A DNA stretch of 64,000 nucleotides from Macrostomum lignano (lineage: Eukaryota), in the NCBI GenBank assembly GCA_002269645.1, contig NIVC01003968.1, positions 3,291 to 67,290 of the forward strand, given 5' to 3'. A program made the translations under genes and the position numbers. The notes under the pieces are model-generated. The model was not told where the DNA came from. It saw nothing but the letters and a program-made list of their open reading frames with translations, and did not search any database. This document shows, piece by piece, positions 1-64,000 of this stretch; position 1 is the stretch's first letter; every line of letters starts with the position of its first letter.

Positions 1-824
1 CCAGTACAGCCGTTGTTGAAGTGTCTCTCAAGCAATTTGAGTTGGATCTGTAGCGAAGGGGTTTTCTTGAACCCATCTTTCATTATTTCTTCAGCAGTCG
101 GCAAGTCTGAAAAATAATTTTTGTAGACTTCTAGCTTAGGAGCCAACTCATTGTAAAGGTCAGGGAGCTGCATGCAGAACTGCTCACAACCCTGGTCGGC
201 AAGGGCGCTGAGCTTCTCGTGGAACTCTTTGTGAACCAGGTACAGCTGCTCCGTGTGCCGAAACACGACTTCGACGAACTCCTCGCTCCACTCTGACAGC
301 AGTCCGAGCAGCTCTTGCCGATACAGAAGCAGCTTGGTGAGCTTGTCTACGAGAGCCTTCTCGTGGTCGCAGATCTCCTTGATGATTTTGTCCATCATTC
401 CTCCACCGACGCTGATGTTTGACTGTCGCTTCGGCTTTGGAACAACTTGACCAGACTTGCTGACGAGTTTATGAATCGAACTCACCACCTTTTCAGGATT
501 GCTCATCGTGAGCAGATCGTCCGGCTCGAACAGCTCGTCTTCGCGCATTCCAAACTCTTCTTGGCACTTTTCAACAAAAAAATTCAGATTTCTTTTAGCT
601 ATAATCGGGGAATTGATGGCGCAGCACGTTTCATTACCACTGGAGATGCGGCCTTCGCTCAGCTGTGTGAGCACTGTGCAAAGTATCTCACCATTGCTCA
701 GTAGCTGACAAAGATCTTGATCACTTGAGCAGTCTGAAGCAAATTCTGGATTAGAAAGCAATTGCTGGAGTGCTTGAATGCATTCCCCTCTTATTTTATC
801 GCCGGTGGTCAAATAGTTGTCCAT
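1..824 (-). CDS. VAV: Vav-like RhoGEF paralog B, intronless, partial (CH domain + start of DH; runs off the left edge)
   Basis: Manual translation from ATG at 824: MDNYLTTGDKIRGECIQALQQLLSNPEFASDC...LCQLLSNGEILCTVL...FGMREDELFEPDDLLTMSNPEKVVSSIHKL...IIKEICDHEKALVDKL. It is colinear with the 5995-7245 ORF and has no stop before the window edge. Confidence 0.8.
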   Translation of the reverse strand, partial: MDNYLTTGDKIRGECIQALQQLLSNPEFASDCSSDQDLCQLLSNGEILCTVLTQLSEGRISSGNETCCAINSPIIAKRNLNFFVEKCQEEFGMREDELFEPDDLLTMSNPEKVVSSIHKLVSKSGQVVPKPKRQSNISVGGGMMDKIIKEICDHEKALVDKLTKLLLYRQELLGLLSEWSEEFVEVVFRHTEQLYLVHKEFHEKLSALADQGCEQFCMQLPDLYNELAPKLEVYKNYFSDLPTAEEIMKDGFKKTPSLQIQLKLLERHFNNGCT

Positions 825-3587
825 AGAACTGGCTTCTTTGAAGATCGTTCTGTGTTGCTTTTGCTAAACGAAAAGAACTGCTTCTTTGCTTTTTCGCTCT
901 TGTTTTGATGGCTGCTCAGAGATTCAATTTAAAGCGATGCTATTGTGCTCCACTAGTACCTCGGGTCTTGGGTAAAAACTCAAGCGCAACATCAGTTTTT
1001 AAGGCGTACGAGCGTACGTGTCTCAATGTACAGTTCTGTTCACTGGCGTGCGTACTTTCTTGCCCACCCCTAACAGGACTCCGAATATGCACATTGCTAA
1101 CTCAAAGGAAGCCTCCATCCTGAAGGCTACAGTGCTGTACCTCGAAAACGACGAAAACTTTACCTCCTGCATTATAGAGTTGTTTGTGAGATATTACATC
1201 CAGACCACATACGCATGTAGGTTCAGAGGGTCAGAATTTCATTAATTAAAGTTTTTCTTAGCAGTTTCGTCAGGTTAGCTCCATAATCTAGAACATATAT
1301 GTTTTAGTTCGAGAAAGTTGTACGATATTAATCTCTTTTAATGAAATGATACTTGAAAGCGAAATCATTTTACTACTTTTGTTAAATAGATGGCAAACAA
1401 TCAGTTTCTGTCAAAACAGTTGCCTAAATTTAAGGCAACTGTTTAAATTTACCTTTCAATGTTATTTAAAATCTCTGTTTCGGGTACGTGTTCTTGAGTC
1501 ATAGGCAGGTCAATGTACAATATTTTATTGCAGATTATAGTCAGTTCGGCTTATAGCTGCGACGGTTGGATTGTGTCCCGTCAAACCCTCGATGGGAAAA
1601 ACCTCTGTTGAAGAGCGATCTGGGACTGTCTCTTTCGCGCGTACGACGGGCGTACGACGATCCAATCTCAAGTAGGCCCAAGCCCACAAAAAACCGAGCA
1701 AGAAACAGCTTAAGCCAACTGCCGCTTTGCCTCCACGCAACAGTTGAGGGACCTAGCAATATGGTCAAGGAACGGTCGAACAAAATGAGGTGTCAGGGGT
1801 CCGATTAAATAGACGACCGGGCTGAGGTCATGATTGGTTAAAGTGAGCAACAAATAGAGGGTGAGGCGGCATGTGACTTGAGCCAAAAGTTCACAGTCAA
1901 TCAAGAGACCAACATCGCAGGGCACAAATAACTGAGGATGTATGCACTAGTTTCAATCCAAGTTGACGACGCCGCGCGCAGGCTAGGGAGACAAATAATA
2001 TAAATATTGACGCAGCAAGAATATAAATACAATAGTTAATAATTATTAAATACTACGCCTCTACACAAAAACATGGAGACTCAACTCACTACAGTAAATA
2101 AATAAGCATTTGATGGAGGGCTGCAGGCAAGCTGGCGATATCGCCCTACCAGCGCTGAAGGCAGTTCTGTCCATTTCGCTGACTCCTGAGAACAAAACAA
2201 CCGTGCCACGAACTCATCCACACGCTCACGGGGCAGGGTGTACGGTACAGCGGCCTCTCTGTGCCTTGGGATTGGCCCTCATGACTGTGAATCGAACTAC
2301 AACCTTCAGTGGTTAAAATGAAGCTCACAAGCTTCAAGTGAATATGTCCGGGCACGGATTTGAACTCGAGTCGTGTGCAAGAATCAGACGCGTTTACTAC
2401 CGCATGATGCAGCTTTTACAAAAACTCTGGGTAGTCTTGACTGAAGGTTGTGACAGATTTCACTCAACAACATGTTTAAGTTTCCACTCTGATACTGTAC
2501 CAGTGATCAACATGTGGCAGCTTTAATCCAACTCAACCCGTAAATCTCCACCCTCCTCACCAGCCTAAGCCAGGGCCTTGTGACTGCATCATCCACAGTT
2601 GAGCCGAGAACCGTGGGAGTGGTTTGAATTGCGTCACTTGGGGCTGAGATCTGAGAAAAGTTGACCACTGATTTCGGGGTGAAAACTCTGCCCCAACTTC
2701 GTTCAATTCAGTCCAAGTCAATCCAGATTTTTCTCGTGAAAGCTACATTGTATGTTATCAATATGTTATCTATCTGTCAACAGGATCGCGTCTTTTGACT
2801 TCTGCTGTTACTCGAACTTGCTTGTCTAATGCCCAATTTGAGGGCTTCATTAACTGAAAAGTTGTAAAATAAGCATACAGTCAGTTTCTAATCTAATTTA
2901 TTGATAATGCAGTAACGACCTGATAAGGTAAATAGTACATTTACTAGAGATTTTTGGTTCTTCTCTGGTATTTGTATGACCAGAACTGGCTGTCATGGCA
3001 ACTCCAAACGAAACACAAAAATTAAACGGAACAAATGCGTCACGCTTGATATTTTACACACTTGTGAAACAGCTGGATGCAAATTTTCGCAATCAAATGC
3101 GCGATGCAATTAGGCTGGCAGTTAAAGCTTCTCTGTAGCTGGCTGTGACGCCAATTTCGTGGCCCGGTGCCTCTATTGTTAGCTAGTTGAGCTCGCAGGA
3201 AACTTGACTTTACTTGGCTTAGCTGCAGGGGCATCGTCCAGCGGCGGATGCAGCGAGTAGGCAGAAGGGACCGCTCATTTCGCTAGCCCCTGGAGTCCAA
3301 AAACTTCCAGCGAAGGCCTGCAACCGTCGGAGAGAACCAACGGGTTAGGTCCGAGATGAGTGAGCCTGGCCCTGGTGAAAACTGGACAGTGGCAGGTAAA
3401 GTACACAGGGTTTTCACTATCTGAGCAGCAGAAGAAGCGCACCGCTTCTCAAGGAAACAGCCATGCTGACTGCTCTGAGGCCTCTGCGCAGGAGACGCGT
3501 CACGGGACCAAAGGAGATCCTAAGTTTACTGCTGCCACGCATGTCACAGTACTACCCACTGTCAAACCACTAAAGTGTCTATTGTAC

Positions 3588-4690
3588 AACAACAACAACA
3601 AAAACAACAACAAATTACGCAGCCCCCCACGCAAGGTCACAGTGAGATCAGGGCACGTCAGATGGTGCGCCGCAGAGCCTGACAGCGGACAAAGTCCGCC
3701 CCGTTGGCAGTGTCGGGCGCCCCGGCGTCGCATAGGAGGCAGTCCACGTATCGACGAGTTTGGGCCTGACTTTGCCTGAACGGGCCCTGCAAGATGAGCA
3801 GCAGGACTTCCTGAACAGGTTAGGGGCAGTAGCCCTCGACCCGGATCACGTGGCCCGCCAGTTAAAGTCGCTACCGGCTCAGGATAATCGACAGGCGCTG
3901 CAGCTTGGCCCAATCCTACAGGGCCTCGGTCCCGACGCTCTCGTCAGCTCGAAAAGCCGCACGGAGCAGCCCTGAGTGCGCCGAGTCCAGCTGCCGCTCT
4001 AGCGTAGCCGTCAGGCATTGTATAGCAGGACGGTTTCGACCACCGCCTGCCACAGCCAAGCCCTCTGGCGGTCGGGCGGCGCTTCGGACTGGAGGACGGC
4101 TCGGATCGACGGAAGGCTACCCAGACAAGTACTCTGCGCCGCCGGAGGTCTTCCTCCACGTGGGGCACCAGACCGCCGAGGTAGGTGAACCGCTGGCAAC
4201 GTGCAAACTTGGTTGTCTGCCCGTCAGGCCCGCTGGGATGTCGACCTGCACAGTCAGCACCTCAGTCTTTTGCGTGTTGACAACCATACCGACGCTAGAT
4301 GCCACCTCGACCAGCCGGTCGATCTGGCACTGGGCGCCTTCGACGGACGAGGACAGGAGGGCGAGGTCGTCGGCGTGGCCAAGCAAGCTCGGGCGCTTTT
4401 TGCTGTGGCGGCGAACGATGCGTCTGCGCGGCAGGAAGCCGTCGTCAGCCGAGGGAACAGCACAATGTCCTCCGTGGTGACTGGGCTGGTGCAGAAGTCC
4501 TCATCAGCTGGGGTGTCCAGTGGGAGCGCAAAAAGGCAGGCAGCGGCGACGCGGGCGCGGTCAGGATGCCGGCGAAGAAATCGCGCAATTCATTCCTGCG
4601 CTCCTCCGGGGTGTCACTGGCCAAGTTCAGCGCCACTCGCTTTTTGCGCCCCGTCAGAGTCCGCAAATCCGAATGGCCAATCCATTGATA
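3588..4690 (-). mobile_element. Degenerate, internally deleted RTE-like non-LTR retrotransposon
   Basis: Minus-strand fragments LGHADDLALLS (YADD-like RT motif), VNTQKTEVL and LWQAVVETVLLY are typical of RT/thumb regions. A (TTG)n 3' tail lies at about 3588-3613. Confidence 0.7.
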
Positions 4691-5374
4691 GTACACAATG
4701 CGACTTGCATGAAGTTTACAGTTAGGACAAAAAAACCAGACAGAAAAGTACTTTCACTAGTTTAGCTAGCTTTCCACTTCAGCTATCAAGACACTGCGAT
4801 GTTTGAGATCTCACATCTGCGAATGCAGCAACGGATATTCTGTCAGCTCTTCTGCAAGCATAGCTAGTTAGTAGCCTGTGAACTAAGTTATTTCAAATAT
4901 ATATATATATATGTATATAGTGTGAAAAAATTACCAATTGACAGTGGAGTCACCACAGTGCGGCCGATAAACATTCACTCAATAATTGGTTTGGTAATTG
5001 TCTACAGTAACTTTGTCATAGATTGGTATGCAGACTGGATGCTTCGGCAAGAGTGAACAGCAACGAGATAAAACTCAAACTTTATATTTAAATTTGATAA
5101 CGTTTGAATTTTTTCTGAGTATCATACAAGAACTACTATTAAAAATAAGTGGCTGATCTACTAAATAATTAAGCGCGTGACAAAAAAGACTTTTGTTGAC
5201 GAAAAAACTTGAATAGAACGTGAAACAATGGTGTGAAAAACTTTCATCTAGACTGCTAGCAGAAATGTGAAGAACTTATGATATTCACGATTAAAGATTC
5301 GCTGTGTCAATAAGGCAATGGTTAGCTATACTGTTTAACTAGAATAGTTAGGGGAGTGCACGAGCACTAATAGT

Positions 5375-7245
5375 CTAATTCGAAGTGCTGAACTCAATGC
5401 CTTCGTTCAGTGTACAATCTATAGTGGTAAAATGAATTGACAGCTTGTTTACTCGATAGAAGTCCAACAGCTGGTCCAAGCTATCGAACGCTTTTGTGTT
5501 CTCGCCTAGAGAACACTTGCCATTGCTTTCCACTATATTGATGTGCTTGATTTCGGTGCTGGTCTTCAAGGAAAGAGCTTTGCCGCCGGTCCTGCTGTTG
5601 CGAATCAGAAATGTCCCCTCGGGCCGATCTTTGAGAAGCTCTTTTGACCCGTCTCGCGACAGATTTCCGTGATCGACCTCTCGAGCTGGCAGGCCAACGA
5701 ACCTCTGCATGCAGCGCAGGTGACAGCGGTTGTCGCAGTGGGCGCAGCTGTATCCTTGCATAAAAGAGCCGGGCAGAATCTCCTGGCATTCGGAGCACTG
5801 CGACCCTTCGGGTAGCGTCTTGAGCTCGAACTTGTGACCATTGGAGTTCCATCTGGTCGGTAAGTTTAAAGACTTTGCGTCCAGTAGAAGTTTTTTCCAC
5901 TTTTCCAGCTCTTCTCGTCGTTTCTGACACTCGAGGACCACCCTGTCGCCATTTTTTCTTGAAATCTCAAGGCCTGATGCTTTGTCGCCGTTTTTTACGT
6001 TCGCGATGCTCTCGATTGGATGTGAAAAGCGTATGTGTTGCACTGGCACTCTTTCTTTTGCAATCTGGAGGCAAAAATCACCTGTTTCGTTGTTACAAGG
6101 CAGGTGCAAGTTTGACTCTCAACCTTGCCCTGCTTTACCGTTTTCACCTTAAAGCACTCGTCGGCTAGATGAAGCCCAATCAGTGCTGGATCTGCAAGGT
6201 CTTTTGGAAGCTTGCATATCTGACCCAGAATGGCTTTCGTGACTGCGAGGTGCTCAGCTTGCCTTTTGTATTCATTGGCTCTGTTAAGAAGGTCCTGAAC
6301 TCCTGCAACAACTTCGCCTATATCATTTGCTAAGTCAGGAAAGTCCTTTCCTGCAGCCTTCTGCAGGCGCTGAAAGAGCATGAGGCAGCTCGTCGGCTGA
6401 CGGATCGGAGCGCTGAATAGAGCATGAAAAACCAGACCAACTTGACCGTTGCTGAAGTGCTTCTCAAGCTTGGTAATTTGGTGTTTTTGTACGGGTGATC
6501 TCTTGAACTCTTCTTCCATTCTATTTTGAGCAGTCGGCATGTGCGAAAAGTATTCCTTGTATATCTCTAGTTTGGGAACCATCTCACGAAATAGTGGTTT
6601 GAGCTGCTTGCAGAACTGCTCACAACCCTGGTCGGCAAGGGCGCTGAGCTTCTCGTGGAACTCTTTGTGAACCAGGTACAGCTGCTCCGTGTGCCGAAAC
6701 ACGACTTCGACGAACTCCTCGCTCCACTCTGACAGCAGTCCGAGCAGCTCTTGCCGATACAGAAGCAGCTTGGTGAGCTTGTCTACGAGAGCCTTCTCGT
6801 GGTCGCAGATCTCCTTGATGATGTTGTCCATCATTCCTCCACCGACGCTGATGTTTGACTGTCGCCTCGGCTTTGGAACAACTTGACCAGACTTGCTGAC
6901 GAGTTTATGAATCGAACTCACCACCTTTTCAGGATTGCTCATCGTGAGCAGATCGTCCGGCTCGAACAGCTCGTCCTCGCACATTCCGAACTCTTCTTGA
7001 CACTGTTCGACGAAGAATTTCAGGTTACTTTTAGCCATAAACTGCGAATTGATGGCGCTATACGTCCCATCGTCGTTCGAAATCCTTCCATTGCTCAGCT
7101 GCGTGAGCACTGTACAGAGTACGTCACCATCGCTCAGTAGCTGACAAAGATCTTGACTGTTTAGGCAGTCGGCAGCAAAGTCTGAGTCTGACAGTAGACG
7201 CTGAAGGCCTTGAATGCACTGTTGGATTTGGCTTTGGTTTGCCAT
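5375..7245 (-). CDS. VAV: Vav-like RhoGEF paralog A, intronless, CH-DH-PH-C1-SH2, with one -1 frameshift near 6030
   Basis: ORF 5995-7245 gives CH, DH and the start of PH. Overlapping ORF 5375-6109 gives the rest of PH, C1 (HKF...CSECQEIL...GYSCAHCDNRCHLRC) and SH2 (LSRDGSKELLKDRPEGTFLIR). This domain order is diagnostic of Vav. Confidence 0.8.
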
Positions 7246-8276
7246 CGAACGGTCAGAGCGTAGTGCGTGCTTGAATAGCTTTTCGTTTCTTTTTTACTTT
7301 AGTAGACCGAAAGAGTAAGCCTAGAGCAGACCTTTAACTGGATTGGTTTCTTTTTTAGCTAGTAGTTGCAGCGGCAACTGATTTATTTGGATCTTGAATC
7401 TTAGATGCTAGTCATGTCCTATGCTCAATAAAGTCGTCTCTATTGCAGCATCTACGCTCAGAGGGAGAGTTCTGATAAATAGCTTGTGACCATGTGTACA
7501 AACAACTCGCTCAGAATGGGCAGATGGGGCTGGAGTGAAACGAACTATGCTATCCTGGTGTTGTCAAGTTCTCTACTTATTTTTTGGCATCGTGGGCTAG
7601 AAATTCCTACCATATGCTCGTATTTGTTTTCTACCCGCATGCATCGAGTTTGCAGGGTTGAGCGGAGAGATGCGCGCCTATCTCTGTTCTATTTTTAGTA
7701 CTTACCTACTGGCCTATTGAAGGATGCGTTCGTAGCGAGAGACAGTTTATTGTCGACTATGTATATTCGAATACTGAATCCTTGTTCTTAGGCAAGAAAA
7801 TGTATACCAACTATCCTTTATTCATGTGCGTGTACATTCGATTCTTTTTGGTTCATTGTATTTACATAATTAAACTGCAGCTTTCTGCAGTCAACATCCG
7901 CTATTCAAAGAGGAAAAATTCTCAAGTCTCGTATTTTAGTTAGTAGTAGTTATACACTAATTTTTAGACTGGCTACTAGCAAAAAAGTAGTATTATTATT
8001 TTCTGATAAAAATTATCGTCTACTTTGTTTGTTATGATATGAATTCAGGGCACTCGGATTTGCGTCGAATGCCTGCTGATTGATATAAGACCTACTAACA
8101 GATTATTTTGTGCATTATTACGAGCTAAAATAGAAAATGCAGAGAGTGCACCTTGGCAAGAGAGAACTAAACTGACAAATAAGTTACGAAATCCATCATG
8201 GAAAAAATAGTTTCTGTTGATTACATATGAAGTACTGACTGACGGTTGTCTCGGGTGGTTTGGTAGGTCTTCAATA

Positions 8277-8980
8277 TCCCACCGCTGCCACCAGTGAAGT
8301 AGTCACTCTTAGCTTCCCGATTTAGTTTCAGGCACTTAAAATCTACCTTTAAATTCCGGCGCCTCTTCAGTCGGAAGCTCTATAGTTGTAGAGTAGGTAG
8401 TGCTGCCACCATTCTGTCGGGTCTCGGCCTTCGGTGAGGGTGAGTTTCCTTCGGGACGAAATAACTAAGACGAGTGAGATTGAGATCTGTAGCTCAACCT
8501 ACAAAGGCATCTCGTCAGCAGATCCTGTCGGGCTCAATGGGTGGTTGGGAGGGCAGGGTTAGCCTCTTGTCGGCTTGGGGCCTTTAGTTGGATGGTCAGG
8601 CTAGCACTTATAGGCTGGGAATCCCATTGCGCCATTGTGCGCAAGAACTCGTGATTCCTCCCTCCTACCTTAGAGAAGGCAGGCGGGACCCGGGACACAT
8701 TCTGCCGTAAACACAGACTAGCTCACATGACAAGGGAAAACAGGCCACCAACTGTGACCTCAAATGGAGCAAACCAAGAACAGACCACAGCAGAGATGCC
8801 CATGGTAGCAAACAAAAGCACAGAGAAAACGCAGCACAGGGAAGTGTGGAACGCAGGCAGATCAAAAAGGGGAGGGAAGCTGCCCAGCGGCAGACAGTAA
8901 CCCAAAGCTGGGCGAGGGCGAGGGAAACTGCTGACAGTAGGGCGACGCCAGACACTAAACTAGCGACTAACAACACATAG
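8277..8980 (-). mobile_element. LTR retrotransposon remnant: probable LTR followed by a tRNA-Leu PBS
   Basis: The minus strand reads ...GACTACTTCA-C-TGGTGGCAGCGGTGGGAT at about 8278-8295, complementary to the tRNA-Leu 3' end. A TATA-like CTATAAG is at about 8605 and a possible TG start at about 8978. No internal ORF follows. Confidence 0.5.
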
Positions 8981-9008
8981 CTGGTAATTATTCATAGAAA
9001 ATATGTGA

Positions 9009-9577
9009 TTAAATTTCATTGACTCTGAAAAACTTCAATCCAAGTGGCCTTTCACCAGCGTCGTTAAAGTGCAGCTTCAAGGAGGCGTCGAAGTAGGGCA
9101 GCATGACGCACTCGAGCTTGGCTGGGTGCCAGTAGAGTCCGACGCAGTCCGGTCCAAAGATGCAGCAGCTGATTGTGCAGTCGAATACGCTGGGAATTCT
9201 AGAAATTGAACATCCCAGATCTATCTGGTCGATCAAACTTAGGATTCACTGATTTTACAGTCGGATCCACGAAACTATAGAAAGGATTCACAGACGTACA
9301 TCTCTCAGATCTCCGATTTTTTACACTCCTTATCACTCCTTAATCCACTTGGCACCATGTCGATGATCGCAGCGGAGAGTTTCATGACCTTGGGCTTGGG
9401 CTTGCTGATCATCTCTACTCCCGCGGCGTGACAGGCCTTCACAGCGTCTCAGAATGTCACAAGTGTTGCATTGAGCTCCGTGATGCACCAGGTTGTCTCG
9501 GCGCTATTCAATGAAATCGCACCACTGGGGCAACCTCGAGCTTGCGTAATTGCGAGCAGAATTATAAAAATCGCGAT
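9009..9577 (-). pseudogene. C-type lectin + PAN-like pseudogene (copy 0)
   Basis: Signal-peptide-like IAIFIILLAITQARGCPSG...WCITE...TF*DAVKACH has an in-frame TGA at 9449-9451 and the CTLD core is missing. The C-terminus DLGCSISRIPSVFDCTISCCIFGPDCVGLYWHPAKLECVMLPYFDASL is homologous to the intact copies. Confidence 0.75.
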
Positions 9578-10171
9578 GGCTTGTTGACTTGAAATTTGTG
9601 CCTCGGAACGCATATTCTTGTCTTCGGAAATAACGATTGAGCTTTCAGATTACAGATTTGGGTCAACAGAGTCTTTATGGAGCAAAGCTCAGAGCGCTGG
9701 CTTCTTTGCTTAAAGCAATTTTTCGCGTGTAACAATCCCGGACGTCTGTCTAAGGAGCTTTGCCTAGGCAAACACAGAATGCGTTTACTAAATTTCTGCA
9801 CATCCGCGTTGGTAGCTACAAGACTCTAGATCCTGTAGAACTCTTCTGTGTAATGTCCGGAAGCCTTCCTGTGTAATGTCTGGAGCAACCAACCTGTTTT
9901 CTTGTCACGGTTGTCACGACAAATCCTAAGATATTCTGCCTCAGACAATATGATTGAGCAATACGAGATAAGATCGAACTTGAAAAGCCCACATATCAGC
10001 TGTCTTGAAAGCTTTCACGCATCTGTGTCATATGTCAGCACTATCTGCCTTCTCGTGCATTTGAACTCCGACAAGAAACACTGGGTATACGTAGGAGGTT
10101 TCTTGGGACTTTGAAAATTTATTTTATTTTGTAAACATTATCTACATATAGTACGAGTGTAGATTTAAGCA

Positions 10172-10954
10172 TCACATTAGACGCAGATACTTCGTCCACT
10201 GCATCTGCTCAAGATTGTTGGCGGAAAACTCCGAGGCATTGAACGGCAGGCTGGCGTCAAAGTGAGGCAGCAGGACGCACTGCCTCCTTGTCGGATGCCA
10301 GTAGAATCCGATGCAGTCACCAAAACGATATTTGAGGCAGAACTGAGCGCAGTTTAAGTAGAATCTGGCAGCCGGCTCCTTGATCCAGCAACCAAGGTCA
10401 AGTTGGTAGCGCACGGCGATTTCCACTCGCACGAATTTTCCGCTGTCCAGTTTTGTCGTCAACCGATCGGCCGCAGCACTGTCCGAGTAGCAGTACACAA
10501 AGTGGGTCGCTGAGCATGAATCATCTCTCAGCTGTCCGTTCGTGCTGGAATATGTCGTTACACAGTCCTGGTTGTAGGCATTATTTGGCTCGTTCGTCTC
10601 AAAGTAGTTTTCGGTTCCCGTCGTTACGTCGCCATCCTTGATCCATATCCAACCAGCTTTGCTCTTGTCTCTCTCATCGAGCGCGTCGACCAATCCGACC
10701 CACCACTGCTCGGGTGGAATGTTGCCGGCTGACTTCATGTCGTCATACACCGTCTTGCTGATCATCTCCTGGCCGTTGGAGTGGCACACTTTAACCGCCT
10801 CGCAGAAAGTCCTTCTGACATCGGTGTACTTCTTGACGCACCACGGCTTCGAAGTGTGGCCAACCTGGGTCATGTCAGGTGGACAGGACGACGCAGTAAG
10901 CATCACCAGCTGAGCAGCCAGCAGAGGAATCGAGAGATAAGCTACAAAGCTCAT
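10172..10954 (-). CDS. Secreted C-type lectin (EPN motif) with C-terminal PAN/apple-like domain, intronless (copy 1, 260 aa)
   Basis: Hydrophobic signal peptide; FCEAVKVC, WWVGL, WIW, EPNN and DCV...RDDSC...VYC motifs of a CTLD; C-terminal C-x(11)-C-x3-C-x7-CIGFYW-x6-C pattern. Confidence 0.9.
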   Translation of the reverse strand: MSFVAYLSIPLLAAQLVMLTASSCPPDMTQVGHTSKPWCVKKYTDVRRTFCEAVKVCHSNGQEMISKTVYDDMKSAGNIPPEQWWVGLVDALDERDKSKAGWIWIKDGDVTTGTENYFETNEPNNAYNQDCVTTYSSTNGQLRDDSCSATHFVYCYSDSAAADRLTTKLDSGKFVRVEIAVRYQLDLGCWIKEPAARFYLNCAQFCLKYRFGDCIGFYWHPTRRQCVLLPHFDASLPFNASEFSANNLEQMQWTKYLRLM

Positions 10955-11343
10955 GCTATTGGAGAAGTCAGTTTGTCTAAGTTAGAAATTTGCAAGTCTC
11001 GCCAGAAGCTTTCGGTCCACGCTCCCGACTTTATTTGATACAAGCCAAGGGTTTTCTCTCCCTCATCCGCTTTTTCTACTTTACAAAGCTGTTGTGCGTT
11101 GCTAGGAGCAACAATGTCAACTTAACGCAGCGAGTTTTTGATAAAAAAACTAAGCAGAGCTTGCGTCTCACATCCGGGCTGCTATTCGTAGAAGTCACGA
11201 CTTTGTGTTCCGGCTTTTTTATGCACAAACTGAAGCATCCCATTGACGGGTTTGTAGGACCAAAAAGTTCCGTTTTACCCATCACGCGGAGAATTTTTTA
11301 AATAAAATATACCTAAATAGAAGTGAACCAATTTACTATTCGT

Positions 11344-12000
11344 TGCATACTTATGACTTACTTGTCTTAGCTGAATTGCGCGCCGGGCATCAGGGAGGAG
11401 GGTTACATTCCGTAACCCATGGGGACTGCGGGAAACACGTTAGCTCACTTCTCTCTGTGCTTGGATGCCACATAATAGTTAATCCGAGTTGTGACAACGG
11501 TGGTGTGGGGCTGGGGGCCACGGGCAGGGGACCAGTAAAAGACCCGGTCGGGCCAGCCTTGGCCAGGCGATCGGCCAGCTTGTTACCGAGGTGGCCTGAG
11601 AGCCCAAGGTAGGGGCACCTTGTTGGAGACGCAGTCTGAGTGGAGGCTGATCTTTTTTTCAAGACTTGCTGATTTTTCAGCTCCATGACACAGGAGCTGA
11701 GGCGAGAACTTCGTTCTAAAAAACGGTGGAGCAGGTGCCGTTGTGTTGGGAGAAGGTCGCCACAGTTTTAACTCCAGACACAATGCAGTAGCGGTAGCCA
11801 GAGGCGGAGTTGATTTGGGACCCATCAGTGAAGCTGTGGATTTCACGGAGCTTCCAGTTGTCCCTTGCTACCTGGCGTGGTAGAATGCTGGTATTGAATT
11901 TAGGCGGAGGGCAGAGCGTGGACGGGTTTCCAGCCGAGAGGGTCAGCAGTCCTCCCGCTGCATTCTTCTTACAAGTGTGGGGCCCGCTACTTGCATTTCA
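11344..12000 (-). mobile_element. Degenerate RNase H-bearing non-LTR retrotransposon 3' fragment
   Basis: Broken frames give EIHSFTDGS, STVF.NE.LA and GHLGNKLADRLAKAG (RNase H motifs). A degenerate (TAAG)-like tail lies at about 11344-11368. Confidence 0.7.
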
Positions 12001-13038
12001 GCAAATGCATAATTATGATGCTAATACGAGCTGTTTTTATCGATTGATGTCAAGAACTGGCAAGTAGTTGCGCTAATAGCGTCGCTGTTGCTTGTGCTCA
12101 AAAACAGACTATGCAGCATTAAATTCAGAGAAAAAGCTACCCTGCCTTATTAGCTGCCGATTGATAAACCCGTACCTGTGCCATCGTTGACCTATTGAAA
12201 ACTATGTACAGGTAAAAGAGCGGCTAGTATTCGTTAAATGACTTTTTGTTTCTTTGACAGCAAAGAAGCGAAGCAGTACATACCAAACTTATTCATGCAA
12301 CTGAAGCAAGCAGGTCGCTTCTGCAAGCATTCGAGTCATTGAAACAGATGACCCGAGACCGAAATTATTAGACTTGTCTCAGGGGGACTACAGAGGTTTC
12401 TTACAACTTTTCTTACTACAAGGTTTCTTAAAGACAAACAACATACGTTGCGTTGGAAGAATTGCGTCGAATCGAAGAGGGACTACGTCGAGAAGTGTGA
12501 CAACTTTGAAGACTCTGATTCACTGTGTTTGCTAGGGCAAAAAGTCTCAGAACTTTCGGAACGCCCCTCGTGCAAGAACTTGGTTCAATTCGCCACAGAA
12601 AATTCTATATGCGGTTGAAAAGTGTTTTACCAATAGGAATAAAATACCAAGTAAGTGTCAATATTCAAATTGAGAGTAATCTGTAAACGAGTGTAGAGTA
12701 GTACACTGAAAATAAGTTTACAAAACTGGAGTTGCGCAATTAGCTAAAAAATAACTTAACAAAGACAATCATTCGATAGCTAGTCAACACTTTTGATGGA
12801 CCTCATTCAGATGAAAATTAAGTAGTTTTGGCAACAGAGCAGAATGTGAACAGAATTGAATAAAAAACGAAAAAAAGATTTTAGCAGCGGCTAGAGACAT
12901 TTCAAAACGAATTTTCATGTTGTGAATAATTTTGTTTTTAAGAAGGGTTTTTCCAAAAAATATCATGTTTAAGTAAAACAGATTAGGTGCTATTATTTTA
13001 GGGGAGGCAATTTTATTTTATGATTTAATTATTAACAT

Positions 13039-14503
<1,465 letters not shown>

Positions 14504-14545
14504 CTAATTCCGTTTCAGCATTACTGTCGCTCCGAATCCACTTCA

Positions 14546-15331
14546 TCACGTCGTTTTGTGCAGATACTTCGTCCAGTGCAAATTCTCCGTTTCGTTGGCA
14601 GAAAAGTCTGATCCGTCGAGCGGTAGGCTGGCGTCAAAGTGAGGCAGCAGGACGCACTGCCTCCTTGTCGGATGCCAGTAGAATCCGACGCAGTCGTTAA
14701 AATCGAACTGAAAGCAAGTCAAGGTGCAATCAGCGAGAGTCTTGGCAGCCGGCACCTTGATCCAGCAACCAGGGTCAAGTTGATGGCGCACGGCGATTTC
14801 CACTCGCACGAATTTTCCGCTGTCCAGTTTTGTCGTCAACCGATCGGCCGCAGCACTGTCCGAGTAGCAGTACACAAAGTGGGTCGCTGAGCATGAATCA
14901 TCTCTCAGCTGTCCGTTTGTGCTGGAATATGTCGTTACGCAGTCCTGGTTGTAGGCATTATTTGGCTCGTTTGTCTCAAAGTAGTTTTCGGTTCCCGTCG
15001 TTACGTCGCCATCCTTGATCCATATCCAACCAGCTTTGCTCTTGTCTCTCTCATCGAGCGCGTCGACCAATCCGACCCACCACTGCTCGGGTGGAATGTT
15101 GCCGGCTGACTTCATGTCGTCATACACCGTCTTGCTGATCATCTCCTGGCCGTTGGAGTGGCACACTTTAACCGCCTCGCAGAAAGTCCTTCTGACATCG
15201 GTGTACTTCTTGACGCACCACGGCTTCGAAGTGTGGCCAACCTGGGTCATGTCAGGTGGACAAGACGACGCAGTAAGCATCACCAGCTGAGCAGCCAGCA
15301 GAGGAATCGAGAGATAAGCTACAAAGCTCAT
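14546..15331 (-). CDS. Secreted C-type lectin + PAN-like domain, intronless (copy 2, 261 aa)
   Basis: The protein is identical to copy 1 over the first ~183 aa and divergent in the C-terminal domain. Confidence 0.9.
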   Translation of the reverse strand: MSFVAYLSIPLLAAQLVMLTASSCPPDMTQVGHTSKPWCVKKYTDVRRTFCEAVKVCHSNGQEMISKTVYDDMKSAGNIPPEQWWVGLVDALDERDKSKAGWIWIKDGDVTTGTENYFETNEPNNAYNQDCVTTYSSTNGQLRDDSCSATHFVYCYSDSAAADRLTTKLDSGKFVRVEIAVRHQLDPGCWIKVPAAKTLADCTLTCFQFDFNDCVGFYWHPTRRQCVLLPHFDASLPLDGSDFSANETENLHWTKYLHKTT

Positions 15332-17879
15332 GCTATTGGAGAAGTCAGTTTGTCTAAGTTAGAAATTTGCAAGTCTCGCCAGAAGCTTTCGGTCCACGCT
15401 CCCGACTTTATTTGATACAAGCCAAGGGTTTTCTCTCCCGCATCCGCTTTTTCTACTTTACAAAGCTGTTGGGCGTTGCTAGGAGTAACAATGTCAATTT
15501 AACGCAGCGAGTTTTTTATGATGAAGTTGCGACTTTGTCTTCCGGTTTATCTTACGAGACTTCACCTCCAGTTTACAGGATGCATGGTAGGAAACCCGTT
15601 GATTTTTTATTTAGCCTCACCTGTACGCATGTTTTGTTGTTGAGTGGTCCAAGCTTCGTTTAGGAAGAGCGACAGAACAATTTTCTATGAGAAGAATAGC
15701 AAACACTAAAGATATTTTTACAGATGTCGTTTTTATTGACGCATAATTTTAATGGATTTTAAGTTTTGTTGCATTTTTTCTGATATCCAGATGACATGAC
15801 ATATGAATTATAGACATGGTAGACATGCCTCTTGGCCAGTGAGATCTCTCTCCAGATTCTAAATGCATTAGTACTCCTTGGACATGCGGGGAGTAGCTTG
15901 CGAAAGGAACTAAGCTGATTTCTCTGCCTACCTTGACGGATCATGCCCGCCCCTAATCCGCGCACACAAAGCCAGAGAAAAAGCATCCGTGAAGCAGTGG
16001 CAATAAAACCCAGTATTTCCTTTCCATTGTTTCAGCAGCTGCTATTGTTGCCTTCACAACTGCGACACAGAGGCCGCGAAAAACAATGCAATTTTAGCAA
16101 AGTTTTCGGAAACTATAGAAGATTTTTTTAAATGCAAAAACTAGCTCTTGCAATTTTAAAGCAGGGGTGCGAAAACCAGTGGCTAGAAGCCTACAAAACT
16201 AATTAGAATGAGTCCTGTGGATCGGTCTATGCGGTTGCTGCCCGATGACTAAGCTCGATCTTTGGCCACATACGAGTATATTATAAAGTAGCAAGTCCAT
16301 GAAAGCCACCACATAAGCGTCTACTGCATTATCATCTCCTTAGTGTTTTCCTAACTGGTATTTGTTGCCTCTTTCTAGCGCAGAATTTTGCTTGAGTGGA
16401 TGAACGGTTTAGCAAACTATATGTTTGTTTAAAAAGCCTTCATGAAAAGACCCTACTAAAACTGTTTGGCTAGTCTTTTAGGAATGTAATTTTTCCTCTT
16501 TGAAAAATTCTGCCAAATTTTACGAACTAGAGAAAGGAATCATTTCAGCCTTTGCTGAAATGCTTTGCTTTGCGTTCGCTCCCCGGAAAATGATAGCTAG
16601 AAGTGATCTTTGTTTAATTTTTTGTCTTACTTTTGTCTTCGGAGAAATTCCTCTATCGATTTTTCCGAGAAACCTATGCGCTTCTATAAGCAAGGCAAGC
16701 TAGATAGCCCTGCTATAGCAGGAAATACTGATGATGACAATGGGCTGGGTTTTCTTGCGCAAAGTTTGAAAATCTTCAAAACAAAAGAGAAGCGAGGAAG
16801 TTCCACAAACTTGGTAGAGGTTGGAAAACATAAAAAGCAAAAATATCAGCTGACTCTTTTGTTAAAAACATCGAACTCAAATTTTGGGAGTCTTGAGACT
16901 GGCTCTAAACCATGCAGGGACCATTAGAAAACTGTAGCTACCTGGACTAGAAACAACCTCCACGAATACACGCGTTACTAACAGAGACTTTACGAAACTC
17001 AAGATTTTAATTCATTCCCGCCTTAGCATCTTTTTTAGTGTCCAATGAAAACAGGGCAAAGAAGTTGAATTTCTTGAGTTTTAAAATACGAGTAGCCATG
17101 GGAGCGTAAAACGTGATTACCAAGGTAAAAACTGGATAAGATTTTGCGAAAGTCTTATTAATAATCTCATTTTAATCTTCTACTCGTAACCAGGGACTGT
17201 CCTAAAAAGCAGCCAAATTTTGTGCAATAAACATTTTCACTTGATTTGTATTCAAAATACTGGTAAGTATGGGACTACGTGGACTTGATAATACTGCTCA
17301 CAGAGCTGTTACATACAGACTCAGCTTGTCTCCAACTCACTAAAGAAGAGCAAAGTTCTTAGTGCTCACACCTGCACTACGTGTTTGTACAAGCACAAAC
17401 AGCGCTGACTGGTACTTGGAAATTTATATCTACTAATGTAAGAGCTTTGGACACCTGATTATTTTTATCTCGTGTGCAGCGCAAGTTCGGTTGCATAAGC
17501 AAGGCAAAATTAGCTCGTAGACAAGTCACATTGATTGCTTTTTTGAGATGCTGGGAACAGAATTTTTTGTTAATCTGGGTAGCGGAAATCTTTCCATATA
17601 TTTTGTCGAGTTGATTCGAGTATTATTAGTTTTTAGAAAGGATAAAGCGGATATAATAAATATAAGCACTACAAATACGGAATAAATTTAGATTTAAAGT
17701 AAGGTGTAAGGTTGATATTGATAGAGAGCTTAACTGTAAGATAATAACATTTTTACTAAAAAGGGCTTTAACAGAAGTTCGTAAAAATGGTGAAGCTTAT
17801 ATTGAAACTTTAGAAACTCTAAAAGTGAGTTAAGTGTTTGTTATTAATTTTAAGTTTTCATATCCTCTTCTCTGTCGGT

Positions 17880-18652
17880 TCAAAACTCTGTGCGACGGTA
17901 CTTCGTCCACTGCATCTGCTCCGTTTCGTTGGCAGAAAAGTCGGAGATGTCAAGCGGCAGGCTGGCGTCAAAGTACGGCAGCAGGACGCACTGCCTCCTT
18001 GTCGGGTGCCAGTAGAAGCCGACGCAGTCACCGAACTCGAACTCAAGACAAGCCATGGTGCACTCGAGGCGGCTCATTCTGATCGACTGGTTCTTCCAAC
18101 AGCCCGGGTCGGGTTGCACGCGTTCCTTAATCTCCACGAGATGGAATTCTCCGTTGTCCGGCCTTTTAGCTGCTCGGTTTGCCGCAGTGGCGTCCTGGTA
18201 GCAGTAGAATGGATAAGCTTCAGAGCATGTCTCGTCCCTCAGCATTTTTTTCGATCCGGTAGTTGTCATGCAGTCTTGGAGGCTCTTATCATTAGGTTCT
18301 CCATCAAAGTAGTCCTCGGTGCCATCCGTTACTTGGCCATCCTTAATCCACACCCAGCGGTCTTTGTGCCTATACCTCTCTCGTTAAGCGCATCGACCAA
18401 TCCAACCCACCATTCTCTGCCAGGAATGCTATTGCTGATCTTCATGGCGTCGAACACAGGCTTGCTGACCATCTCCTGACCGTTTTCGTGGCAGGTTTTT
18501 ACCGCGTCGCAGAATGACTTTTGTAGACTGTACTCCTTAACGCACCAGGGCTGCTCAGGGGTTCCAACCTCAGTCATGTCGGAGGGGCAAGCCGACTCAG
18601 TGACATGAGCGGCCAGCAGTGGCAACAGAAGCAAAGCTATGGGACTAAACAT
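17880..18652 (-). CDS. C-type lectin + PAN-like domain (copy 3), with a 1-nt frameshift near 18360 (error or pseudogene)
   Basis: MFSPIALLLLPLLAAH...WWVGLVDALNERG continues in another frame as WVWIKDG...EPNDKSLQDC...CVGFYWHPTRRQCVLLPYFDASLP. One inserted base restores a full-length paralog. Confidence 0.8.
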
Positions 18653-19616
18653 GTCCTGTTTGATGGCTTCAATCCACATGAAAAGAAAAGTTTACCGAAG
18701 CATAAAACTTCTTTCAAAGTCAGCTTTTAAGGCTCCGCTATGGCCCGTTGTTTTTTAACTTTCATCCCCGATCCCGATACTCCTTTCTCACGGCCAAACA
18801 GCAGAGTTTGAGCTTGGTTGCCATGCCTCGAATTTCCGTATGCAAAAAACTGTGATGCAGCTACGGAAGATTCCTGACTCTCTGACTTCCCTTCAGTTAT
18901 TGATCCGAAAGCCAATGACTCTATGCATCGGTAGGCAATCAGACTATTCATTGCTTTGTAGAAAGGATGAGCGAAAACGATTAGGAGGCAAGCATTTAGA
19001 AAGCAACACTGCACAGAGCGTTTGTAGTTGATAGGACCTGTGCGAACCAGTTACATGTAATTCTAATACGTGGAATTGTGAGCATACATGCAATTTAGCT
19101 ACTTACATAAATGTTTTTAAACCCTGATTTATTTGGCTTATCTTCAAGGCCTGTCAAAAGATACGCTTTTTGTACTTTTATGCTGGTAGCGACAGGCAGA
19201 TAACGTAACTGATTTTACCGTTTTCTTACACTCGGGGTCTTGGCAGTTTTCTAAAAATAATTAACACGTGAAAGGTTCAGATAAAGTCAGTGTTTCTGCT
19301 TTTGGCTATTTTGTTATGGAGACATGGCGATGGTACATTTAATCAGATGATTGTACGCTCAACCGATGCGATGGTGCATCATATTTATCCACCACAGAAT
19401 GCCAAGAGATTCGCATCCTTGATTTCTCACGCAGATTTCTGAAGACGGAGTCAATTAAAAACTTCATTTCAACACAATAAAAAAGCGAAGCATGGGCTAA
19501 TAAAAACATTCGAAGCAAGCAAGTACAAATGAAAAACTGCATCAAATATTAAAAGTAAGCGAGAAGTGCATAATTTCAGAAAAATATATCCGTCAAAGTA
19601 TTCTCAAATAAAGGAT

Positions 19617-21296
19617 TCAAGCCAAGATTGTGGCATTGAAACTTGGCTGCATCGACGAGGCGTCGATGACAATCGCAGACGCATTGCCATGGTGACCGCT
19701 TTCGTCAGGCACCTGCGGGGGAACCAGCAGGCGTAGCGTCAGGGACGCCGCTAACAGAGTCACCAGGCCGAACAGCACGGGCAGCTTTGAGCGGACCGCG
19801 TTGCGCTGCTTTGCGCCATTAGTTGACGCGCTTAGAAGATAAGAGGACGCCGCCTTGGCCGTGTTCTCCTGGCTCCCGGTCGGCTCCGATGGCTCGGGCT
19901 CCGGCAGGAGAGGTCGCCGCTCGCTAATCAGCTCCATGTCGGTCTCCATCTCGGCGTTGAAGTGGGCGGTCGTGGCTCGACCTCGCCAGTCGAGGCGTAG
20001 CGCGCAGATGGCCAGCAGGATGAAGAATGAGACAGATGAAGTGGCGAAGCCGACCCAGAGACCGTTGAGTTCCCAGCCAGCGGCGAAGGCGAGAGAAATT
20101 CCTAATGGAGCGCCGATCACATAGTAGCCGATGAGGTTCATGAGCATCGTGTGCAGATGGCAGTTGCACGCTCTCAGGGCGGCTATGCTGGGATAGGCAG
20201 CTAGTTGAAAGGCCGTATAGATTGACAGGTATGGCGACATTGCCACATACAGCTCTGAGGCTTCGGGTTCCATAGAGAAGATCCGAGGCACCTCGTAGCG
20301 CAGTAGGAAGAAGATTATTCCAATCACGGCGCCTACGGCGCTCATGAAAGCGAGGCTAGTAAGCACTAGCCGGGCCGCTTTTTCGGGCTGCTGGGTGCTC
20401 AAGTAGTAGCCGATGCGAGAGATGAGGGCGCTTCCGATGCCTACCGGGATGAGGAAAGCGATGACGTTGAGCTGAAACAGCACTGACTCGGCCGCGATCT
20501 CCGCTTTACCGATTAGTCCGGCCAGGAAGTTGCCGTACTCTGTGCCAAAGATCCAGAGAGTCTGGGTGAGCAGGCAGGGCATCACAGTGAGCAAAAACTT
20601 GCCCCAGTCCATGAAGGCGCGAGTGGACCAGCCCGACCAAGTGTCGCGGTGGATGTTCAGACCCCAGATAAAGGCGGTCTGCAGTATTGGAAGCAAGCAG
20701 AGACTAATTGAGAGGCCGAGAGCCGAGCCTGTAAGTCCCAGACCGGCTACTGTCACCAGTAAATACTGCAGCAGAGTGTTGACCCCGAGGCAGACGCCCC
20801 GAACGACGAATGTAGGCCAGAGGTAGCCGACCGCATCAGTGTAGGCAACGAGAGCGTCATTCAGGTTCATGGCCAAGCTGCCAGGCATTAAGATGATGAG
20901 AAAACGCTCGGCTTTGACTGAAATAACCGGGTCTTGGCCCAACAGGATAAGCAGGTTACCCGCGTTCATGACTAACGTCCAGTTAAAGCAGGTCAGCAGC
21001 ACGGAGGTCAACAGTCCGCGCTGTACAAAGTTGCCAACACGATGCTTCTTGCTACCGCCGATGGTCTGCGCTAGAAATGGCATGAGGCCCCAGCGCACCG
21101 AGGAAGCGCAATTCTCCACCGTCAGCTGCTGGATGGACAGCGCTAGGCCGGCCGCGTCCAGATCCTCCGTGCCTAAAACGCCGCAAAAGGCGAGCGTGAC
21201 TGGCATCATCATAGAGTAGAACAGCTGAGTGGCAGACATCGGCATGCCGCGCCGCATGATCCAGGCCAACTCGCGGGCGCTCTCGACGACTGTCAT
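19617..21296 (-). CDS. SLC47A: MATE (SLC47-like) multidrug efflux transporter, intronless, copy 1 (559 aa from ATG 21296)
   Basis: Multi-TM protein with QTIGG...VGNFVQRG, LGQDPVIS, TWSGWS...DWGKFL, IGYYVIGAPLG and GLWVG motifs plus an extra C-terminal TM. The ORF-track GTG start at 21377 lies near the TATA box, so the ATG is preferred. Confidence 0.9.
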   Translation of the reverse strand: MTVVESARELAWIMRRGMPMSATQLFYSMMMPVTLAFCGVLGTEDLDAAGLALSIQQLTVENCASSVRWGLMPFLAQTIGGSKKHRVGNFVQRGLLTSVLLTCFNWTLVMNAGNLLILLGQDPVISVKAERFLIILMPGSLAMNLNDALVAYTDAVGYLWPTFVVRGVCLGVNTLLQYLLVTVAGLGLTGSALGLSISLCLLPILQTAFIWGLNIHRDTWSGWSTRAFMDWGKFLLTVMPCLLTQTLWIFGTEYGNFLAGLIGKAEIAAESVLFQLNVIAFLIPVGIGSALISRIGYYLSTQQPEKAARLVLTSLAFMSAVGAVIGIIFFLLRYEVPRIFSMEPEASELYVAMSPYLSIYTAFQLAAYPSIAALRACNCHLHTMLMNLIGYYVIGAPLGISLAFAAGWELNGLWVGFATSSVSFFILLAICALRLDWRGRATTAHFNAEMETDMELISERRPLLPEPEPSEPTGSQENTAKAASSYLLSASTNGAKQRNAVRSKLPVLFGLVTLLAASLTLRLLVPPQVPDESGHHGNASAIVIDASSMQPSFNATILA

Positions 21297-21396
21297 GTCT
21301 GCAGACTGAAGCTGATTGCTGGTTGCTGATTTTACGCCCGATACGCAAACTAAGCGAATGAATATTGTTACTTTCACTTGCCTAATGCAATTGGCC

Positions 21397-21404
21397 TATT
21401 TATA
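21397..21404 (-). promoter_or_regulatory. Putative TATA box of MATE copy 1
   Basis: TATAAATA on the minus strand about 100 nt upstream of the ATG; conserved in copy 2 at 23697-23704. Confidence 0.5.
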
Positions 21405-21916
21405 AACTAGTTTTTCCAGACCAGTTTCGCTAAACTGCCTTGTATCCCATGGAAACGAGTTTGATCTCACTTTATCACAACTGCTTTTCTGGTAGCTACA
21501 ATTAGATAACGTAACTGATTTTACCGTTTTCCAACCCCTAAGGTGCTGGCACTTTTCTAAAAATAAATAACACGTGAAAATATCAAATAAACGTCTGGAT
21601 TTCTGCTTTTGGCTATTTTGTTATGGAGACATGGCGATGGTACATTTAATCAGATGATTGTACGCTCAACCGATGCGATGGTGCATCATATTTATCCACC
21701 ACAGAATGCCAAGAGATTCGCATCCTTGATTTCTCACGCAGATTTCTGAAGACGGAGTCAATTAAAAACTTCATTTTAACGCAATAAAAAAGCGAAGCAT
21801 GGGCTAATAAAAACATTCGAAGCAAGTACAAAAAAATTGCATCAAACATTGAAAGTAAGCGAGAAGTGCATAATTTCAGAAAAATATATCCGTCAAAGTA
21901 TTCTCAAATAAAGGAT

Positions 21917-23596
21917 TCAAGCCAAGACTGTGGCATTGAAACTTGGCTGCATCGACGAGGCGTCGATGACAATCGCAGACGCGTTCCCATGGTGACCGCT
22001 TTCGCCAGGCACCCGCGGCGGCACAAGCAGGCGTAGCGTCAGGGACGCCGCTAGCACAGTCACAAGGCCGAATAGCACGGGCAGCTTGGAGCGGACCGCG
22101 TTGCGCTGCTTTGCGCCATTAGTTGACGCGCTCAGAAGATAAGAGGACGCCACCTTGGCCGTGTTCTCCTGGCTCCCGGTCGGCTCCGATGGCTCGGGCT
22201 CCGGTAGAAGAGGTCGCCGCTCGCTAATCAGCTCCATGTCGGTCTCCATCTCGGCGTTGAAGTGGGCGGCAGTGGCTCGACCTCGCCAGTCGAGGCGTAG
22301 CGCGCAGATGGCCAGCAGGATGAAGAATGAGACAGATGAAGTGGCGAAGCCGACCCAGAGGCCGTTGAGTCCCCAGCCGGCGGCGAAGGCGAGAGAAATT
22401 CCCAATGGAGCGCCGATAACATAGTAGCCGATGACGTTCATGAGCAACGTGTGCAGATGGCTGTTGCACGCTCTTAATGCGGCTATGCTGGGATAGGCAG
22501 CTAGTTGAAAGGCCGTATAGATTGACAGGTATGGAGACATTGCCACATACAGCTCTGTGGCTTCGGGTTCCAGAGAGAAGATCCGAGGCACCTCATAGCG
22601 CAGTAGGAAGAAGATTATTCCAATCACGGCGCCCATAGTGCCCATAAAGGCCAGGCTAGTAAGCACTAGCCGGACCAATTTTTCGGGCTGCTGGGTGCTC
22701 AAATAGTAGCCGATGCGAGAGATGAGGGCGCTTCCGATGCCTACCGGGATGAGGAAAGCGATGACGTTGAGCTGGAACAGCACTGACTCGGCCGCGATCT
22801 CCGCTTTGCCTATCAGTCCGGCCAGAAAGTTGCCGTACTCTGTGCCTAAGTACCACAGAGACTGGGTGAGCAGGCAGGGCATCACGGTGTACAAAAACTT
22901 GCCCCAGTCCATGAAGGCGCGAGTGGACCAGCCCGACCAAGTGTCGCGGTGGATGTTCAGACCCCAGATAAAGGCGGTCTGGAGTATTGGAAGCAAGCAG
23001 AGACTAATTGAGAGGCCAAGAGCCGAGCCTGTAAGTCCCAAACCGGCTACTGTCACCAGTAAATACTGCAGCAGAGTGTTGGCGCCGAGGGAGACGCACC
23101 GAACGACAAATGTAGGCCAGAGGTAGCCGACCGCATCAGTGTAGGCGTTGAGAGCGTCGTACAGGTTCATGGACAAGCTGCCGGGCATTAGGATTATGAG
23201 AAAACGCTCGGCTTTGACTGAAATAACCGGGTCTTGGCCCAACAGGATAAGCAGGTTACCCGCGTTCATGACTAACGTCCAGTTAAAGCAGGTCAGCAGC
23301 ACAGAGGTCAACAGTCCGCGCTGTACAAAGTTGCCAACACGATGCTTCTTGCTACCGCCGATGGTCTGCGCTAGAAATGGCATGAGGCCCCAGCGCACCG
23401 AGGAAGCGCAATTCTCCACCGTCAGCTGAAAGATGGACAGCGATAGTCCGGCCGCGTCTAGATCCTCCGTGCCTAACGCACCGCAAAAGGCGAGCGTGAC
23501 TGGCATCATCATGCAGTAGAACAGCTGAGTGGCAGACATCGGCATGCCGCGCCGCATGATCCAGGCCAACTCGCGGGCGCTCTCGACGACTGTCAT
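21917..23596 (-). CDS. SLC47A: MATE (SLC47-like) transporter, intronless, copy 2 (559 aa)
   Basis: Near-identical tandem paralog of 19617-21296. Confidence 0.9.
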   Translation of the reverse strand: MTVVESARELAWIMRRGMPMSATQLFYCMMMPVTLAFCGALGTEDLDAAGLSLSIFQLTVENCASSVRWGLMPFLAQTIGGSKKHRVGNFVQRGLLTSVLLTCFNWTLVMNAGNLLILLGQDPVISVKAERFLIILMPGSLSMNLYDALNAYTDAVGYLWPTFVVRCVSLGANTLLQYLLVTVAGLGLTGSALGLSISLCLLPILQTAFIWGLNIHRDTWSGWSTRAFMDWGKFLYTVMPCLLTQSLWYLGTEYGNFLAGLIGKAEIAAESVLFQLNVIAFLIPVGIGSALISRIGYYLSTQQPEKLVRLVLTSLAFMGTMGAVIGIIFFLLRYEVPRIFSLEPEATELYVAMSPYLSIYTAFQLAAYPSIAALRACNSHLHTLLMNVIGYYVIGAPLGISLAFAAGWGLNGLWVGFATSSVSFFILLAICALRLDWRGRATAAHFNAEMETDMELISERRPLLPEPEPSEPTGSQENTAKVASSYLLSASTNGAKQRNAVRSKLPVLFGLVTVLAASLTLRLLVPPRVPGESGHHGNASAIVIDASSMQPSFNATVLA

Positions 23597-24859
23597 GTCT
23601 GCAGGCTGAAGCTGATTGCTGATTGCTGATTTTATGCTCGATATACGTATTAAACGAATGAATATTGTTGCTTTCACTTGCGCGGTGCAGCTGGCGTATT
23701 TATAAACTAGTTTTTCCAGACCAGTTTCGCCTAACTGCCTGGTATCCCGTAGAAACGAGTTTGTTCACGCTTTCTCGCAACTAGTTTTCTAAAATTAGTC
23801 CTTTACGACGATAATTTTGGAATTAAAGTTAAACCGGAAATTGGGAGGGGAGAATGTAGCAGCCAGTTTGAGGCACTCAGGCAGCTTCACTAGTGAGAGT
23901 CTCTGCATCGGCAGACGAGAGTAGCCCACACGTTTGCTAGTAGGTCAAAGGTAGAAAGTTTCACGTGTTTCGTTATCAGTTCATGCAACTGTCGCAACTG
24001 CACGCTATGAGGGTGTGGGAACACTGGCGTGAGCAGACAGGCCTGAAGAGTTTGCATCGAATGCTCGTGCGTCTGGAGTGGATTGCACACCAGTTTTTGC
24101 CAGTTTAGAACCAGTTTTCTATCTGATTAGCAAAAAGTTATTTCAAGTGCAAGCAGGGGTCATATAAAGTGACCTACTATTTTGTCGTAGGTAGTGACAA
24201 GAATTTAATGGAGCCACTATCTTATTGACTCGTAATATGCATGTACTTTCTTTATTTAACAAACGAAGTCAATGTTGACCTTCTCAACAATTCGCATCAT
24301 CATATAGCCGTTCAGTACCAGGAAGTCTTTTCATTCCAGAGCATTTGAAAACCGCAGTAACCGCAGGCGAATTCCGCATATGAGGGGTGAACAAAAATTT
24401 TCTGGATTTGAACAGATAGTTAATGGGCTACTGACAATCAATGTACAAGAAGAGTTGGACAACGCTCAGAGAGAGCACTCGCCATTTGTGGTAGGCACTG
24501 GTTGGGATACCCCACACCAGTGACTGTGACCTGCTGCACAAGTAACACCATGGCTGAATGGCCGGCTTAGTCGCAAAATTGCTTCCATTTGCTCAGCGAC
24601 ACAAAGGTGGGGTGCTTCCTATTGGAATCCCCTAGGGCCGACTGCTACGTTGTCTCTAGGTCAAATTTGTAGATCCAGGACTCATCGCCACTGAAGATTT
24701 CCCAGAACGAGTGGGAATGACCGAGTATGTTGCGGCACGACGTCACTAAGGCCTGTTTTTACTCCTTGGTACTTGATCCTTTGCTCTTTGATGAGGTATC
24801 CGGCGGGCCGAAATCTTTCTGAGATGAAGCTTCGTTGAGAATCGTTGGGATGTAAATCT

Positions 24860-25445
24860 GAGAAAAATCTGATGGTGAACTTTCAGAAGTGCCAGTGGAA
24901 CAAGACGCGAGTGAATTTCTCGGGGTTCGTGGTGGATAACGGAAAAGTATACCAGAACGAGGACAAGGTTCAAGCCATCAAGAGCATGTCACTACCTAAG
25001 AATTTAATGAAGCTGGAGTCCTGGCTCGGGCTTGTCAACTTCTGTGCCAAGATTTTTTCAAGACATTCAAGACATGACAGCACCGTTGGTTCGTCTGAAG
25101 CAGGAGGATGTGGTGTTCCGTTGGGTACCAGCCGAGATGAGCACACACCAGATGATACAGCAATCCATTTTCAAAAACACCGTACTGCGACCTCATGACC
25201 TCAATCTGCCTTTGAACTGGAAGTAGATGCTTCAGGAATGTCTCTTGGAGGTGTTCTTAGTCAGGAAGGTCAGCCTCATGTTCTGTTTAAAAGCAAGATT
25301 CTATTTCAGGCAGAGACGAAGACGAATTACTCCCAGATAGAGCGGGAGGCTCTCGCTATCGTGTGTGGAATTCATAATGCCACATGTTTCTATGCGGCAG
25401 CTAGACTGCAGAGATGGGCCATTATCCTGACTGCGTATGATTGAG
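24860..25445 (+). mobile_element. Degenerate Ty3/gypsy pol relic (RT end + RNase H)
   Basis: Frameshifted fragments KCQW..VNFSGFVV, KVQAIKSM..PKN...SWLGLVNF, ELEVDASGMSLGGVLSQ, NYSQIEREALAIV and RLQRWAIIL..YD. Confidence 0.8.
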
Positions 25446-27430
25446 ATACATTACCGATCTAAGTGATAGGCCGTGTGGGCCTGTCCGAAGATAGCTTTTA
25501 ACAAAAGACATGATTTTGAAACAAATTTGCAGTTTTCAAGTTCCGAAATTGAAATTGAATACGTCAATTTAGTGCTAAAGAACGGAAAACTTTACCAAAA
25601 AATTGCAAGATTTGCAGCGTCTTACGTCAGCTGTTCAAAGTTCGTGTGCGCCAGCGCCCTTATCGCGTAATCCAGACGAAGGAATGAAAAACAAAAACAA
25701 GAGAATTGCATTAATATGCTACTTTCTACTGTTGCTAGCAGTATGTTTGGACTGTGCTTTAACTTTGAAACAGGTTTGCCGTATTTTAATAATGTTTCTG
25801 AATCATTGAACTTTTTTTCAAATCACTGTACCTCGTGGTTAAGTTTGAACTGGAGTTTGAAAGAAAGTTAGGAACTGAATGAATTTTTGGGTATTCTATT
25901 ATGAACTCGTTACCAGTAGCATTATGGTGTCCAGCATACGAAGAAAGTAGCAAAAAGGCATTGTTACTTTAAGTAAAAGCATGAGAACTACATCATTAAA
26001 GTCTCCAGACATGAGCCCCATCGAGCAACGCGAAGAGTTCATCAGGGTACATTGTTTAACTGTTGTGCCGCGTGACTTGACTTGACTATTGCTCTGCCCC
26101 ACCTTTACCAAGGTCAGGGCACCCAACTCGGCCCTACTAAGGGACCTTTCCGACGTTTTCAGCTCCAAGAATCTCTGCCAACTCATACACTTACCCTAAA
26201 GTTATCGGGCGAGCGACCATCCACCTCCTGGACTCAACGCCACCCCGATGTATCCGGATATCCAGAGTCCCCTGCAGCTTAGCCAAGTAAGTCAAGTAGC
26301 TATTGCTCTCCCAGCGGACGAGCGTATGTTCGCGTGGATTGTTATGCGTAGCACAAGGCAAAGCGTGCGTGTCTTCAGCGTCGATACTGATACAGTGTAT
26401 GAATTGAACAAGTTAGAAAGTTCTGCATCAGATTCTGTATGTTATTGGTTTTATCAAGAAGCGGTGACCTCTCCCTCTCTTAATTTATTATTCGAAGCTG
26501 AGACAGTGATTGGCTAAGATAGTTACGAGTATGATTGGATAGGAAAACACGAAAAAACGGCAAGTTGCAAGGCTACATGTAAGAACAAAATGTTTGGGAC
26601 AAGTTAGTTTTGAACTGGAATATACGAGACACTGGTACTGACTCAACCAAAAATGATGTCCTAGAAATTCCCAATCCAGAATTAAAGCGCACAGTCCAAT
26701 CACAGTTTAGATTAGCAACTGTGCTGCGAAACAATTGAGGACTGCATGATCAAAGATTCCTCACGAGAACAGGACCCGCCCAAAGTGCCAATGTCAAACG
26801 TCGAAAGAATGATTCATAGAATTGTGCAGAAAGCTTACAAAATACAGCACGCGAAAAATAAGAGATTTTAAAAAAATATATATTTTGACGCTTCTGACGT
26901 TAAATAGAGTTTTTACCAGTTTTACCATGATCCATCAAGGAAAGCTTTAGAAAACATTCATTAGCACTAAGAGATTGGAATAATTGAAATTTCTCTGAAA
27001 TCCTTGCTCTCTTACCAATCTAGTGTAGTTTGGTTTTTATCGAAACTTCAGCTGGATAAAATATGAAAATGAAAATCTTGAAAGTGGAAATTTTGAAAAG
27101 TAGCGTTCTTATAATCAAGTAGTCCGTTCTTGTCTCTGTCACGTGACCTGGGCACGAATATGGGAGTTTAGCCTATTAGCTGGAGCTAATATGGCCTACC
27201 CCAAAGAGAAATGGGAAAATTTTCAAGTTGGCGCTTTAATCCTTTCGAATCCATCAGTTAGTTTCCCTCGACATTGTACAACGACCTCCGTAATTAAAAT
27301 GTAATTAAAGTCATGTGATGGGCCTGAAAACCTGAATATCTAAGAAGCTCTTACATACTTTTCTCAATTCTGATCATCGGGTCCAAAATGATCGCCATTC
27401 TAAAAGAATGCCCGAATATGAGCTCAAGCT

Positions 27431-29513
27431 TCAAACGTGAAGCTGCATTGGTTGAGTCTCAGCCTGCACTTGAACCACCTCCCTCACGGCCCCATTTGAG
27501 TTGCCAACCTCGGGAACGGCCGAATACCGGACGCGTAGTGGCTGCCCAGCACCGTCACCGCTGCCCAGCTGGCCGCAGCATCGCCCACAGGCCCGAGAGT
27601 CGGCAACGGGTGAAGCAAAAGCAAAGTAGATGATTGGGTTGAGCACGCTGTGCAGCAGAACGAGGTGGCGCAGCAGCGGCATCAGCGGCGAGTCGGCGAG
27701 CAAGCGACCGTTAGAAAATACGTTGGCCAGGATGGCTAGGAGATACGGCAGCCAGCAGGCTAGGAAGGCGTTTACAACTGTCAGACTCATGTACACCGCC
27801 CTGATTTTAGCTCGCGATAGGAGCCGACTGCCGGATGCGCGATGGACGGTCAAGCGCTGACCAATTACTCCAGTGTTGCTGCTGCTGTGGGCTTCGCTAG
27901 CGCAGCTAATGCTATTTGGGTTGGACAGCTCGGCATTGTGGGCGGCTCGGGTGCGGCGCCAAATTGTTTGTACAATTCGAGTGTAACAATAGACCATGAT
28001 AGTTGTGGGAATGGCGAACACAAACAACGGTACGTAAAGAACGTAAACTTTACGCTGCCAATCGGCCGTGTAGCCACTGCTACTACATTGAATAACGCTG
28101 ACGTTGAATGGGTTGTCTTCAGCGTCAGTTTGTTCTACTGAGACCGTCTTGACACGAAAGATTAATAGTTGTGGCGTAGAGAATAGCAGTGCAGCCAGCC
28201 AGCATGCGCCGATGCGGCGGGCAATAAAACTGTTGCTACGAAATATTGCGAGCGGTTTAACAATCACCTGTTGGTTGGTTGGTTGGTTGGTTGGTTGGTT
28301 GGTTGGTTGGTTGGTTGGTTGGTTGGTTGGTTGGTTGGTTGGTTGGTTGGTTGGTTGGTTGGTTGGTTGGTTGGTTGGTTGGTTGGTTGGTTGGTTGGTT
28401 GGTTGGTTGGTTGGTTGGTTGGTTGGTTGGTTGGTTGGTTGGTTGGTTGGTTGGTTGGTTGGTTGGTTGGTTGGTTGGTTGGTTGGTTGGTTGGTTGGTT
28501 GGTTGGTTGGTTGGTTGGTTGGTTGGTTGGTTGGTTGGTTGGTTGGTTGGTTGGTTGGTTGGTTGGTTGGTTGGTTGGTTGGTTGGTTGGTTGGTTGGTT
28601 GGTTGGTTGGTTGGTTGGTTGGTTGGTTGGTTGGTTGGTTGGTTGGTTGGTTGGTTGGTTGGTTGGTTGGTTGGTTGGTTGGTTGGTTGGTTGGTTGGTT
28701 GGTTGGTTGGTTGGTTGGTTGGTTGGTTGGTTGGTTGGTTGGTTGGTTGGTTGGTTGGTTGGTTGGTTGGTTGGTTGGTTGGTTGGTTGGTTGGTTGGTT
28801 GGTTGGTTGGTTGGTTGGTTGGTTGGTTGGTTGGTTGGTTGGTTGGTTGGTTGGTTGGTTGGTTGGTTGGTTGGTTGGTTGGTTGGTTGGTTGGTTGGTT
28901 GGTTGGTTGGTTGGTTGGTTGGTTGGTTGGTTGGTTGGTTGGTTGGTTGGTTGGTTGGTTGGTTGGTTGGTTGGTTGGTTGGTTGGTTGGTTGGTTGGTT
29001 GGTTGGTTGGTTGGTTGGTTGGTTGGTTGTTGTTGGTTGGTTGGTTGGTTGGTTGGTTGGTTGGTTGGTTGGTTGGTTGGTTGGTTGGTTGGTTGGTTGG
29101 TTGGTTGGTTGGTTGGTTGGTTGGTTGGTTGGTTGGTTGGTTGGTTGGTTGGTTGGTTGGTTGGTTGGTTGGTGGCTGTATAGTTAAATCTGTAAAGCTG
29201 ATGCTGATCCTACCTCAAAGCGATCAATGCTCATAGCCACCAGCAGAAAAGCGGTGGACGCCAGGCACACAAACTGCGTGTAGACAGTCATCTTACACAT
29301 GACGACGCCTAGAGTCCATTGACCGAACACCGTAAATAGCAGCTCTCCCGTGCAGACTACCGAACCCACAGCCAAATCACCAACGGCCAAGTTCAGTAGG
29401 AAGCAATTGAGGCGAAGGATTCGGCCAGTTTGACGTCGGGCTCGACGAATGTGTGCTACAAGTAGAGCGTTGCCGCACAGAGTCGTAAGCATAATCGCGC
29501 CTAGGAGAGCCAA
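27431..29513 (-). CDS. Rhodopsin-class neuropeptide GPCR of the vasopressin/CCAP-NPS/GnRH superfamily; exons about 29513(+)-29214 and 28267-27431; true start upstream and unresolved
   Basis: TM1-3: [24 protein letters not shown]. Splice GAG|GTAGGA ... CAACAG|GTG joins DRFE|VIVKPL in frame. TM4-7: [37 protein letters not shown]. Confidence 0.85.
28270..29172. repeat. (TTGG)n / (CCAA)n microsatellite, ~900 bp, intronic
   Basis: Direct inspection; one interruption (ttgttg) near 29030. Confidence 0.98.
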
Positions 29514-32149
29514 CGTGCCAACAGACTGCTTGCTCAGATGGTACTCGTAGACGACTGGTCCGTTAGCATTTCGTGAACTGTGTTGATTGATGGAATAAGT
29601 GGGTTTTCATCTACTGACGGTATCGTTTCCTGTCTTGCATGTAAAATTTTGGTAATTGTTTAACCTTTGGTGAATAAATCAGTCATTGAAGAAAGAGTCT
29701 GAGTATGATTATAGGTCTCAGTAGCGCATGAAAACGTGCTTGCACAAAAGATAAAGCTATTAAGGCTCATATGCAAGTCCTAAACATGTATCCTATACAT
29801 GCAGTACTAAAAATAGTTCCAATTATACTCACCGGTTTAGCAGCCCCAACTCTTGCATGTCTGCTACCAAGTGATACTTTGACCACTTCCTACTTTGAAC
29901 TATTATAGTGGGTGGTGTTAACAAACTCAGTAAGTACACTGATGCGGGAGAAATTCCGGGCAGATAATTTTTCTGTAGACTAGAAAATAAGTCTCTAATT
30001 TAGCTACTCTGCTTTTGTAGCCTGATATTTGGACAGTCAGCTTCCCCAAGAGGCTGAGCTCAATGCAGCCAATAAGCAAGCTTTCCATCGTTTTTGCCTT
30101 TCCATCGATGGCTCTAGTTTTGAGTAGAGTTTCGTTGCGCCTGCCTTCTATTCATTATGCACCATTGCTTTCTGGGAGAACAACCAAAATCAAGTCCCAC
30201 TTAGTTACCGGCATGAAACGGAAACTCTTTAGATTCTCTCATATAGAACTTCATGGGAAACTCAGTTTTGCTCTGAAAGATAGCTCAACTTTAATTGGCA
30301 TGAGCCAAGAATAAGAGCCTCCGACAGATTCTCGTACATGTAGACATTTGAGTCGCCAAGTGTCAATCCGAATTTCTCGCGAACAGAACGAAACGGATCC
30401 CGACAATTTGCTTTTCATGCTATTTTGAAGAGAGATTGCACTGTCCTGTAGATGATTTCGCGCTTGTAGTTTCTGACCTCTGCCACTTAATTTGGTCTAC
30501 AGTCATTTTTTTCTTTGACGATTTTGCTCCTGATTTGATTGGAACCACAGAAGATACACGGAATTCTCCCTGATTTTTTCTGCTGCACTAGCAACGCAGG
30601 CACACGAAATTCAAGAAGGCAGAACAACTGTCTGTTACGCACCTTCTCAAACCCTTGAGAAGGTGCGTATGGTTGCCAGCCCTCTGGACCGTCGAGATAT
30701 TCAACAATTCAGTGTACCCCGGAGCGCCAAAACAGCACTGCGCCTCAGTGCGGCCTTGCTAAGCTTCTGAATTTCATCAGCCACGTTGAGCACATCTGTT
30801 TACATTAGCTCTGACTTCGTTGGTCACGTACTGGCCTTCACCCAGGCGGAGCTTCTGGACCTTCAGCAGGTGGCACCAGGTGACACCCTGTACGGAATTT
30901 CTCAAGTTTCGTTGATCAAGCCTTGACAGCAAACTTCAACTGTCGGACATCCTCAGCTAGTCTCTCGAACATTCCGTCATCTCTCCGATGCTGTCGGCAG
31001 CGAGTCAGCGCGTGTATCGTGCCCACAGACCAATGAATATAACTAGACCCGACCCGTGCACCTCCTACATGTAATCCCCATCTTTTGAGACAGAAAATCT
31101 GTGTAAAAATAGTCATTCAGATTCCACTAACTGTGAGGAACTGTAAATAAAGTCCAATAAATGACTTGAATATTGAAACTATATCACGTATACTTTTTGG
31201 ACTCGAAGCCCGTATTCGTGCGTGTTAGAGATGTAACTGCACTAAAACATGTTTTCATACAGTGTCTATAGTCTACCTTTCGCTTAGGTGTTAAGCAGCA
31301 GCCTCAAAAAAGTAATTCCTAACCATGTATCTCAATAAAAGCAACTTAATCTAGCATGCTTCGCTGCTGTCTGATAAAAATTGTTTTTCAACTACCTGGA
31401 CTAGGAACTATGATTGTCTGCTACATCTCTGAGTAACATCTCTGCTTCGAAAATCCGATTTAAAAGTCAAATCACCGAGTCAATATGCTTCCCAGTTTCC
31501 CATGCAATCTGTAGAGCACTGATTACCTGGGTGAAAATAACAAAATATCTGATCCTCGAGACAGCAAGAAAAAATATCTGTTTTGAACTTTCCGGATCGG
31601 AGCTGAGCTGATCCGGGAATTCCTAGCGGAATCAGCTGTATCCTTGGGGATTTATTCCCATGCTGAATACGGATTAAAGAAAGAAAGCATCTATTCTGGT
31701 CAAGCAATAATTCATCAGTATGTTTCCGATTTTTCCTCTTCATTTCTTTAGAAGCGCATTCGAATAAAAACAGGAAATGTGATGACCTTTCTTCTACAAC
31801 CATTAGAGCTAAAAACTACTCATACTTGAGTGCAGACCGCTCAACAAAGTCGCGTGATAGCTTTTTTATCTTTTTCAAAAGTATTACTGCTGTTAAACAA
31901 GATTTCAGGCAACTGTTCTTGGGGTAGAGACAATTTGTTTCGGTAGTCTATCATTGCTCTATAATATACATAAATATTTATACTCAGCAACAGTCAAAAG
32001 TTCCACCCTCTAAGCGAGATGAATTTTCTCACTTTTCGAGTGACGCAACTTACGGCACGCGCGAGTCTTATTGCCACTTGAATTGACCAGGATAACAATA
32101 ACGCACCACCACACCGAGCCGATGCTGTTAGTCAACTAAAAGAACAGCT

Positions 32150-32400
32150 ACAGCTGAGCACTCTGCGCTGGCCTTCCCGGTCCCCAGACATGAATCCCAT
32201 CGAGCATGTCTCGTGAGACTTTCCAAAACGCAGCATTCGAAAAGAGAATCCACCACAGAATGTTGCGGAGCTGCGTCATGCCATTGAAACCGCTTGGCAG
32301 CAGCTTCTCCAGGACTTTCTGCACCGCCTCATCCTGGGGATGCCGCGCAGAGTCGCCGGCGCCGCACTTCTGCGTGCGAAGGGATCCCACACGCGTTAGT
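32150..32400 (+). mobile_element. Tc1/mariner transposase C-terminal relic
   Basis: Translates to LRWPSRSPDMNPIEHV...ELRHAIETAWQQ...LHRLILGMPRRV, matching WPxxSPDLNPIE and the Tc1 C-terminus; contains stops and frameshifts. Confidence 0.8.
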
Positions 32401-32423
32401 AAGTATCGCGATTCTAACTGCTT

Positions 32424-33220
32424 ATCTCTAACTATAAAAATCAAAACTCTGTCTGTGTGTCTGTCTGTCTGTCTGTCTGTGTGTCTGTGGACAATTTTGA
32501 TCGCTATGGACTCCCAAACCACTCAACCAACTAACACCAAATTTTACACCCACCCTAAACTCACTACGGAGAATGTCTTAGGCTATCTTTTAATTTCCTA
32601 AATTTGAGTCTTCCTACCTAAAAGTGCAAAAAACTGCTCAAAATGCGCGATTTTTTCACTAACTCCTCCATAGCGCCGCTCCACTTCTACCGATTCTCTT
32701 CAAATTTGACACAGATTATCTTTAACTATTTTGGCACAATCGTGTAAAATTTCGAGTATCAAAGTTAATCCTGAGCGGTGCTGTGCGCTTTTAAAGTTAG
32801 GCTGTTTTTTTCAGCGTAGCAACCACCCCAACCTCCGCCCGCCTGCCTCTCTTTCCCGATCTGGGCCCAGATGTGTAAAAGGGTTTCAAAATTGACTAAC
32901 TTTCAGCTGCCATAAGTTTGCTCCACGTAAAGCGATTGACTTCAAGCTTGACACAATTCTTCATTGACTCATTCTCTATCTAAATGTAAAGTTTCAACTC
33001 TGTAACTCAACCGAAAAAGAAACTGTAAGCATGTGAAGTTTGTCTGCTTTTTCTGTTGTTTGTGCCACTCACTCACTCATTCCCCCCAGAGCGAGACGAA
33101 GGGTCAGGCGATAGGACTGAATGTACATAGCAAATGTACAGTGTTTTGGAATAACTTTTTAATAGCCTTCTCTGTACCCCCGAGCGTGGAGAGGCTACGT
33201 TTAGCCATGACAGTTTAGTG
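32424..33220 (+). mobile_element. Possible non-autonomous Helitron-like element with a 5' (TCTG)n microsatellite
   Basis: TC start, TATAAAAA, then (TCTG)n and ...ACCAAATTTTACAC resemble 5' ends of microsatellite-bearing Helitron derivatives. The 3' end was not confidently found. Confidence 0.35.
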
Positions 33221-33654
33221 AGAAATTCTAACCACTGTCCTTTGTATTGGCAAACTCTGCAGCAGTTTAACAGTGGATGGCAAATCGAGGGAATCCAGCA
33301 TGGTTTGTAAAAGCGAAAGATTTATGATAAGGCGATGCAATGCAATACAACCCTACTAAATTAGGCACACCATGGAAATTTTAGGTTTCTTTTATAGGTA
33401 CTGTGTAAATATTAAATGGCCTCCTAAGAGATGCGTATTTCCTTGGTTGTTAGACTGATGCAGACTGCAGTGGAGCTGAAGATACACAAATTCCTTTCAG
33501 GGCTGCAAATTGGCAAGAAAGATGACGTGATCAAAGCGTGAGAACAACCATGAGAGTACTACGTCCCACAAACTGGCTTTCCAAGCAGGGATAGACAGAC
33601 TTTTACCTCAAAGGCCAGATAAAGAATCCAGCTCATAGCTGAGGGGCAGATGAA

Positions 33655-34305
33655 AGTGGAAAGAAGAAGGAATAGACGATTCGAAGAGAGGAGAGGCGAT
33701 AGAGGGGATAAAAGAAAAGATAAAAGATAATAGGAGAGATGAGGGGGTGAGGACGATGAGAGAGAGGGGAGAAGAGGGGAGAGAGGAAAAGCAAAAGGAG
33801 AGAGTAGAGATGAGAGAGCAGAGAGCTGCAGATGAGAGGAGACAGCAGAGAGGAGAGCAGAAAGGAAACAGGTGAAAGAAGGGATGAGAGAGTAAAGGGA
33901 AGAGAGAAGAGATAAAGATACATCTCTACATCTCTAAGGTTGTAGAGATGAGAGAGGTGGAAGGAGAGATGAGAGATAACGGAGAGAGGAGAGTGGAGTG
34001 AGAGAAGAGAGGGAGACAGAGTATAGAAAAGGGAAGAGAAGAGAAAAGAAGAAAGGAGAAAGGAAAGTGAGGAGTCAAAAGAGGGGAAAGAAAAGAGTAC
34101 AGAGGAGAGAGGTGAGAGAACATATAAGACAGAGATGCCAGATTAAAGAGGGGGATGAGAGAGCAGAGATGAGAGTGAACAGATAAAAGATGGGAGAGTA
34201 GAGAGAACAGAGGAGAGGTTACAGAGACGAGAGGAGAGAGGAGAGGAAAGAGGAGAATGGAGAGGGGAGAGAGTAGAGAGAGGAGGAGAGATAAGAGAGA
34301 AAGAC

Positions 34306-34383
<78 letters not shown>

Positions 34384-34800
34384 AGCAGAGAGAAATGAGA
34401 AGAGATAAGAGAGAAAAGATAAAAGAAGAGAAAGGAAAGATGAGAGAGCAAAGACGAGAGAGAAAAGAGGTGAGGGAAGAGAGAAGAGGGACAGATGAGA
34501 GAGTAGTGGAGAGAGTTAGGAGAAGAGAGAAAAGAATAGAAAGGAGAAGGAAGATGAGAGAGAAGTGGGGGTGAGAGGAGAGAGGAGAGGGCGAGAGAGG
34601 AGAGAGGAGAGGAGAGAGAAAACGAAAAAGTAGAGAGGAGAAAGGAGAGGAGAGAGAAAAGAAGAGACAAGAGATGAGATAAGAGAGATGAAAGAGAAGA
34701 GAGATGAGGGAAGATACGAGAGAAGAGGGGAGAGAGGAGAGAGGAGAGACGAGGGACGAGAGAGATGAGAGGAAACAAAGAGACGATAGAAATTTTAAAG
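33655..34800. repeat. GA-rich polypurine low-complexity tract with a pure (GA)n core at about 34312-34375
   Basis: Direct inspection. Confidence 0.95.
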
Positions 34801-35658
34801 GATCCAAGGGACGTAGGGAGAGTCAGGGAGAGACCAGAGTTTAGCAATATATGTTTTAGAGTCAGACAGACATTGCCTGACATTCTGCGCAGTACCCCAG
34901 CCAACAATGTCTCAAACCCTAATTTTACACGAATGTGCTCCATTTTATGTCTACCTCTATCCTACTAACTATTAACAAGTTTTTGTTTGTGTATGGCCTT
35001 AGATTTCAGAATACATGCAAAAATAGTTCCGGGGATTGGAATTCCCCGGGTTCAAAATCCGCGGGTTTCAACAGCTTGTATTGCATAAAAAATAAACTTA
35101 TGATTATGTGCGACTGACGTTAGATTCGATCAACTTTCCTTTCCTCGCGGCTGCTTAGTTTCGTAACTTCAGGGTTGAATTGTGATGAGTGAGAAGTTGT
35201 CACAATAAGTAAGAAAATTTTCATCTCGCTTGGAGAGTGGAACTTTTGACTGTTGCTGAGTGATATTCGTTAAAACAAATGCATGGTTCTCTAAATCCCT
35301 TTCTAAAATGGGTGAATATCTTATCGATTTTTTAGTTGGAAGTTGAATGATTCAGGCTCTAACCGTTAAGACTCGCTTAACATTCTAAGCTTTCTAACAT
35401 TTCATCCAGCCCCTAAGTGGAGTGGGGTGGGTGAGCGTGTTATCGATTTTTGCTTGGCTTTACCCCGTACAAGTTTTCGCTAAACCCTCGTAAGTGTTTA
35501 CGAGCTAATTGGCATCGACGCTTGCGCGTGAGGAGGGGGTGAAGTGAATATTATCGATTTTTGCGTTGGGCAACAACTCATCTACATAACCCCCCACGCT
35601 AGAGAAACCCCACATTTTATGGCTTTAGCTGTAGTGCCATAGGTATGGACCCAAATTA

Positions 35659-35979
35659 AAATGAGTTGTCACTTTTATTGCCTTAAATCACCTATGTCTC
35701 CATTCACTGACTTTAGCTGTTATTACTCTAGTATATTGTGTTTGCTTTAAGATAGGAAAATTAGGCTACGTGATAAAAATGATTAATCAGTCTGGATTAA
35801 TCGTTTATTTAATTAAATCATTAAATCATTTAATTAATTAAATGAGTTGACACTTTTATTGCCTTAAATCACCTATGTCTCCATTCACTGACTTTAGCTG
35901 TTATTACTCTAGTATATTGTGTTTGCTCTAAGATAGGAAAATTAGGCTACGTGATAAAAATGATTAATCAGTCTGGATC
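35659..35979. repeat. Two ~140-bp direct repeats separated by an AT-rich spacer
   Basis: AAATGAGTTG(T/A)CACTTTTATTGCC...AATCAGTCTGGAT at 35659-35798 and 35840-35979. Confidence 0.9.
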
Positions 35980-36123
35980 TTAAACCCACACTACTCTCCT
36001 AAATTCCAAAGCTTGCCAACATTGCCATCGATTTTGTCCAGTTTTTCTAACTAGTGATGAGATTTTGTGGGATTTTTTGCTGGCGTTGTGAATTCGAACC
36101 AGCCTTTGGCGTTGAACACGGAG

Positions 36124-37280
36124 CACCCCAACTGCCAGCCGACAACTGCCAGCCGGAAAACTGCCAGCCGACAACTGCCAGTCGACAACTGCCAGCCGAC
36201 AACTGCCAGCCGACAACTGCCAGTCGACAATTGCCAGTCGACAATTGCCAGCCGAGAAAACTTCCAGCCGGAAAACTGCCAGCCGACAACTGCCAGCGAG
36301 AAATCTGCCAGCCAACAACTGCCAGCCGACAAGTACTAGCTAATTGAATCTACTGTAGCCTACTTATTAGCTAAGTAAAAAGCACGAAACTGTTTGGCTA
36401 GCAAAAGGCTTGTGGGGTAGCCTTACATGTCGCCCTTCCCTTTCCTAATTTTTTCAGATTTCCATTAGAAGTATATATGTGAAGGAGAAGGCATTCTGTA
36501 ATGCCTATTGTAAATATTTCTGTATTGATTACATTATTATTTAATTTGCGATTGCTATATGACGCAATCCTAGATAAGTCTATTAAATTACTTTACTTAA
36601 ATAAAGCTTTCAAAGAAAGAGCAAAGGCTACATAAATTCGAAATTTGAATGCCTTCTCCTTCACATATATACATGTACTTCTAATGGAAATCTGAAAAAA
36701 TTAGGAAAGGGAAGGGCGACATTTAAGGCTACCCCACAAGCCTTTTGCTAGCCAAACAGTTTCGTGCTTTTTACTTAGCTAATAAGTAGGCTACAGTAGA
36801 TTCAATTAGCTAGAACTTGTCGGCTGGCAGTTGTTGGCTGGCAGATTTCTCGGCTGGCAGTTGTCGGCAGGCAGTTTTCCGGCTGGCAGTTTTCTCGGCT
36901 GGCAATTGTCGGCTGGCAGTTGTTGGCTGGCAGTTTTCCGGCTGGAAGTTTTCTCGGCTGGCAATTGTCGGCTGGCAATTGTCGACTGGCAGTTTTCCGG
37001 CTGGCAGTTTTCTCGGCTGGCAATTGTCGGCTGGCAGTTGTTGGCTGGCAGTTTTCCGGCTGGAAGTTTTCTCGGCTGGCAGTTGTCGGCAGGCAGTTTT
37101 CCGGCTGGCAGTTTTCTCGGCTGGCAATTGTCGACTGGCAATTGTCGACTGGCAGTTGTCGGCTGGCAGTTTTCCGGCTGGCAGTTTTCTCGGCTAGCAA
37201 TTGTCGGCTGGCAATTGTCGACTGGCAGTTTTCCGGCTGGCAGTTGTCGGCTGGCAGTTTTCCGGCTGGCAGTTGGGGTG
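36124..37280. mobile_element. Foldback-like non-autonomous element with modular terminal inverted repeats
   Basis: Outer arrays of CAACTGCCAGCCGA-like units at 36124-36335 and their reverse complement at 36814-37280. Unique inner arms 36336-36496 and 36647-36813 are reverse complements, with a 150-bp spacer. Confidence 0.8.
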
Positions 37281-37945
37281 GACCCGTTGAAGGGTCACAC
37301 TTCGAATCAGTTTATAAAAGTTTAAAATTCACTGTTTATATAATCGGAAGTAAGAAAAAATTAAAACCTTTATTGGTATTTAACGCATTTTTGTTTATGT
37401 TGCGTTCCAGCACTTTTTCACAGAATAGGACGAATTTATTTAGCTAACAATAAACAGAAAGTAATAAGTAAATAATGGCATAGAGACGCAGTTTAAAAAA
37501 CTACAATAGTACACAAAGAGTATTCTTATATACCCAGTAAAACCAGTGATCATTAATACTACGAGTACATCACTAAGATACGACTGTCTGTTCCAGTGAT
37601 TCTTATATTTTACAAGCAAAGTTGTAGTCAGAATCGCTAGTGCATTTATATGCTCTCGTGAAATAAGAATTTGTCTGAGATAAGGACTTTACAGCTCTCG
37701 ATATGACATTCTTGTTCATATAACCTGACCGTGATTCAAAGAATGCAAGAATCAAGAAACAACAGAGAGCATCAATTGCTAACAGTCTACACAACAGAGA
37801 TTTACTGAAAGAAAGCTGAAAAGTACATGGCTGTTGGAAAACGTTTTTTTTCTAGAAAGAAAGTGATCCAGTTTTACATTTTATATCTACCGGTCTTTAA
37901 AATGCAGTAAAACTGAAAGTAATAATCTAATTATATTTAATGAGG

Positions 37946-40900
37946 TCACCTGGCCAGCAGGTCTCGCAGCTCCTGGCACAGGTCGCCAAAATTGGGCGCC
38001 GGTTCGCTCAGGCAAAAGTACATCTCCCATTGCGACGTCTTCCTACCTTGCAACGTCAACGACAACCGTTTAGGGGCGCCGCTTTCGCCACCGCCACCGC
38101 CGCCACCAAGGTCAGACGTGTCAACGTCGAATTCGACTACCGACATTGCTTCGACGCTGTTGCCACCGCCGCTGCCACCACAGCTAGCCGCAAGTGCCAG
38201 CAGCTGCGGCCGGAGGTGCAGGCCAACTAGGCGAAGGAATTCGGCAGCTACGGGTCCCGCCAGTCGGCCCTGAGGCAGAGCGGCCTGGACGCGTGGCAGA
38301 CTCCAGCCGGCCAGTCCAGCAGCAGGTAGGCAAACACGCCGGCTCCGCCCGCCTGTTGAAGCCACTGAGCAGCCGCCTGCTGCTGGCCGGAGCCGCCTGA
38401 CAGGTCGCCAGCGCTGCCACCGTCGATGGTACCCCCAGCCGCATTGTTCAGGGAAGTCAACGAAGCAGCTCGGCCCAACGAGCCGGCTCTTGATCCGCCG
38501 CCCGCCTTTGAGCCGCCGCCTGCCTTCGATCCGCCGCCTGCCTTTGATCCGCCGCCTGCCTTTGATCTTTTCAAGCTGCCGCTACGGCTGCGAAACCACG
38601 ATAAGATGCCGCCGCCGCTGCCAGACTTGGCGTTCACAACTGTCAGATAGTCGGCTGGGTCGGCCAGGGCAATCTCTATCGCTGCCGATGCGCCATTGGC
38701 TGACGCTTGCTGACTGCCTGCGGCTGTGTCGATGCAGGATTTAATTCAGTTAACTTAATTAAACTAACTATATGCTCGTACGTTTGTGATTTAATAGTAA
38801 TGGAGAACTGACTGTGGTTGGCTGACTGTCATTAGGCGGGTAAGAAAAGATAAGGAGGAAGGAACGATTGTGATTGGCTGCGTACAGTCAGACGGGTAAG
38901 AGTTATCTAGATAAATGTACAGTAGCCAGACGACTAAATGACTTTTAATTGGCTGAGACTGGTAAGACTACTGACTGACCAGATAAAAACCTGTAGAGAT
39001 AGGAGAATGATAACGCGGTAGTCTATTCTGATAGACTGAAGATGGTTAATGAAGAATAGAATAGAAAGTAAGCGTCAGAATCGCAGTGAAATTTGGCATC
39101 CTGGCTCTACTCTACCATTTACACTGCTGAGTCTCTCTGAGTCGCAGAAGTTGCAGAAGTCTGCAAACTACATGTTTACAGATTACTCAAATTCTACATT
39201 GGTGAAAATGTCAATTAGGCATTGGAATTGCTTTTTACCAAGACACAACAAAACCAACAAACGCAAATAGATACTCGTAGAAAAAAGAAGATTGATTTTC
39301 TTACGCCAGTGAAACAGATGCGGCAGACGGGCTGGCAAACAGTCCAATAGAAATGACTCGGCAGCTTCTAGCAGAGTCTGTGGCAATCCAGTCAGGTTAG
39401 TTAGCCCGGCGTACAGCAGACAGACGCTCAGGTTGCCATTGGCTACGGAGAGAAGGTGTACAGGCCGGCTGCGCAGGTGACTCGCCGCCTCCTCGTCCGG
39501 GAAGGCGTCGAGATGCACCGGTAGCCAGACAACTCGCAGACGCCGTCGGCCGGCTGGGTAGACGGTGAAGTGTCGGTGCAGCAGCTCGAACAGCCAGCAG
39601 GCGTGGCCCAGCCTGCGGTGCTGCCTGCCGTGCGACAGACAGCCAACTGAGGCTACTCGGCTGCCGGAGTCGGCGAGACTTCCGCCCAGTATGCAGGCGT
39701 GTCCGGTGAAGTCCGGACAGCCGGGACTGCTACCGGACACGAAGTCGGCCAGTAGACGATCGGCGTCCCTGGCCTGGCCGGAGGTCTGACGCCGGGCTGG
39801 CCAAGCCAGGCGGCGAAGGCTCGGCGGTAGGCGGCGCTCCGAGATGGCGGTGAAAAGCACCTGGAGTGGAGCGTTGGGGAGTCAGCACTGAACCACTGGA
39901 CTATAAGAGGACGTAAGACTTAACAATTTCTACGAAGGCATGATCACAAATAGATGAAGAAATACGAAAAGAACAAAGTATCAAAAATGATAATTTTTAT
40001 CACAATGTTTTAATTGGTATCCAGGAAATCTGGCACCCTAATAATTGACACGATCTTGGATTTTTATGCAGTCGTGTTAATCACAATGTTTTTTTGAATT
40101 GCTCGCAGAAGCTGAGGGAATTTGAGGACGCGCGCTTTAACTACTAAGAACGCAAGATACATAAAATGTCAGGCAACGGACGCGTTGGTTACGAGCTAGT
40201 TTAGCAGCTAGTTAGTAAACAGTTATGCCACGTTACAGTTATGGGCAATTTGGTTTGAGAGACGGACCCAAAGTCCGCCAGACTGACGAAGATAAACGAG
40301 AAACATGTCGTATGACCGTTTTGTATTTTTTTCACTTTAGAGAGGCACTGCAGGATTGAATTGACGAAAGGAAAATGTATAAAAAAATTCTAGTTCGTCT
40401 GAGTACGCTACCCTCGTGACCAAATGCTGAGCTGGACACCTCACGTCCAAGCCAAAGTCTGCGCGCGTCACCTTTATCCATAGGCTGAGCTGGACCTCCA
40501 AGCCAAAGTCTTTTTACATCAGCTCAACCCTCAAAAAATGGACAGCTCACGTTAAACATACATCAGTTTACCTGCAATAGCTGGCACAGCGGCTCATTGT
40601 AACCGGCGGTGTCCTCATTAGCCTCCTCCTGACTGCTTGTCTGCACCGGATTTCCTCTCGGCCAGCCCAGCAAAAGGAAAAGGTCCAGCAGGTGGCCCGC
40701 CAGTTGCACGGTATCGGCTCCGGAACCGTTGAGCCAGGCTGTCGGCGCGGCCAGAACGCACACGAGGCGAGCATTGGACAGTTGGCACGGCCGCATTGCC
40801 GCTGTCACCTCCTGGCCGTCCGGATCTTCGAAAGTTAGCGTTCTGTGCAGTTGAGCAAGGTTTGAATATCGATTATGCCGGTTTGTCTATGTTGATTGTT

Positions 40901-43900
40901 ATTTGTAGATTCTGATTGGTTCAGATTGGTCAGTTGGGTAAGAGAGGAGATGAGACGGTCGATGGATGATTCTGATTGGTTCAGATTTGTCTGGGGTAAG
41001 AGAGGAAATGAGACGGTCGATAAATGATTCTGATTGGTTGAGATTGGTCAGTTAGATTAGAGAGGAAATGAAACGGCCAATGGATGATTGGCTCGTATTT
41101 GAAAATAATAAATTTAAAGGGAATAAGACGGTAAGTACGACTTCCCCCCGAGCGCAATGCCAATACAAAGTAAATTTGTTAAAGACATAAACAAGACTTA
41201 GTATTAATTAAAACACTTTATGGATTACAAATACAGTTACCCAATGGCATTCCTTGTGTTTGTAGTTATATATAGGAACGCGAATTGTCAGAGAAGATGT
41301 CACATTGTAAGAGTTTCTGTCATCGTAATATCTATATTATACAGTGTGTTAATGAATAGTGTTAACTCGCCAACTTAGATCGGCGCTAAGCCATATTCAA
41401 GATTGATGAACCCAAAATAGGAGGAAGATAAACGAGACTTCATTAACTATCTTGAGAAAAGCACATGGGCGGAAGTCACTAAAGGCAGATGAGGCGAGAT
41501 TTCAAGTCCAGAATCCAGGCTAATGGAGCTCAACAAAGAGATAAAATTAATGAAACACCTTAGCGATTAGTCCAGAATTCCTTCGAAATTAAAAAGCCCC
41601 TAACTTAAAGTACCAAAGTGTCGGTGTCCGATAAAGAATCGGATTACTGGCCTCAGGCCGCAAAATGTTTCTAAGAATTTTGGATTGCAAATTACCAAAA
41701 AACGCTAGATTTAATGAAGACGTTTCTTTTAATAAATAATTGCACCTGCCCAAACACGAGGATTTGGGATTAAAATCAACAAGCCTGAACTGCCTGCGTC
41801 GTGCTAATCTCCCTCTAATTTTGTGCCACGGTTTCCATCCACCCACTCACTGATTCTTGAAAGCCACCGCTATAGCAACTATCAATCAGTGTGTCTGGGG
41901 CTTCTCTAGGCTGTCTGTTTTTTTACTAATATGCAGTCCCGAATCACTGGCTTCTCAATTTCTCTTCTCGAGATGTTGTCAGACTGACTGGATTTTCAAT
42001 CTAGATAATCTCCGTTTTTCTTTTTAACGTTTTCCTTGACGAAATGACCAAAAATAATAATTAGCTCAGAGAGATAGAAGAGTTAATTATCAGTGAGGAA
42101 TCATTAAATAAGGACTGTTAGCTCTATGTTTCTGCCTTTATTATCTGCTTCACACTCTATTTTCTACTTTCACCCTCTGCCCTCTGTTTTACCCTCTGCC
42201 CTCTGTTTTACCCTCTACCCTCTGTTTTACCCTCTACCCTCTGCTTGACCCTCTACCCTCTGCTTCACCCTCTACCCTCTGCTTCACCCTCTACCCTCTG
42301 CTTCACCCTCTACCCTCTGCTTTACCATCTACCCTCTGCTTCACCATATACCCTCTGCTTCACCATCTACCCTCTGCTTTACCATCTACCCTCTGCTTCA
42401 CCATCTACCCTCTGCTTTACCATCTACCCTCTGCTTTACCATCTACCCTCTGCTTCACCATCTACCCTCTGCTTTACCATCTACCCTCTGCTTCACCATC
42501 TACCCTCTGCTTTACCATCTACCCTCTGCTTCACCATCTACCCTCTGCTTTACTATCTACCCTCTGCTTCACCATCTACCCTCTGCTTTACCATCTACCC
42601 TCTGCTTCACCATCTACCCTCTGCTTTACCATCTACCCTCTGCTTCACCATCTACCCTCTGCTTCACCCTCTACCCTCTGCTTCACCCTCTACCCTTCTG
42701 CTTCACCCTCTACCCCCTGCTTCACCCTCTACCCTCTGCTTCACCCTCTACCCCTGCTTCACCCTCTACCCTCTGCTTCACCCTCTACCCTCTGCTTCAC
42801 CCTCTACCCTCTGTTTCCCCCTCTACCCTCTGCTTTACCCTCTACCCTCTGCTTCACCCTCTACCCTCTGTTTCCCCTCTACCCTCTGCTTCACCCTCTA
42901 CCCTTTTGCTTCACCCTCTACCCTCTGCTTCACCCTCTACCCTCTGCTTCACCCTCTACCCTCTGCTTCACCCTCTACCCTCTGCTTCACCCTCTACCCT
43001 CTGCTTCACCCTCTACTCTCTGCTTCAAACGTATCGTGAGCCCTAGGCACAACAGAAGAGTTTGAATCAAGCATGAACTCACTGAAAAAACAGGCAGACA
43101 AATGACGCACAGACTTACCTGCACGGGAATTCGCCAGCACAGCCGACTTGGCCTCCTCGGCGGCCGCGCCGTTCGCTGAGGACTTCGCCCGGCCCGGGAG
43201 CAGGTCCGGCCAGACCGACCAGGCGGCCATCAGGAAGCCGCGCAGGCCGCACAGCCGACTTTGCCGTCTGGGCGGAAACGCGAACAGAACGTCGGCGAAG
43301 TCCCCGTTAACGCCAGAGGAACCGTCGGCCATGTCTGAGGATCGGACATCGGTTCGCAGCAACAGCAGGCCGTGGGTGTCGGCGATGGGACTGGCAGCTC
43401 CACTCTGACCGCCGCCGCCGCCGCCGCCGCCTCCGCTGCCGACAAGGATGGCGCAGTTGCTCTCAAGATCATAGACTGGCGGCGGCGGCGGCATTTGGGA
43501 GGCCGGCAAATCCTGCGCAGACTGTTGTTGGCGACGGTTGAAGCTCAAAGTGACGAGACAGGCGCTTCTGCTGGGCTGCTGCTGCTGATGGGTGTCAAGG
43601 AGATCGGGACAGAAGATCTGGGTTGGAGGACTCCTTCATAAACTGCAGGCTCCCGAGTTAGATAAATTAAATGCCTTCTATCTTATTCTATCCATCTAGC
43701 ACGTCACTTATATTGATACATCTAGAACGCCCCGTATAAATCTAGCACGACTAGCACACCTCATATGCATCTTGCACGTCTCATATCCCTCTAGAGCAAG
43801 CTTCATACGTATCTAGCACTTTTCATATGCATCTTGCACGCCTCATATCTCTCTAGAGCAAGCCTCATACGCATCTAGCACGCCTCGTATACATCTAGCA

Positions 43901-44248
43901 CGCATCATCTAGCCTTACCTGATGCCTGGACTGGCGCTCCTCAGCCGGCCTGCGCACGTACTGATCAGCCGGATTGAGCGCGTCGCCAAGCCGCACCGGA
44001 ATTCCGTTGACCCCCACCAGACAATCGTCGATGCGAACACGCCGACTGTCCAGATGCCCGACGCCCGGCGTGAAACCTTTGACAGCCAGTGGGGTATTCT
44101 CGTCGACCTCGTCGCTATTTTTGGCTTGACCAATTGTAGAGGCCTCAGTGCCACGTTTGAGTATGAGTCCGCAGTCCGAGCGGAGGAACTCTTCCAGGGT
44201 GCAGTCAGCCGGAGACGTCAGGCTTGTCAGCATCAGCGTTACGGACAT
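37946..44248 (-). CDS. INTU: Inturned-like (PDZ + longin domains) CPLANE protein; exons about 44248-43919, 43617-43119, ~40840-40572, 39860-39305, 38723-37946 (1-nt frameshift near 38265; exon 2/3 phase unresolved)
   Basis: PDZ-like GFTPG...IDDCLVGVNG. DVLFAFP...LCGLRGFL resembles INTU longin 1, ILGGSL...HLLSVANG.LSVCLL longin 2, and FAYLLLD...GRK...EMYFC the C-terminus. Most junctions are GT-AG and phase-consistent. Confidence 0.62.
42170..43026. repeat. 19-bp minisatellite (CACCCTCTACCCTCTGCTT)n in the INTU-like intron
   Basis: Direct inspection. Confidence 0.95.
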
Positions 44249-44380
44249 CAGCTGCTGCTGATGCTGCGGCTCCGGATGCGCTTGCCTCTGGCGATGCTGC
44301 AAATTAAATTTTTTATAATCGAAATGCAATTCTGAATGCAGATTGCAAACTATAATGTTTTTTTGTCCAAAGATCTTAAC

Positions 44381-44850
44381 CTAGTATCTGGAGTGGAATG
44401 CGTCTCTAGCCAAACTAAAGAGAACTAGATCTAGTATCTGGAGTGGAATACGTCTCTAGCCAAGCCAAAGAGAACTAGATCTAGTATCTGGAGTGGAATA
44501 CGTCTCCAGCCAAGCCAAAGAGAACTAGATCTAGTATCTGGAGTGGAATACGTCTCCAGCCAAGCCAAAGAGAACTAGATCTAGTATCTGGAGTGGAATA
44601 CGTCTCCAGCCAAGCCAAAGAGAACTAGATCTAGTATCTGGAGTGGAATACGTCTCCAGCCAAGCCAAAGAGAACTAGATCTAGTATCTGGAGTGGAATA
44701 CGTCTCCAGCCAAGCCAAAGAGAACTAGATCTAGTATCTGGAGTGGAATACGTCTCCAGCCAAGCCAAAGAGAACTAGATCTAGTATCTGGAGTGGAATA
44801 CGTCTCCAGCCAAGCCAAAGAGAACTAGATCTAGTATCTGGAGTGGAATA
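44381..44850. repeat. 50-bp tandem repeat, ~9.4 copies, between the MINDY4B-like stop and the INTU-like 5' acceptor
   Basis: Unit CTAGTATCTGGAGTGGAATACGTCTCCAGCCAAGCCAAAGAGAACTAGAT, head to tail with no spacers. Confidence 0.97.
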
Positions 44851-45171
44851 CATCCTGAATTTTCTAAATACAAAAGTTCAAAAGAACATACCACAAAGGC
44901 AGGCATCTGCCAAACTCATTTAATTATGTAAGGCACAAGTTAATTGTCTGTCAATAATAAATATTTTACGAGCGTATTAGCTAATTATCACGGCTAGAAG
45001 GAAAAATGATCAGTTGAAAATTAACAAAGGTCAACTATAGAAATAAAGAATTACTAAACTACAAATCCGAGAAAGCACCAAGTCCGTTAGCAGACAGCAG
45101 TGAAGTGCGTATGAAAAATGCAGACATGTTTCATGGCTAAAAAGAGTGCATTTTGCATACCAGTGAACATC

Positions 45172-45323
45172 TCACACAGGTGGATCTGTCCACAGAGAGA
45201 TCTGTCACACAAGTAGATCTGTCACACAAGTAGATCTGTCACACAAGTAGATCTGTCACACAGGTAGATCTGTCACACAGGTAAATCTGTCACACAGGTA
45301 GATCTGTCACACAGGTAGACCTG

Positions 45324-45326
<3 letters not shown>
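45172..45326. repeat. 17-bp minisatellite (GATCTGTCACACA(A/G)GTA)n abutting the MINDY4B-like stop codon
   Basis: Direct inspection. Confidence 0.9.
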
Positions 45327-53385
<8,059 letters not shown>

Positions 53386-55105
53386 GTCAGCAAATGTTTT
53401 AGTGAGGTTACTTAATTATCAAAAAAGTATAAGGAATATAAAATAATAACAATGTTATAGAAAAAAGCAATAAATGTTTAATTTTTTTAAGAGTAGCAAA
53501 TGATAAGGAGATAAAAAGCCTCAAAACAAAAAGCTTGAAAACTCGTTATTAAAAAAATAGATTTTAGAACATTAATAACCATATTAAATATAAAATATAA
53601 CAAGTATTAATATATATTTAAAGAATTTGCTCAAAGCTAATATTGTAATTTTTTATTACTAATGATTATCAAGTTCTATTTCATGAAAAAGTTTATTTAA
53701 TTTTAATTGATTATATTAGTTACAAGTGAAGAAGAATTTAATAACATTCTATTGCTAAAAGTTTTTATTTAATGTTTTGCAATATAGCTAATTATCCATG
53801 CAAATATCATTCTAAGTAAGTTGAATACTTAATGATTTCCTATTCATAACTTATGTGTCTCTCCTTTTTAGGCCCTAGACTAGGTTTAAGAAGAAAAAAG
53901 CGATTCCTGCAGGCTGAATCAAAAAAACATGAAATTACTAAAAATAAAATAAACAGCTATGGGCCTAGCTGCCATACGCCCATAATGAATAACAAAATAC
54001 AAAAAACTATCGAGATGAATAAGAGTAGGAGGCATCGTTCATAGTATATTTGACTAGCAATCAGCGCCCCCCGTTGGGGAGCCAAAAAAATGCTATCTAC
54101 TATCACGATCATTTGCCATTTACCAATGGGCAATGGAATGTTTTTATTGCGAAATAATTTTGTGGTGGGTTTATCTTAGTGGTATCTGACATTAACGGAA
54201 CAAACAAAATAGTTTTGTGCTGTTTGCGAATTTACTATAATATCTCATATCTTAAATTTCATATCGCGTTTAAACCAAACAAGAACAGGTTAAAACTTAA
54301 ACCTTTGCTTGGCCCAACAAAAATGTGAGTTCCGATGGAAAGTTGTGTTGGTGTCTTGTATAATTTTAGTGTAAGTATATTTTTGCTTAGAAACTTCAAA
54401 AAGTATACAAAAAAATCTGCACTACTAATATATACAATTTATAAAAATGCAGACAGAACTGCATAATATCACAGTACAGTTTGTTTATCTTCCTATCTAA
54501 AAACGATAACTTTTTAAATGATCACTATCCGCAAAAAAAACGCAAAAAATTTAATCGCAGTTTCATACACGATTGGGTCTATACAGTATATGACGTATCA
54601 TAATTAACTAAACCCTAATACTATAAAAATGAGTTGACTAATAATAATAATTATTATTATATTAATAACAGTAAATGTATATTCATTAAGCCCAAAATTT
54701 TTAAAGTTAGGGCCTAATGCCTAACTAATATTAGGTAGGCTAATAACTATTGATTGTAGTAACAAATTATTTATATCCATAGGCCCCTATACTAAAAATG
54801 GTCTGTCGGTATCTATCTATCTATCTAGGTATATAGGTATGCGATCGATTTTAGCAAAGTTTACACTAAATTTATATTATTATAATTTTTTTAGCTTTGC
54901 TTCATTTACAATTGATATTCTAAGCTAGAAGTCTAGAACTTAATACTTGGTCCAGAACAAGGTTAGTCAGAATCAAGCTATATATACACCAAAAGCCATC
55001 CTATTTTAGACTTTTAGTATTTTCCTATTTATCTAATTATTTCACAGGTAAGTTGTATTTTTGGCTAAGAAGTAAATGGCACATGACCAAGATGGCCACA
55101 TACCA

Positions 55106-55592
55106 ACATGGCCTGGTAATGGCTAGAGTTCCGGCACCAGAACCCATTTTCTAACAGCTAGGGATCCAGCAGTGCCATATAGAAGCATATAAAGACTACT
55201 AAGAACATATCCATGCTTGGGCGCAACCTAGGGATTCACCCGGCCGTTTCTATTGGCAACACACACACGTAAGTCGCTATTGGACAGAATAGTAGTCACG
55301 TGACTGCTCTCAGCCAATAGCGACTTACATGTGTGTGTTGCCAATAGAAACGGCCGGGTGATTCCAAGGTTGCGCATGTATGAACATATCTTAAGAAGTC
55401 TGAATATTAGAAGCATCTCATCCTAAATCTTATCATATCGTCTTAAATTTTAATCTAGAACAAAATCTCAATATCAGCCACCTGTAGAAAGAAAAATATA
55501 ATGTTCCATCTATATTATAATGGCACTGCCGGATCCGTAGCTGTTAGAAAATGGGTTCCGGTGCCGGAACTCTAGCCATTGCCACATGGCCT
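55106..55592. mobile_element. Mutator-like MITE (~64-bp TIRs, 9-bp TSD) containing a nested palindromic MITE with its own 9-bp direct repeat
   Basis: TIRs at 55115-55178 and 55520-55583; TSD ACATGGCCT at 55106-55114 and 55584-55592. Inner palindrome 55221-55375 is flanked by GAACATATC at 55203-55211 and 55382-55390. Confidence 0.8.
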
Positions 55593-55745
55593 AGCTTTTA
55601 TTGTAGCTTGACCTATAGATGTTTATCCACTAAATAAACTTAATAAAGCAAGTAGCTAAGCACAAAATAAATACCTTGTTGCATATTTATTTCATTTTTG
55701 CATAGCATAAATATTAGCAATGATTTCTCAATAAACTGATGGTAA

Positions 55746-56513
55746 TGTACTAGTGCTATGCCTTTATCATAGTATACTCGAATGTTCTTTCAATGTAATA
55801 ACTGTATATTCGAATCTTTCTTAGAAACTGAATCTACGCGAACGCCAAATAATAGTTTGTTTTAATGCGCGAAATAAATTGGAGAATTATTTTTTTGTTT
55901 TAATCGTATGTGGGGAAAATCACTATATATAGGAGCGGTTTTGCGACAAATATACTCCAACTGTCTTTTACCCGTGAGCAAATAATTGCGAACAGAATAA
56001 GCAGTTCAATCTAAACCATTTCAAAGTCTTTGAGCTAAATAGCGACTTATTTATTTGCAAAACCTGTGAAACGATTCTAAGAAATTTGCTAAGAGAAGGG
56101 AATTGGGACTAATTCTTGGAGATATACCAAGAGAGGCGCCGTGACCCTCTAGTCTTGGTGAACGCCCGATTAGGACTATACACTAATACATATACCAGTA
56201 CTAGACCGCTCAGGCCATAAGCTACTAGAACGCTACCAGAAAGCAAGCCATAAGCTACCAGAAACGCTACTAAGAACGCTACCAGAAACGCTACTAAGAA
56301 CGCTACCCAGAAATATTTAAATGAAATTCTAAGAAATAGTTAGGGAGTAAAAGCAAGTATAATCAGGATAACTGTAGTTGGCAAATCGGTGGGATTAAAA
56401 TTAATAAAGTAAGAGGTGAAAGGCCTGTAACAACTTTGGTGGCAGCTCGTAGGATATTTAATAAACACTAATAGTTAGAAGTTTAGAAAGACAGAGCCAA
56501 AAGGCCTGTCACA
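55746..56513 (+). repeat. 5' LTR (end at TGTCACA 56513 inferred from the PBS; 56432 is an alternative)
   Basis: Matches 63641-64000; TG...CA ends; internal AGAAACGCTAC(C/T) repeats at about 56225-56310. Confidence 0.75.
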
Positions 56514-56515
56514 GC

Positions 56516-56534
56516 TGGTGGCAGCGGTGGGATT
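56516..56534 (+). promoter_or_regulatory. Primer binding site complementary to the tRNA-Leu (AAG/TAG type) 3' end
   Basis: TGGTGGCAGCGGTGGGATT is the reverse complement of AATCCCACCGCTGCCACCA. Confidence 0.85.
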
Positions 56535-56613
56535 AGAGAAACGGCGCGAACTCTCAAAACTAGATTCAGAAGAATTCCGAAGAATAATTTGAAAAGTTTT
56601 TCGTAGAGAAAAG

Positions 56614-57594
56614 ATGAATCAGAATCAGGCTAATGACGCCATCGCCATGCTGGCAGAAGAATTGCGAAACCGACTAGAGATAGGGCCGATGAGACACGTT
56701 AAGATTCAGAAATTCACACCTACGCAAGACATTCGGATCTGGCTAACAGCCTTCGATCAGCGCTGTGAAGTAGAAGGGATAGATGAGGAACATAGGAAGC
56801 AGGAATTGCTAGCTAATCTGGACCTGTCCACTGCATTCGCAGCGGTACAGCGCCTAAATCTGCCCGAGGATCTTGAATACGAAGAGTTCAAAGAGCGACT
56901 GATTGAGCGATTCGGAAGAATCGGTAGTTCCGCAGAATTCAGAGAGGAGTTTCGTGGAAGAATGCAAGGCAGAAATGAGCCTGTAGAGACTTTCGCAGAC
57001 TGTTTGATCGAGCTGGCATCGCGTGCATTTCCGAATATGACTGTTGAGCAGAGGGAAGAAGAAATTGTTGAGCAATTCATCAAGGGAATCAGAATTCCGT
57101 CAGAGACCCGTGAGAAGCTAATCTTTGCGCAGCCAGGCAATTTACAAGAGGCTAGAAGAATGCTAAGAAGGATGGAGGCTGCGTGGAACATGTCTCACAA
57201 GAATGTCAACATGAGAATGGCCAAAGGCGAAGGCGAGAGTGAGCAGAAGGCAGATCAGGAGAAGCTTGAGGACATCATCAAGAAGCAGAGAGCAGAGCTA
57301 GAGCAACAGAAGAAGGCGATTGAAGAGCTGATGGAAGAGAAGAGAGCTAGCCGTCAGCAGTATCATCCGCAGAATCAATATCAAACGTACGCTCAGGTCG
57401 CTGGACCGCAGCAGCAGCAGCAGCAGCAGCCAGTATGGCGCGGTCAGCCTCAGTTCAACAGGCAGCCACAGCAACAGCAGCAACCTCGAGCCTGCTACAA
57501 TTGCGGAAAGCTTGGCCACATGGCGAGGAATTGCCAGAGCGCTAGGCCAAACGGTCAGCGAGTGGTGAACTACCAGAAGCAGCAGGGAAACTGA
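56614..57594 (+). CDS. gag: Gag: capsid-like domain, coiled coil and CCHC zinc knuckle (326 aa)
   Basis: CYNCGKLGHMARNC; FRGRMQGRNEPVETFADCLIELASRAFP is typical of gypsy Gag. Confidence 0.92.
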   Translation: MNQNQANDAIAMLAEELRNRLEIGPMRHVKIQKFTPTQDIRIWLTAFDQRCEVEGIDEEHRKQELLANLDLSTAFAAVQRLNLPEDLEYEEFKERLIERFGRIGSSAEFREEFRGRMQGRNEPVETFADCLIELASRAFPNMTVEQREEEIVEQFIKGIRIPSETREKLIFAQPGNLQEARRMLRRMEAAWNMSHKNVNMRMAKGEGESEQKADQEKLEDIIKKQRAELEQQKKAIEELMEEKRASRQQYHPQNQYQTYAQVAGPQQQQQQQPVWRGQPQFNRQPQQQQQPRACYNCGKLGHMARNCQSARPNGQRVVNYQKQQGN

Positions 57595-57628
57595 GTAGCG
57601 AGGGCCGCTTTGCGAGGCCACGTCCCTC
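57585..57628 (+). promoter_or_regulatory. -1 ribosomal frameshift signal (G GGA AAC + downstream stem-loop)
   Basis: The heptamer at 57585-57591 sits just before the gag stop and is followed by GAGGG-CCGC-TTT-GCGAGGCC-ACGT-CCCTC, which can fold into nested stems. Confidence 0.7.
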
Positions 57629-60600
57629 TAGCAACAATTATCGCGAATTCAGGCCTCTGAATTTGTAAATAATGCGTATCGAAGTAATGCCAGACAGTAT
57701 AGTAACAGCAGAACGCATGCCGAATTCAATAAATTTCACAGAAAACCAAATAAAAATTTTGCACCTCGTGTACATACGCCGCTTGCACCTAGTCATGCGT
57801 CTGCCAGCCACAGTAGGCCGAATAATAAAGTACAAAGTACAGTAATTCCGAATGAGCATTCGAAGAAAGAATTCGAAGAAGATACGGAGAGAAAAGGACG
57901 AGAAGCAGTCGTCAATGGAATGCTAAGAAACCGAAAGGTCTACTTCCTGCTAGACACAGGAGCTGGACATAATTTCCTAAGCAAGAGTACTTGGAAAAAA
58001 TGTTCAGAAGTGATGAAATTGAGTTGACTACTAGAAGAGTGACTACGTTTGACGGATCAAGTGTGCGAATTGAAGGAGAAGTCAGAACGAAAATACGATT
58101 CGGAGAGATAGAGATTGAGACAGAGTTCCTGCTGTGCAATCACGAGTGTGACGACATACTCGGGATGGAGTTCTTCATGAACTTCTGCGACAGCATCAGC
58201 CTTTCCAGAGGAATGCTTGTATTAAAAGAAGGGACCTGCATCCCAATTCAGTTTACAAAATTACCCGTACGGGTTTGCCGAATTACAGCCATAACAGCGT
58301 GACTATACCAGCGAATAGCGCTCTTCGAATTCCAATTAGAATGACTAAAGGATCAGAAGCTAACTATGGAACGCCAATGGTCATTGACACCATTGGAGGC
58401 CAAGTGACTACGAAGAGAAATTCCTTAGAGATGATTCCTACTCTAGTGACCATGAACGATGGAACAGGAGTAGTGGAAATAATCAATCGACAGAATGACG
58501 ATATCAGACTGACAAGATCTACGCTGATTGGAGTGGCCAAACCCTTGAAGCCAGGAGGCCTGGCCTACTCTATTAACAGCAAAGGTCAAGCCAGTTCAGA
58601 TGATGCAATTAGGACAGTGAAGAGTGAAGAGAGTGAGTACAGCTGGATAAACGAGATCGATTTAGGAGAAGAGCTAACATCAGAACAGAAAGGACTAGTG
58701 ATCGATTTGCTAAAGAAGAACAAGGAAGCATTTTCGCAGACCAACCAAGACATGGGTCTCACCCATCTTGTGACTCATGAAATATCTCTAAAAGATACCA
58801 CACCGGTCAGGATTCCAACACGCAGAATTCCACCACATCTGCAAAAGCAAGTAGATGAGCAACTTGACGACATGCTTGCTAAGAACCTGATCCGACCATG
58901 CTATAGTACTTATTCAACGCCGCTAGTGATAGTTCCTAAGAAGGATGGATCCATAAGAATCGTCAGTGACTTCAGGGTCCTGAACTCGAGAGTGAACTAT
59001 TACCCATATCCATTGCCGAACATACAAGAGACTTTCGCTCAGTTATCTGGAAGCAAGTACTTCAGTAGTCTAGATTTAAACTCTGGATACTGGCAGGTAC
59101 CTATCAAAGAAGAGCACAAATTTATGACAGCCTTTTCCACCCTTACCAGAGGCCAGTTCGAATATCAGGTCATGGCACAGGGCTTGTCTAACGCTCCTGG
59201 TACATTCCAGAGACTCATGAATTTGGTGCTGATGGGAATACAGCACAAATTCGCGATGTCGTACATAGATGATATTGTGACATACTCAGAGAAATTCGAA
59301 GATCATCTCGGTCATCTGCAAGAAGTATTTCAAAGACTAATCTCAGCAGGACTAAAATTAAGACCAAAAAAGTGCAACTTGTTTCAGAAAGAGCTAAAGT
59401 ACTTAGGGCATATCGTAGGAAGAGAAGGGATTAGAACAGACCCAGCTAAGATCGAAGCGATACAGTCATGGCCTACGCCGAAAGAGGTCAAAGAACTGCG
59501 AAGCTTCTTGGGGTTGTGTAACTACTACTGCAGATTTGTAAAGAATTACGCAGAGGCAGCGCATCCGCTATTTCAATTAACTAAGAAAGGTATTCAAAAC
59601 TTTAGGGAAAAGTGGACCAAGAAGCATGACGAGGCTTTCCAGCAGTTGAAGCAGAGAATGACATCGACCGAAGTACTCGCGTACCCAGAATTCTCAGAGA
59701 ACGAAAATGTTCGAATGGTGTTAGACACCGACGCAAGCGAAGACCGAATTGGTGCTTGCCTGGGTCAAATACAATCGGACGGGGTTGAAAGACCCATTGC
59801 TTACTTCAGCAGAGCAATGAAAGAGTCTGAGAAAAGATATCCGATTACCAGAAAAGAGCTATTAGCGCTAGTAGATGGCATGAAACACTTCCGATTTTAC
59901 CTAATTGGCAAAAGGTTTCTGGCTCGCACAGACCACAAGGCAATCCTATGGCTATTGCGCCAGACCGAAGCCCAAGGAATTCTCGGAAGGTGGATTGAAA
60001 GATTGAGTGAGTTTCAATACGATATTGAGCACCGCAGTGGAGCTAAACATTCCAATGCAGATGGATTGTCACGGCGACCCTCGGAATTACCAGTCGAGCA
60101 GAAAGATACTAAGATCAAAGAGAATGAGGCCGAAATTCCTAAGATGACAATAGAAACCAGCGCTGTGAAACAAGTCGTGACTAGCAGCGTGAAAGATCAG
60201 AGTTGCCAGACCGACTTCACAGAAGAGTATGAATCAGATTCCGAAGACGAATTCGCAGATGATGAATACGAAGATGCCAGTGATCAGTTCGAAGATGATG
60301 ATGACATCTATGAAGATGCAAGAGACTATTTCGAAGAGGAAGAGACAGTGTGCAGAAGCTTCTGACAGATTACCTCTCGGTTCCATTGAAGAAAGAGCAG
60401 CTGACTTCAGCGCAGCATGCTGATCCTTCTATAAGAACCTTGATGGACTGGAAGCAGAAGAAAGTACGTGAGCCGAAGTTACCAGAAAATGCATCCGGAG
60501 AGTTGAAGAAGATGGTTAAGCTACGAGCAGATGAAAATCGAAGATGAAATGCTGACAGTCAGTGAAGACGGTAAACGAAAAGTAGTATTGCCAGAGAAGA

Positions 60601-62083
60601 TTGAGAAAGATGTATTCAAAGAGCTGCACGACAGTCCGCTAGCAGGCCACCTAGGTCGGGACAAGACGCTACAGCGAGTCCGAGACCGATTCTGGAGGCC
60701 GGGGTTAGTGACTGCAGTTGAAAAGTACATCGCAGAATGCATCCCGTGTCTGGAAAGTAAAAGCGGAAATAAAGTACGAGCACCGGTGCAGACCTTTCCG
60801 ATATGTGAGCCATTCATCGGCTGCACATAGATTTGATCGGTCCGATATCAAAGGAAAGCAGAAGAGGACACCGATATGTACTTACTGTTGTAGATAGTAC
60901 AACGAAAGTTCCCATTCGCTTTTCCGGTTCGGAATCAGAAATCCGCTACTGTTATCAAAACGATACAAGAGAGAATTTTCAGCGAGTATGGCCAGTGCAA
61001 TGGATACACACTGATAATGGCAAGACTTTTGTAAGTCACCAATTTCAGGCATTCTGTACCCTATACGGCATTAAGCATACTTGCACTACGCCTTACCATG
61101 CTCAGAGTAACGGGCTTGTCGAAAGATTTAACAAGCAAATTAAATCGATTGTAACCTGTTTGATTGAAAAGGATCATTCAGATTGGGATCTGCTCATACC
61201 CGCCGCTTTGGTAGCTGTGCGAACCAGTGTTAATCAAACTACTGGGTTCACACCACACTACTTACTATTCGGGAGAGAAGCAGATTTGCCAATAGATAGC
61301 ATTGTGAAAAGGCCAAGACTATACCGAGACTATCCTAGTTATGTGCTGGATCATGCGAAGAGAATCGAGGAGACAAAAGCAATTGTGCGAAGACAACTCG
61401 AAAAGGTGCGAGAGAAAAGGCAAGAGGACGAAGTTGAGAATCGTCAGCCTAAAAATGTGCCAGTTGGCTGTCTCGCTCTCATCAACAACCTCAACTTCAC
61501 CAAGAGGAGAGCCACAAGTTTCATCGAAAGAAGAGAGCAGCCTATCGAGTACTTGCGAAGATATCAGACACAGTGTTCCGTGTGCAAAGAGAAATCAATG
61601 GCGAAAGGAGCGGAGAAAAACTATTAGTACATAGAAATAATCTGACTCCAGTGCCGAAATCCGAAATTGATTTACCAGAGGAAATTAATAATAATTTAAA
61701 ACCAGCACCAGTGCAACTAAGAAGAAGAACCGAAGCCGAAGAAAAGAATTTGCCATAGACAAAAAGAAGTTAGAATTCCAGAAGTTCAAATTTTAGAGGA
61801 GGAAAGCTCAGACGAAGAAAACAGAATTCAATGGAGAGTATTCGCAGATCCGAATTCGCAGAGTGAAAACGAAGGAAATGAAGAATTGAACAGTGAGAAT
61901 ACAGAGAGAGCGACTGACTCAGATGAGCCATCAGAAGAAGAAGAAGGAGCATTAGAGTTAGAGGAGGAACGAGTTCAGCCAGAGAATAGGTATAACTTTA
62001 GGATGACTCAGCGAAGGAGAGAAAGAGAAGGCGCGACAGGATTTGTGCCCCGAAGGCGCTACGCGAAATATTTAGCACCTTAA
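57585..62083 (+). CDS. pol: Pol polyprotein (PR-RT-RNase H-IN), broken by roughly ten small indels in this assembly
   Basis: LLDTGA (about 57947), LDLNSGYWQV, SYIDDIV, LDTDAS, ARTDHKA, HDSPLAGHLG...CIPC (HHCC), VVDSTTK, IHTDNG and SNGLVERFN (DDE). Confidence 0.9.
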
Positions 62084-62332
62084 ATCATGACGTAAGCAAT
62101 TTCCCATAAGAAACAGTGTTAAATAGTTAAAATTCCGTATTAGAATTACTTATCTGCTTATAAAATTTGACATGCTGTACATAGAGCGAATCTGTAAATA
62201 CCATATTAATCTACAAAATGCGATCTTTAATTTGATACTTTACTCAAGAAAATCTATCAAAAAATAAAAAAGTTATAAAAAGAAATAGAAAATCCATAAA
62301 AATTTAGTTGTCAAATCTGTCAAATCTGGCAT

Positions 62333-62399
62333 GCCCCGCCCCACGCGCGAGGGAGTGCTTCGAAGAGGTCCAGTTTTTCGGCCCGCCAGCCTATAAATA
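62333..62399 (+). promoter_or_regulatory. Putative internal Pol II promoter for ORF3 (GC box + TATA)
   Basis: GCCCCGCCCC at 62333-62342 and TATAAATA at 62392-62399, about 80 nt upstream of ATG 62481. Confidence 0.55.
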
Positions 62400-62480
62400 C
62401 GAGCACCGCAGGCCCCACAGATCCCATAGCTCACTGCTAGCTTCCTTTCTATTCTAAGAGCCATTCGCAGAGAAATCAAA

Positions 62481-63355
62481 ATGAACAACTCTATTGATAT
62501 CTTGGACGAGTTAATTGGCAATCTGTCAGACGATATGGAGCCCCAGCCAGCGCCAACACCGACGAAAATGAGGCACCGCTTCGATGTGCAACACGTCCAA
62601 AGGCGCCTGGTGTATCCAGCAAACGGCCAAGAACATCATCGCCAGCTTCATCGCCTTGCCGCCAAATGAGGGTCGAAGGCCCCGAGCAGAAGCGCGCCGC
62701 CCTGGTGGCAGCACAGGCAGCTGCGCCCGTGCGCTCCTATGTTGTCAAGGCCACGCCAGGATCGTCGACATCAAGCCGAACGCAGCAGTTGGTGTCACCG
62801 CCAGCTGCCCCATCATCGAGAAAGACCCCGGCACCACGGCAGAAGAAATCGACAGCTGCGACACCGCCAGCTCAGCAGCCAGCGTCGCAGCCGAGCCTGC
62901 AATCAGCGCAGCAGTCAGCGCTGCAGCCGAGCCTGCAATCAGCGCAGCAGTCTAGCCAGCCATCAGCACTACAGCCGAGCCAGCAGCAATCGAATTCGCA
63001 GAGAGATTTTCATCGCATCGTCCGAGAACTTGTGGAGACTCGCGGAGCAGAGGTGGAAAAGCTACGCTTCCACATTGAGCAATACGCACTGAAAGTAGCG
63101 TACCACCGATCCGACAGCCGACAGCGCTACCCCCAATGCTCGCAAATTTGGACACACCTGAAGTTTCTGAGGGATCAATTCAGTTACCAGGAAGCTGTCG
63201 CTGTTCTCCAGGACGTCGCCTATCGCCTCCAGCGAGCTATAAGAGCCAACCCGCCGCCAGCGCTGACGGTCCTCGACGAAGAGTACCGATGGTTTTTCGC
63301 TCAAGTCGGCTGGCCCTACTATCGCGACCTCCCGGAGCCCTGCATGTTTATCTGA
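62481..63355 (+). CDS. ORF3 of unknown function (~290 aa if a 1-nt indel near 62540 is corrected; 229 aa from ATG 62666)
   Basis: The frame of 62666-63355 stays open upstream to about 62500. It has an S/P/A/Q-rich N-terminal half with SKRPR and a complex, helical-looking C-terminal ~95 aa, with no signal peptide or TM segment. Confidence 0.7.
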
Positions 63356-63627
63356 ACTATTGAGGTGAACTAACTTTTGCGTTGCCTTTAATAACAATTT
63401 TGCCTTTTATAATACTTTTATAATAGTTCGTTTTGCTTCCATAATAGTTCTCACTTTAATGGTTTACCTACATAATAGTTCTATCACAACCATTTTATGC
63501 ACCAATTGTTTTAGCACTGAATTGTGTTTTCTGCACCTTGCTTTGCACCTTTTCACCTGCATTTTCCTACGATATCAATTTTTCACTGTATACATATAAT
63601 ATAGTATTTCGTTCAAATTTGATATAT

Positions 63628-63640
63628 AGAGGAGGAAAGT
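63628..63640 (+). promoter_or_regulatory. Polypurine tract
   Basis: AGAGGAGGAAAG(T) directly before the 3' LTR TG. Confidence 0.85.
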
Positions 63641-64000
63641 TGTACTAGTGCTATGCCTTTATCATAGTATACTCGAATGTTCTTTCAATGTAATAACTGT
63701 ATATTCGAATCTTTCTTAGAAACTGAATCTACGCGAACGCCAAATAATAGTTTGTTTTAATGCGCGAAATAAATTGGAGAATTATTTTTTTGTTTTAATC
63801 GTATGTGGGGAAAATCACTATATATAGGAGCGGTTTTGCGACAAATATACTCCAACTGTCTTTTACTCGTGAGCAAATAATTGCGAACAGAATAAGCAGT
63901 TCAATCTAAACCATTTCAAAGTCTTTGAGCTAAATAGCGACTTATTTATTTGCAAAACCTGTGAAACGATTCTAAGAAATTTGCTAAGAGAAGGGAATTG
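63641..64000 (+). repeat. 3' LTR (partial)
   Basis: Matches 55746-56105 except for one C/T difference seen. Confidence 0.95.

Follow-up and report, generated by a model that had tools for sequence, protein, structure and literature searches.

VANC of the plant VANDAL DNA transposons is an element-encoded, element-specific anti-silencing protein that binds specific sequences, silencing marks being lost on its own element. Non-env accessory genes are known from plant gypsy elements and a few animal ones. The Grande gene23 (maize; PMC7264820) and Retand TRP28 ORFs are described as having their own promoter and a nuclear product of unknown function (PMC7264820; PMC11963269). Foamy-virus Tas is described as a nuclear, acidic-class protein made from an internal promoter (PMC517496), and sORF2/FAST-like proteins as short, with a TM domain and an MG myristoylation motif (PMC11952523). 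CERV is reported to be nuclear and to carry candidate NLS and NES (PMC10309623), and is the sole case with a demonstrated nuclear function among the accessory genes compared here, as far as the available parts of their descriptions extend. According to one such source, the ORF3s of LTR elements are typically expressed via spliced messages (PMC5408684).

In Macrostomum lignano, the window (the whole stretch of 64,000 nt that was analysed) contains a Ty3/gypsy LTR retrotransposon of Macrostomum, which spans position 55746 to beyond 64000 on the plus strand. It displays two LTRs with a TGT start, PBS-like and PPT sites, and gag followed by PR-RT-RH-INT. Self-BLAST and offset comparison, together with the PBS context in the first case, place the 5' LTR at 55746..56513, with an uncertain 3' end (candidates near 56432 or 56513), and the 3' LTR at 63641..64000. 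Because the latter leaves the window, the comparison of the pair is limited to its first 360 nt, without a TSD or full LTR end, and over these 359 of 360 positions are identical. The element is a recent insertion. A motif scan identified a TATA-like box of the LTR promoter at 55924..55931, and three PBS-like repeats (56379, 56437, and 56516) occupy 56379..56534, the third of which (56516) resembles a full tRNA-Leu PBS. Similar AAAGGCCTGT..ACA stretches stand before the second and the third, as though the LTR end had been duplicated together with the PBS, and 12-nt tandem repeats occur within the 5' LTR region at 56211-56313. The U3 also carries at 55867 and 63762 the sequence GCGCGAAA, presumably an E2F-like site, which would fit expression in dividing cells. 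MITE-like nested inverted repeats (55114-55584; outer arms 65 nt, inner 52 nt) lie ~160 nt upstream of the 5' LTR.

The gag gene (56614..57594) is open and codes for 326 aa with a CCHC knuckle. Its product is 94% identical to the M. lignano UniRef entry A0A1I8IYI7, with one substitution outside the Q-rich tract, and the search returned four matches among 1319 candidates, the other relatives being at 70, 48, and 38% identity. A slippery-type heptamer, G GGA AAC, at 57585-57594 just before the gag stop may point to programmed gag-pol frameshifting. The pol region (PR-RT-RH-INT, 57632..62083) is spread over seven ORFs, each 80 aa or longer, whose frames vary; five of them contain Pfam pol domains, in the gypsy order zf-CCHC, aspartyl protease (below cut-off), RVT_1, RT_RNaseH, Integrase_H2C2, rve, and Integrase_p58_C. 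It includes two long, very acidic stretches, one between RH and INT (60200-60360) and one at the C-terminus (61800-61990). An AT-rich spacer (62084..62300) leads to the promoter-like region of a third gene, ORF3, which is followed by a U-rich, 3' untranslated-like region (63356..63627) with short direct repeats at 63382-63560, and by the PPT (63628..63639). The LTR-element RT clades Mag, CsRN1, Gmr1/Osvaldo, and Mdg3 have been described in M. lignano (PMC12801592). No heat-shock element was found in 55700-64000, so the element is unlike the HSE-bearing families in the available part of that study, and three short motifs of the window are absent from its supplementary file 5, a weak negative since long runs there are cut.

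Elsewhere in the window, all on the minus strand, are a duplicated, apparently intronless Vav-like gene (CH, RhoGEF; C1, SH2) at 1-863 and 5375-7293, the second copy lying in two frames, and, by eye, two MATE-like transporter ORFs in tandem and three ORFs resembling C-type lectins (19617-23764 and 10172-18383, respectively). A non-LTR RNase H-like fragment (13146-14503) sits between two lectin copies, and an array of 14-15 nt repeats (36116-37276) is arranged as a large inverted repeat.

As assembled, the copy is not autonomous: gag is open, but pol, which an autonomous copy would need open as well, is divided among its seven ORFs. The earlier note had taken the near-identical LTRs to imply an active element; their near-identity stands, while activity is unsupported because of this splitting of pol. 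The breaks that can be read in the element are frame switches, about ten in pol by eye, and those beyond the ORF count are by eye only, since the additional pieces lack Pfam or PDB support: neither had a relevant match for the PR-RT spacer or for pieces 60314-60544 and 60894-61031, which look coding by eye. Had the breaks arisen after insertion, the LTRs should differ more. The probability of at most one LTR substitution in 360 nt would be 0.05 to 0.0001 with 9-11 indels and 5-10 substitutions per indel, and 0.13-0.22 with 3 substitutions per indel, all these ratios being assumptions. The Vav-like host gene is likewise split across two frames, and the PacBio ML2 assembly is reported to contain fewer intact ORFs than Mlig_3_7 (PMC5730564). 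Assembly error, probably long-read indel error, appears to be the likeliest cause of the frameshifts; a defective copy moved in trans is a possible alternative.

Located between pol and the PPT on the gag-pol strand, the third gene is real, although in this copy it is broken and its parts occupy two frames. The ATG frame (62481..62669), which codes for an acidic amphipathic N-terminal helix, stops after 62 codons. A second, long frame (62498-63355) has 285 stop-free codons, a length reached in 0 of 3000 shuffles, and is not due to chance; its first ATG, at 62666 (229 aa), is downstream of KRPR. The change from one to the other takes place somewhere within about 62540-62565. Encoded in the long frame are a conserved N-terminal motif block (62567..62740) with EAPLR..TRP, KRPR at 62621-62632, and a second basic patch; a low-complexity S/P/A/Q linker (62741..63001), whose repeats, spaced by 36, 24, and 24 nt, preserve the reading frame; and a C-terminal domain of 117 aa with five predicted helices (63002..63355), conserved basic columns, an aromatic tail, and a stop at 63353-63355. 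A continuous ORF of ~290 aa starting at the ATG, as first proposed, is therefore not present here, the ATG frame ending at 62669 (62 aa) and two frames having been joined by the reader; the acidic N-terminus, KRPR, S/P/A/Q linker, and helical domain attributed to it all exist, but split over these two frames. The PBS decamer TGGTGGCAGC recurs inside ORF3 at 62703-62712, which may be chance.

A phmmer search of 1,835,955,588 proteins with the ORF3 domain as query gave five matches, four of which are genuine: P0005 (349 aa, 42% identity, a continuous ORF), P0006 (235 aa, 39% identity, a continuous ORF on a 5426-nt contig), P0007 (90 aa, 47% identity), and P0009 (118 aa, 31% identity), which is M. 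lignano BOX15_Mlig026206g2. The fifth, P0008 (E 1.6e-5), was dropped, since all it offered was four short stretches aligned with helical repeats in a 924-aa protein that is unrelated. A profile search returned two of 8000 candidates, P0009 and P0006. As Mlig_3_7 genes are described as deriving from transcriptome assembly (PMC5730564), P0009 is probably transcribed. Strong matches of the relatives to the window are confined to the long frame. The motif block (35/58 identities with P0005, 24/51 with P0006) is at least as well conserved as the domain (45/114 and 45/115), and the linker aligns poorly among members. KRPR is found in two of the three long members and KRP in all three, P0006 carrying KRPM instead; S/T-P sites are present in 3/3 long members, and P0009 lacks both the motif block and the aromatic tail. 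An acidic amphipathic helix upstream of the block occurs in two of the three long members, with a net charge of -6 in the ATG frame of this copy and -7 in P0005, a match that is not significant alone (p=0.36), and is absent from P0006 as predicted.

For the family as a whole the original gene model probably holds: in P0005 an acidic helix precedes the same motifs within a single uninterrupted ORF. Because P0005 and P0006 conserve the block that lies before Met 62666, coding must begin upstream of that codon, with 62481 (or 62535) as the likely start codon. Neither P0005 nor P0006 is interrupted at the position of the ORF3 break, and programmed frameshifting there was rejected on these grounds.

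No Pfam family scored above the curated cut-offs in any of the five ORF3 members. A word-based search with the domain matched 0 of 41 candidates, exact look-up matched 0 of 6 window proteins, and PDB searches gave no match (best E 1.2 by sequence, 0.75 by profile). PHROGs and NCBIfam had none for the window member and one weak single-member match each; the ESM Atlas had no feature match and a structure TM of at most 0.27 on a poor model. Among bacterial and archaeal genomes, where only close relatives would be detectable, 0 of 101 pattern matches were confirmed, and searches for Rfam families and tRNA genes gave 0 each. Mlig026206 is unmentioned in the full-text literature and paper supplements searched, and no description of ORF3 was found in open-access PMC and bioRxiv. 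Judging from sequence, ORF3 is a non-env third gene belonging to a small, unnamed protein family; its reading as a genuine, non-env gene holds up, since it has divergent relatives, its motifs are conserved, its domain is predicted to fold, and no Pfam family covers it.

With a five-sequence alignment, AlphaFold predicts five helices and an ordered tail for the domain (pLDDT 85, pTM 0.82), and AF2 on the single sequence reaches pLDDT 72. Basic residues are found in at least four of the five rows at columns 35, 40, 50, 58, 61, 82, and 100, and the net charge of the domain is +2 in this copy and 0 in P0006. The AlphaFold and Foldseek check that had been suggested for this domain succeeded in its first part, the prediction of five helices, but Foldseek at E<=0.001 found no match in the PDB (single-sequence model) or in BFVD (both models). 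The best VIA-align Z was 7.8, for 4heh_B (rmsd 2.4, 81 aligned) and 6b4g_A (rmsd 3.2, 113 aligned); with the better model 0 of 48161 chains reached Z>=8, and other VIA-align runs were similar. Such scores represent helical-bundle background, and indicate neither a match nor a new fold. Homodimer prediction, made without an alignment, scored 0.01 in two of two runs.

The best reading of ORF3, to which we give a probability of about 0.4, is a nuclear regulator that the element carries under selection and that increases expression of the element itself. ORF3 would be kept by selection as an accessory gene in a lineage of Macrostomum Ty3/gypsy elements, and open copies would express it from a short mRNA of its own, starting at the internal GC-box/TATA promoter and terminating in the 3' LTR, as a ~290-aa protein that is soluble and nuclear. 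Element DNA or nascent RNA would be bound by the basic five-helix domain, the motif block would provide for nuclear import and a docking site for host factors, and the acidic helix may recruit co-activators or displace silencing factors, raising LTR-driven transcription as foamy-virus Tas does. What the computations show is anatomy and conservation, namely where the gene sits in the element, the family of its protein, conserved motifs, a predicted fold, promoter-like motifs, and no membrane features; promoter use, nuclear location, nucleic-acid binding, and activation are inferred. In favour of a nuclear regulator are the KRP/KRPR motif, the acidic helix, the conserved basic columns of the domain, and the promoter pair, with Tas and maize Grande gene23 as precedents. 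Against an activator count the acidic helix match (p=0.36), a near-neutral domain, and the lack of word sharing beyond chance level between internal promoter and LTR U3 (no common 8-/9-mers, no excess of 6-/7-mers), as well as the 3'ORF of a fish retrovirus, long proposed to be a transactivator and reported dispensable when tested (PMC12193657).

Concerning expression, the GC box, TATA box, and ATG that the earlier note had placed between pol and the PPT are all found: the GC box CCCCGCCCC at 62334..62342 on the minus strand, the TATA box TATAAATA of a candidate internal promoter at 62392..62399 on the plus strand, from which a start would be expected near 62420-62430 by usual spacing, and the ATG at 62481. 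A GC box followed by a TATA box occurred in 0.6% of 20000 block shuffles, a test that, like that of the acceptor below, was chosen after the sequence was seen. Just upstream of the GC box, TGTCAAATC is present twice as a direct repeat (62309-62326), and TGTCA in this repeat region is presumably a TALE-homeodomain-type site.

A polypyrimidine tract with AG 62458 and CAG 62470 (62437..62470, plus strand) forms a candidate splice acceptor, and such an acceptor-like AG close to the ATG, no less conspicuous than the promoter motifs, makes env-type splicing a rival to the gene being self-promoted, as had been claimed. ORF3 might then be a Rev- or CERV-like export factor, translated from an env-type spliced or SL trans-spliced mRNA made via acceptor 62458 or 62470, which would enter the nucleus, bind unspliced genomic RNA through its basic domain, and license its export. 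AG 62458 lies 23 nt before the ATG and, with 16 pyrimidines in the 19 upstream positions, ranks first of the 744 AGs of the internal region, a rank inflated by the purine-rich gag-pol strand; 20000 local shuffles matched its pyrimidine score in 1.0% of cases, and 5000 shuffles of the spacer in 2.7%. As no GT occurs between the predicted internal start and AG 62458, this acceptor needs a far-upstream donor or trans-splicing. Donor-like GTAAG at 56409..56413 (plus strand), in the 5' LTR/leader, and GTGAG at 55974 could serve an export factor, but two such sites in 770 nt are at about chance level. PMC8629364 reports CAG for cis- and [T/C]TNCAG for trans-splicing as the acceptor motifs enriched in M. 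lignano, with GT[G/A]AG as the donor motif, whereas AG 62458 stands in an AAG context, and CAG 62470 only has rank 57 among the 744 and departs from the trans motif. The acidic helix could act as an export signal, and CERV provides a precedent in an invertebrate LTR element (PMC10309623); however, the TATA/GC pair would be left needing another explanation, and no RNA structure above shuffles was detected in either of the two flanks folded (3' region 63356..63627, z -0.29). We consider an export factor unlikely. For the expression of ORF3 itself, we give even odds to the internal promoter, regard splicing as a tentative second choice, and hold a combination of both to be unlikely.

Instead of acting on element nucleic acid, ORF3 might be a host-manipulating adaptor that binds the cell-cycle, apoptosis, or ubiquitin machinery via linear motifs and the helical domain, favouring the survival or proliferation of element-carrying neoblasts or germ cells. 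This would fit a disordered motif block more conserved than the domain (35/58 vs 45/114 to P0005), as in motif-mimic proteins, the S/T-P sites of all three long members, and what we take to be an E2F-like site in the LTR. Planarian Burro elements are moreover reported to carry BIR, BCL2, and MATH domains (PMC6431247). However, none of the five members has a Pfam family above curated cut-offs and no named docking motif was identified. We hold an adaptor to be improbable.

Both the preferred nuclear regulator and the readings just discussed can be set against the capture of a host gene restricted to the lineage, which would have brought along its promoter and 3' UTR and would ride as a passenger, in which case the relatives would be host genes and the present copy would be decaying. 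The cassette differs from pol in composition, GC3 being 0.62 in the domain and 0.35 in RT-RH, with two host genes at 0.57 and 0.72, but gag also has a GC3 of 0.56. Promoter, ORF, and U-rich tail do resemble a whole gene, yet the cassette has no introns, flanking duplication, or convincing terminal repeats, and shows no nested-insertion signature. P0009 is annotated as an M. lignano gene, although the Mlig_3_7 annotation, described as transcript-based, need not mean a host gene (PMC5730564). Similarly, the copy here is frameshifted, but pol shows breaks of just this kind. Only four relatives exist among 1.84 billion proteins, ORF3 being narrowly distributed, and Gag relatives are similarly sparse. 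An element-like pattern is also seen in the 31%-identical paralogue within M. lignano (Mlig026206g2), in the three of five members that are broken or short (this copy, P0007, and P0009), and in P0006, a 235-aa ORF on a 5426-nt contig. We regard the family as probably element-borne, and capture of a host gene as improbable.

Hydropathy and R-x-K/R-R scans confirm the absence of a signal peptide, TM anchor, and furin site claimed previously. No signal or TM segment was found, the Kyte-Doolittle mean over 19 residues peaking at 1.02 for the long frame and at -0.07 for the ATG frame; a hydrophobic segment was absent from six of six sequences (19-residue hydropathy maximum 1.02), and the furin site from the same number (0/6). 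An env-like or cell-to-cell transmission protein, which the env position between pol and PPT and an acceptor-like site as for env mRNA would suggest, is thus extremely improbable, the lack of a hydrophobic segment and furin site excluding the env and sORF2 types, and no N-terminal MG myristoylation motif being present in this copy or its four relatives, unlike sORF2 as described (PMC11952523).

ORF3 would act in the manner of foamy-virus Tas or Grande gene23 and occupies the site of the bdelloid non-env ORF3s, but carries none of the tested membership features specific to any of them. With foamy-virus Tas/Bel1, compared here by described anatomy, it shares an extra sense-strand gene 3' of pol, a second promoter (a candidate one here), a basic NLS-like motif, and an acidic segment, but the latter is N-terminal in ORF3 and C-terminal in Tas, and the element is a Ty3/gypsy retrotransposon without env (PMC517496). 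Like Grande gene23 and Retand TRP28, ORF3 is a non-env gene located between pol and the 3' LTR of a gypsy element; those genes are described as plant, antisense, and of the TRP28/PF04195 family, whereas ORF3 is animal, in the sense orientation of gag-pol, and of no Pfam family (PMC7264820; PMC11963269), PF04195 not being among the Pfam matches at E<=1 of the five members.

Among animal elements, CERV of C. elegans Cer1 is likewise a taxon-restricted, non-env accessory protein of an invertebrate LTR retrotransposon, but is described as having 517 aa, five exons partly in the gag frame, a Cys loop, and a G-like domain, while ORF3 is a separate 3' gene with one all-helical predicted domain (PMC10309623). 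The bdelloid rotifer ORF3s are also family-specific third ORFs in the env position of animal gypsy-like elements; they are reported to code for a GDSL esterase, a DEDDy exonuclease, or coiled-coil/TM proteins (PMC5408684), whereas ORF3 has no enzyme family and no TM segment, GDSL and DEDDy having no Pfam match and its model containing helices only. The TM and MG features of sORF2/FAST-like proteins were not found in the ORF3 sequences. Planarian Burro/GYPSM1 are flatworm gypsy elements with extra regulatory coding capacity too, but their domains are described as known host-like folds, mostly inside a giant polyprotein, and not as a small, separate 3' gene (PMC6431247). The parallel with VANC is one of idea, a protein by which an element would counter its own silencing, and VANC belongs to DNA transposons of plants.

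A sense-strand, possibly self-promoted gene of an unnamed family would add an animal case to the known accessory genes, and would open to testing the standing question of whether simple retrotransposons supply activators or silencing suppressors for themselves. M. lignano is reported to permit RNAi and promoter-reporter transgenesis, the latter already applied to LTR promoters (PMC12801592). By analogy with Tas, an independently evolved two-promoter switch, in which the product of the internal promoter, a nuclear protein of the unnamed helical family, would activate the element's LTR or relieve its silencing, is conceivable though doubtful. If true, it would represent an env-less retrotransposon with the regulatory logic of complex retroviruses, in a stem-cell-rich, RNAi-tractable flatworm.
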